The position numbers and the translations under genes are program-made. This document shows, piece after piece, positions 1 to 64,000 of a stretch of 64,000 nt of DNA. Where the stretch lies: the NCBI GenBank assembly GCA_017499595.2, contig CM039001.1, positions 3,534,001 through 3,598,000 of the forward strand. Reading direction: 5' to 3'. The stretch comes from Psilocybe cubensis (Eukaryota). The notes under the pieces are model-generated. The model was not told the origin of the DNA and made no database searches. It worked only from the letters and a program-made list of their open reading frames with translations. Each line of letters opens with the position of its first letter. Positions within the stretch are counted from its first letter, which is position 1.

Positions 1-325
1 GAGTAACCGGCTGACGTCAACTGGCATTGTCGACATGAACTCTCTCACCCTCCACCAATCTTGTACCAATCAATGCACCAAATATTCGTTGCTGTCAAAC
101 TGTGTCAAACTGTTGGGCCATCCTATTGAGTAGCGCCACATCAACGATCAATGTTAAGAATAACTACTGCAATTCAGGGTGGCAACCAATAGTACACCGC
201 CAGACAAAGAGGGTCGATCACAAAGGCGAATAACCAGCCCCATTTAATAACAAGGTTTCCTTGGTAGCTTGGTAGTCATTGTTCCACCACCGATGCAAAA
301 ACAATAATTTGGCAAAGAGAGCAAG

Positions 326-1923
326 ATGCGGAATACATTTGATAAACATTATAAGCATCCATGTTGGACGCCTTCATCCCCACTTCAATTACAAATGCCA
401 TTGCAGTGGGCGCGACCCTCCTTCCCACTCTGGGAGGATGATCCAACTCCATCTGACCTCGAACCTTTAGGACCTGCACATGGCACAGCGCCAGATTCCA
501 ACGAGTAAGATGATGTTTCTTTTCTAAATCAGGACCCACATATTGATAGAAACCAGAGCAAATGCGATGCACGTAGACGCCGATCAGCACGAGGAGGAGG
601 AAGTAGTGGTGGAGCTATCAGTAGAGGGGGGAGAGGTGGATGTGAGGATGCGGCGCCCACCTGCTGCAAAACGGGGCATAAAAAGCAAGGAGGAAAATGT
701 AGTTCATGTGAGTTTGACCTTTTAAATTACGTCCAGTTATTCATATTCAACTATTTATTACAGTCGCTTATACGGGCGTTTCTTACCGACAAGAAGCTAA
801 TTAAACAAGATGGTCAAGAAGATCACTGTAACGAGGATGAGATCAACCCCCTTCCATCTTTCCCTACCTCCCCCGATGATTCTACAGTAAAATCATTCAT
901 GGCAATGCAAACTAATACGGGACCGCATCGACACAACCCATTGATCCTGTGGACCAGTCCGATGTCGCACCCATGGAACCAACAAGTGCTCTCTCATCTT
1001 CTCGACGACTTCCCACATTATGTCAAGGGAAAAAAGCTCCTCGAGTTAACCCAGTTGTTGAAAAAAAGTATCGGCGCAGACACCAACATATTGGAAATCC
1101 TAGACGCCATTGTGTCCCCTAGCAGTGTGAGGCAGATCCTGGAAAAGAAACTGGATGCCAGACGACAGGGAATGCAGGCTGCTATAAGACGGACCCACAG
1201 GATGCAGAGGCCCACGCCAATGTCTGTTCCACTTACAGATATCGAATTGCGTGCTCAAGTCAAAAAGCTCAAGATTGAAAATGATAGGCGCAACCGACGT
1301 AGAGAGCGAAGAAACATCGTCAGTGACGTTTTCTTTTTCTCTATCCTTTTTTTCTAACTTTATTGACAGAGGTATATTCGTCGCTTTGAAATCATAGAGG
1401 AACAAATAATGCTGGCGGCGGACGACGAAGCTCGTGATTTATGGCGGTCAATTCAGAAGTTCTATGCCCATTTCAGGAATGAGGATGTAAGCTCGGATGA
1501 ATCTGAAGGAGAATGTCGCCCACCGCTGGTTAAAGGTATAAGGCGTATCAGGCGGCATTGGATCTCCCCTGCCGTATCTGCAGTATGTCAACGTTTAGGC
1601 CTCTATTCGTCGGAGGAACTTAATTAATCATGCAAACTTAGGTTTTTCATTTCATCGACAAACACTACACATCGGAACATAGTACAGGGATGAAGAAGAG
1701 AGGGGCAGCGCCTTTGCCTCGTGATTTGGTGTCAACCACAGTGGATTTTCTTTCGAAGCCAAGGCCTGAACTTCCCGTCAATTTTTATTCATCCGAACTA
1801 ACGGCTGTGATCCTTCGTGGGTTGCGTCCCAAACCTGTGTTTCAAATCCCTCAGGTGAGATCTGTGACACTTCAGTGTTTGTACAAATTTGACGACTCCT
1901 AGATCCCTACTGGTGACCAATGA
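326..1923 (+). CDS. Spliced hypothetical protein, transposon accessory-ORF type (5' end uncertain)
   Basis: ORF pieces 543-725, 899-1357, 1409-1627 and 1690-1902 are linked by GT..AG introns (e.g. gtgagt at 708, gtgaga at 1855) and end IPTGDQ* at 1923. The VSSDESE..W and LPVNFY motifs resemble accessory proteins seen next to basidiomycete CACTA transposases (recalled, not searched). Confidence 0.45.
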
Positions 1924-2527
1924 CTTCATATCGTCTGCAGAGTTATTGGACTTAGGTAATTATTAAACTAAACTTGATTGCATTCGGACCTTGTATCCTA
2001 CACTGCGCTCACAATCCCTGCATTCAAGTCAAGAAATCAAAGAAGTCCTCCACTAACGCCAGTCTGTTTAATAAAACCGCGCCGGCGGGAGGGAAAGAGA
2101 CAATTCTTTGCCGAGCGTTGGCTGTAAATGATTACACAATCCGAAGGTCGCATTCATACTCCGTAAATTTTTGCAATATATGTCGATAGCCCTAACGCTC
2201 CTCGGTCAATAAAAATCCATGTATAATTATGGACAACTATGAGAAACATAGCACGGCGAATTGTCAGGAGATAAGCACGGTGTGGAGTATGGACAGTCAC
2301 TTTGACGACACAGGTGTTGTTGTTGTTTACGAGGTTACCAAACAGCCCTCAACAAAGCCGCCCGGTGTGTAGCAGCGGAAGACACCCGAAATCTTCCCTG
2401 TCCTACACAAGTCATTCACAAAGCGCGCAGTTGTGCTACGGGCGACTTGTTTCCAAGTACCCGGCTCGCTGATAAGCTCCTGTGCGACAAAAAATACGGG
2501 TTAAGATAACGTCTCTATAAAAGCAGT

Positions 2528-2815
2528 TTACATTGGAGGTATATACACTTCTACTTCGTCAAATGCGAGCAGCACATGGAACACAGAACAAGCCACTTTA
2601 GGCATGATTTCTTCATGTTTTAGGAGACGGCGGAGCAGGTCATAGCGATCGTCATCCACGGTAAGGTCCCACGACTCGTCTGGTATCATCTCCTTGACTT
2701 CCTGCAGCAAAATTCTCCTCCGCAGCCGTATCGCGAGGGGACAGTTTTTGCACTCCAGAAGAGCATGATATGGTGTTCATCCTCTACTGCGCCCATGCAG
2801 AATCTCCATCTGTTC
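2528..2815 (-). mobile_element. 3' relic of a non-LTR (LINE-like) retrotransposon ORF2, C-terminal Cys/His knuckle, frameshifted
   Basis: Minus strand reads RFCMGAVEDEH, then a 5-nt CATAT insertion, then HALLECKNCPLAIRLRRRILLQEVKEM...YIPPM*. This matches the CxxC..EDExHALLEC motif at the end of fungal LINE ORF2 proteins. Confidence 0.6.
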
Positions 2816-4526
2816 CCTGGACCTATTGGTCTATTGTAGATATGCAGTGGATCATGAGTCCGTCACCATGAGAATACACCGATTTCTGACGACGACCAAG
2901 TATGGGTATAGTTGGGATGTTGAATGAGCAGTTGAACAGTTTGACGGCAGACGGGAGTGAATGGAGGTTGATGGACATTGGGGCGAGGTACAACTGACTT
3001 ATAACTGTAAAGCTTAAAAGAACTTCCGGCTGCTCCCTAGCCAAGGCAGTGCGGGCCGCCCTGGCAGGTGTCACTTCCCCGAGTTATGCACACCCATATA
3101 CAATAAAACGGTTTCAATCCTGCGACAGCTGCCCCGCAGGCGGACAGACCCAAACGCAAGGCACTATTACCTCCACCTCCACCGGAAGCCTACACCGGGC
3201 CTATGTTGCATTTACTCCGATAAGATACTGGTGGTTCTGTATATAGTAGCTACTCTTGAGTTACCATTTTAGGCAAATAGCCCAAGGCAATCACTCGGCT
3301 TTCCCCTGTTTGCCAGTTTAAGGACAACACAATCACTCTGAAAATCTCAAACCCATAGTCGACTGTACAACTCATCATATTTAGCAAGTAGTATAGGTTA
3401 CAACAATGTATTAAGTTTGCACAACACGAATTTAAATATGCACTACAATTCACCCCACATAACATGGTCAAGTAATGAACAGTTTGATTCTCCAAGTCCC
3501 ACAAGTCTAAACTAACGCAGAAAACAACTACTCAAGCACGATTTCGAGATTCCTAATGACGTTCACAGCTATTTCATTGTTCAAATTCATAACCCCTTTC
3601 ACCCCCCCGGCCCTCGCAAGCGCAGCCGCCTCGGTGGCAACGCGCTTGAAGGCGCGACGACGGCCTTCGACATCGTCGATTCGTGGTTGAATGACTTCAC
3701 CCGAGGATGCACCGGTGGGGTAGGTAACGGCGTCGTTTGCGCAATAGAGGCGTCGTGCCAGGGCCAAGAGAGCGACGTTGCGACGATACGACTCGCGGTG
3801 GGCGAGATATCCACGGTCTGGGAACCGAGAGTTTTACCATAAACTGGCACACACAATACCAAAAAGTAGAACAATACGCACCTGATGTGGGGTGTCTGCT
3901 CTGTGAGTTTTCGCTGACTTGATTTTTCTCTGCTTTCGTTCTTCATTCAAAGCAGTCTAGCGTGTGTTGCCTATTCTAATTTAAGCGGAGGAGACTGGGA
4001 TCATCTGAACTACCCTTCCTACCGACATCGCCCTGGTCTCCAGTATATCCAAGAGAGCCTAAAACGGATCGAACAGCAAGCGCTCGACACAATTTGATCC
4101 ACGGAAAGTCGCTGCACTCACTGAAATCCCCTCCCTCCTCCTCGACAACGACGGCACTAACAGGCCTGCGTTCTACAAGTCAAACGTCAGCAAGTAGCAA
4201 ATCAAATAGAATCCGAAAATACACTTACCAGCGTCATTCATTGGAAACTCATTTGCCTGATACGTGGCTCGGAATGAGAATTGAGTGGCAAACCAGAGCG
4301 AGAACCGCAAGTCATATTTTTTCAATCAATCGGCGGCCAATCTACTGCTCCAATTGCCAGGATTTACTGCAAAGTACACTCCGGTATCGCCATTTTAACA
4401 CAGTACACTATTACTTGCGGCTTGGCATAATACTCCCAATACTCCACAGTGGCATCCAAGCGCTCCCGCCGTCAAGCGTCATGCTTTTCAGTTAGCGTCG
4501 ACTCCTTCCACTGGTCATAACTATCG

Positions 4527-5338
4527 TCATTGACAAGAAGTTTCGAATACCGTGGAATTTATTGGGCCCGGTATAATGTTGAAAAATCGAGTGGTGGCAA
4601 ACGTCCTAAGGGTATTCGACGCCGCAAAATCAAACCTGACCAATCTGTTTGTGGAATCTAGAAAAAATGTGATCTTAAGGGTACTCCCTTGCTACAATTT
4701 ATCCTTGTCGTCAGTATTATCTTGCAGTCATTAATGACGTGCTTACTGAAAATGTTCAGGCAGTAACAGGTCCGTAAATATCATCATGTTGAATTCCCTC
4801 AAACACTGCATTCGATTGTGCTAAAAAATTCTCCGGGAAAAGCTGAACAAAAGGCTTGACTCCATATTGATTACAGGAACCCAAAGTTGAATGGACAAAC
4901 AAAAAGGAAGAGCATACAGGCTCCGTTGCTCCGCCTACGAAGGACATAATGGAATTGGAGACTTGTGTACCATTCGCCGTGGTGTTTTTGAAGTCGAATA
5001 AGCTAACTTCCAATGACCCATCCACCGCTCCATCTACACGTATTTTTTGCTGGCTAGGGCTTACGTATATCTAAAGGAAATAGTTCAATCGATGCTGATG
5101 ACTTTTTTGAATAGGGGTTTCAATAATGCGCTCACAAAACCGCTGACTATATGATTTACGTTGACGTCCAATTTATGCTACAGAAATGGGATAGGTCATT
5201 CGTTATATTCGGAGGAGTTGGATTGACAAAGTCCGAGGAATAAAATTTTTGAATAGGTGCGATAGGGCTGTTTCCGCTGTTATGTGCACAGACTGCGGTG
5301 CTGAACACTACCACAAAAGAGATAAAATACGACAACAT
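4527..5338 (-). pseudogene. Small secreted fungal protein gene with a premature stop codon
   Basis: Signal-peptide-like start MLSYFISFVVVFSTAVCA. Spliced exons read HKLDVNVNHIVSGF / IYVSPSQQKIRVDG...YGPVTA*TFS / QGSTLKITFFLD...TTRFFNIIPGPINSTVFETSCQ*. An in-frame TGA at 4756-4758 lies 9 nt before a gtaagc donor (intron 4692-4746). Confidence 0.6.
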
Positions 5339-5729
5339 TGCGTGGTGCTTGACAAAGGATCTAATTAATAGTGAAAGAGGCGGAATCTGGGTGGATAATG
5401 TCTCCCTTTCAACGACTGGTCACTCTTTTTAAGGTCTAGCAGGTGTTTCGAAATCGCGTGCATTGGCAAGTCCGTGTTCTCCAAGTGCTGACGCGTACAG
5501 CCATTTTTTGGGCACTTATGCCGGTGAGTTGTCACCGACCGCAGTCTCTTCGTAGACCTCAAGAGGCTTCATGATTTTTTTATGCTGAGCTTCATCATCT
5601 CTAACGGATTGTTGTCAACGGCGCAGTCCGTCATTCGGTGCCGGTATTTTGAGCACCGTTGTCGCTCCCTACAGGCCTCACAGTGCACAAAGAGCTACGT
5701 TCGATGGCTGTCAACAACCAGCTGTTCTT

Positions 5730-6276
5730 ACCAGGGGGCACCCACCGGAGCTTACCGAGAAAACAACCCCTCCCTTGGATACGTCAGACCTGGAAAACAT
5801 GAGAAAGCAGATGGAGGAACTTGAGCGACAGTGTTACGGGGAGCAGAACCAGATACCATTCGAGTTACCGGACCTGTGTTTCCAATCCCCACGCCTTCCT
5901 CACGACCCTTTCTTGACGGTATACGACGACGACACGAATCAGCATAGCAGACGCACCTAATCCTCACTGTACCTATATCCAATTTCAACACGACGCACAA
6001 CTCTGTATCATCAGCCATCTAGCCATCACCCTGTGTTAATATATCTGTATCTGTATGTTCACTTGAAGTTAGATGAGGTTCGTCAATGCATCTGTACAAC
6101 CACCACCAAATTAATACTATATTTTTATTTATTAGTTACACTGTACCTATGACTGAGTATGAGTAATGCCGCCCATCGATCATAATTGTCGCAGCATTCC
6201 TTATCTGCAATGTTGCAACGCAGTAAGAACCAGGGGGCACCCACCGGAGCTTACCGAGAAAACAACCCCTCCCTTG
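5730..6276. repeat. 48-bp exact direct repeat (5730-5777 and 6229-6276)
   Basis: accagggggcacccaccggagcttaccgagaaaacaacccctcccttg occurs twice, 499 bp apart. Confidence 0.9.
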
Positions 6277-6558
6277 AGGTCAAGGGAGTGGCTGTGTTGC
6301 CGGGGCGGCAAACCCTGATAGTCACAGTAATGTCACCATTACTGATCTGTGTGGAGAGGTCTCAAAAGAGAGGAAGGACCTAGTGTAGGCGTATCTAACA
6401 CAGCTTAACATATTATGGATCCTAAACTATGTCGTATTTCTCATGGATCCTCAACAAGCAGGACTAATGTCTTCGTTATATACCTCTTTCACTAGGTCAC
6501 ACTGCCATCACGTTGTGGTGATTGCCCCCACGGCAACACAGCCACTCCCTTGACCTCA
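6275..6558. repeat. 28-bp perfect inverted repeat (6275-6302 / 6531-6558)
   Basis: tgaggtcaagggagtggctgtgttgccg is the reverse complement of cggcaacacagccactcccttgacctca, with an imperfect inward extension. No TSD seen. Confidence 0.85.
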
Positions 6559-7162
6559 CGGGCGTGGCAAAATCCTCGAGCTCAGACGCAGTTTTGGGAA
6601 CAAAGATATCGTCTGGAGATATCTCCCAACTCCCCAGCTCCATAAGCTGTTCGTCGGTAAGATTCCAGGTCATGTCACCTTCGAAGCTAGGAAACTTGTC
6701 GAAGACGGTGTCTGTTCCCATTTGCACGTCGGAAGAATCCTGTGTGGGATAGAGTCTGGGCAATTCAGATCCGGCAATTTGATCCAGCAAGGAATAAAAT
6801 TGGTGCTGCTCTTCTGACAAGGAGTCGGGTTGAAGAAATGGAGGCGAGACTGCATGTCATCGAATGGGAACGTCGACGTGGAGGCAAAATTGGAGAAATC
6901 ATTGTGCGCGAATGAGGTCTGCTCAGGGGTCGGGAGTGGGCATAGCTCATTGATGAGGTCCTCGAAACCTTTTCTGAAGTAGAAAGGCTTATCAGTCATT
7001 TTCATCTAAATAAGCTAAGAAAATACGGTCTCACTTTGCTTTGTTGATGATATCCTGCGACAGTGGGACAAATTCAAAGGGTTTGAGTTCTGTTTCAGAG
7101 GTCATCGCCCGAGGTTTAGAGCCTTGAGGAGAGAGTGGAACGTAGCGAACTCTAAAGGCCAT
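6497..7162 (-). CDS. Hypothetical protein inside the transposon, probably frameshifted or degenerate
   Basis: ATG near 7162, one gtgaga..tag intron (~6987-7034), then overlapping acidic ORFs 6670-7005 and 6497-6820 in different frames. Confidence 0.3.
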
Positions 7163-7886
7163 ATTGAGATATAATTAGTGAGGGAGGGTTTATGCTGTGA
7201 TGTAGGGTTTGATATTCCGATATTTATACATTCAAGGAGTGGCTACACTTATTGCATCCTTACAATGAGGCCAACTGGAAGCGAGAATATATTTGGATCA
7301 TTGACGCTTCTGACAAGCCATCGTAGCAATTGATAGGGAGAAAAACGCTGAAGATAAAGCGAAGAAGGAGAGGTTTAATTCGAATTTGATCCATTTTCTG
7401 CTTTAACTACTTCGGCGCGTGCAGATGTCTGATTAACTATTGATGGAACGCCCAATTTAGCCACACAGAACAGCGCGACTGAACGCGACCAACAGAGTCA
7501 TTACTAGTACCACAAATGGATGTTTGGATAGTCCTTGTACACATAGGCACTCTGTAGCATTGGCTAGTCGTTGTCTACTACATAGCCTCTGTTTAATTTT
7601 TTATAGAGCTGGGTGGCGCGCTGGTAAATCTACATATCAGATACGAGCCCGTTGGAAAAACAAGTCTTATGCCGACTCACCGCATAACAATTATTAGTGG
7701 CACCCCAATTCGAAGCTCACAGATTTAGATACAGTGTTCGATCACAATCAAACCACCAGCTCTGCTTTTCGTCGAAGTTACACGCTTTGCATTGCTAGAT
7801 AATCCATTTTACAGCCAACATATCTACTGCTTTGCTGCACATGAACGAAACGCCCTCGCTATTCCCTCCATAGAACAAACGAAACG

Positions 7887-10800
7887 TCAATAGTTCTGTG
7901 GCCGGTCTAAGTTACAGAATTCTCGTAGATAAAAGATACTCACCCTATCAACCGCCCTCATTGCTACAGACGAGGTATCCCATGGACGACGGTTTGCGTG
8001 GCAATGGATCTGAGAGCTCTTGATTATATGGAAGGTTGGCGACGGTTCGGTCGCAAAAATTGCAGCTCTAAAGTCGACATAGGGGGCAAATGGGTCCTTA
8101 GCAAGTTTGATAGGAATATAACAATGCACGACGGCAAAAATGTCAGTGATACTTTTGGGCCCGTGAAGATGTGTATGCCGGAAGATTCGGCGAATCTGTG
8201 CAGGAGCCAGGTCTTGAGATTCCGAGTTTGGACTAAAGTATATGACACTGTGCTTTTCTGATTGTAGATAGTCGGAAAATTGTAGGCTGCCCCGATAAAA
8301 CGAACTAAAGACCTCTATGGAATGCGGCGAAAAGTAAAGGTTGCTTCCAGGGATTCTAGAGGGGGTAAAGTTTGCGATGAACGATTGTTCCATATCTGCC
8401 ATCAGAGTTTCTCGACTGCGAAGACGACAGATGTCGGGGCCTAGGTAATCCAGCGGGTCTATTTGGGGGTATGGCAGGTCTGTTTCAAGTTCTGGAAGCT
8501 GATGGGCAAGCTCCCCAGACTCTAGATTCCTTCGTTTGGTATTAAATTCTTTCCAGGCTTCTTGGAGAGCCGGCGGACAATCATCTGTTCCAACCCAGCG
8601 TATTAGATTGGATCGTCTACAGAACGTTCTCATGGCAGTTTCCTCCATTTCTCCTGTGGCGATGGGATTCAATCCACAAAGATTCGATTTGTTAGATACA
8701 GAAAAAAACTCACCCGGCTTAGAATTTGTTTTGAATTTTTGCAACACTCCTATCAGCCTTTCCAACGGAAACGCCCATGTGCCATGCAAAGGTCCAAATA
8801 GGCGAAGGATATCCTGCATATGCAGGGCGTAATGGTGGACTGGCTTCAGTGCATAATCCGGAAACAGGTCTTGCACTCCAGAAAGATATCGGCTCATATA
8901 CATTGTGTATTTGTCTATGTGTTTGTTGGAGGTGCGTCTTGATAAGCCCCAGCTCAGGGCCATAGCGAGGTCAACGGTAAGAATGACGAGTTTATGAAGC
9001 TGGGAATCCCTCTGTAAAGAGCCAGAGGGCTTCTGGGTGGCCAAAATTTGAATGAGCGACACCGGTAAATCAAATTCAATCACCGTTCTCCACTGGTCGG
9101 CTTTTAATTTTCCATGGCTAGGAGATCCAAATTCTTTAGGGAGATTAGCTTGCCAGGATGGACGAAGGGTCAATTCCGAGTCCTGACGAATGCGGGACAG
9201 CATTTCTTTAGTTATGATGGGAATGGGCTTGTACTTTGTTTTCTTGATCGGTTGTTTGGCAGAATGGTTGTCTGCTTCGGTAGACATTGTACCCGGAGCG
9301 GCTTGCAAGGAAGGTGTGTTTCCTCCATCTAGTAGATTTGATAGTCCCATGTTTTCCGGTAAGTCAATCAAAGATAATCCTTTTGAAGAGACATCCTGGC
9401 CCTAAAAAGAGCGATGAGTGTGGAAAAAAGAATAATATTGATTAAACGAACCAATAATGCGCCAATATAATCTTTTTTCCGGCGACCATTCTTGTGCAAA
9501 GGCACGAAAACATCCCGTTCTTTACAAAGATGGCTTAAAGTCTTCATATCAAACTTATGCAACTGACTTGGTGATCCGGTAGAAAGGGCGGTTCGAGCTT
9601 TATCCATCAAGATGGGAGGAGGGGATGGCTCGTCGTTGTCGTCATCTTGTTCTGAGGGAAGACCTTTCATGTTGAGACCAAGCAGGTCCCTGCAATGACG
9701 AGGAACAACACCGAGAAGCAGAACATGGAGTCCGTCTGTTATCGCCCATCTGCTAGGTTGCCAGTACGGTAAGAGAAGCAACGCAGACCACCGAACGCCG
9801 TTTTTTCTGGCAAGAAGTTCTTGCTTCTTAAAAGATGACGCAGCCTTCCATTCTTCGGCGTGTATAATATGTTCGGCACGACTTAATGCAGGGGGCCATT
9901 TAACACAGTTCAAATTGTGAATCTGGTTTCGAGGCAGTCGGCATCTAGAGCAGAAGTAATTGCTGCTGTGAGAGATGTGCCCAGTAACCTTTTTAGACGC
10001 CAATGTGTCGGCAATGAGCGGAATGACTGCTGAACGACATACACGTCCATTGGCATATTTGAATGTACGGGAAAAGTAAGTGCCAGGATGATAGGAGGTG
10101 TTTAAATCATGCATAAGGGGTGTGATAAAGGGGTTGATCGCGTCAAGGGCAGGTTCTTGAGGGCCAGGGATAATTCCACATAGATAGATATTTTCTTCTG
10201 AGTATCGGATGTCTGGGGGAAGACTAAGACAAATCATTCCCACAACGCCAGTAGACACTATCTTTCCTGAGGCCTTGTTGGTGTGAGGATTGTACCAGTC
10301 TGTTGCAAGTGACCAAACAAGACGAAGTTCTGTGCCAGTGGCTCGAAGAAAAGGCTCGCCTGAGCGATCAAGAAAATCTCGAAGCTCACTGGAACCCATA
10401 ATGTCTGCAAGCTCTGTTTCGAGGGGACTGGATCCGGTTGTGCAGCTCTTTTTCATGTAAGACTCAATGGCGTCCTCTATTCCTGGTCTAGAAAGCATGG
10501 CAGCTACGTGATCGTTGAAGTGATGATATGAATATGGTTTTATGGGGGCTGGAGTCACTTTTCCACCTTTGGATGTAAAATCTCCTGCAAGGGATGCCCC
10601 GCATGGCTTACCGTATCTAACCTCGGTGCATTGTAAAGGATATTCCGGTATGTCTTCCTTGTGGAGAGTGGGGGGATACAGGGAACAACAGTTTAAATCA
10701 GGGCAAGTTGCATAAACAGTCACATCAGGCTCCAAATTGTCGAAAATTTTGTAAACGGTACGTATATCCTTTGGGCTATGTTTTGTTGCGGCAGAATCTA

Positions 10801-11008
10801 CCCTCGGCTGTTCTTTTGAGCCGTAGACTTCCTGCAGAATATGTTCCCGAACTTGCTTCGATCCAACCAGGGAAGAGCCAGATGCTGCCTGGGAGCTTCT
10901 GTGGAATAGGTTTTGTAAAAGCCCATTGAAAGACGAAACCAATGACGATGAAAGAATATTTTTAAATTTAGTCGCATTTTGAAAGTAACGACCTGCCACG
11001 ATCGACAT
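7887..11008 (-). CDS. CACTA/En-Spm transposase (Transposase_21-like plus DUF4218-like region), spliced
   Basis: Motifs LATDWYNP, LSLPPDIRYSEENIYLCGIIPGPQEP, PLIADTLASKKVTG, FCSRC, DGLHVLLLG, KLKADQW, KPVHHYALH and FGPLHGTWAFPLERLIGVLQ. An intron at ~9403-9451 joins ORFs 9368-11008 and 7887-9371 in frame (ALL/GQDVSSKG). The true 5' end and last exon are uncertain. Confidence 0.88.
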
Positions 11009-12642
11009 TAGATGGGTTTAACGCAACGTAAAAGAAGGAACCAACCCGTGTTATAGAACTCTGGAGTATCGGATTGTTGCGTTCTCCGAATGCCTTGAAG
11101 AGGTGAGAGAGAAAGTGCGTTTGAGAACTGACTTTGAATTTGATCAACGATGTCGGTCTCCGATGTGTGGATAACACCTATAATTCAGTCTAAGAAACAC
11201 ACTGGGCATATGGATTGTGCTATTATTATGAGTACCTTGTGCATTGATTTTATCAACCTCAACATTAGACGTTGGGGGAGACACCTTCACGACGGCATCG
11301 GAAGATACAAGGATTGAATTCTGACGGTGCCTTATTTCCGCAAGCGTGAGTTTGGATTTCTTGATGCTGGATGTCTCTGGCCGTTCTGCTGTCGAGGTTT
11401 GGACAATTTGGGGTGCTGGCGCTTAATGCATTGCGTTAATGTATAAGTATTTGGAGAGAATGTAGGGTGATCACTTCTCTGGAGCTCGGAACGTCCGTCA
11501 TCGTCATTTCTCAAGCTCTCTTGATACTCCGATATACGCCTCGCCCTCTCAGCAGCGCTCCTCCCTAGACGACGTGGTCAGCATATACGCAGATATTCGG
11601 AACGAGGGGCGACCTTTATGCATGTCGCTATCGTGGCTAGGATCAGGATCTAGGTGAGAGGTTACAACCAGTGGGGTTTGATTTGTCAGTGGTGATTAGT
11701 ATCATTATCCCTACAACATGCATGATCCATGAGGTCCATGACGGAATCAGCGTACCTAATATGGAAACTGCATCATGATATCCAGAGTGGGGGTCTCACC
11801 ACAAAAACCTGTAAAACCTCAGGCTCTAAGTTACCCGGACCAGGGAGATCTTTGCTCAGCGAAAGCGCTGGGTCAATTATTCGTATCTGTGAGGGAGCGG
11901 TGAGTCCCCCCGGAGTCGAGTCTTCAAGTTTCAGGGCCTTGGAGGCGGCCGGGGGACGGCAGGCATCCTTTTTAGAGTCCGAAAAACTGCTTTCCTACCT
12001 ACCATTGACCGAACTGAGATTCATAACATCATACAAGTGGGTAAAAATGATAAATTTGAGACTACAAATGGACTCACTACTGACTCGAACAAAAGAAGCA
12101 CTCTATTCAAAAAAAAAAAATCAAGGTAGGCTAAGGATCCAGCCGACGGATGGCGGGGATCGATAGCCGGACATCACGTGGGATCAGCCGGCGAAAGGCT
12201 CAAGAGCAGACAACTATTGGACCAGTTTGGGACCAGTACGGGTTAAGTACAGGCGCAGTACAAGACAGGTACTTGTTTATTATTTTATGAAGTTCATAAC
12301 TTTAAAATTTACGAGTGTTTTTGTAGATATCACAAAAGAATCAATTTATATTGAATGTTCAATTGTCTTCATCACAAGCGAGAAACAATTGCAACACATA
12401 ATATATTCGGTGGTCGTGGATTTCTAATTGTCCTAACTAAGCCTTTTAATACTAAATATTGACTTAGTTCGGATCGAAAAGTATAAATATGTGGTCATTT
12501 TCACTGATCGTGTAAATTCATTGTCACATTCGAATTTTAACAACTAATTTTTGAACACTTTTTCGCCCGTCGTTTAATCAATATTCCTAATCAAATTTTT
12601 TCTACATTTGTGACCATCAAAAATGAATTCTTGCGCGTAGTG

Positions 12643-12905
12643 TAATGTGCAGGGGTTGTTACCCTGAACAACGATGACGGATCATGATGTAGTATGTCAT
12701 AGTCTATGTAGAATATACGTAAAAATAGAGTGGTTTGGTTCAGTATATAGATGAACTTACCTTCAATTTCTCTCGCCTGACGGTCCATGGGAATAAGTTC
12801 TTGGATATGAGGCGGCGGCATGACAGTGGGATTGGAACTGATAACAGATATATCAGGAGGCCTCGACGGGTTAGGTCCTGAGTGCGAAGTAGTAAGCGAT
12901 TCCAT
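12643..12905 (-). pseudogene. 5' fragment of a spliced gene truncated at the CACTA terminus
   Basis: ATG at 12905 (MESLTTSHSGP...), a gtaagt..catag intron at 12704-12760, and a second exon DYDILHHDPSSLFRVTTPAH that runs directly into CACTAC at 12642. Confidence 0.45.
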
Positions 12906-13329
12906 AAAAAGAGGGAGTTCCCGTAAAGATGAGGAGGTCTGGAGGCGCAACGCGACACTAGAGAGAGAGACGCGCTCTGTCTCTGTTGAACCGAGTCACG
13001 TGAAAAATTATATAATATTTTGAGTATCAGTATCAGTATCAGCCACACGCACAAGTAGCGAGCCTCACACTCCCGTGTGTTTGGAAAAAATACGTAACAC
13101 TCCGGTTGGTGTTCGAGGACTTCAATATTCAATATTCATGTTGCATATAAAGCGGGCGGTCAATTCCTCAGCTTTGAACGTCCATGCAGAATGAAGTCTT
13201 TCTCCTTACATGTGAGCACCGGACAATATCCGGTGCCGTTTCAGCCGTGCTATAAATAAGTTGTCTGCTTGATTTGAAAACGCCGAGCCGCAATGCGCAC
13301 ACTCACTACGACACTCACTGCGGCAAGAA

Positions 13330-14407
13330 ATGACAGCGCATACAGTAAAACGCCTCCAGAGCTTGAGTGGTTCGTTAATTTTGTCCATCATCCAGATTAT
13401 ACTCACAGATTATCTGATATTCCACATCTAGACGAGCAGCTGAAGCAACTATGGGATCTGAGCGAACAGGCTTTTGCTGACGGTGCGCTAGTGCTCGTCA
13501 ATATACCTCAACGAGCGATGTTCTGATAAGAAGTTTACTACTCTTGAAAGATCCAATGATTGCCAGTTTTTTGGGAGGAGACTATAGCCTCAGTTGTCCC
13601 TATTGGAACTCAATCTACCGAGCAACAGTCCTGGAGGGCGAGCTGTGGGTTGTGACAGTCAAAAATATAGAAGGGAAGGAGGAAATTGTAAGCTGTGCAT
13701 CATGGTTTGCTCCAGGAAAGGCCCTTTTTGCGACGTGAGTTTCCTTAGCTGCACGGCCGATCTGCCAAAGGATAGCACTGACTCTCATGTATAGTGAAGC
13801 ACAGCGCGCGGAGGGGTATAACGACTTTGTTAATGCATGCAGTGAAAAAACACAAATCTGGCTGGGGAAGACTGTACGTGAACCTCATATAAGTATATGT
13901 CATAATTCGGAACGGTGAGCACAATGTTCACAGTATCCAGCACTGATGGAGGAGTTCGTCAACAAACTTTTCGTCCCAGAGGTGCACCGAATCTGATAAC
14001 CGGATATCGCCTATACTAACGAAGCTTATTAAGGATAGGACACGCTATTGGTGGTGCTTCATGCTGGCGACACATCCGGCGCATCAGAAGAAAGGATATG
14101 GAACTGCTCTGGTTGATATAGGTTATCAAAAGGTTGGTGACCTTGTTGTTTATCATTTAGGCGACTTTACATCAAAATATGCAGGCTTATCAAACCAGAG
14201 AATCTGGCACTTTTGCTGGCCTTGCTGCTTCCAATGAGGTTAACGTATGTGGATTTGATCATCAATCGGAAAGCGTAACAACGCTGATAATTCGAATAGG
14301 TCCACATATACCAGGGTATGGGCTTCAAATTACAAGGCTCCATAGATGTTCCTTCTTCCATAGATGGAACACTAATGCGGGCTGACGCACTCATCAAACG
14401 TCCTTGA
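13330..14407 (+). CDS. GNAT-family N-acetyltransferase (about 7 exons)
   Basis: Spliced product MTAHTVKRLQSLS..DPMIASFLGG..IVSCASWFAPG..WWCFMLATHPAHQKKGYGTALV..SNEVNVHIYQGMGF..IKRP*. Contains the Q-x-x-G-x-G acetyl-CoA motif. TATAAATA at 13251. Confidence 0.85.
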
Positions 14408-14593
14408 ATCGAATCAATAGGCGCATAGGAAGACCAGAGACCTTTGGGAAAGTTCAAGCTTCGTATAGATTGATGATGAATCCAAATGATTTATATGCTC
14501 CTGGAAAATCATAACAAATGTACAGAGAATAAATTACATATTACATGTATTAAGCATCCACAATAAAAGATGTTCTCGATAAAGTCTAGACTC

Positions 14594-17500
14594 TCAGAGC
14601 TTCCCCTTGATGATGTCGGCGCCTACAAAAGATTACGTCAATTCGTAGTGAGATCACAGCAACCAATAAAACATACCAATCTCGCCGATAGCGAAAGCAA
14701 TGGCTACAATAAATTATTGATTAGAATTCATATGCCTTTCATAGTAAATGGGAATCATACCTTGAACGTGGGCGGTAACGTGGAGCGGGACAATAGAAAC
14801 ATCTACAACGCGAAGGTTGGAGGTGTTGTATACCTGGAAAAATTTGTCAGAATAATTATTAGCGCAGGTATCTGCATTGGAATTGTACGTACCTTGAGTT
14901 TTGTGTCTACGACACCTCCATCGGCCAAGGGGAGCATAGAGCAAGACCCAATAGTGTCTGAATTACAGCATTACCTGGTTAATTTTGAAAGTTTTACATG
15001 GGAAAAAGATCACGTACGGTACACTGTCGAGATAGTGTTTTTAATGTGGTCTAGGAGACATATTGTAAGCATTTGGCAGTGGGAATTGAGAAAATGGCTA
15101 CTAACTGGCAATCTGCTCGTCGGTCTGGACTTGAGGACCAGGGAAGACCTCGGTTTCTGCAAAGCAGATGAATAAGCAAAATCTACTGAACAATAGATGG
15201 AGATACGTACGCTTTACGAAGCTTTTCAATGGCTCTGTCTGGACTACACGGCGGTTCCACTTAAACATCTCTACGAGGATGCGGAGATCTGGTAATGACC
15301 GAGTTTATCAGAACTCGGTGGGCTCGATTGTTGAATGTGCATAAATAGACCAACCATATTCTTCCTCAAACAAGTGAGGATCCATGGAAGGGTGGTCCAG
15401 AGGGTTTGTAGACCTGATGTGCTACATATATCAATGAGAAAACAGCGTCCATACACACCCACATTCAGAGCACAACATGACTTACAATGGATCCACGGGA
15501 GAATGGGTTATTCAACAGCGACGAAAGCGACAAGTATTTCTTTCCATCCTCTGCAATCCCTGGGATCGGCTGCGCAGCCTGCGCGAGTAGAGTCTCGCAG
15601 TTTGGCTGTCCTTTCCTTAACGTCTCCAGCTGGAGCTTGTACTGCTTCTGTTGCAGGGGCGTGTACCTGTTTGCGGCGATGCCCTCCTCGAGGCTCTTCT
15701 CAAGGTCTGCGTAGATCTGCTCTGCGTTGGGGCTGATTTTGGAGAGAGGGAGCATGGACATCATGCTGAGGCCCATACCAAAGACACCTGTGCCGTCGGT
15801 CATGCTGTGAATTTTGTTAGTACGGAAGTCGAACGTAAGAGACTAAGGCAGTCTTACAATTGAACCATTTGCTTTCCAAGTTCAGCTGGATCGCGCAAGC
15901 AGTCAAAAGTGAGGACTTCATCCTTCTTTTCATCGGAGATTTCTAAGAATAATTGTAAGTTCAGAAACTGGTTATAACTGGAACATTTGTTCTAACCAAA
16001 TGTGGCTCCAGCGTGGATGTGCTCCTGGATATTACTACCAACACCTGGGATCTCGAGCTTCACGGGGATCTCAAATTTATTGAGAATCTCCTTGTTACCG
16101 ATGCCAGAGAGTTCAAGGAGCTATAAGGCGAACATTAGATTGTACCTATACACATTTCCATCTGAAATCCATACCTGGGGGTCGACAATAGATCTATCGA
16201 CATGACTATGAGCCAATTTAACCAGCAATTTGGGAGGGATTCAACATACCCAGCAGACAAGACAACCTCTTTCTTCGCAAATGCCGAATGTCTCGCATCC
16301 TCATAGATGAACTCTACACCAGTAGCGGTCAACAATCCATCAGCGCTGGTCGTCGATTCGATCTGAGCAGCTCGAGCGAGGGTCAGAACGGTCAGGTTCT
16401 TGCGGTGGGCGACGGGTGCGTAGTACGCCTGGTTAGCGTCAAGAATAATGGTATGAAACTTGATGTTACATGTGAAAAAGTAAAAAAAAAACGCACGTTA
16501 GCAGCGTAGGTCCGGACGTGCGTCTGTGGGTCGATCGTCATGTGGGTGAGGAAAGTACCGTTGTGCTGTTCAAGATACCAATAAATTAGATAAATCTGTC
16601 GCTCCTTTGCTGTAACTAGGGGGTCTACACACGTTTCCTGAGGTCTAAGGAAGGCGAATATCAGTTATAGGCCAATTTAACATCACAGGAAAAAATGGAG
16701 CTCACGGCATCGGCTGAGCGCTGCACTCCAAGGTTTGCGAGGGCCTATGGCTCTCTATTAGTTCGCAGCATAAAACATAGTACATCAAAAAATTTTACAT
16801 CGTGATATGGCTTCTCAATCCCAGATTCGGTTGCAACATACGAGGTGACAAGTGGCCCTGAAGGAGAGTTGATTCACACAACGACAGAAGGGACATAAAA
16901 GCAATGCTCACCATCCGTGCCGTGCACCGAAAGGTCATAGTTCATCGTCTCGGTTTTCACAGCCGGCGGGACGAATCGTTCAGATTTCTTCTGGTATTTT
17001 TTGATGAGGTCCCAGTTCCAGCCTGAGTTTCCGAGTTTCTCGAAGGCTTGATAAGATGGATAAATCATGAGTATGAAATCAGGCAAGATAATAATTACGC
17101 TGGGAATTTGACTAACCGTCGAGGTCAGAAACAGTGGGCATGTGGTATTGGAAAAAGTTGATTCCAGAGCTTCCTCCGAGTCCCTTTCCACTGAGAGGAG
17201 CAAAATGGTAAGTCAGGAGCATATAGCCTCGATGTCATTCTACAACTGACCGAGGCCAGGGAACAGATCGGTTGTTAGAGTGAGCTTGAGGTTCCTAATA
17301 ATCATCACGACGTTCAGATGAGTTTAGGTTATAACGGGAGGCAAGCATGTTGATCCTCCGGACTCACAGTCGCATATCCCCACTCATATTGTGGGTTTCC
17401 GAACTGAGATCCAAATGTGGCGGGAGTCACTGTTGATATGATTTAGTCAGGTGCATACCGAATGTGCTTTGTGCTTGGGGAACATACACAGAGCGGGATC

Positions 17501-17781
17501 TCCGAGGTTGGCAGCACCAGCTTCGAGGACAAGGACAGACACGGACTCATCTTCGGTGAGACGATTGGCCAAAACAAGGCCGGCAGTCTATGGAAAAGAA
17601 GCAGACTCTTTAGAAGCTTACGAAGGTGCAGACATCGCTATGAATGCTTACTCCTCCTCCTATACACATCGATAGAGTTCGTTAGGGGTGCTGTATGTAC
17701 ATAAGTCACGGTAAATACCGACGCACCCACGATGACGTAGTCAAAGGACTGTCCGGAGACTTGTTCGATAGTGGCAGACAT
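14594..17781 (-). CDS. GMC oxidoreductase (CAZy AA3_2-like, aryl-alcohol/glucose oxidoreductase group), copy 1
   Basis: FDYVIVG/GG/TAGLVLANRLTED (with an 8-nt micro-exon GAGGAGGA), GKGLGGSSGINF, KEVVLSAG, PGVGSNIQEH, TVYHTIGSCSM, NLRVVDVSIVPLHVTAHVQ, ending ADIIKGKL*. No signal peptide. Confidence 0.92.
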
Positions 17782-18779
17782 TGTCGACGCTATAGACTGA
17801 GCTAGTGTCAAAGAAATTATTTTTTAACTTCTCCGCACACATGCAGGTTATATATGCTTCAGTGCCCATGAAGTTTGTCAAGGGCGGTACTCTGCCTAGA
17901 CATCGAGAACAAGTTCGAAATCCGCGTCACCCTGGTTCGCGCACTAGCCGCTAGCCTACGATAGCGGCGGCGCAGCAAAATCCACGATTTCCGTATAGTT
18001 GTGATACAGATCATGGATAATTGTGTCGAATACACACCACCACAATTGACCAGAGTAAGAATTTTCAGAGCAAGTGGAGGATAAGAATCTGTACTGATGT
18101 GGTAGCTTAATTTAGGGTGAATGTCCTAGGGGTTTGCCTCCGCTTATTTGAGATGGCAGTTACCAGTGTTGATCACGCTGAGCGCCTTCAATGCGTCCTT
18201 GTTGCCCCTATAATCGTGTTTCCGACGTGCCCAGAGTTGACACCCCTGCTCACTGGTATGAATCGCTGAGCCGAGGAAAGCACAATGGGCTTCACGACGT
18301 GCAAACTCATATCCCTGAACATTGTACCACTCCGGGACACGTCCGGATCCGAGGATGTGCTGACGTTAGAACTCTGTGTGTTGTAGTGCCAGTTCCAGAG
18401 CGTAGGTGGGTTTCTTTGTCGAGAGTCGAGGCTCTAATGATATTCTAGAGGCAGCGCTTTATAGATACTGGAGCGATAGACTAGCCGGTCCTTTCGGTGA
18501 GAGCCGTTGAAGTGGTAGATTTTGCTCTGACATGAAGGCTCCACGTAGCGTCTTCAAGCGGTCTTTGAATATTTCGGCAATTTGCACCATCGCTGCTTTC
18601 GACTACATGACTTAAATTCAATCAAAAGCATTAGAGTCGACTCTAAATTTCCTTCATCTCTATTTCACCTCACGTTAATGCTTAATACACCAATATTGAA
18701 GCGAATAAACAATATATTTTATGGGAGACTACAAGAAGCTTGCAAGTCTCTTTCCAGTAAGCAATCATGTGGTGAAAAA

Positions 18780-20420
18780 CTATTCCGCCTGTTTTTCACA
18801 ATCCCTGATATAAACCATGCGCTCGTCGACCTTCCAAACAATATTTATTCCAAAGAAGCTATCCAGAGCTGGATCGATATTAAGCGCTGGTCGCGAATCC
18901 TTCGTTTGGTATTCAGCGGTGGTAAGATCTACTGTCAAATCTTGAATGGGTGGCATGCCTAGTTGTTTGCGTAACCTAAGGAATTGCTGAATAGAGCCAG
19001 AAGCCGGTCCAGGATGGTATCGACACTTGCACTCGAAAAAAGAAACGCCAATGTAGTCAAATTCAAAAATGACGAGATGTCGCAGCCCCTGGAAAAGGAC
19101 ATTTTCTGATAAAGAGTCGGTGATGATGTGCTTCATTAGAATGTAGATGTCTTGTTCACGGACATGTAGTGTTGTGACTGAGTCAAAGTGTACTAGAAAT
19201 CGCTCGAAACTATGGTGAAATGGAGGAGGATGTCCCATTAGGCCATTACACTGTACTTTCAGAGTGGTGACCCGAGAGAAAGATGGAGAGGCCAATGTAT
19301 CTGGGAACCCTTCCAGACCATCAGTGCTCTGCATAAATAGTCCTTTGACATAAAAACCATTGTTCAACTTAATATCGAGTGTGCCATGATATAGTATATC
19401 GGCAACTGAAAACCCGTAAGAATTGTAACGCAAATCAATCGAGTTTGGCGGTGTTGCCGCAAGCCTATTGTGAAGCTTTGTAGCGATATGTTGTTCGTAG
19501 GAGTTTCGACCGTACGCCACGGGTCCAGACAGATACAATATGGTGTCATTTGGGAAAATAATATCTCGGAGATACATCAAGCATTGATTCAGGTTCAATG
19601 TCTGTAGACGGGGCAAGTGTATTGGTGGACAGCCATAATTGTGATCCAGGTTGTGACGCCCGAGTGTCAGGGAGGTTAGATATGGCGTATGGGCCAGAAT
19701 ATTGGTTACTTCTTTGTTAGTGAAATTTCCTCCCAAACATAGAATCCGTAGGTTCGACATCCAAGCGACATCCAGATTACAATAAGTGTGCATTGATCTG
19801 AATTCATAAAGGTGCGAAGCGTAATTGCAGGGTATTTTCTCTTGATTTTCACCACCACTTTGGCCATTTAGCAAGGGAGGAAGAGTGAAAGATTGCTGAC
19901 CTGGCGATCTAGGCCTTATTTCGCCCTTGATATCAATGCAGTCCCTCTCCCCATAAACGTAGAAAGAAAGTTTCTGAATTCTTCCCCAGTTTTCTTGAAT
20001 GAGTGTTCGAAAAAATGAAAGTAAATGCGGCTTGGCATGTTCCAAACGGGCGAGTATTCCACATGAAGGTGAGAAAAAGGTTTTATTCGGCCTCCAATCC
20101 GGATATTTGATCCAGAGAAGTGACGAGCCACTCCGTCTAAGTACTTCTTCCCGCCAATGACCAGACTTTTGGTCAAGAGAGCGCCCGTCTAAGAGTCTTG
20201 CCCATATTGAGGATGTCTGAAGCAGGATTGTCCTCCATCGCCGACATACCTGTGAGCTTCTACGTGCGGTGTCGAGAGCACCTCTACATGACTGATCAAT
20301 ACTATGATCTTCAGTATTAATCATGAAAATGAGCCACAATACTTCCTCTGGGGCATTGCATATTGGGGCTGGACGTTGTTGAATCTGGTGTGCTATAGGT
20401 GCGTCGATGGATTCTGGCAT
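18780..20420 (-). CDS. F-box-like protein with degenerate leucine-rich repeats, intronless
   Basis: PICNAPEEVLWLIF...SQVCRRWRTILLQTSSIWARLL F-box-like motif, followed by LxxLxL repeats, in a single open frame. Confidence 0.85.
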   Translation of the reverse strand: MPESIDAPIAHQIQQRPAPICNAPEEVLWLIFMINTEDHSIDQSCRGALDTARRSSQVCRRWRTILLQTSSIWARLLDGRSLDQKSGHWREEVLRRSGSSLLWIKYPDWRPNKTFFSPSCGILARLEHAKPHLLSFFRTLIQENWGRIQKLSFYVYGERDCIDIKGEIRPRSPGQQSFTLPPLLNGQSGGENQEKIPCNYASHLYEFRSMHTYCNLDVAWMSNLRILCLGGNFTNKEVTNILAHTPYLTSLTLGRHNLDHNYGCPPIHLPRLQTLNLNQCLMYLRDIIFPNDTILYLSGPVAYGRNSYEQHIATKLHNRLAATPPNSIDLRYNSYGFSVADILYHGTLDIKLNNGFYVKGLFMQSTDGLEGFPDTLASPSFSRVTTLKVQCNGLMGHPPPFHHSFERFLVHFDSVTTLHVREQDIYILMKHIITDSLSENVLFQGLRHLVIFEFDYIGVSFFECKCRYHPGPASGSIQQFLRLRKQLGMPPIQDLTVDLTTAEYQTKDSRPALNIDPALDSFFGINIVWKVDERMVYIRDCEKQAE

Positions 20421-20681
20421 AATACAGAAAGTGAGGGCAGAAAACAAGAATTGTGAGCACCAGCTCGGTCGTATCCTTCTCAGAAGAGTGTACGTTCCAA
20501 GGTGAGATGGTGGCAGTCAAGAGCAAAGGTTTGCGGAGCCGCAGCCTTGCGTGGGAGTGCCAATTGCATCTCAAAGTATGCACGTGAGCGATTAAGCTTG
20601 CGGTCCGCCCTGCCTGGCCGACTTTTTCTTTTCCTCACCTCCCGCCACCCTTCTTCGTTTTCAAGAAAGAAAAAAATAAAA

Positions 20682-21366
20682 ATGCCACCTGCTGCAGCGA
20701 GACCACCAGCTAGGAAGCGAAACCGCAAGAGAAAAAGAAGAGCTGCATCTTCGAGCTCCGAGTCCAGTTCATCGTCAGATTCATCCAGCGACGAGGAGGT
20801 CTCGCCACCCAAGTCTGCTGTAGTTCCAACACCGACGCCGAAAGCAAAGACTGTAGAATCTTCTTCTTCTTCTTCGTCCTCGTCGTCCTCGTCTTCCTCA
20901 TCCTCATCTGAGTCAAGTTCTGAAGACGAAGACGATAAAAGACCCACCGGGAACAGAGGAAGACAAGCTGAAAAGGCCGCAGCGCCTACTCAAGCAACGC
21001 CTCGAAGACTTTCTCCATCGCCCTCGCCTCCCCCAGCTACTCTGCCCTCTTTTCTTCCCTCAGGTGATGGAGGTGATCAGGCCGATGCGCAGGAAAAAGA
21101 GAAGCAGCTGAAGGACCGGTTCCGCCAGTTCTGGATGGCTTCCGTTGCAGATGGATTTAGAGACGATCTTGAAGAAATCCGCAAGGCATGTATTCTCAAA
21201 AGACTGTTAACTTCATTAGGCTGATATTGAACAGGAACCCAACCTTGGCAAATCTCGTCTCGCCTTGTTGATCGATTCTTTGGCGTCTGGCGCAGAAGTT
21301 TTCAGTTTGTCAAGCACCATAAATGAACATTCGACTATCGACGAAATGGACGTGGTGCTGAATTGA
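20682..21366 (+). CDS. RSA3: Ribosome assembly protein 3 (Rsa3 domain) with basic and poly-Ser N-terminus
   Basis: RKRNRKRKRR and Ser tracts, then FRQFWMASVADGFRDDLEEIRK/EPNLGKSRLALLIDSLASGAEVF across a GC-AG intron at 21186-21234. Confidence 0.75.
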
Positions 21367-21911
21367 TTTTCTCATATTGCGTTATACATAGGAATTTTAT
21401 TCCTACACTCTGCCCCCCCGGACAATCACTCCTCATGGGTGGCAATTTCAACATGCTCAAGATATTCGGCCCTACAAATTGACCTCGACGAATATGCCGG
21501 TAACCTTCAATTTGGTCTCACACCAAGAGTTCCTACTTGCTCCCACCTTTGGGTCCAACACCATTTCGTGCAATGGTCGAATAAATCCATAGCAATCATG
21601 ATCGGGAAGGATTATATGCATAAATAGCGTCGAAAAGGCCCAAACAGCAAGCATGTAGCACAAACATCTGCGTAGCTAAAAGTGCAAAAAGTATGTAGCA
21701 CAAAAAAATTCGTAAAAGGCAGAAAACAATACCCAGCTGCAATGTTCTCAGAAAAAGTGCGGCCGTATTGGATCGTATAGGATACAGGGAAAGCGAAGCG
21801 AAGAAATGGAAAATAATGAAAAAGATCAGACCAGAAAGAAACGAGTGGAGCAATGCATGATCATGACAGCGAGTAACTGTAAAGCAAGAAAAAGAGAGAA
21901 AAAGCATCAAC

Positions 21912-24900
21912 TTAGAAAGCGCCCACGACAGACCTCCCAATATAACTATCCAGAACCTAACGAGATTTTAATATATATCAACGTACGAAGCAAATTAAAA
22001 AACACACCTTGTCAATCTCTTCGAGATGCTTGAACCCATCCGCATATATATCCCTTACCGAGGGGTGCAGCGCCTGCAAATCCAGCGGCGTGCCAAACAG
22101 CAACTCATCCACAGGGTGTGGGCGCGGGGTCGGCTTACTGGGCACGGACGCCTTGTACTCAATAATCGACATCATCTGCGTCAGACCAAAGTCGTCTTTG
22201 GGTATCACGATGCGTCGCTGTTGCTGCTGCGAACGCGTGCTAGAGGGCGTGCTTCGGGATTTACTATTCTCCTCCTCTACGCGCGACAAGCTTGACTGAG
22301 ATTGAACGGGTGTAGACCGTCCTCCAGAATTGACCGACATGATTGAGGCGATGGATGGGTTGCGCCGGTTGTTTGCGTTGATGTTCGCAGTGGGCGTCGG
22401 GCTCGTCCGCACGCCAGTCGGTGTCGTTGTCCCGGGTCGACTAGCCGCCCTCTGCTGTTCGGGGCTGGCATTAGCAACAGGCGTGGAGCGCGCGAGACTT
22501 TCCTGCTCGGTCGGCTCGCGCTTCTCCATATTCATTTTGCCAGCGAGCGCCGCAGAGCCTGGCGTTACCGAGCGCGAAGGATTCTCACCGTCGTCCACGG
22601 AATATTCTGACGTCGAGAGTGTAGCCGACAACGTCGACAAAGGTCGGCTATCCGCACTCACGCTCGACAGCGACGCGTAGTCCCTGCTGCCCCGGTCGCG
22701 GCCCTTGCCCTTGCGAATCTTATGCAGCACCCTGTCAAGCTTCTCCCCAATCCCGTCCTTGTTGCGGATGAACACGCCCTCAAGTAGGTCGTTCTTGTTA
22801 TTATTCCCGCCACCACCACCGCCGTTGTGCATCTCGCGCCACTCCTCTTCAATGATATCACTCACATCATATGTCTCGCCGTCGGGTTCGACGTACGAGT
22901 AGCGCATGCGGTCGCCCGTATCGTATCGCGCGCTGCGGAGCACCGCGTTGCCAGGGAGCAACACGTCCATCCCGCGCACGGAATTGGTCGACGCGGAAAC
23001 GATCGCCTTTTGTGTCGCGCGTGTGGCAGCGCGCTGCGCAGCTATAATCTCCTGCCGCGACGGCTGCTTGAGCTTGCCGCCCTCCCGTTCCCTGTCTTTC
23101 TCTTCCAGCTGCGCAACGGCCTCGGAGTTGAAACTTGAGGTCGACTCGCGGTGCAGGTGCTGCAGTGCAATTTCGTCGAGTGGTGCAGAGAAGCGTTTGC
23201 GTGAGGTGGAGTTGCGATAGGATGTGGAACGGCGGAGGACGAAGACGGGATCATCCTGGCGGATGTCGTCTATCGATCCAAGGAGCTGAGTGGAGTCCAG
23301 TGAACGGCGTTTGCTCACAGAATTTTGACTGTTCGGCGCTTTGAATTGCGGCGGGCGAGGGAATGCATCGATTACTTTGCTGGACGGCGATAACTCGCGT
23401 TCTAGGTAGAAAAGGAAAGAAAGTGAACATTTGACTGTGATTAAAAGTCCACAAATACTTACCTTGACCATCGATGCTAATCATCAATCCATATCTGACT
23501 CTGACTCCACTCCTACGCTTCGTCGTCTTGTCCTCAACTTCATCTCCCCCATCAATGACCCCATCCTGGATTCCAAACCTTTCCAGGCTGATCTCCGTTA
23601 CCTCTGCGACTGTCACATTCTTCGGGAACATAAACACCTTGCGCCTCAAATTCGGTGAGACGAGCACAGGCGCGTTCGGGTCGGTCAGCGTGTTCTTGAA
23701 TACAATCGCCTCTGTCTGTGGATGGAACGCCATATCATTGGGCAGGTCCTCGGCATAGATGACGAGTTGCATCGCGAAGCGCGTCGCGGGCGATGTGAAC
23801 CGCTCTGGCGCGACGTTCGCGCCGCCCACTGTTGATACAGTCAGGAACTGCGACTTGCTGCCACTGTGTGGCAAGTCGGAATCCGCCTGTGAGCGGTCGG
23901 GGCTGGTCAGCGTTTCGTCTCCGTCCTCTCCGTTGAGAATGTCATCCAATGGATGATCGCCCTTCCTGTTCAAGTAAAACTTGACGGCAGAGTCGTCTGT
24001 GAAGTCGTTCATGGGCAGCTTCTTGATGGCGGGGTGCATGGATAAGTTGCTTGATATAGAGCTGATGCTCCCGACGCTGCTGCGCTTTACTTTGGGCAAC
24101 TCTGTAGATTCGAGCAGGGTCTCAAAGACCACCAGGGGGTGTTCGACCGGCTGAAGCACCGTCGACGCGCCACCCTCAACCTGTTTGACTGTAAGATAGT
24201 AATCATCTACATCTTCGCCAGAGGGTAATCTGAAGCGCTGAATAGCCTGCCGGACAAGATCGGTTGATGTCGTAGACGGGTTGAGGAGGACAGTCTTGAA
24301 CGTCGCCTCGGTTTGTAGGTTCTCGCCCGCAAATACGCGGATAACGCTCAGATTTGCCTGGCCATCGATGGCAGACGGGCTAGTGAGAATCAGCGAGCCT
24401 GGACGTGGCCTTGTTGTCGGTGGACCCAATGCAGAGCTCGAGGATGGCGAGCTGAGCATCACAGCTGAAGCCGATTGCAGCCCGTACGAAGGCTGGGCCT
24501 CGGGCGGAGATGAGGGTGATCGATTGAGATACTCCTTGTACAACGTATATTGCTGTTGATCGCGCTGCCTTAGCTGGTTGACGTGCTCGGAGACCTGGGG
24601 GGTGTTGGAGCGCTCGGGAGTCGATGGGGTGGCTTGGTTTGAACCGGCGCGCATGTCCGCCACAGTATTCCGGAGGCTGATAGCCTGCTGTTGCTGCTGA
24701 GCGGCGGACGTTGTGGGCGAAATGCCGCCGTCCGACGCGGAAGGGCGTTGGCTTGATCGGCTCGACTCCGACGAGGCCCTGCCACTAAACTCGTTGCTCT
24801 CCACCGAGGCAATCGATGGACTCTTGTCTTTCGGCTTGTCCTTATTCTTCCGGCCAAACAAGCCACCAAACACTCCACCCTTCTTCTTTTTGTCCTTCCC

Positions 24901-26401
24901 TTCATCCTCAGTGTCGGTCTTCTCGCTCTTGATGGACGGCTCCTTGCGGAGCTTCGACCCATTCTGCTGCTGGGCCTGCTGTTGAGCCTGCTGCTTGTTG
25001 TATGTGGCTGAGCTGACGGGAGGGGCCATCTTCTCCTTGGGTTTAGATTTCTTCTTCGAGGATTCATCGGAAAGAAGAGACGACTCGTCGTCACGAAGTC
25101 TCCTGGAGCGCTCCTCCTCGACGACAATGCTGGGGAGATACTGCCCTGTGCGTCCGTCCTCGGAATCGCGAGCGATGGTCGGAGTGGCAGTCATCTTGCG
25201 GGTCTCAGTGACTTCTGCAGGGTCGATGCGGCGCGGACCCTGCGCAGATGCAGCGTTAGAATCCATTTGTCTCTGTTGCTGTTGAGCTTGTTGAGCGGCT
25301 TGCTGAGCAAGGGCAGCTTGTTGGGCAGCCTGTTGTTGTGCCATGGCCTGTTGCTGTTGCTGTTGTTGCTGCTGCTGCTGTAATTGCATTTGTTGTTGCA
25401 TCTTCTGGCGAACAAGCTGTTCTTCTTGCAGTTGTAGCTGCTCCTGTTGCTGTGCACGAAGCCTTTGTTGTTCCTGATACTCACGCATCGACCCAGGCAT
25501 TAATGCATCTGGAATTGGAGCACCCCCACCGGCGCCCGAGGGTAGGTTCAATTGAACATCCTCGGCTGTCGAGTCATCCCAGTGCATTCCATCGTCTACA
25601 TCCATCGACATCGACGCGAATTCGTCTTCCTCCATTTGGTCTTGCACCACCTCTAGATCTTCTTCCTCAAATCCATCAGTGTCCCATTCGTCATCTTCGT
25701 CCTCAACTTCGCCTTCTTTGAGCCCCGGGATAAAGCGGTGGTGGTAGCGAATGGAGTTGAAGCGGATGCTTCTCCTGTTGTTGGCATTGTTGTCGCGGCC
25801 TCCTCCAGTGGGGGAGTTCGTGTCGGAGCGGAACTGTACGTTGTTACGCCTGTCACCGATGCCAATTTCAACTTGTTCAGCTTGAGTGGGGAGAGCAAGC
25901 TATAACAAAGATAATATAAAACTTGATGGAAATCTCATAGAAACCAATACATACCTCGATATTTCGGTGTTTGTTCAAACGGGCAAGACGTTCGAAGGGA
26001 GTCTCGATGTTCTCTGCAGGAATGTAACCGACTTCTTGAGTCTTGAGCACTCGAACCAGCCACCAATAGCTGTTGTTGTCGTCCATGAGATACAAACTAT
26101 CACCCTTGACGACATTCGCCTGCCCCTCCACCGTCGCGGCAAAACTGTGCAAAGCATACACCATATCAAAGTCGATTGATTCGTTTGGAATAGAAAGCGT
26201 AGAAGAGACGTCTTCCTCAAACATCTCATCGCCTTCGTCGACCTCAGAGTCGTCTTCGAGGACTGAGTGCTCCTCGTCGTCCGTGCCGTAGTTCAATGCC
26301 GCGTCTGCATGGGCGTGTAGATTCTGGCTGTCGTCCGCATGGATCTGGTCGCGCAGGTCGAAAGTATCCTGGCGCGTTGGCCGTCGCGGGTCCACACTCA
26401 T
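21912..26401 (-). CDS. BUD14: Bud14/Tea4-like SH3 and Ras-association domain polarity protein (PP1 regulator)
   Basis: SIPNESIDFDMVYALHSFAATVEGQANVVKGD...NSYWWLVRVLKTQEVGYIPAENIETPFERLARLNKHRN (SH3), a poly-Q region, and an RA-like domain VIRVFAGENLQTEATFKTVLLN. The last exon reads VLDSYIGRSVVGAF*. Confidence 0.85.
25272..25452 (-). repeat. CAG/CAA-rich polyglutamine tract within BUD14/Tea4
   Basis: Repeated tgc/tgt triplets on the + strand encode QQQQQQQQQQQAMAQQQAAQQ on the minus strand. Confidence 0.85.
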
Positions 26402-26992
26402 GTTGTATATTACTAGTTATAACAAAAAAGGGAGAAGTGAAAGAATGTAGATGATGACGATGGCGCCGCAAAGCAACCCCGAAGTGCCTGCTTCGTTTCA
26501 AGATTCGTTGAGAAGAGAAATGGTGGCCTCTGGGAAGTTGAGGGAATTAGAGGTAAATATTAGTGGGCACCGTCAACTTGCCGCCTTCGAGGAGTATGTG
26601 AAAGAGATACGGCGCTAAGGTGCACACAGTGACCATGAGAACTGCCAGCCCTGCTTATGTAATCACATAGCTTTGTTGCAAGCCTCAGGGGCAAACTTAA
26701 CGGTAAACGATCCTCACCAATGACTACGACAACAACCGATATAGTGACTCTTTCCTATGTCTTATCGGAGTATATGACGAGAGAAGGGCGGTACCGACAA
26801 TAAATGCTATTTCAAGTCGTATTGGTGCATCTCAATTTCAGCCTCGGTCTTCAGAGACCCGATAGCGAACCTCATGGCGACGAGTCAGATCAACAAGTTG
26901 CGCATTGACGCGTTGGTCAATACTTATTTATTTAAATAGAGCTCACTCTGGCTGGCAATGTTACCACCCCAACTACGACCGAACAACTATCA

Positions 26993-29900
26993 ATGCAATC
27001 CACTTCCAAAGTACAGGCTTTCATTGACCGCATCAGCGCACTTCCAGCGGGATCCGGTGTGTCGCTGGATGCAGCGCTGCAACCTTCTCTCGAAGAGGAG
27101 GCTGAATTACGCAGGCTTTTTGCCATGGATAGGACAAATGCGCGTCTTTCCGACCCTCATGTAGGACTCGTCGACGTCTTTGCGGCTCCAAGCGCCATTC
27201 GAACTACAAGAGCGCGAGTAGTCGATGGACCAGAAGACCTTGATGCTAAATATGTAATGCCCATTGCGGACAGCCATCGAAGGGCCGAAGGAATGCCATG
27301 TACAGTCGCCGACCTCGAAGAATTCAAGAAAAACTGGTCCATCTTCACAGAGGGATCCCTCTCCCAGCTTCTCAATTGGAATAATGTCGTCGCTGCTGGT
27401 GGATCAGTTCTCGCTTGTTTGTCCCCTGTCCCCAAACGTAACAAAGCATCCAAGCGTAAGATCAGAACTTACTTTCACTCAAAGGCTTATCCAACATCCG
27501 ACGTGGACCTTTTTTTGTGGGGGTTGACTCCTGAGCAGGTTCTTCTGCTCTGTTCGAAGCTCTTTATTATGTATTAACTGTGCTGCAGGCAGAAATCAAG
27601 ATCAAGGAAATTTACGAAGCAGTTCGAGATTCGGTTCCTTGGGATGTTACCTGCATTCGTACCAAACACACTATTTCCATTCACTGTGAGTTTGTCGTTT
27701 CTCCGGCTATAGAATGTCGTCCCGAGTTAGCCTACAGCCCAATACCCATACCGATCAGTACAAATCGTCTTGCGACTTTACCAATCTCCTGCCGAGATCC
27801 TCGCAGGATTCGACATCGACGCCCCATGTTGCGCATACGACGGCAAGCTCTTGTTTCCTTCGCAAATATATGCCCACATGAAGTAACCACCCACCAGGCA
27901 ATCGAGTGTGGGCAAACCCTCGCGCGGTCGTCGCCATGATGCGGCAATGCAACACAGTCGACATGACGCGCCGCTCTCCCTCATACGAAGTCAGACTGGC
28001 AAAATACTCTCAAAGGCATTTCGAAGTCTACGTCCCTACTCTTGAGCGCTCAAAGATCGATCCAACGGTAATCTTATTTTATTTCCATTTGCATAGCCTT
28101 GCACCAACCAATCCACTACTTTATAGATTTACGAACGTTCAATCGCACGCACGGAAGGCCTAGCGCGGTTGCTCTCTCTCGAAAAACTCACAACTGACAA
28201 CTTGCGGAACACGTTCCTTGAGGCTCGGCGTGAGCTCCGCGGGCGCAGGCTTGCAGCTGCACTCCAACGACCCCGCCGGCGCACGCGCAAATATAAAGGC
28301 GATATCAAGAGCGACAAAGGGGACGCAAGTGTGCTGGTGGAAGTGAACAACTATGATGTCACGGCGCTGCATATACCGTATGGTCCGGGCTGGGACGCGA
28401 AGAGGATCGATAAATTAGTTTATCAGACGGTGGGTGTTTTTTTCCTATTTGTTGACTTGTTATGCTGAGGTTTGCTGTTTTAATTCTTTTAGGATCTGGG
28501 TATGAATTGTAGGTTTACAGATATATATTCTGTTGATTACGTCCGCGCACTTAATATGACTATTAGCTACTTTCAACCCCCAAAACAAGGGACGCCGCCT
28601 ACACCGTCATCCAGCTTTCTTCGGCAAAATTGACGAGTGCATAGAAGACTGCTGTGGGGTATGTGATCTATATATATTGTGAAATTGGACTCAATTTCTG
28701 AAAAATATCCGAAGAACTGTCCTAAACCCATCGATGAAGACGAACGTAAGCTCCAGGCAGAGGAAGACGAAGTATATATTCGTGGCCGCATCCGGCAAGT
28801 ACATTCTTGCGTCTTCCTGCTCATATTCTATATTAAAACTTGTTTGTGCAGATTCATCGATGAGAACCCAGGTCGTCAAAGCATCACAGGCAGCTTCAAG
28901 CCAATCGACGTCGGCGAATGGAGCGAGCAAGTGTATATCAAGCCTACACTCGCGCTATTCAACGCCATCGCCTCACATGACCGTGCCACTGTCCAACAAA
29001 TCATCTCATCGTCTTCGTCGCTGCCAGAGCAGGATTCAGAGGGGGGAGCGATTAACATTAACCAACGAGACCATGTTGGCCGCACTGCGTTACACGTTGC
29101 CATCTTCTCAAAGGCTACAGATATAGCCCTAGACCTCATCGACGCCGGCGCGCGGATTACGGCACGGATCGCAGACGGGCGTGCGCCGTTGCATCTCGCG
29201 GCGCAGGCGGATTTGAAAGAAGTCGTGAGTAAGCTGCTGGAGAGGAGCGCGTACAACAGGGAAGAAATGCAGAAGAGGTCCGGATATGAGGTCTCGAATG
29301 ACAACGGTGCGATGAATGTTCAAGATGAGATTGAGCGGCCTTCTTCCGAGGATGATTGGAGTTCGCATGATGACGAGGATGTTGTCATGTCCGCTGACAG
29401 CGATGATGAAGATGATAAAGATGAGGGTACCAAAAAGAGGGGTTCCACAAATGAAGACACAGAAGTTGAAACTGCCGAGAATGAGATCAATGTAGAGGAA
29501 GAAAATCAACCCGATATCATCGACGTCAACGAATTCGACTGGGACTACGGATTTTCTGCGCTCTCCTACGCCATCCTCTTCGCATCCATCCCGACAATAT
29601 CCACTCTCATTTCGAACGGAGCAGATGTTAAACTCGCCTCATCCTCCACCAATCGCAAAACGCCTCTACACCCCCTCACGCTCACTATCCTCCGCCCTGC
29701 CGAGTCCGACGAAGAGGAAAAAGACGCATGCGCAGTCGCAGAGTGCCTGCTCAAAGCGGGCGCGACGTCCACAACTGCCGACACCGACCAGATGTGCACC
29801 ATCTTCCACTGTGCTGTGGCTGCAGGTCGCACGCGGCTGGTGGAGACGCTGCTACGGTACGACCCGCACGCGCATGCAGCGGTCGACTTCCCCATGTTTC

Positions 29901-32900
29901 AGAACCACCGGTTCGTGTGCTTCCCACTCGCGAGCGCTGTAGCCAACAGGCACTATGCGCTTGTTGCACTGCTTCTGGCATATGGCGCCAAGCTGGAGCT
30001 AGATGAAAGGGATATCAGCCGTGCTATGGCGGCAGCGTATGTGTACTTCTTCGTTATTCGTGGATTTACGATGTTGAAAATATTTTAATGTTTTTTAGAT
30101 CTCCAAATATAGTTAGGGAGATGAACCATTATCGCTACAACCATGTCACCAATTACCTACAGCTCGCATATCAGCCAATTGAACTCACATTGAAGAACCA
30201 TGATGATTTAGGAAAACTACTCCTCAATTTGGGAGCCCCTATCAACATCGCCATACTGGAATCGTGTGGAATGAACTACGGCGCAGGAGGCAGGATGACT
30301 GTCAAAGATTGGGTTGATATGATGGTATCGGCCCTCAGCAGACGGATCGAAGACAAAAAGTCCGAGAGTGCTCAGAAAAAGCTGGAAGATACAGTCACAC
30401 CAAGTTTTTCCGGTGGATTAGACAAAGGATGGTCCATATTCTTCAGAGACCAGCTCACAGTTGTCTCTCAGTTCAAAGCCAACGAACCATGGCGCATCTC
30501 CGAGCACGCCAGAATAGCGAGACAAGAAAAAGACACTATAGCGCAGATGGAAGACCTCAAGGAGTATTTCACCGAGATGCAGACCTTACTGGCGGACAAA
30601 GGCGCTAAGTCGTGGCAGGAACTATTCCCCGACATCGAGACACACGCCACTACAACGGCAGATGGACATGGTTCGTGGAAGGATGGCCAACACCAAACGA
30701 CCAGCGCGAAACGCACTGTGTCCTACACAACCTTGAGTGGCCAAAATCGTAGTGGGTATGGTCACTACTACTCCCGGAAGGTCCCAGAGCACCTACTTCC
30801 GGCTTACGACGAACTGTTTGAGGCATGCTATGCAGGTGATAACGAAACAATCCAGAGGCTTTGCTTGCCATCCAACGGATATGAAACCGTTGATGGTCCG
30901 CTGAATATCTCGGTCAGGATTGTTAATTCATCGACGGACGACTGTGAAAATCTTGGCAAGTCGTTCTCCATTTCTTTGCAAAGTTGGGGTCGTTAATGTT
31001 GAATGTTCAGGGTATACACCTCTCACAGCTGCAATAGCGGGGCGTCGGTGGTCCACAGCTAAGTTTATTCTTGCAGTAGCGATTGCCCAGTACCACCCAA
31101 ACGATAAACGAGACCGGATAAAATCTGACCTCAACATTCAACTAGGTACGTCATCAGAACTTTTCTTCTTCATCCTCATATCATTTATCCCTCTCACGCA
31201 GAGGAAGACGACGACTCTGATGCTGCAAGCGATGCCTCAGGAGAGTCAAACGCGACTGTCGAACCAATCAACTTTATTAACATTGTGACGCGTAAATCGA
31301 CGGTGCAAAGTCCTGTGCCCCCTGGCGCAATGCTGACTGACGCGGAGGTCGAATGGGTCTATCATCCCCCTTCTACATCTCCCTTCAGCTCCGCTTTGCC
31401 AATGTTAATGCGCGCAACCGCTCTCGAGAAAGCCGTCGCTGAACATGATCTTGATGCATTTACACATATCATAGATCTATACAACATCCTACCAGAAAAG
31501 CTACGTAAAGTCGAGTTCGGCACTAAGGTGCTGCGCTGCATTCTGTCTCACAACCAGGTCCAAATGCTCGATGCGTATATACGAAGGACGGCTGTCGGGG
31601 TGGACGTCGCTGTCATCAAGCGTAGTCTCAGTATCGGTAACGATAATGGAAATGTGGCGAGGTCTAAAATTCAAGGGGAGCAGCCGGTGCCTCTGCCAAC
31701 ATCAACGACGAACGACGCGAACAAGGTGTACGCAGGTCTCAATGTGCATGGAAAAAAGAGGTTAGATCTGGCACGGAAAAACGACCCCGATGCTTCAGAT
31801 TTTGATGATGACTCAGATGCTGAAGGGAGGAGGGATATACCCCTTTTATGGCAGGCTATCCAAGTCGGCGCAAAAGAGATTATCGCATACTTACGATCTG
31901 AAAGGGTGTACGAAGCATACGACGCATATATCAACGCCCATGCTCCGTCTCAGGATAAAGCAAGGCTGCTGAACTACTATTTGCTTGGAGATAAGACTAA
32001 ACCAGAGGGTAGGATGTCTCCCTCTACGAAGATGAATTGGGAGGCAAAGATGAAACGAGAGGCGAAAGCACGCCTCGCAGGCTTGTTAGGTTGGACGATA
32101 AACGCTCTTGGGGAGTCACCCCTCGCCGCTGCACTCATCACGGATTCTGTTGAGATGATTGAAACCCTGGAGAAGATGGAGCCAGGGTTACATGAAAAGG
32201 CGTTGCAAACCACGTGAGTTTCTACTAGAGTCCACGAAGAGGGGGGGATGGAACTTTAATTCTCTTTTCAATATGTAGCATCAAGTTCGTGGGCATCAAC
32301 TACCTGATGTTCGCCGTAGAAGCCAACTGCCCACCCGATGTGATCGATTACCTACTAGCAAAGGGTGTCTCTCCCACCGAGCGTTCTGCTCATCGGGGGT
32401 ATGTTTCTCCCTTCATCCTTTCCATTCGACGCCTTTGCTGACATTTACTTTGCTCTGCACAGGTGGAACATATATCATTACATCTGCGCGCAAAATAACC
32501 TCACCTTGCTGGCCCATTTTTTGAAGACGCTGCCAAGGGATGTGAATGAGGAATTGTTGATGCAGCGGTCTAAGGGGCGTGGGAATACAGTACGTGATGT
32601 CTGTCGGCGCTTTCCTGACAAAATGCTAACGTCCTGTGTAATTTTCTTTGCATTTTATTCTAATTTAGCCTCTGCATGTTGCAATCAAGACAGGCCATGT
32701 CGAGCTCGCGGGAACAATTCTTAGGTATACTGAGTGTGTCAAGGATCACTTGCTGGCACGCGACGCGCATGGACAGACAGCATTACACGCGGCGGTACGC
32801 ACAGGGCGCGCCCAGACGGCGGAACTGATATTTGACGTTGCGGGGCGACTTACTGCCTCGGCTTCAAAGGGGTCGTCATCATCGGGATCTTCGCTGCAGC

Positions 32901-33844
32901 TCGAGCTTCTCAACACGGAAGACAGTGTTGGACTGACGCCACTCGAAATATCTCGCAACGCCGAGCTCGCTATGCGCGTGCAGGGTGCACGTTCCCTATA
33001 TGATGGCGTACAGTGTGGAGGAGTACAGCCGAATGGGGACGTGGATTCACTGATCCGAACTCGAAGGATTGTGGTGCAGAGGGCGGAGACTAAAGACGAA
33101 AAGCGTCAGAGAGAAGCGCGTGGGAGTGCATTTTATGTGTACGTGATGGGTGCTAGGAGGAGGGTAAGAAAGGATTGGGATATGGATGAGCGAGGGACGG
33201 AAGAGTGTGTTGATGAGCTTAAAAATATGCTTGCAAGGCTAGAGTCGGTTGGTTATTCAGCCTCTGGTTCGGCACTTCAAGTGGAAAAAGTAAAGCAGTG
33301 GATCACGTACATGGACCACCTCATATCACGCGAGAAAGAGCGCGAGAAAGAGCGGGGAGAAGAAATACAAATGGCGGAGGAGGACTACGAAAGGCGAAAG
33401 AAGGCTGACAAGGGCGATCAGCTTGAAGGCGAGGAAGAGGAGAATACAGGGATACGCGTTCAAGGGAGGACAGAAGAGTGGGATACTCTCGCGACATACT
33501 TTGTCCTAGAGGACTTTGTCGCCCTCTACAAGGACAATATCACAGTAGGGACTATTACACACAACCGCCACCTGGTCCATCTCTCCGACGTTCTATGCTC
33601 CGTGGAGGCGACACTCGCCAAGGCGAGCAGTGCTGAGGGCCTCGTGCACGAGGACTACAGCGATCCAGACCGTGCAAGCCAGGAAGCGTACGGCGGAAGA
33701 TATCGCAGGGGTCACCGACGAATTCAGAAATACGGTGCAGAGGGCGAGTTGGAAAAGGAGCATGATAAAGAGGAAGAGGAAAGGAGGCAACGGAAAAGGA
33801 GCATGGTGTTTGAGTACATTGCCTTGGGCCCTGATAGGCACTGA
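26993..33844 (+). CDS. Large multi-exon protein: N-terminal nucleotidyltransferase-like domain plus multiple ankyrin repeats
   Basis: NTase-like motifs VVAAGGSVLACL, SDVDLFLWG, VQIVLRLY, EILAGFDID and RLAKYSQRHF. Ankyrin motifs GRTALHVA, GRAPLHLAA, GYTPLTAA, GESPLAAA, GQTALHAA and GLTPLE. ORF blocks are joined by GT-AG and GC-AG introns. Confidence 0.85.
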
Positions 33845-34272
33845 ACGAAGATGATTTCTGTTTCTCTGTGTATCTTGGTATCATATATGAGATGGTAACG
33901 TAAAAAAAATACAATTTTTTGTTCCTTTATGGATGGCAAGCCGTGCCCCTTGGGCTTAAGCGCTCACTGGCACCTTTTTTAGGTATAGGGGCTCCCGTTG
34001 GTAATTGAATTTCGGCAAAGGCGAGCATCGTTTTCGCACACAGAACTAAGTATAAGTATACGGAAGAGATAGAACAATATCTTTATTTTGTACTGTTTGT
34101 TGGGTGTTAAGGGTATTGAACAGTTGCGTTAGATGCGTAAAGTAATTCTCGAGTCAGGCGATTACATTTGGCACTGGGAGCTCAATACTTTTCCGACACC
34201 CCTTTTAAATCATCTGGTAAAAAGAAATAGCAACAAAATACAGGACGTCGTTATGATCAACAAAACATACAG

Positions 34273-37200
34273 TTAAACATTTCCTTTGATAATGTCGGCC
34301 GCTAGAGGATCAAAGAATAAGCAGTGAGAATTTTGCGTTACAATAAAAGAGTAACATGACTAACCAATTTCACCGATAGTGAATGCCGTAGCTAAGGAAT
34401 CAATCAAAGTGTGTAAGCGTAATCAATTCAGAAACATGCAAAAAACGATGAACCTTGGAGGTGTGCGCCTATATGCAGCGGAAGAATCGAAACATCGACA
34501 ACGCGGATGTTGGTGGTGTTATACACCTATAAAACATTGAGATTTAAACTTAAAAGGTTCCAGGTGAATTTCAGTAATGAACAAGTCGCACTTTGAGTTT
34601 CGTGTCGACAACTCCGCCATCTTCCAGAGGAAGCAAGGAACAGGAGCCAATGGTGTCTAGATGGTATTTTTGGTTAGTTCGCCAGGTTATTGAAACACCT
34701 TGAGATTGGATGTACGATATGTAGTGACCAAATAGGTCTTGATAAAATCTAAAGGTATGTTTAGAAAAGAAGCAATCAGTGTAGATAGAGAAAAAACACA
34801 AACCGGCGATTTGCTCGTCAGTTTGACACTCGGGCCCAGGATGCACCTCATCTAAAAAATTTTAGGTGCTGTCTGCAAGCTAGTAATCGCATTGGGCGGC
34901 TGTAGCGTACCTAGAAGATAACTCTGTAAAGGCTCGGTTTTGGCGAGACGACGACTGAACTTGAAAAGCTCAATAAGTAAGTGGATGTCGTATTCTTCCT
35001 CGAAGTAGTGAGGGTCGATAGCAGGATAATCAATAGGATCGGCGGACTTGATGTGCTATTACGAGAAATAAGTATTCATGTACTGAACAAAAGTGCAAAT
35101 AGGACTTACAATACTCCCGCGAGAGAATGGGTGGTTCAGTAAAAGGTAAAAGGCACCGTATTTCTTTCCAGGTTTGGCTAGGCCTGCGCATATACTCAAT
35201 ATTTTTATACTTAACAAAACCCATTCAATGACTCACCCGGAATGGCCGGTGCGCCTTGCACAAGGATAATTTCACAATTCGGTGATCCTCTCTTCAGGGC
35301 TTCGAGCTGTAGCCTGTATTGTTTCCTTTGCAAAGAAGAGTATTTTCCAGAGGCGATACCCTCATCGACTGTTTTCTTGAGCTGGGTATAGATAGTGTCT
35401 GAGTCGGGGCTTAGCTGTGACAGAGGGACAAATGCCATGATGTTGATGGCTAAGCCGAGAAGGCCCTTCCCTTCTTTTTGGCTACAAAAAGTGAAGCGGA
35501 AAAGTCAATTGATATAATACATATGAAACGTTGAACCTGTGGCATACAAAAGTGCAATTTGTTTTTCTCTTTCAACCGGATCATGCAGGTTGTCAAAAGT
35601 TTGGACCTCTTCTTTCTTATCTTCGCGGATTTCTAGTTAATAGGAGATAGGGGTCAATGTACACTCCAGACATAACGTATTGACGGAACATCACCATGAG
35701 TAGCTGTAAAAAACACATGCTCTTGAATGTTACTGCCAACTCCAGGGAGGTCAAGCTTGACTTCAATGTTATGTTTCTCAAGCAGCTTCTTGTCGCCTAT
35801 GCCGGACAACTCAAGTATCTTTTGAAATTGAAACGTTTGAATTATGGGTTATAAGGTGCAAATTTAGTTCTTACTTGCGGATCGAGGATAGCACTGTAGG
35901 AAAAGGGAATATGTCAATCATTCGTCATTTTACAAATCAATTGTGAGTCTGAAGGAACACACCCTGAAGATAGAACCACCTCCCTCCCAACTTTGACTAG
36001 ATGCGTCTGTTTATCGTAAATAAAGGTGACGCCCGTAGCTGTTAAGAGGTTGCCGTCCTTTCTTGACTCCAGTCTCACGACGTGAGCCCCTGTAAGGACG
36101 GTGAGATTTTGCCGTGATGATGCGAGTGTGTAATAGGACTTGTTAAGGTGAGTCGATATCATATCAAAAAGAAAAAGTGGAAGTCATACATTGGCAGCGT
36201 ATGAGCGAATTCGATTTTTGGGATGGATTGTGAGCGGTGATAGCCAAGTTCCCGTATTCTGTAAAAAGCATGTTTAGCGCGAAATAATGACGTGGGTTGT
36301 AAGAAGCAAATTTCACATTTCCAGACAGCTACACAAAGAGGAGATCATTAATAGTGACGATATATAAAGGTATGCTGAAGGACATACTGGTTCTGGCGCA
36401 GGTAGAATGCCGAACTTAACCAAGCTCTATGAAGACAAGGAAGATACTGAGCTACAATCGAAATTATAATGACTTGGTATCATACATCGTTGAACGGCTT
36501 CTCGAGACCTGAGAGAGTTAAGGCATGACTGACAGTCAATGGACCTGATCTGAAATTACTTCAACAATCAAACCGTTTAAATTGAAAGTCCTACCTTCAT
36601 TTCCATGATGAGCGAGGTCATAGTTTATGGACTGGTCCTTGACTTCAGGCTCAATGAAGGTTTCGGTTTTGAGTTGATATTTTTTGAACAATTCCCAGTT
36701 CCATCCAGGGTTTCCCAATTTCTCGATAGCTAGAACACAGATATGTGGGCCCATAAATGGTCGAGAGGTACAGTTATCACGTACCGTCATAATCTCCTTT
36801 GTTAGCCAGATGATATTGGAAAAAGTTGATAGCAGAACTTCCACCAAGGCCTTTGCCGCTGAAGAAAAGATCGAATCTAATAACAACAACTGGACTTTTG
36901 TGGTCGGAGCTTACCGAGGCCAAGGAACAGAGCGTCCATTGACGTTTGCTTGAGGTTCAGTTTTGAAAGCCCAGTCGTAAGACGGGTTCCCGAAGTGGCT
37001 ACCGTAGGCCGCAGGTGTTACTACGTAAAGAAGTTTTACATTTGGGCAATTTTTATAAGCGTAGCTCCTTACATATGGCGGGATCGTTCAAGTTATCAGC
37101 ACCGGCTTCAAGAATGAGGATAGATAATGCGGGGTCTTCGGACAAACGTGTCGCCAATGTAAGCCCAGACGTTCCTCCTCCTGTAGAAAGATCGGAAAAC

Positions 37201-37284
37201 AGATATGATAGACACGAAAAGCTGCACACCAATTATGATATAATCAAAGGTCTTTTCGGAGACTTGGTCGATAGTTGCAGTCAT
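34273..37284 (-). CDS. GMC oxidoreductase (AA3_2-like), copy 2
   Basis: MTATIDQVSEKTFDYIII/GGGTSGLTLATRLSED, GKGLGGSSAINF, REVVLSSG, PGVGSNIQEH, TTYHTIGSCSL, NIRVVDVSILPLHIGAHLQ, ending AADIIKGNV*. Confidence 0.92.
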
Positions 37285-37972
37285 TTTAGACAGGTCAAGG
37301 AATTTGAGAGAACATAATTGGAGGTGAGGAGTTGTCGAGCTTTATACGATCCACCAAGGCTCGCTTGTTTCTCTTCGCCGGCTTATTCACACCACAAATA
37401 TATAAGATCATCTAATACCGTGAATGGTATCATGGGGTCAAGATCGTCAACATGGTAGTATGCAGCTTCGGAGTTGTATGAAACGCAAGCAAATGCCTTT
37501 TAGCACTCCCGTCCCTCGACATATCCGGGTCCTTGATAAGTGCGTCTGGCATGCGCGACTAATTTGGTGAGAAATATCGAACAGTTACGGTGACCTTGGT
37601 GACTTCTGAATCTCGTCGAGGCTCTGAATTAGCATCGCTGATCTGGGTCTTGAAATCCGAGACAGGGGGTCCAAGGTTTTCGTTTCTCCGTTCCAAGCAA
37701 TTATTAGGCGATTCAAAAGAAAGCGTTCATGAACACTATGTTTCAAAACAATTGCATAGGTGTTATAAGGCGTCGTTTGAAAGATGTAGAGGCTAACAGG
37801 AGAGTGAAGGCACTTCTCAAGCAGCAAAAGTCAAGAAAAGATCAATAATTTAATTCTTCCCAGAAACTGACCGTGGGAAACTTATTTGTATTGCAATATG
37901 GATTGCCTCAGACGCGTCAATCTTTGCAACCATTTTCACGATAAAAAGGCATAAAGGCATAGTATTGTAACG

Positions 37973-40008
37973 ATGTCTGCTCAGATATTCAACGAAATGG
38001 CGAGTCTATTCAGCGATGCTACGAAACTTGATCTGATGAAAAAATCCAAAAACTTAGGCGACAGAGGAGAAGGCGGAAAACGCGCGTCTCTCCTCGTTCG
38101 TCGGTGCGCTCGCGCTGGGCGACCTGGTCAAGTCTACACTAGGACCAAAAGGCATGAACAAGATCCTACAATCAGCATCCACAGGCGAGATCAACGTGAC
38201 GAACGACGGTGCGACGATCTTGAAGGCGATCCAGTTGGATAACGCGGCGGCGAAGATCCTCGTCAACATCTCGAAAGTGCAAGACGATGAGGTCGGGGAT
38301 GGCACGACGAGTGTGACTGTGTTGGCATCGGAGTTGCTGAGGGAGGCCGAGAAGCTCATCGCGCAGAAAATCCATCCTCAGACGATTGTGGAGGGATACC
38401 GGATTGCGAGTCGGACTGCGCTGGCTGCGTTGGAGAAGGCTGCTATTGACAACAAGTGCGTGTATTCGGGGACATTGAACTAGCGTCTTTTCTGATTCAA
38501 AAGCAGAAAGAACCCTGAACAGTTCCGAACGGATCTGTTCAACATTGCTCGTACAACCCTGTCATCAAAAGTTCTGTCGCAGGACAAGGATTACTTTGCC
38601 AACCTTGCTGTGGATGCCGTATTACGCCTCAAGGTACTTTGTTTATCCTAGAAAGGTCGATTGTGTCTAAACTACTTTTCAGGGTTCAATAGATTTGGAA
38701 CACATTCAAATCATCAAAAAGGTTGGAGGAAAGTTGACCGATTCTTATCTGGATGAAGGTGAGTCAATGAAAAAGTTCATTTTAAACAAGGCTTAATTCC
38801 TTGTAGGTTTCATTCTGGACAAAGTTATTGCTACAAACTCGCCAAAACGACTTGAGAACGTCAAGATCATGATTGCTAACACCTGTACGTGAAATTTCTG
38901 CCTAATGAGACAGAACTTGACACTTTATTCAGCAATGGACACTGACAAAATCAAGATCTTCGGGGCCCGTGTAAAGGTCGACAGCACAGGCAAGCTCGCC
39001 GAACTGGAACGCGCAGAACGCGTAAGTTTTGCTCATACTTCCTATGTGTACGTATAGTTGATTCTGTTGAACCAGGACAAAATGAAAGCAAAAGTGGAAG
39101 CCATCGCCGCTCACGGAATAAACTGCTTCGTCAACAGACAACTGGTGTACAACTATCCTGAATCGCTGCTGACCGAGAAGGGTATCATGGTGATTGAGCA
39201 TGCTGACTTTGAGGGTGTGGAGAGGCTGTCCCTCGTCACTGGTGGAGAAATTGCAAGCACATTCGATCGACCTGATCTTGTCAAACTTGGACACTGTGAG
39301 CTCATCGAAGAGATCATGATTGGCGAGGACAAGGTCCGTATCATTATTATCATGGAGTCAAGTCAGATATTTACTTTCTGCAGCTCATCAAATTCTCCGG
39401 CGTGGCTGCTGGCGAAGCATGCACGGTGGTCCTCCGCGGTTCAACGAACCAGATGGTCGACGAGGCCGAGCGTTCACTGCACGATGCCCTATCTGTCCTT
39501 TCACAGACGGTAAAAGAGACCCGTGTCGTCCTTGGAGGCGGATGCTCTGAAATGTTGATGAGCTGTGCTGTGGAAGAGGAAGCAAGAGGGATCAAGGGCA
39601 AGAAGGCTATTGCTGTCGAGGCATTCGGCCGCGCTTTGAGACAAATTCCAACGATTTTGGCAGATAACGCGGGTTATGACTCGTCAGATTTGGTCACAAA
39701 GCTGAGAGCAGCGCATTATGAGGGGCAAGCGGATGCTGGTCTTGGTATGTCTTCTTACCCCCTATGTTTTCGAGCTGTATTAACCCTCTTTCAGATATGG
39801 AGCAGGGCACCATTGGATCCATGAAGAGCCTCGGCGTTACAGAGAGCTACAAGCTAAAGCGACAAGTCGTCACCAGTGCCACTGAAGCCGCCGAAATGAT
39901 CATCCGGTAATGTTTCTTTAGCCTGAAATGCTCTCAGCATTGCTCATTATTTGTTCCAGTGTTGATGACATCTTGAGGGCAGCACCTCGGAGACGCGAAG
40001 CCGTATAG
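37973..40008 (+). CDS. CCT2: T-complex protein 1 subunit beta (CCT chaperonin)
   Basis: [72 protein letters not shown]. The first intron (38000-38057) is GC-AG. Confidence 0.97.
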
Positions 40009-40401
40009 ATGTCCAGTCTAGTAGTATTTTTCGACTATAATGAATCGCAAATTTTGCTTTATCTTTTCTATAAGCAATCGTTGGAACAGACATGGGCCTA
40101 AAAGAGGAGTGGCCTTGCAAGTTTGGTCATTTTACTTTAGACCCATCAAATTCGGAAATCATCAGTTCAGTCAAAAGTAGTTTCAAGGAGCTTAGCTACC
40201 GCTGGGAATCCCACTACTTTCTTTATGAGAGCAACTTGTTGGCGTAATAAGGCTATGTTTTGGCTATGTCATTTTCAGAGATGCATCATGACGGCGACGA
40301 GCATCCGTTGATTTCTGATTTGTTTCCTTTTTCGGACGACACGTCAATTGGGAATTATCGGTTGCTGGCGTCTCTTCAATTCTCTTCAACCTTTCTCCAC
40401 G

Positions 40402-43400
40402 ATGTCTGGTAACTTCAGAGCCAGACGCCCTGCTTCACCACCGCCTGGGGTGGTGTACTCATCAAATACCTCGCAGAGGTTTCCACATCCGCGGGATGAG
40501 CATCTGGATGCAGACGCGCGACGAGCTGCGGCGTCCAAGGGGTATGCGCCAGGGCGGAAGAACTATCCTACAGGAGGTCTAAACATCACGTCGGGCGAGT
40601 GGAAGCTGCTTTTTGTAATTGTGATAGTAGCATGCGCGGTACGGTTGTTTAGGCTGTCGAAGCCTAATAGTGTTGTGTGAGTTCCTAGCTTGCTTATACC
40701 GCTGCGGAGATACTTACGGAGCACAATGGAATACAGGTTCGACGAAGTGCATTTCGGGAAATTCGCATCGAGATACATCAAGACACGCTACTTTGTCGAC
40801 GTACACCCCCCTCTTGCTAAACTACTAATCACCCTCGCTGCATTCGTGTTTGGATATAACGGAGACTTTGACTTTAAAGATATTGGAAAGTGAGTGGTCA
40901 AGTGGCTAGATGTCTGAACATTCTGACATTTTGAAGAATCTATGAACATGTACCATACGTAGCCATGCGAATGGTGCCCGCAACCCTGGGTGTTGCGACG
41001 GTACCACTGGCCTATCTTACTCTGCGCGCGCTAGACTGCCGCGCCACAACCGCTCTTTTAGCTTCTATCTTCATTACCTTCGAAAATGGCATGGTCACAC
41101 AGTCCCGGCATATTCTGCTCGACTCGCCACTCATCTTCTTCACTGCACTCACCATTTTCTTCTGGTGCGGGTTCTGTAACGAGGACAAACATGCTGAACC
41201 CTTTTCCCCATCATGGTGGACGTGGCTTACGTTGACGGGTCTGGCCCTCGGCGCTGTGGTTAGCAGCAAGTGGGTAGGCCTGTTTACGATTGCTACTGTC
41301 GGTGTGAGCACAATGTTCCAGCTGTGGAACCTACTTGGTGACCTGCGCGTTCCTCCCCGCCTCTTCATGCGCCACTTCATCGCACGGGCCGTCTGCCTGA
41401 TCCTCGTACCTATTGTGTTCTACATGGCCATGTTCCAAATTCACTTCCTCATTCTCGAAAATTCTGGAGAGGGTGATGGTTTCATGAGCTCTGAATTCCA
41501 GCATACACTTGGAGGACGCGGGATGGCTGACACGTTTGCGGGTGCGCCTCAATCTCGGTCGGTATCTATAACGTCATACTGAACGTTTATTCTTAGATGT
41601 CGCGTTCGGCTCTACTGTGACGATCCGCCACGTAAATACACAAGGTGGATATCTGCACTCGCACCCCCACAACTACCCTGGCGGTAGTAAACGTGAGTTT
41701 TCTCATCCAGAATGTCTTCTCTTATTAAACAGTACGTTTCAGAGCAACAAATCACTCTTTACCCTCACCGAGATTCGAACAACGACTGGCGTCTCTTGAA
41801 TGCAACTATCGATGGAGACAAGGAATTTGATTGGCAATCTTCGCCACTCGAATACATCACCCCAGGGACACGCATCAAGCTGCGTCACCTTGCCACTGAA
41901 AAGCACCTGCACTCGCACGACATCCGCCCTCCCGTCTCCGACGTCGACTTCCAGAATGAGGTCTCAGCATACGGCATGCCTGGCTTTGTCGGCGATGCCA
42001 ACGATGACTGGTATGTGGAAATCGATCACGGTGATAAGCGCGACAAGGAGTCGTACAAGCGTCTGAGGACGCTCAGGACGACATTCAGACTGAGGCACGC
42101 GCTCACGGGTTGTTACCTCTTCTCTCACAAGGTTAAACTACCAGAATGGGGCTTTGAGCAGCAAGAGGTCACTTGTAACAAGAATGCTGTTCGCGCAAAT
42201 TCGCTGTGGTTCATTGAGACCGCTACTCATCCTCTTTGTGGGTTTCTTTCTTGATTAACTGTCTTTTTTTTTTTGTTTCACTGATACTGGCAATTTTATA
42301 GTGCCTTCCACGGCCACTAAAGTGAACTATCAACTGCCTGGGTTCTTTGCCAAATTCTGGGAGCTTCAACAAGTCATGTGGACCACAAACGCTGGATTGA
42401 CCGACCGCCACACATATGACTCCCGACCTGAATCATGGCCAACTTTGCGCCGCGGTATTGTGGGTGCCCTCCTATCTCATAAAGTGCTCTTCTAAACTTT
42501 TCTTGTAGAATTTCTGGGTCAAGGACCATCGACAAATCTACTTGATCGGAAACCCAATGGTCTGGTATTTAAGTACCCTCTCTATCGCTGCCTACGTTGC
42601 GATCCGCGGTATCCTTATCCTTCGCGCTAAGCGAGGATTCAGGGACTTTGACAATAGTTTGTCTGTTCCCCTCACTCGTTGGTACAAAATCTAACTGCTT
42701 CTTACTTTGCAGCCAAAGTTGTCAAGTATGACACCCTCTGCGGCTTCCTGTTCGTGGGGTGGGGTCTTCACTACTTCCCCTTCTTCCTAATGGGCCGTCA
42801 GCTCTTCTTGCACCATTACTTCCCTGCCCTCTACTTCGCTATCTTGCTTTCATGCAGTGTTTTCGATCTCGTGACGTCGACGCTTAGGCCACGCGTGCGC
42901 TTGCAAATCGCGGCAGTTCTGATGGTCTTGGCGATCTGGAATTTCCAGCATATGAGCCCCCTGGCGTACGGAAGTCCCTGGACGAAGGAGAAGTGCAAGC
43001 AGGCGAAATGGTTAAAGACCTGGGACTTTGCTTGGTGCGTCCTTCCCCCTATGTTTCACTTATTATAACTGTTAACCCTTCAAATTTATATTAGCAATGA
43101 CTTCTATGATAACTACTCTCAATATGAATCCTTTGGTGTAGCTACGCCGCAGAAGTCTGTCACTCCAGCGTTCACAACTATCGACGGAGATGGTCGCGGT
43201 CCCGTCGTCGTTCCCAACCCACAAAATCCCGGACACCCTCCGCCTAACCCCGAGACATCGGTCATTGCCGACAAGCCTGAGCCTGGTCGCGACATTTTTG
43301 CGGGCGAGCCCGTCAAGGACGTCAAGAGTGATGGCGTGTACGTTGCTGCCCACCACCAACCAGAACAGAAAATCGCAAAGGAGATTAGCTCTGTCAGGAT

Positions 43401-43542
43401 CACAACTACTGCTGAGGCGAAGGCTGATTCGGATTCGTCCTCTCATGAAGCCGCCGCTGGTGCCGCTGCCCCAGAACCCGTTCTAGACGCAGAGGCCGAG
43501 GCGAAGAAAGCTGCTGCTGAGCTCTTTCCTGAAGCAGCATAA
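40402..43542 (+). CDS. PMT1: Dolichyl-phosphate-mannose-protein mannosyltransferase (GT39), PMT1 subfamily
   Basis: SVV/FDEVHFGKFASRYIKTRYFVDVHPPLAKLL, MIR domain GGYLHSHPHNYPGGSK/QQQITLYPHRDSNNDW (PMT1-type), and RQLFLHHYFPALYF. Confidence 0.9.
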
Positions 43543-43755
43543 GATTATGGATTGAGAAAAGTAATTTCTGTACACAATTTCTCTTACTTAGCTAGTGCGT
43601 GTTGTCCTAACGATATTATTTATTAATGCTCCTTTATCATTCAGTTGGAGACTGCAGACTTGGACAGTTGGCATGGCGTACTTGTAGAGTCGTGCGTATT
43701 ATGTAGAAAATTATCCTTCGTATCACTAAACATGACATACTATCTGGTCGAGAGT

Positions 43756-46700
43756 CTAGGCGCATGGCAGCTGGTACTCTGCTAAGATTGGGCTCATCAG
43801 GAACCAGCACGTTTACGTAATCAAAAGGCTTGGCGCCAAGAGCGGCCAAAATCGACTTCAGAAAAAATCAAAAGTTATGTCGACGGAAATTTAGTACAAA
43901 CACAAGAATAAATGGTAGAAAGTATCATGTAGAATAACATTTGTGCACTAGATAAGTGTATCTATGGTTTTCAAATGATAGAAACAGACTCTTATGCAGA
44001 CATATACTCTGCACGTACTTTGGCAATCATATCTGGAGGAAGTGTACGGTGACTATGATATCTCTTGTTTATCCAGTGAACTTGTGGACCAGTTAGACCA
44101 TGCTCATAGCCTGAAATAAACCTTGCTGATCGGTTTGCATATCTATTGAACATAATTAGTGAAAAGTTAAACTTTTATTTGTGAAAAGTATAAAAGAATA
44201 CCTTCTAATCTGAAGTAAAGGAATATCATCAAGGCATTGAATTACATTGGCTTCCATTTCATCAATGTTGCTTGTTTTGGGTGTATTACGATAGCGAAGC
44301 TTTGCTGCTCCCCAGTATTGTTCAATGAAATTGAGTTCACAATGATATTTCGGATAAAAATCACAGATGTGACCGCGGGAAGTGATCAATTCCTCAAGGC
44401 GTGATTTTTGAGCCACAAAGTCAGGTTGCATGAATAGAATACGTCGACAGCAGCAATCAGTCTTGCCTGGTTCGCATTTAAATCCTTCACATTGGGCAAG
44501 AAGTCCAGATTCTTTCCAAAGACCTCTTTCCCGGATAATTAATTCCATTCCTTTAAACCATCCGGGCATGGTGGGATGGTTTCTGATTCAGAATCAGAAT
44601 CTTCATCTGAAAGAGTAGAAGAAGATGGTTCTTCAAAGTAATCAAGAAATCCTTGCAAGGTGAAGGAGCCATCTTCATTATATGTTATAATCCCTTCATC
44701 ACTGATATACTCTGCAAGGCTCTTCACATTTGGGCCAGATTGGGGACTAGGGGTTGAGGATTGGATGTCCTCCTCCGGAATATCTTCAATAGAAACTGAA
44801 TGATGTTTCTTTTGTGCATATTTGCCCAGGTTTTTGGCTCTAGAAAGTGAGGCTTTGGATTTTCGGGCCATAGATATGATGTATGATGATAGTCGAGTGG
44901 TTCCAAGTGGTCTACTTTATTTTATATCGCTCAAATCACTGCCAACGAGGCTGAGAAACATGCATCGAGGCGTTATCATGATCTTCCGGGAGGTCACGTG
45001 ATCTATTATATAAGCGGCCAAAAGTGACTTCGTCGAATTTTCAGAAATTGCCCAAACTCGTTAAAACATCATTTCCAATGCTTTACAATAAAAAAGGGGG
45101 GGAAAATTTTGTAAGCCTTATATCTTTCTCAAAAAAAATTTTTTTTTCAAAAAAAAACCGCAGATCTATTCAGAAATACACCTTCTACATATCTGTGGTT
45201 TAAAAATGCAGGATAATGTGGTTGTGCGAGTGGTGAAAACGTTCGGAGGTAAGCCAACTTTTGCTTACCTAAGGGGGTGCTGGTTCCTGATGAGCCCAAT
45301 CTTAGAGCTGTCTCGCCGAAGTCCCATAGCTTCACAAATTTCAATCCAGCTGCTTTGCCTAGCTCGATAAACTCGGGTAGACGGCGTTCCTGGCTGTTCA
45401 GCGCGGTCATCATGTCCAAGTCGAGGTTGTACTGTCGAATCCGTCCGGCGCCAAAGTTTGGTAACATGGGTTCGGGCGCTTGTTTGAAAAGTGACTTGTC
45501 GTCGGGAACGCGGTTGGCATGTTGTAAGATATATTCCTCTGGAAAATATGAAATGTAAATTGGTAAAAAGTCTTTGGAATTCCTCCGTCTGTGAAGAGGT
45601 GGGGTGAATGCGACGCACGGACTAAAAGTCTGCTACGAGGAACCATAGCCTCGCGGACATTAGCAAGAATTCTGATACAATCGGCATCAGGCCAGTCGTG
45701 ACTGCAAATAAATAATTGTTAATCGCTGTAATAACATTTTACACATTGAAAACTTACACGATGTTTTTAAGCTTACGAGAATTATCTGTCAGGGGTTGCG
45801 CATCGTCCATTCAATTAAATAATGGACTCACATAATATATGTGGCATCCCGACACTGGAGACTCTGCGAAGAAGTCCAAAGGTTTGAACTCAATGCGGTT
45901 CTCGGCAATAGCCTCTGGACATTGTACAGGCCATATTTCATTTTGTGCTTGCTGAATGGCTCCAGGAAGATCCTGGAGAATGAGTTGAAGCTTGGGATAC
46001 GCCTTCGCTAGCTGAATGGTGATATTCCCGATACCTCCCCCGACGTCGCAGACGGTGGCGCCATCCGGAAGTTCACCCCAAGGGAATTCTTGATTTCAAA
46101 TAACTTCAGTCAGGGTTTCTGTCTGCCAGATTGATTCATTCACTAAAGGTCTCACGCACCGTGAATGACGGACTGGGCTTCACTTGCGGTACCCCAGCCG
46201 ATCATACCAAGCCCGAAACGAGCGCCTCGCTCAGCGCCCTTGGGCTTATCCTAGCGATCAAAGTCGATCTTTTAATCATCTTCTGTGCAATGAGGTGATG
46301 TAATTTCAAAACGCACCGTCTCGTAATACACAAATAATGGATCTGGGAATCCGGTGTACTTGTTGAATGCAGTGTGGTTTGGGGCATAAGAATGACCCCA
46401 TTCCTTGTCCGCCAGAACGTCTGAAAGTAGGACGGTTGACTTTTGGCACTCATCCGTACTTCCAGGTTAAATGCGTTTAGCTGCTATACGGAAACTGATA
46501 ACAAATGAAGCGTACAAGTGTAGTCCTAGACTGGACAGAGGATTTGTACTAAGAAGTTGAACGCTGAGACGATTGTTTGCGAAAACATTTTCGGATACTG
46601 TCCCGAACGCAAGTCAGCGGAATCGCAAAGAGGTATGAACACGTCCTACCTTCTCGAAAGATGTGCTTCGACGCAAGAAGCCTGAGAATTCTCCCGACTT

Positions 46701-47199
46701 TGCCTTCCTCTATTCCTGTCTCTCGCCCAATCTCTGAAATATGCATTCCGGCTGGTTTTTTATTTAGGACATCCGGAATTTTGAACGTGAGCGCAACGTT
46801 GAGACAGTTAGGCTCATAAAACTGGAAGTAAATGCCCGATCGCGGTCAGAAAGATAGTTCATATCTATTTTCTGGAAACACGTACACCCATGAGCCTCTG
46901 AGTAGTTACAATATCAATTAATGAACAATTGCTCTGCCAACTGAATTACGAGCTCTTACATTCACGATGGTATGACTAGGCCTCGCCACAGTGGCCGAGA
47001 GCTGAGCACAGGCACCCTCAATTATCTGAATTGCTGTTCTCAGCTCTTTACTCGATCGCTCGTCAAATGGATGTGGGTCCGTATCGTCCAGAGAGGGGAC
47101 ATAAGGCCGTTCCGTACTCGCATACTGCGCTTCAACGACTTTCGCGGCGTCAGATATGAGAGCAGCCAGCGCAGCAATTTGGCCATGTGGATGAGACAT
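43756..47199 (-). CDS. SAM-dependent O-methyltransferase (Methyltransf_2 family), last exon interrupted by a transposon
   Basis: VCDVGGGIG SAM motif, LQDLP, DFF, HDWPD, LDMMTALNSQER. Removing 43785-45302 and one TA restores ...WDFGETALAEYQLPCA* ending at 43756. Confidence 0.9.
43785..45302 (-). mobile_element. IS630/Tc1/mariner-like DNA transposon, internally deleted (non-autonomous), 1518 bp
   Basis: Perfect 26-bp TIRs agattgggctcatcaggaaccagcac (43785-43810) and its reverse complement (45277-45302), flanked by TA on both sides (43783-84, 45303-04). Internal transposase remnants are present. Confidence 0.93.
43950..44871 (-). pseudogene. Tc1/mariner-like (DDE_3-type) transposase remnant
   Basis: The N-terminal piece MARKSKASLSRAKNLG.. 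is fused out of frame at ~44580 to MPGWFKGM..CCCRRIL..QPDF..FYPKYHCELNFIEQYWGAAK..IRR/YANRSARFISGY..KRYHSHR. The central catalytic region is missing. Confidence 0.85.
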
Positions 47200-47922
47200 T
47201 CTGGCTTGTAGTTTAGACGAGACTCAAGGAAGGTCAATGAGTACCATAATTTGCAAAAAAATGCAACCCTTATAAAGGATCCAGGCGTACACGCCTTTTG
47301 TGGAAAGGCACCGGTGGGCGCCTTTGTTCATGTACCGCATTGTTTCGGAGAATTCGTGATAAAAAGGGGATGCATATCGCACTAAATAGGTCGCCTAATG
47401 GTTTGGTTGAGCCATTGAAGTCATTTATCTTCTGATATTTGCGCGAATCAAAACACGCGCTTAAGGGAATTAGTTGACTGGGTATTATGTCGTGCTTGTT
47501 ACTGACGCGTGTAAAGCTTCCACCGGGGATTTGATCTTTGAAAATGGCAACTACAGTCCAAGAATGGGTTGACTCGCATACATTTGACTCTGGCAAGCTC
47601 CCCGAGTTTGTGGAGCCTTGCTGAGCTTTCAAGACGATGTTGTCATAATGCCCACACCGCTCAACTAGCATTGCCCAACAATTATTATGACTGAAATAGA
47701 TCCAGATGATGAAGTAATCCGTTCTAACCAGCCTCATTTTGGAAGATTCGTTGATACTAATCACGATTCCCGCAATCCATGGACCATAGTGAGTGTCCAA
47801 AGTGACTGCGTATGCCCCTTCTAAGCTGGTTAAGTCGCAGGTTAGGTCAGGTTAGGTAACCGAGATTACCGTACTGCCCCTAATGAGGACCGACAGGTGT
47901 GCGGCAGCAGGGAGGCGAGATG

Positions 47923-50308
47923 TCAAAAGAAGACAGTCGCGATATCCAATTTGCTAAGGCCAACAACTGCCTGGACGAACTCACGGCCTTGTAAATGTGT
48001 AGGCTGAGAATCCAAGTACTGCTGAGCCTCAGTACTGATGTGACCTTGCAGAGAATCCGCAACAGGAAACAGTTCCACATCTGGCTCACAAACGGTTCCT
48101 TCAGGGGGGAGTATCCCGTCGACAAAATAGTTCCGCACATGTCGATAGGTACAAGGAGACGGCGCTGCCAATGAGCAATGCTGTGAACGAGGAACCGAAG
48201 TCGAGTCAGAGTGTGTATATTATATAAATCAGGATGATTACTGACGCCCAGTGAGTTTTGTTGAAGTACAACGGATCCTTCAAAACCCTGGGCCATCTTT
48301 CGTGCGCTATGTGCATCTTTAGTGGAGTTCAACATGTCGTTAGGTATATCGGCATGTACTCACGACGATAAGGGAGTGACGGGATCTTTCGAAAGGAATG
48401 ATTTGCCTTGATAACTGACAGGCAAAGAACGTAAAGCATACCTGCTGTATTTCCAATCATCAGAATTGGGTGACTCGTTTTACCCTCGAATGGCCCTAAA
48501 ATTATTTGAGCCCTGGTGAGATAATAACGAGGATATATTGTAGCGCCAACCTCGGAATTGCGTTGTGGGAAACTTAGGCCATCCTCTACAGGCAAATACA
48601 GAAGTCAGTACCAAAATGATGGGTAATATATGTTACTCACAAACACCCAAATCTAATCGAAGCCCAAAAATCACCCCATTGTGAAGCCTTCATTGTCAGT
48701 TGTAAATGGGCTTCCAGAGCGTCGATATCTTCTTGAATCTCCTCGCCGTCATTACATATAATGGTAGTGGGGGCATCCGCAATAATGTCGTTTTTAGGGG
48801 TCCTTGATTGGCTGTCGCAGTGGCACTCAGGTGTCTTCCGGCTAGGGACCAACGTATAGATAGCTGTCCCATTTCCTGCCGCAAGTTCGGAGAGCGCCTT
48901 GGCCAAAGCGGAAAAGTAGGTATATGGGCTAAATAAAGTTGAAAATATCGTCCGCCTCAGTTTTTTGTAGTCAAGTATTCCATACGCCGAGTCTGCCTTA
49001 ATGGGCATAGGATGAGAACGAATATGCTTCATGATAACAGTGAGATTTTGGCGTATATCGTCTGCAGTAGGGGCCCAAAATTGACAGTTCTCTGGGCCGG
49101 CACCAGCACAGCCTGTTAAAAATGCGTCAAAAACTTTGTCCGTGTCGATAAGACTTGTTCCCCGTCGTTCGACTGTATCTGAATGAGTAGCGTAAGAATA
49201 TTCATTTGTCAATTACTTACCACCATAGTGGTCTTCGGCGTCAGCAACACCATCGAGAACCATACGTTCAATTTTATCCTAAGGTTTTATCGTTAGAACT
49301 AGGCCAGCAATTTTGAGTGTTTGATTACAGGAAACATAGCTGCAAACGTTGCCCCTAAGACGGTTCCATATCTAAACATATTAAATGGTTACATGCAACG
49401 AATCGGGCTCAGGGGAATGCAACGTACGAGAACCCCCAATATTGCAGCTTTGATCTACCATGAGCCTCAACAATTCGAAGCATATCACGAGCCGTGTAAT
49501 CGGTGTTGATATGCCTCAAGTACCCACTATCAGCTTCTGCGGCCAACTGGCCCACAATTTTGGCGCGGGCCAATGTTCGGTGGATACCCTCATCAGATCC
49601 ATTCACCAGGGGCAAGGAGACGTAATCAAACAACGATCTTTCGATATCTGTTTTGAAGAAAGAAACACGAGGAATTGACCTTGCTATCCCTGAATTGGAG
49701 GTAAAAATTGAGCAAGACTAATATGAAGAAAAAAAGAAACGCACCGCGAGGATCAAAACCAATAAGGTCAAACTCAGGACCAAGGATGGTACTGAAGAGA
49801 TCTCCCGTTTCTCCAATGATAAAGTCAACGCCGCTTGCACCTGGGCCTCCCGGATTGAAAAGAATTGGTCCTCGATAGAGCTTGGAGTCCTTTGGGACCA
49901 CTGCAGGCTTGCGTACAAGAGCAATGACCGCCTCGCCTCCGGAATCTTGATTAGAGTAATCCAATGGGACCTATGTAATATTATTGTCAACGAAGATACA
50001 GACCCCTCGAAGAAATCGAGCTGACAATGAGACGAGCGCATTGGCGACCAGGAGCACAGTTCCTCCAGACTAAGTCCCTGCTCGGGCGAAGCTGCATGAA
50101 AACTCGTGAGCTTGCGGTACCATGTTTCATGAACAGCTTGATATCGTACCTGTTCCCAACTCCTAAAACCATCCCACGATTCACTTGTAGATACATTCCT
50201 AAATTTTCCACCAAGGTTGGCCCGGGCGCCCAAATCGAAAAGCATGAACCCTGCCAGTACAATTGAAGTTGCCATCAAGATTGCCAGTTTGAACCGAGGG
50301 GGTGGCAT
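47923..50308 (-). CDS. Alpha/beta hydrolase, TAP-like (peptidase S33-like; Abhydrolase_1 + Abhydrolase_4), copy 1
   Basis: N-terminal hydrophobic anchor, ILFNPGGPGASG, GFDPRG, YWGFS/YGT nucleophile motif, IGNTA/DPVTP, G/HCSLAAPSPCT. Confidence 0.9.
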
Positions 50309-50737
50309 GATTGGGTTGTAGCGACTTTCAACGTGAGTGGCTAAGGACCAAAATTGTTGAGCTCAGGTTGAGAGCGTTAATACGCAGTCGCATTGCAATT
50401 TCAGGCCCCAGGAGATATGATTCAAAGAACGGAATGTTATGCATCCACATGGTCACGATGAAGCTTGTTGACCTGGGCCAGGGCAACACGATCGGCAATC
50501 ACTGAGTTTGAATAGGTGCCGTCTCAGAGTTTCGTCTACAAGCTTCCACAAGAGTCAACAGTTGGTCAATAGTCCTTCTCAATTCTAAAAGTGAGAAAGA
50601 AATCTTTTAAATGTTTGAATATTAACTGTGGATAGTGTGCAGTATATTGCATTGCTACTAGGCTTGTTAAATAAAGGTTTATTTACAAGTAGTTTGCGTT
50701 CAAGAGTGGTTGCTCGCCGATCTCGTCGAACTTCACC

Positions 50738-53119
50738 TCAGAGAGGACCTGACACAATTTCTATCCCGCTGAGATCGATGACTGCCTGCAAGAATGCTGG
50801 ATCATGAAGATCAGAAGATGCGTTTTTCAAGATCATCTGCTCTTCGTCAGCCTCCACAGTTATACTACTGAGATCCGGAACAGAGAATATGCCTCTAATT
50901 GGCTCACAAACTGTTCCTGCAGGAGGAAGAGTTCCATCAATGAAATACTTGCGCACATATTGTTGTGTGCATGGCGATGGTGCTGCCAGGGAGCAATGCT
51001 GGAAAGACAAATCCGAGCCCAAGGAAAGGAGAAAAAATGATTAGCTTGCATCTGAAAGAATCATAGCGTGTACATACCCCTAATGAATTTTGTTGGAGTA
51101 CAACGGACCCTTCGAAACCACGAGACATGTTCCTTGCACTATCAGCGTTGAGTATGATCATTCCAGTAGTTCAAAAACATCAACTTACGCCCATAGCGGG
51201 GTAACGGGATCTTGAGACAAACGTGATTAAGCAAGCGTTTGATTGCATAGTTGAAAAGAGGCATATATACCTGCCGTATTTCCAATGAGGAGAATAGGAT
51301 GACTGGTCTTCCCCTCAAAAGGACCTAAGCTCCTATCAGCACAAGAAACATTAACGCCATACAACTAGGGGGCGAATAACCTCTAAATTGGGTCTTGGGA
51401 AATTTGGGCCATCCTCTGACATTATGACTTAGAGGTCATGTTAACGGCTAGTGAAGTATTAATAGTACTCACAAACAGTTCAATCGAAGCCCAGCCCATA
51501 CATCACCCCAAAATGACATCTTCATTAAATTGTTCAAATGATTTTCCAAAGCGACTACGTCTTCAAGGATCTCTTCGCCGTCGTTGCATAGGATGCCTGT
51601 CGTTGCGTCCGTGACACTGGAATTAAATGGAGATGACTCAGGAGAACATTGACAATCAGGGGACTTGGGACCAGGAATCAACGTGTAGAGAGCAGACGCA
51701 TTCCCAGCAGATAGATCAGCAAGAGCCGTGGCCAAAGAAGGGAATAACGTATATGGCTTGTAAAGTGTGGTAAAGATCGTCTCTTTTAACTTCCTATAGT
51801 CCAGTACTCCATATGTTGTGTCTGTTTTAACTGGGATTGGTCGAGAGCGAATGCTCTCAAATATCACAGTCAAGTTTCGTCGTATATCATCTGCAGTCGG
51901 CGCCCAGAAATGGCAATTCTCAGGGCCAGCTTCAGCACACTCCGTGAAGAACCCATCGAGAATTTTATCGGTATCGATCAGGCTAGTCAAATGTCTATCC
52001 ACTGGATTCAAATGAGTTATGTAACATGAATTTTAAAGCAAAACATTTACATGCGTAGTAATCCTCGGCATCAGCAACTCCGTCAATGACCATTCGTTCA
52101 ATTTTATCCTGTGTCGTCATGATTAACGTGTTTTGTTGGCTCACTCGTCAAACTCACCGGAAACATAGCTGCAAAAGTCGCTCCGAGGATAGTACCATAT
52201 CTACGGCAGAGTTATGAATAAACGGTTAAGCTGGCCAAAGAGCTCAACGCACGAAAAGCCCCAATACTGTAATTTAGACCTTCCATACGCCTCGACAATC
52301 TGAAGCATATCACGCGCAGTGTAGTCGGTATTCATGTGTCGCAAGTAGCCGTTATCGCTCTCTGCAGCCAATTGGCCTACAAGCTTGGCACGAGCCAGCG
52401 TTCTATGGATACCCTCATCCGAATTGTTCACAAGGGGCAATGTAGTATAGCTAAACAGATGTCTTTCCATGTCCGTCTTAAAAAAAAGAGATACGTGGTG
52501 TTGACCTGGCTATCCCTGGAAGCATGTTTAAGCATCGTAAAATTTTGATGGGCACTTCTAACTAACATACCTCGAGGGTCGAAGCTGACAAGATCAAATT
52601 CAGGACCAACGATGGTGGCCAGAAGGTCTGCAGTTTTCCCCATGATGAGGTCAACTCCACTTCCGCCAGGACCTCCGGGATTGAAAAGGATTGGTCCCCG
52701 ATACTTTTCAGAATCTCGTGGAACCACAGCAGGTTTGCGCACAAGGGCAATAACCGCTTTCTCATTGTTTGGGTTGGCATAGTCCAAAGGAACCTACACA
52801 ACAGTTTGTTAACGACAGACCACAAGAAGCACACACGACTCACGATCAGTCGAGCACATTCGCGTCCAGGAGCGCATTCCTCCCAGACTAGATCTTTGTT
52901 TGGGGCAATCTATGAAAATGACTCGTTCCCAATTGGCCAATCTAAACTAGAAGAATCACTTACCCATTCCCATGCTCCTATACTCTGCAAACTGTCGCAT
53001 CCACTTTGCAGCTGGTGGTAACTAACCTTGGTATTGGGAAGATGCAGAAAGAATCCCAATCCTACGATTGAACATATTGCAACAACTGACAGCTTGAACC
53101 ATTGACCCTTAGGAGCCAT
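50738..53119 (-). CDS. Alpha/beta hydrolase, TAP-like, copy 2
   Basis: Same motifs and exon layout as copy 1: NPGGPGGSG, SFDPRG, YWGFS/YGT, DPVTP, HCSLAAPSPCT. Confidence 0.9.
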
Positions 53120-53628
53120 TCCTCAACGAGCGAAAAGACTTTCCACCTGTTACACAGTTGGCGGGTCAGAGTAGGAATGATGCGCAGTAAAGATCCAGTA
53201 ACGGGCGTGGTATTTTGAACAAATATAGAGCCGCCCATGGCTATTGTGTGAACGTTGAGGCCAAGTCGGGCTACAGCAACAAAGGACATAAATCTGAGTT
53301 TAAATTCTGACATCAACGACTACGGGCCCAAAATAATTCCTCAACGACATGTCTACGAACAAATTGTACTTCCGCAGGGCGCGGTCTCTATTGCTCTGTA
53401 TATACGAACGATATTGAAGTCTGCAAGCTTCTACAAGAGTCAACAAGTCGATCAGCGCGAAATTTATACATGTTCCACCAACATTTGTTGAACAAATGTT
53501 GGAACTTTTTAACTTCCAACAGACAAAACGATCAGAGCCCTTACATTGTCAAGCATGCTACGAGAAGAAGCTTGTGGCCTTGCGATCTATGTTAAAGTGA
53601 TCCCTCGTAGGTCGACGTTGCGTTAGCT

Positions 53629-55988
53629 TCAAAAAGGACGCGGCAAAATGTCCATCCGGCTGAGGTCAACAACAGCGCGAACAAACTCTTGTGAATTTGA
53701 AGCAGCGTCGTCAAAGATTCCTTGCCTCTCTTGATAATCAATGTCGTTCCTGGACTTCGTGACAGGAAAGATCTCGCCGATGGGTTCACAAACCGTTCCC
53801 GTAGAAGGGAGTGTCCCGTCAACAAAATACTTCCGCACATACTGTTGAGTGCATGGAGACGGCGCTGAAAGAGAGCAGTGCTGAAGTAATATCCAAGATT
53901 GTGGGATGAGGGTAGTCGTGATTAGCTTTGTGTCATCCATTGATATATATAGCGTCTACATACCCCCAAGGAATTTTGTTGAAGCACTACAGACCCCTCA
54001 AAACTGCGAGACACGTTTCTGGCCCTGGCGATATCAACGCATGAGTAAATGGATAGAGATAAGTTTGTAGCTCCAAGGATATACTTACGACCATAAAGGA
54101 GTGACAGGGTCTTATAAAACATCTGAGCAAAAACTGCCGTTTCACTAACCGAGAAAAGGCTCACCTGCAGTATTTCCTATGATGAGCATGGGATGGCTCG
54201 TTTTACCCTTAAATGGGCCTATGGAAACCTGTTAACAACAGAGGTTGGGACCAGGTTATGATATAACAAACCTCTGAATTGCTCCTTTGGATATTTAGGC
54301 CATCCTCTATTAAAATGACGTGAATTATGTTAGAAAAATGGGTTATACGTAGCATAACCATGGTACCCACAAACAGTTCAACCTAAAGCCTGCCATAACA
54401 TCGCCCCACTGTGAAATTTTCATTGAACTTTCCAGATGATTCTCCAAAGCATCTATGTCTTCAAGAATCTCTTCACCGTCATTGCATATAATGGCAATAC
54501 TGGCGTCCGTATCGCTAGTATAAGAGAGCTCAGGATCACATTGGCACTCAGGAACAATGGAATCAGGGATCAATGTGTAGAGAGTAGATCCGTTACCAGT
54601 GACAAGCTCTGCGAGAGCCTTGGCCAGTGAAGGGAAAAACACGTAAGGGTTGTAAAGAGTGGCAAAGATTGTCTGTTTCAGTTTGCTGTAGTCCAGTAGC
54701 CCGTACGTTGAGTCCGTTTTGACTGAGATAGGACGATAACGAATGCTCTCGAATATAGAAGTCAGGTTTCGTCGTATATGTGTCGCAGTAGGCGCCCAGA
54801 ACTGACAATTATCGGGGCCGGCTTGAGCACACTCGGTGAAGAACCCGTCGAGAACTTTATCGGTATCGAGGGTTATTGTCAGAAATCTATCCGCTGTGCC
54901 TAAGTGAGTGGGACAATAGAAATATTATAGCAAAGCCCCTACATGCATAATAGTCTTCGGCATCAAAAACACCGTCAATAACCATACGTTCAATTTTATC
55001 CTATTTCATGATTAATAGAGATAATTGTCAGTTGACTAGCCCGACTTGCCGGAAACATTGCTGCAAAAGTCGCTCCTAGGATGGTGCCATATCTATTGCA
55101 GGGCAGTGAGACAAATGACATTGCAGCTCAGGTGGTCCAACATACGAGAAGCCCCAGTACTGTATTTTGGATCTTCCATGCGCCTCAACGATTCGAAGCA
55201 TATCGCGAACGGTATGGTCTGTATTCATGTGTCGCAAGTAGCCGCTGTCGCTCTCTGCAGCCAATTGGCCTACAAGTTTGGCACGAGCCAACGTCCTATG
55301 GATGCCCTCGTCCGAATTGTTCACAAGGAACGATGAGGCGTAATTAAATAGATGCCTTTCGATGTCCGTCTTGAAAAAAGAGATACGAGGGGTTGACCTG
55401 GCAATCCCTATAGTGACGAATAAGTAATGTTAATTGGAAGGCATTTTAAATATACCTCGAGGGTCAAAACCGACAAGGTCAAACTCAGGACCGACAATGG
55501 TTCTCAACAGGTCCCCTCCTTGCCCCATGATAAGCCCTACACCGCTTCCGCCAGGTCCTCCTGGATTGAGAAGGATTGGTCCCCGATAGCTTTTGGAATC
55601 TCTTGGAACTGCAGCGGGTTTGCGCGCCAGGGCAATAATGGCCTCCTCGCCGTCAGGGTTAGAGTAATCCAATGGAACCTGTAAAGCAGTTTGTCAACAA
55701 GAATCAGCAAGTATGAACATGATTCACGATGAAGCGAGCACATTGACGACCACGGCCGCATTCCTTCCAGACAAGACTCTTGCTTGGGGCTATCTATGAA
55801 AATGAGTTGGTTTGGATTTGAACTTGCTATACGAAGCATACCCTTTGCCATTCGTCATTAACTTGACGTTCTCTTTGCACCTGATTGAAAGTGGCCCGTT
55901 GGTCCCTGGCAGATAGAAAGAGCCCTATACCTAAAATCGAGGCCACCACAAAAACACTTGACCTGAACCAGCGGTTATTAGGTGCCAT
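53629..55988 (-). CDS. Alpha/beta hydrolase, TAP-like, copy 3
   Basis: MAPNNRWFR.., NPGGPGGSG, GFDPRG, YWGFS/YGT, DPVTP, HCSLSAPSPCT. One donor is GC (gcaagt at 55049). Confidence 0.9.
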
Positions 55989-56072
55989 ATTCAAGTTTGA
56001 ACTCAACAAGAGTCCGAGGGTCCGAGTAGAAAGTAATGCGCATAGCATTTAGGACCATCTCTATGGTCATTA

Positions 56073-56515
56073 GTGCTACTCAATTCTCTTTTTTACGATG
56101 TTGTTTAATTTTTAAAACCATGTGGAACAGTTTAGCCGACGTGCTTGGTAGTAAATTCATGTGGTGTATACTGATGGTGTGCCTTTCTGAGTTTGAATGA
56201 GCTTGAAAGCGGCCAACATGCCAACCGCAGCAACGGCGTCTTTTTTCTCTTTGCGCACATTTTCAGCTATGGCTGTCTCTCTAACGCGCGAGTACGCGCC
56301 ATATTGGAAGAAATATATACGAATAGGGGGATTCTAACGAAGATGATTAGATGGCTACTGATAACTTTGAGAACGGCCGTTCGGCATGGGTATTGATAGA
56401 TTCAAATACCGCCATGATGTGCACCACATGAATTTACTACCAAGCACGTCGGCTAAACTGATCCACATGGTTTTAAAAATTAAACAACATTGTAAAAAAG
56501 AGAATTGAGTAGCAC
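56073..56515. mobile_element. MITE (443 bp) with 94-bp terminal inverted repeats and TA target duplication
   Basis: 56073-56166 is the reverse complement of 56422-56515 with 2 mismatches. TA at 56071-72 and 56516-17. No convincing coding content. Confidence 0.9.
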
Positions 56516-56679
56516 TATTGTATGAACGCTGGGAATTCCACATGGCTTCAACGAAAGAACCTATCGAGTCTGACAGCGTGTGGTCCCGGTGATGACAAAT
56601 ACTTACATTGCAGCGTCGCTATTTGCTCTTCCTTGTCCTGAACCCTATGAACTAAAGTCTTGCATGCCTGTCTGGCAGA

Positions 56680-57426
56680 CTCTCTGCACAAATAGGCCGA
56701 GTCAAGAGGGGTGCGTCAGTTGCCACAGCGAGCGGGATGAACGATGAGCGGGCTTACCTGGCCTGGGTGCAACCTCAAACCCAGCCACCGTCAAGCTACC
56801 CTTGCAGCTGCAGAATGGATCGCTTAAAGTTGGGTCAGAACCACAGAAAACTCACCTGCACACGAGAGGTCTACGCTGCAGACTAGCATAAGTAGGTGCG
56901 TTAATGTCTACAGCGAGCCCATGACACGTTATTTTGCTTACCTTGCCAGCACATTGTCAATACTGTCTAGGAGAAGAGCGGATGAGGGGAATGGTAACGA
57001 CCCAATCCTTCTCCGTGCAGCGCATAGATCTGCAAGAATCGGTCAGAGGACGTCGTCGAGGCCATATGCACAATACCAGACTCGCTGCGCAAACATGCCG
57101 AGTCAAGAGGGGCGCGTCAGTTGCCACAGCGAGCGGAATGAACGATGAGCGGGCTTACCTGGCCTGGGTGCAACCTCAAACCCAGACTGCGTCACAGCGC
57201 GTCAATGTCTACAGCAAGCCCATGACGCGTTGTTTTGCTCACCTTGACAGCACATCGTCGGTCCAGTCTAGGAGAAGAGTGGATGAGGGGCACGGCAACG
57301 ACCCAATCCTTATCAACACTCACCGTGCAGCGCATCAACGCCTAGTTCTGCAAGAATCGGTCAGAGGAAGTCGTCTAGGCTGTCGGCACTCGCTGCGCAA
57401 ACAGGACGAGTCAGGATGGGTGCGTC
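56680..57426. repeat. Degenerate tandem duplication, ~300-400 bp unit, about 2.3 copies
   Basis: Block gccgagtcaagagggg..cctcaaacccag at ~56696-56784 and ~57097-57185. Block aatgtctacagc..gaatcggtcagagga at ~56903-57050 and ~57204-57368. A partial third start at ~57389. Confidence 0.85.
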
Positions 57427-57653
57427 ACATCAGCAATACCGGGGCCAAGTAGGTAATGATCCGTAGTGATACGTAATTCTGTAGTGCCCATAGTAACGGT
57501 CCCATTTGGGTAACACACACTGATGTACCTGTAGCTTGGTACCAACGTGACATGGTACTCTGTAGTGATCTGTATTGTAACGCAAGTGCTGTGTAGCGGC
57601 GTGTAGCATGCTTACCATGGTCCATACCCCTCTGTATACAACTGACATACAAA

Positions 57654-57724
57654 TTGTAGCATACTACCACAGATTTGTAGCATGCTACCACAGATTTGTA
57701 GCATGCTACCACAGATTTGTAGCA
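57654..57724. repeat. 21-bp minisatellite (ttgtagcat[a/g]ctaccacagat) x ~3.3
   Basis: Directly visible tandem units; translates as CYKSVVA repeats on the minus strand. Confidence 0.9.
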
Positions 57725-57992
57725 CATCATAACACACTGCAAATAGGTACAAAGGCATATATAGTATCCACTTTCATTTGTATAGTGTTGTGTGGCTATT
57801 CCTGCAAGTGCCAATATCACACTGAAAACCGAACCATTTTTGACTAAAATGGGCAATTTTAAAAATAGATAATCTATGTTTGGATCGGACCAAACATGTT
57901 TCTATTAGTAGATGCATAACTATTAATACGTGACGATCTAAATATGGTATCTTCTAATCCACACCCGGCAGCTGCCCCGCTCATTCACCCAA

Positions 57993-60652
57993 CTACCCTT
58001 CTGGACCGTAATCTAGTTCCTCCTGTGGGATAGAATGGAGAGTCATCCTATAAGGGTTGGGGGGGTTCTTCGTAGGCCTCATAATAGCACTGATTATGGA
58101 GATCTAAATGATGCAAAGAAAGAAATGAATAAAAAAAGATACACACCATCCTTCCTCAGCCACTTCCCTACATAAGCGAGCCAAGCGAGGACCTTGGTTC
58201 AAGGTATCCTTCTCTGCCTCTGCTGCAACCAACATGCAGGCATCATACCTCAGGGAGTACTCCTCTCCCTTGAATTCAATACCCGAACACGGACCACCTC
58301 TTGCAGGGTCAATCCCATCCCTCCACTCCTCAAGACAGTTGTGGATCTACAGCAAAATGCTTGTTAGCAAGGCAGTGCCAATAGCAGGAGAGAAATCAGA
58401 ACTACACAACTGGCCACAAGCGCAAATGCTTTGTGGGGAAGCGATGTCTTGAAGAAATCCGTCTTTGTCTCCAGACCTTTGATGGGGACTGCAACCCCTT
58501 TTGTAGGATGGTAGAAGAAGTCCAGACAGATCTTCTTCACAAAAGGATGTCCAAATGGGACATCGTGATACTGGAAACAAATCAATGAGTGGTAAGCCAG
58601 GTAAAATGGACGGCGAACTCACTCGGGTTTTGGCAACACCCCGGTGGTATTTACCATTGAGTAGCCAATATGCTACCCTGTCCTTGATGTATTCGATCTC
58701 CCCCATCTGATTTTCAAACATATTGGGGTTCGTGGCGATGACCTCCGACGGGACTTCGAGGCCATACGCATTTTTGACCAGGGGTCTGATCATCGTCTTC
58801 AGTCTTCCCCGGAAGGTTGACGCGTAGACAAATGCCTAATGAGAACAGACACGTTAGTACAATATCCTTAAAAGAACACGCTAAAAATATACCGTTACGG
58901 CGGTATTCCTGTCTAGGAGCGTTTTTTTCTCTGCAAAGTTATGTAAACCAATTAACTAAAATCACAGAAGACAGAACTTACTATCAGGCAACACTTTATC
59001 CGTGTTCATTCTTTCAAACACGGTTACTGCCATCTTCACACATCCATCGGCGACTAATAAGTGATTTTCCCGAGTGGGAAAGGGGACCTCCTCTACTACA
59101 TACAGGCACATCAGTTTGCATGCAATTTTGAGCACATCTTTCCAGTAACCAGTAAAGGATGCAACTGAATGCTTGGATACTTCCCTAGCAGAAGAAGTAC
59201 TGGACTTCTTATGAGCGATGTGTGCCTCACCAAGCACCTCATCATCGTCAGATGCTTCGTTGTTCTCCCTTGTCAAACCTTGGGATACGGCTCCTTGCGA
59301 AACAGCCGCCTTGCGCAATGCCTCAGGGCGAGGTGGCTTGTTCGCCCGATTACGACGACGGTGTTCTTGAAGAACATCCTCTACTTCCACAACCTATATC
59401 AATAATACATTAGCTAGACATTAAATACAGCAGAGAAATGATTACATGGGGGGAAGGCTGGCGGAGCAATGCCCTTGCTCTCCTCTCCTCTTCATCATCG
59501 GAAACTTCATCAACCACTGTCAAACATAGGTGGTAAGCAAACACGACATAAAGGTGGAGTTAAACCAACGCTGGGCAGCAGGCTCTTCATCATCTTGACC
59601 CGCGTCGTCGTAACCTTCATCACCGTCGACATATTGGAGAGCTTCTTCATCCCCAATATTCTCTTCATCAATTCCTTGCATGCATTTGTCCCCTGATGCT
59701 TCCTCAGATCGCCTTTCACCGTCACTATCCCCCTCTTCCTCCTCCTCCTCATCTTCCTCCTGCTCTATGCCTTCGTAATCTTGTTACTCCTCCTCGTCTT
59801 GATGGCTGATGCTAGCCTCGCATCGTAGTATTGGACAGAATTCTCTGCCGCAGGGGCAGCGTAACGCTGAACAGGATTTGCTGCGTGTTGTACAGGGCGC
59901 GGGACAGGATGTGCTGCATGTTGTACGGGGCGCGGGACAGGATGTGCTGGCTGTTGTACCGGAGCAGCGGGGCGCTGGATGGGGGCAGTGGGTCTTTGGA
60001 CAGCATGATCAAGCTCTGAGTGCTCCTGATTTCTCTGAGCTGCACGTTGGATCTGGACAGGAGGGGGGGCACCCTGAGATTGTCGTGGGCTTGGTTGGAC
60101 TTGTTGGACATCCCAAGGAGCAACTGAAGGCGTTGGCCTTGGTTGCATTTGAATAGGGGGACCTACATGCGACACAACGGTAACCTAGACGTGCTTGGAA
60201 GATAGCAAATTTAAGATTAGAACAGTAGACTCACCCCATTGCGAGGTTTCTTCAAGGGAGGCGCCATCTCATTTTCAGGCATGGCGCTAGTATCCACATT
60301 GGCGGCCCTTGACTTCCTCTTCCCAGCCTTCTCGAAGTCAATAAAAATGATGTTAGATGTTTTCTCCTGCCGAGCATTTACTCCACCAAGACCACGGGTG
60401 CTTCGGATAGGACGGCCATTGTGGTCTTTTTAATAAGGAGTTCAGTGAATCTCAACAAAGAAAATGCTAGTACAGACCTGCTTCAGGAGCCTGAGGTGGC
60501 TTGTTTTCTGCCACGGAGCTCGGACCCTGTTCAACCTCTTGTCCTAGATGGATAAAACATTAAGTATGCGGATGTAATGAGGATATATAGATGATACCTT
60601 CAACCGTGGCATTGACAACCGCCTTTTTCTTTTTGGATCCTTTAGGTGGCAT
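57993..60652 (-). CDS. Multi-exon DUF6532-like protein (transposon-associated), Pro/Gln and acidic low-complexity N-half
   Basis: MPPKGSKKKK start, VPFPT, TFRGRLKTMIRPLVKNAYGL, PFGHPFVKKICLDFFY, LPHKAFALVASC/IHNCLEEWRDG..EFKGEEYSLRY, ending ELDYGPEG*. The pattern matches my recollection of DUF6532. Confidence 0.7.
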
Positions 60653-60923
60653 ATTGGGCTGGTTTGACGGTTGTAATGCAGAAATAGAGACAAGGGGTGG
60701 TGAATTATGTCAAGCTACGATCCGGAGGTATGCGAAATTAGCCTCTTTTCAAAATTTAAGGCGACGGACATCAGTCAAAAATATATCGTGCCATATAGAA
60801 ATTACAGGTACTGAAACAGTATCCCTATCTACTACAATATATCACATATACATTATAGTCAGATTCCATGTCCTACTTAGAGTTAAGTAAAGTTACATCT
60901 CAGAGGGGAAAAGACTGCACCTA

Positions 60924-61279
60924 TCATGATCGCGGATTATCCTGAGGGTGCATTAGAATAGGTATTCCCCGACTAATGAGGGATACCCGTAGACGGGCGA
61001 TTTCGAGCTGGGTTTCAAACAGAAGATCTTCATTGGATTTATATGCTCGCATAATGTCGTCCATATAACAACGTAGCTCTGCCTGAACTTCTAGACACCT
61101 CTGTTCAGTGAGTTGAAATTGGTCAAGAGCCTTTTTAACGGCCTCTATGCCTTGATTCTAGAGGAAGGTGGATTAAAACATGAAAATAGACCTAAAACGA
61201 AGAACTCTGCCTCTTCGGGTATGCTAGGGAGGCGGCGACTTTGAGGTTGCAAAGCGTTGTTGCTATTGGAATGGTTCAT
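60924..61279 (-). CDS. Small two-exon coiled-coil hypothetical protein
   Basis: MNHSNSNN..EFFVL, intron ~61145-61191, then EAVKKALDQFQLTEQRCLEVQAELRCYM..LEIARLRVSLISRGIP..NPRS*; in frame after splicing. Confidence 0.5.
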
Positions 61280-61446
61280 GATAAAGATAGGCAACAATTT
61301 GGTGTGGTGGTGGTGGCTTAAGTTCAAGACGATCAACACATTACGAACCATTAGCACTGTTGATTGCCGAAATACACTTAAATAGAATGACATAAAACCC
61401 GTATATGTCTACAAGTCCGTGTTCGAGATACAAGTAATGCTGCACC

Positions 61447-63705
61447 CTACATATTTACAACTTTGACACCACGGGACGGGGGGAAGATTTGAATCAAAGA
61501 TGTTGTCGGAAAAGTTGGGAATGTATCACCGCGTTTCATACGAGTAACGGGATATTTATGTACAACGCAAATATCCTTGTCTATTGATCGTATCCTGAAT
61601 ATAATCCCCATTGAATCGCCCTCAAGCGGTGTAACGAAGTCGTCCTTTTTTACAGGATGAATTGGAAACAACACTGATTTCGGTAATGTCAGTGTACGTC
61701 CCAGTAATGCTAGGTGGGCAGTATCGTCGGTAAGGCTGAGAAGTTCCATCGCCACTTGATGGTCGCCCTTGGATTTGTCTACGACTTTTAATCGTAATCC
61801 TTTCAGCTTATCGTATTTCGTATCTAGCCAGTGAGCGACGGTTGAGGGTAGTTCTGCGATTTCCACCGCCGAGTGTACAGGTATTGCTGAATACGGATTC
61901 CATGCAGGAGACAGAAAACTTGCTACTGTGGACGGCATTGGAGTTGCTCCACCAGAAGGCCCGGGGTCTTGAGCGGAATTTATATGTTCTCGGTTGCTTG
62001 AAACAATGTCAGTAAGCACCTGACAGTCAACGAATCAAGTGAAACCACATACTGTATAATTAAATGTGATATTTTAATACGTTCCACCCTCTGGTTACAA
62101 GCTTCCAGCTCAACGTCTGCAAAGCCGTCGGGGGTAGTGCTTTTAACGATGCCATAGTACCCCTTGAATGTATTATTCCCGACAACGATGACACTCAAAC
62201 CTATATAGACGTCGTTGTGGTCTCTTTCTCCAAGCTTTGACGAATGACGCTTTCGCGGGCGAAGAGTAGCATGGGCAGGGGGGACGTAGAATATGACTGT
62301 GTGGATGGGCACAATGACCTGAAAAATGTGTTGAACACTACTGAGACAAAGAGAATGACAGTTCACCTACTTCGCGTTCGTGCTCTGGGGCGATAATACA
62401 AACAGATCTTCCATCAAAGTCTGACACCCATCCATGGAGATCTTTGTGATCCCCTTCAACGACTTCAACACTATCGCCTATCTGGAAAGCTGCACGTAGA
62501 TCGTGTAGTGCAACTGCTTGTGTTATACCTTGGGAGGGGATGTGCACTTCCACCTCAGCGTCAGAAACACTCTTGACCGTTCCAAAAAGACCTAAGTATT
62601 CTCCACCAATAATTTTGACTCGATCATATCGTTTCAGTCGAGTCATGGAGATGGCTTTCGAGGCTTGCGCTAAGGTCTCCGTCGTTACAAATGGACACTC
62701 GCGAAATTGCTCCAACTCGGACGATGTTGGGAGGACATTGGAAAGATATTTGAGATCGATGGCGTCGAAATCCGTGATAATAAATCCATCCTGGAATATC
62801 CTGTCGAGGTGCGATTTCTTGATGTTGTCCGGAGGTCTGGGGATAAGAACAACACTTTTCCAACCCTGGAATGTGAACACAAGGCCGGTAGCATTTGCGT
62901 AGGTCGTCCAAGCCTTACGCTTTCCAGCAACCTTGACCCACGATTGGTCTTCAGGGCGTGAGGGTGGGGGATGAGATAGGATCTCCATACATCTCTCCGA
63001 GGATAGCCTAACTAAATGTGTCGGATTAAGCTCTCTAACGAGGCAGGCTAACGTATGCGCATGTTGCATTGATGGCGCCTCGACGTAGATTCTCCCAGGA
63101 ATTGAGGATTGAGCGAAGACAGACCGGGCAAGGATGATGGGAAATGTAGGGTTCGTTGACATCTGCATAATTTTGAAAGCGACGGCCTCTTCGCGTCCAA
63201 CCTATCACTCGTAAGGTGATCAATAAATGCTGACTGAAGACTTATATTATTTTTGCGTACCTTGCAACCTATTTCATACATGATATCAGTCGCGGAAGGC
63301 ATATAATTATTATCACCAAGTCCTCCTGGTTGGGGATTGCCATATTTCTGTATAAGTTCTCGTGAACTAGATGGCTCTATATCATTGTCAGGACGAATTT
63401 TCATGCGTGAAGGCAGAAGCATGGGCAACAAATCGCTCCATTCATCAGTGTTATCTGTATTTTGCATGGCATGATATAGCCGAGAGTGTGCAACACGTTC
63501 CTCATCCTCAGAGTATTCATCGTTATCATTCACTGTATGTCAGAACCCATTAGCATCAGTACATATTGAGCAGAATATATGTAAATTATTGGAACATACG
63601 TAGTTGGCCCCCTTCATAATCAAGCTCTTCCGAACTTTCATCATCATCGGAAACCGCTGCTTCAATGTCTATGAAGGGATTAATGTCCTGATTTTTTGAG
63701 ATCAT
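61447..63705 (-). CDS. Divergent Spt5-like transcription elongation factor paralogue (acidic N-terminus, NGN domain, KOW motifs)
   Basis: INPFIDIEAAVSDDDESSEE (Spt5 N-terminal-like). NGN-like MYEIGCK/VGREEAVAFKIM..SVFAQSSIPGRIYVEA. KOW motifs LKRYDRVKIIGGEYLGLFGTV, FQIGDSVEVVEGDHKDLHGWV and YIGLSVIVVGNNTFKGYYGIVK. A single GATP..SPAWNP repeat-like remnant. Confidence 0.8.
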
Positions 63706-64000
63706 AATTAAATTTCCCTGAAGTTAGTGATTAGATGGAGGGTTGGATTAGTACACACTGTGCGGTTGCCTAGGCTGTCAAGTCGTCTGCGTTTATAACT
63801 AGACATTGTGGGTCTTAAAGACTGTTAATCGATGTTCATCTCACTTAATTTATCATCTTAACTTGTGATAATTTATTTTTAGATACTACACAACCTATTA
63901 CTATGATAAGACACTATGATGAACGGAAAGAGAAAACATATGGTGAGAAACACGCTATTTCCGGAGCGATTCTTTAGGGTAGGTTTCCCGTCCTGAAGTC

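Follow-up and report, generated by a model that had tools for sequence, protein, structure and literature searches.

To our knowledge, no transcription factor other than Spt5/NusG is shared by all domains of life, and the eukaryotic Spt5 paralogues known to us are host genes that serve transposon silencing; one of these, plant KTF1, carries long GW/WG AGO-hook repeats. ActX and LoaP are NusG paralogues associated with horizontally acquired or mobile DNA and with their own long transcription unit. Transposons in turn encode proteins other than transposases: En/Spm (CACTA) TnpA and VANDAL VANC counter methylation-based silencing of their own element, and TET/JBP dioxygenases were reportedly found in fungal DNA transposons by Iyer et al. 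in 2014. Kojima 2025 (PMC12730594) describes TET/JBP dioxygenases as cargo of three kinds of element, Kyakuja, Zisupton and Plavaka. RfaH is a specialised NusG paralogue that makes RNA polymerase resist termination and silencing (PMC7593976), and a specialised Spt5 paralogue of Paramecium, Spt5m, is described in a paper on Spt4-Spt5 (PMC8934623).

The gene described here belongs to Psilocybe cubensis (GCA_017499595.2, contig CM039001.1, positions 3,534,001-3,598,000 of the forward strand; this whole 64,000 nt stretch is called the window). It encodes a compact Spt5 paralogue carried as cargo by a DNA transposon, an identity in which we have high confidence. The Spt5-like gene has 6 exons (63806..61447, minus strand, 684 aa) that splice into an open frame across GT..AG introns of 52-71 nt. 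Residues 9-672 of the spliced protein align with residues 10-686 of the 688 aa protein P0020, making it collinear from end to end with full-length family members, and both exon structure and full-length collinearity are conserved in the family. An earlier note on this DNA had the place of the gene right but let it begin at 63705. Exon 1 is common to two annotated Psilocybe cubensis models, and, judging from the sequence, the CDS most likely starts at 63806, one exon upstream of that first model, so that the gene spans 61447-63806 rather than 61447-63705. In read set X15 (raw DNA reads under the same species label, 1631.7 M letters) no indel occurs within this CDS at 10% or more of reads. Coordinates are collected in Table 1.

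Table 1. Positions, in window coordinates, of the Spt5-like exons, the element that carries them and other features
Feature	Position	Strand	Description	Evidence or remark
Separate tnp2 gene	7887-11017		In window, outside element
PMT gene	40935-42254		Present in window
Multi-copy DNA transposon, visible part	57428..64000	-	At least 6.57 kb; genes all on minus strand	Continues past right window end
Element terminus 5'-CATCA	57428..57432	+	Same as published PlavakaB terminus
Subterminal repeat region	57428..57760	+	Nine direct TGTAGY motifs; includes 21-bp x3.4 tandem array, 57654-57724	TRF
Weakly DUF6532-like cargo gene	58104..60709	-	Acidic and Pro-rich stretches	Approximate boundaries
Tandem repeat, 33 bp x2.7	59871..59959	.	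Within DUF6532-like gene	TRF
Small ORF(s) between two larger genes	60924..61279	-	Co-oriented; putative model	No Pfam match better than E 0.14
Spt5-like exon 6	61447..61996	-	S/T-P-rich linker, SPAWNP, KOW6-KOW7-type double barrel, stop codon
Spt5-like exon 5	62053..62318	-	Linker and KOW5-like barrel
Spt5-like exon 4	62371..63201	-	277 aa; NGN (PGRIYVEA), KOW1 with shortened insert, KOW2, KOW3
Spt5-like exon 3	63261..63532	-	Remaining acidic region and NGN strand 1 (..YEIGCK)
Spt5-like exon 2	63600..63687	-	Acidic N-terminal region begins, DINPFIDIEAAVSDDDESSEE	Spt5_N E 0.006 on ORF; splice sites
Spt5-like exon 1	63759..63806	-	MSSYKRRRLDSLGNRT, basic NLS-like start	tblastn: P0158 16/16 identical, P0001 15/16

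Pfam searches of the exon ORFs gave a marginal match to Spt5-NGN (23.8 bits, cut-off 22.4), matches to KOW2_Spt5 (51 bits), KOW (32 bits) and KOW5_SPT5 (26-31 bits; exon 5 at 26.1, under the cut-off of 27), and a weak match of Spt5_N to the FIDIEA exon. The best scores elsewhere in the family are 50.8 bits for Spt5-NGN and 53-54 bits for KOW5_SPT5. A profile of the family recovers human SPT5 with an overall E of 1.5e-66 and is collinear with it over residues 74-518 (domain E 2e-60; residue 74 onwards aligns with part of exon 3) and 703-831, the portion 211-508 (NGN-KOW3) alone giving E 7e-47; in the profile alignment PGRIYVEA, the NGN core strand, pairs with human KGYIYVEA. Human residues 519-702, which hold KOWx-KOW4, have no match in the family profile, and KOW3 and KOW5 are about 45 residues (~33 profile positions) apart. 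KOWx_SPT5 and the full canonical domain set are absent from all compact-family members scanned with Pfam, in which KOW4_SPT5 appears only as an overlapping match on generic KOW motifs, whereas the canonical proteins P0103 and P0124 have full-length KOW4_SPT5 plus KOWx_SPT5 matches. Exon 5, with its KOW5-like barrel, is kept in 35 of the 163 proteins compared; the NCBI model P0158 skips it.

A single CTR-like motif, SPAWNP, lies at 61894-61911, and its SPAW.P core is present in the family consensus; the Pfam CTD profile (PF12815), which scores 84 bits on canonical P0103, has no match in the Spt5-like protein. For the C-terminus, sequence searches alone gave no KOW6-KOW7 match; an AF2 model of the last exon (pLDDT 85-96 over residues 60-170) has as its best fold match 5ohq, human DSIF KOW6-KOW7 (E 2e-6, TM 0.75 on target, rmsd 3.9). 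The AF2 model of NGN-KOW1-3 (exon 4, pLDDT 86.3) returns Spt5 chains in Pol II complexes as its top Foldseek matches (E 3e-14). Homology and fold together predict six KOW-type barrels (KOW1, 2, 3, 5, 6 and 7), where the earlier note had counted at least three motifs. The gene is a compact Spt5 paralogue that keeps the acidic N-terminus, followed by NGN, KOW1, KOW2-3, a KOW5-like barrel, a single CTR-like motif and KOW6-7, and that is without KOWx-KOW4 and without the CTR repeat array; its ~16 transposon-borne copies show that this is a gene other than the housekeeping Spt5. The earlier note had read a gene with Spt5 domain order, from an acidic FIDIEA N-terminus to one SPAWNP remnant and a C-terminal domain, and had taken it for a specialised paralogue rather than the canonical gene. 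The open splice frame, the NGN and KOW profile matches (their absence would have counted against that reading) and, for the C-terminal domain, the modelled fold all agree with it. The copy in the window is unusual in KOW1, whose insert is ~40 residues shorter than in the family and whose Y.GD motif is lost (it reads YANATG), and in a pair of amino-acid changes of its own that derive from CpG sites, R to W and R to C; on both counts this copy may be decaying.

Canonical Spt5 (the DSIF large subunit; Spt4/5) shares with the Spt5-like protein a collinear acidic N-terminus, NGN, KOW1 with its eukaryote-specific insert, KOW2-3, KOW5 (as a KOW5-like barrel in the present copy) and the S/T-P-A-W motif, and its KOW6-7 fold is matched by the modelled C-terminal part. 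It differs in length (about 1000-1100 aa, against about 684 aa), in having KOWx-KOW4 and an array of phosphorylatable repeats instead of one motif, and in being a single essential gene instead of transposon cargo; identity to a canonical fungal (chytrid) Spt5 is 23% over NGN-KOW3. Other lineage-specific Spt5 paralogues tied to transposon and non-coding transcription are SPT5L/KTF1 of plants (RDM3, Pol V) and Spt5m of Paramecium; the family profile recovers the RDM3 chain 8hyj_W with E 2.4e-29. Those are host genes for silencing or DNA elimination, whereas the gene described here is encoded by the transposon itself. The GW/WG repeat region characteristic of KTF1 is missing: the spliced protein has two GW dipeptides, both in the KOW-rich part. 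RfaH, ActX and LoaP would resemble it in proposed function only, as dedicated NusG/Spt5 paralogues on mobile DNA. RfaH-type proteins consist of an NGN and one fold-switching KOW with ops recruitment, whereas six KOW barrels in a eukaryotic architecture are predicted here; the protein is not an RfaH-family member and is at most a possible analogue.

Among transposon cargo, TET/JBP offers a parallel. The elements that carry it share Agaricomycetes hosts with the present one, whose CATCA terminus is of the PlavakaB type, and they too carry a host-type chromatin or transcription factor; in one Agrocybe gene model a member of the Spt5-like family is fused (or adjacent) to a Tet_JBP domain. TET/JBP is, however, a DNA-modifying enzyme, and the cargo in P. 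cubensis an elongation-factor paralogue. TnpA and VANC are likewise second element-encoded proteins, and the present element resembles CACTA ends in the organisation of its subterminal repeats, but TnpA and VANC are unrelated to the Spt5-like protein in sequence and fold and work by DNA binding and hypomethylation instead of as a polymerase-bound elongation factor.

We propose that the protein would bind host RNA polymerase II with its conserved NGN core (PGRIYVEA), where host Spt5 would otherwise sit. Having neither the CTR platform nor the portion of the RNA clamp formed by KOWx-4, it would uncouple the polymerase from the host controls of pausing, termination and co-transcriptional silencing, and complete transcription of a long, co-oriented and presumably CpG-methylated element would be favoured. 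The earlier note had suggested as a possible purpose that such a factor drives transcription through silenced chromatin, or competes for Spt4/Pol II. The protein could then be seen as the eukaryotic counterpart of RfaH/ActX-type NusG paralogues and as a partner of other anti-silencing cargo such as TET/JBP. That the element, in ~16 near-identical copies, brings its own Spt5 along suggests a tuning of host transcription to its advantage. We give this Pol II mechanism on behalf of the element close to an even chance at best, and the statement as a whole, of a transposon-borne compact Spt5 acting on Pol II for the benefit of the element, slightly less than an even one.

Besides the transposase, CACTA-type elements typically encode another, lineage-specific protein, which binds to their subterminal repeats (En/Spm TnpA), and the present element has such repeats: nine TGTAGY motifs within 333 bp, while 333-bp segments across the whole window average 0.20 motifs, with a 99th percentile of 2. 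The Spt5-like protein could be an accessory factor of this kind in transposition or self-regulation, using its KOW/Tudor-like barrels on DNA or RNA (subterminal repeats, transposase, its own transcript) and not acting on Pol II elongation. Fold searches also find likeness between KOW6-7 and KOW2-3 and readers of the tandem Tudor, Agenet and SH3-like kinds, and the CTR array and KOWx-4, which have the closest ties to elongation control within Spt5, are the ones that are missing. Two observations make this alternative unlikely, though still one to be reckoned with. Pfam found no DNA-binding domain in the Spt5-like protein or in the family members scanned. Moreover, the NGN core and the order NGN-KOW1-KOW2-3-KOW5-KOW6-7 are kept under purifying selection in a very diverse family, which is hard to explain unless a Pol II-binding scaffold still matters.

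The same pattern of an NGN kept while the CTR array and KOWx-4 were lost would also be expected of a decoy or dominant-negative protein, which titrates Spt4 or fills the Pol II clamp throughout the genome without elongation activity of its own and so blunts Spt5-dependent silencing or termination; ~16 gene copies could supply the high dose. A genome-wide antagonist of an essential factor should, however, be costly to the host, and the KOW5-like barrel and KOW6-7 are conserved although a decoy has no need of them. We rate the decoy as somewhat less probable again than an accessory factor.

An exhaustive HMMER search found 359 representatives of the Spt5-like family at E<=1e-3, all named members being Agaricales; word-indexed protein searches returned one near-length relative and none longer. 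In a tree built without canonical Agaricales Spt5, 97 compact rows part from 6 rows of canonical architecture with an SH-aLRT of 95, on a short dividing branch (0.15). Fourteen metagenome loci were found with a single-protein query, which reaches close relatives only. Among the diverged copies of these (L001-L012) dN/dS is 0.16-0.30 at dS up to about 0.98, and the exon-4 equivalents are intact in 8 of 10 metagenome copies. A tnp2/CACTA-type transposase adjoins the gene in 5 of the 14 loci; among the four independent copies whose flank measures 3.8 kb or more, this makes three. L004 and L012, only 80-84% identical to each other, both keep the transposase-then-Spt5-like order; L004 has no convincing terminal inverted repeats. 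For the transposases next to these genes the best profile is Transposase_21 (43.5 and 40 bits), Plavaka reaching 18.8 and 17.7 bits, under its cut-off, and among the best 120 of 577 matches in a search of the transposase family none is named Psilocybe. The metagenome gene unit has a sharp 5' boundary with the motif AGGTCATGTGAT, which may be an element end or a conserved promoter; the motif is not enriched in the window (8 matches, 6.2 expected). The other ORFs of the element have no relatives in the 14 loci. The family is large and old, under purifying selection, and found repeatedly beside tnp2/CACTA-type transposase genes.

The earlier note had proposed phylogeny and dN/dS among copies as a check, and the result is not neutral evolution but constraint, in compact rows separate from the canonical ones. 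A transposase, which it had proposed to look for to the right of the window, adjoins the gene in most of the independent metagenome copies with sufficient flank, and is absent from the visible 57428-64000 of the element itself (Pfam on ORFs). These data weigh against the possibility that a CACTA-type element captured a host SPT5 in the manner of Pack-CACTA, with no function for element or host. CACTA elements are reported to be able to capture host DNA (Pack-CACTA), and the window copy does show CpG decay, two amino-acid changes included. Against this stand the low dN/dS at considerable dS, the intact ORFs, the derived architecture and exon structure shared by 359 diverged representatives, and a gene that is complete, with its own introns and start, and not a fragment; we consider a neutral transduplicate quite improbable.

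The evidence that the element is mobile comes from read depth. At a single-copy depth expected to be ~36x (1631.7 M letters over contig sets of 40-47 M letters), X15 covers 56534-57334 at ~34x and 57602-64000 at ~546x (24-bin mean), the step falling exactly at 57428 and the depth staying high up to the window end; from this rise we estimate ~16 copies. At 57428, 232 loose read ends lie 'before' the terminus with a consensus agreement of 0.42, indicating many different flanks, and 21984 of the 27631 placed reads are alike at 99% or more. Among database proteins, annotated P. cubensis models come nearest, and these lie on two contigs of 4.19 and 3.62 Mb. The element is a young, multi-copy cut-and-paste DNA transposon, and carriage by a mobile element, as the earlier note had suspected, is supported by the depth, the heterogeneous flanks, the two contigs and the relatives beside tnp2. 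That the gene instead belongs to a host (domesticated) Spt5-like family in repeat-rich DNA, the depth reflecting segmental duplication, is very improbable: the L001/L003 lineage (one independent copy) does have the gene, and its flanks show no transposase over 4.6-6.1 kb upstream and 6.6 kb downstream, and databases label family members as ordinary SPT5 or KOW proteins, but the depth step is base-exact at CATCA, the flanks disagree, the copies are near-identical and on different contigs, and the unit shared by L002 and L003 begins at CATCTGCC, some 680 bp further upstream than the gene unit.

The 20-mer at the terminus is unique within the 64-kb window, the rest of which holds no other sequence similar to the element. 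The right terminus and the target-site duplication, of 2-3 bp in elements of this type, are outside the view, as only 194 bp of sequence upstream of the start codon are left in the window. PlavakaB elements have the ends 5'-CATCA..TGATG-3' (Kojima 2025, section 3.2.2, PMC12730594), and a provisional assignment of the element to PlavakaB in the CACTA superfamily (CMCT) is based on one terminus, since the transposases of relatives score best as Transposase_21 and weakly as Plavaka. Relative to the majority of copies, 11 of the 14 listed near-fixed differences in the window copy are CpG to TpG/CpA, a decay that would predict CpG methylation.

A wider reading, which we put forward tentatively and consider rather less probable than the mechanism for this one element, is that a large and ancient group of CACTA/Plavaka-type transposons of mushroom-forming fungi encodes a CTR-less, KOWx-4-less Spt5, which would replace host Spt5 on element-transcribing polymerases and make them resistant to termination and heterochromatin. 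This would be a transposon-borne equivalent of RfaH/ActX, belonging with TET/JBP to an anti-silencing toolkit. We found no published description of a transposon-encoded Spt5 in the literature searched, nor any paper there combining Kyakuja with Spt5. The main text of Kojima 2025 (PMC12730594) has 0 occurrences of Spt5, KOW, NGN or elongation, although the Plavaka consensus in its Data S1 may contain the ORF; papers on Ganoderma and Marasmius mention neither Spt5 nor KOW, and Muszewska 2017 does not mention KOW. Among the papers listed in searches of the CACTA and transposon literature, Spt5 occurs once, in an unrelated Euplotes paper, and neither Spt5 paralogues nor Basidiomycota are treated in a 2026 survey of elongation factors.

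Here the Spt5 paralogue is encoded by a transposon itself, in a recently amplified element and a large family under selection. Should the protein reprogram Pol II for the element, it would represent a new class of transposon counter-defence and an experiment of nature, with a privileged transcription unit that can spare certain Spt5 modules (CTR, KOWx-4) or is harmed by them. It also opens to direct test the way in which transcription of long DNA transposons gets through methylated chromatin, and carries a warning for annotation: 'SPT5' genes in Agaricales genomes are often transposon cargo.

The gene next to the Spt5-like one within the element, called DUF6532-like in the earlier note, is indeed co-oriented, but its similarity is weak: two collinear matches, of 23 bits (profile 55-101) at 58347-58835 and of 14.6 bits (profile 158-188) at 58104-58346, are each under the cut-off of 24. 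The repeat tract noted nearby corresponds to the 33-bp and 21-bp tandem arrays of Table 1. The small ORF(s) between the DUF6532-like and Spt5-like genes may encode a coiled-coil protein. Outside the element, two sequencing runs, guessed to be RNA, gave contigs over 56000-57427 only and have no bearing on element expression. In one X13 contig the 20 letters past 57427 recur at 56719, behind another copy of the internal repeat of the gene that adjoins the element; this extension may be an empty site or only a repeat path and is not counted as evidence. Within the element, reads and one X1 contig carry 85 extra letters at 59819/59820, where 368 and 269 reads have loose ends.

We show that a recently amplified DNA transposon carries as cargo a collinear Spt5 derivative that is under selection. 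The Spt5-like gene was modelled by splicing minus strand 61380-63760 at GT..AG sites, which gives an open reading frame, and tblastn with two annotated proteins (97-99% identical) supplied an additional 5' exon. The resulting model has introns 1-5 of 71, 67, 59, 52 and 56 nt and a product of 684 aa. The preceding five-exon version aligns with family members over nearly its full length in single HSPs (residues 9-672 with 10-686 of 688 in database protein P0020; 4-662 with 7-679 of 690 in P0057), and relatives of the exon left out by the NCBI model P0158 occur in 35 of 163 proteins compared; the hand splicing of the earlier note was therefore essentially right, except that the start codon, judging from the tblastn alignments, probably lies 101 bp upstream of the one it gave.

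Exons of the Spt5-like gene in the final six-exon model (window coordinates)
Feature	Position	Strand
Exon 1	63806-63759	minus
Exon 2	63687-63600	minus
Exon 3	63532-63261	minus
Exon 4	63201-62371	minus
Exon 5	62318-62053	minus
Exon 6	61996-61447	minus

The Spt5 domain order claimed in the earlier note is backed by Pfam, by profiles against human SPT5 and by fold matches. Pfam searches of the exon ORFs recover Spt5-NGN (23.8 bits, cut-off 22.4), KOW2_Spt5 (51), KOW (32) and KOW5_SPT5 (26-31), with a weak Spt5_N match at the FIDIEA motif. A profile built from the largest exon plus 21 relatives gives a collinear match to human SPT5 211-508 (E 7e-47) through NGN, KOW1 and its insert, KOW2 and KOW3. 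The full-length family profile matches 74-518 (domain E 2e-60), 703-831 (KOW5 and the start of the C-terminal repeat region, CTR) and, weakly, 907-1048, with no counterpart in that comparison for 519-702. The last exon matched nothing in the PDB by sequence; its AlphaFold2 model (pLDDT 85-96 over residues 60-170) has as best fold match the human DSIF KOW6-KOW7 crystal structure (5ohq; E 2e-6, TM 0.75 on target), and the best fold matches of the largest-exon model (pLDDT 86.3) are Spt5 chains of Pol II elongation complexes (E 3e-14). From these matches, the protein is a compact Spt5 ordered as acidic N-terminus, NGN, KOW1, KOW2-3, KOW5, one SPAWNP and KOW6-7, lacking KOWx-KOW4 and the CTR repeat array. 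The missing modules are present in canonical proteins among the matches; the chytrid Spt5 P0103, to which the NGN-KOW3 exon is 23% identical over 331 columns, has Spt5_N, NGN (86.5 bits), KOW1, KOWx, KOW4, KOW5, CTD and KOW7. The window lineage has additionally lost the Y.GD motif of KOW1 and ~40 residues from the insert of that domain.

Raw public DNA reads from run X15, which bears the same species label, were mapped on 56000-64000. For single-copy sequence ~36x is expected (1631.7 M letters read, contig sets of 40-47 M letters). Three bins in 56534-57334 had summed depths of 31.5-35.8, and the 24 bins covering 57602 to the end of the window had 383-640 (mean 546), ~16-fold over the neighbouring stretch, with ~553 over the Spt5-like gene itself. 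The depth steps at 57428, where 232 reads have loose ends with a consensus agreement of only 0.42, and therefore many different flanks; this base-exact step, the elevated depth and the heterogeneous flanks bear out the transposon-like setting first proposed from sequence. Most mapped reads (21984 of 27631) are at least 99% alike, and the Spt5-like CDS has no indel present in 10% or more of the reads. Contigs of another public run, X1, have a k-mer depth of 123.5 over 58836-63976 vs 9.6-13.2 in neighbouring contigs, which is suggestive only.

The element ends at 57428 with CATCAGCAATACC; termini of PlavakaB are given as 5'-CATCA..TGATG-3' with duplications of 2-3 bp (Kojima 2025, PMC12730594, section 3.2.2). 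Its first 333 bp hold nine direct TGTAGY motifs (window mean 0.20, 99th percentile 2 per 333 bp) in a region that includes a 21-bp x3.4 array, a layout that is the subterminal-repeat organisation of CACTA-type ends. Two more co-oriented units, a DUF6532-like gene and a small ORF, lie between terminus and Spt5-like gene; the neighbour named in the earlier note is thus co-oriented and inside the element, and its likeness to DUF6532 is weak. The element extends past the window end; neither a transposase nor the right end is visible in the part within the window. At 59819/59820 the window copy is short of 85 letters that reads and one X1 contig contain; this private deletion, whose length is no multiple of three, falls among the Pro-rich repeats of the DUF6532-like gene.

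Of the 14 listed positions at which the window copy departs from nearly all reads (17 more exist beyond these), 11 are CpG in most copies, with TpG or CpA in the window copy. Two of the 11 alter the Spt5-like protein, R to W at 62862, which agrees with annotated copies, and R to C at 62099. The observed/expected ratio of CpG stands at 0.78 within the element and at 0.96 over 1-44 kb. On sequence grounds, we read the CpG loss in the window copy as a footprint of cytosine methylation.

A JGI metagenome scan with one family member returned 14 loci (72-99% identity), in five of which a tnp2-type transposase adjoins the Spt5-like gene (L004 and L005, which are one locus; L006 and L007, also one; and L012). 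Counted as independent copies, and taking those with 3.8 kb of flank or more, three of four have this neighbour, upstream and co-oriented in L004 and L012 (identical gene order at only 80-84% identity), downstream and convergent in L006 and L007. In the fourth, L001/L003, the 4.6-6.1 kb upstream and the 6.6 kb downstream contain no transposase; even so, the unit it has in common with L002 starts at CATCTGCC, ~680 bp upstream of the gene unit. L004 repeats the exon layout, basic start and FIDIEA motif of the window gene. In 8 of 10 loci the exon-4 equivalent keeps an open frame (one stop in L004, six in L013). The dN/dS ratio, which the earlier note had put forward as a check, is 0.16-0.30 between diverged copies (dS 0.16-0.98 among L001-L012 pairs; near-identical pairs are uninformative and those with the frameshifted L013 were left out), against neutral evolution. 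In four copies (L004:9349, L003:3876, L012:9306, L002 at ~1210) upstream similarity ends at one common base, (T/C)AGGTCATGTGAT..AAAAGACC..CCCTAAGTGATGGCGGC, ~160 bp upstream of the first coding exon; this base may mark either a module boundary within the elements or the edge of conserved promoter sequence.

The closest database proteins are from Psilocybe cubensis: one split model on a 4.19-Mb contig (JR316_0004106 + JR316_0004105) and a 603-aa 'SPT5' on a 3.62-Mb contig, from both of which the window copy differs (tblastn). A more distant member, JR316_0012587 (36% identical), is on a third contig. An exhaustive HMMER search gave 359 representatives at E<=1e-3, of which 89 reach E<=1e-10. All named members with the compact architecture are Agaricales (Psilocybe, Cyclocybe, Agrocybe, Panaeolus, Gymnopilus, Galerina, Tricholoma, Arthromyces, Hypsizygus, Tulosesus), several species having multiple members; Atlas look-alike clusters, leads only, are mostly Basidiomycota. 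A quick ML tree of 103 rows separates 97 compact from 6 canonical-architecture rows (SH-aLRT 95), on a short branch and with canonical rows from plant, chytrid, gregarine and unnamed sources, canonical Agaricales Spt5 being absent. Gene models from Agrocybe chaxingu and Cyclocybe aegerita join the compact Spt5-like part to a Tet_JBP domain (P0006, Agrocybe, 2041 aa) or an RTC4-like domain (P0021, P0033); such models may reflect genuine fusions or the merging of adjacent cargo genes.

In the literature searched we found nothing linking Spt5, KOW or NGN to fungal transposons, an earlier mention in Iyer et al. 2014 or in supplements being possible, and the Plavaka/KDZ and fungal DNA transposon literature examined makes no mention of Spt5-like cargo. 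Specialised Spt5/NusG paralogues and transposon accessory genes are kinds already known, and public databases already contain the sequences under generic names.

The Spt5 CTR is a platform for host kinases, phosphatases, Paf1C/Rtf1, capping factors and termination factors. Through the conserved core of its NGN, the Spt5-like protein would still bind the Pol II clamp, and because the CTR platform and KOWx-4 are absent, a polymerase carrying it would show weaker pausing, termination and co-transcriptional silencing, thereby helping transcription of a long, co-oriented, methylated element. Such a model would resemble RfaH/ActX-type NusG paralogues and would be consistent with the TET/JBP cargo of related elements. 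Alternatively, the protein may have a TnpA-like role at element ends or on element RNA, or may serve as a decoy that draws off Spt4 or Pol II across the genome. The dN/dS values speak against a neutral captured gene, and the sharp depth step and varied flanks against a host gene in repeat-rich DNA.

To the left of the element lies a single-copy gene (56534-57452) with internal repeats of ~300-400 bp, whose 54-nt GT..AG intron (56894-56947) is absent from contigs of two presumed-RNA runs. The insertion may truncate this gene, since 57428 falls within its last long ORF (56925-57452). A foldback, MITE-like element at 56068-56520 (99-nt arms, 97% complementary) is covered at ~10 times the read depth of the adjoining single-copy sequence and shows many variant positions; it looks polymorphic between strains, because contigs of runs X13 and X14 lack exactly 448 bases there. 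A second, separate tnp2/CACTA-type transposase gene (7887-11017, minus; Transposase_21, 38.6 bits, with a 504-aa downstream ORF) is 34-38% identical to the transposases adjoining Spt5-like genes in the metagenome loci; in the window it has no adjoining Spt5-like sequence and its termini were not found. The segment 48053-55805 is a diverged tandem gene triplication (unit ~2.85 kb, 60-84% identical) with long minus-strand ORFs that have no Pfam match. Perfect 29-bp inverted repeats 1466 bp apart (43782-45305) enclose an ORF with a weak DDE_3 match (20.5 bits), probably a small Tc1/mariner-type element. Lastly, 21978-25899 (minus) has a G+C of 0.55-0.57 vs ~0.46 elsewhere and a long ORF with a Ras-association (RA) domain.
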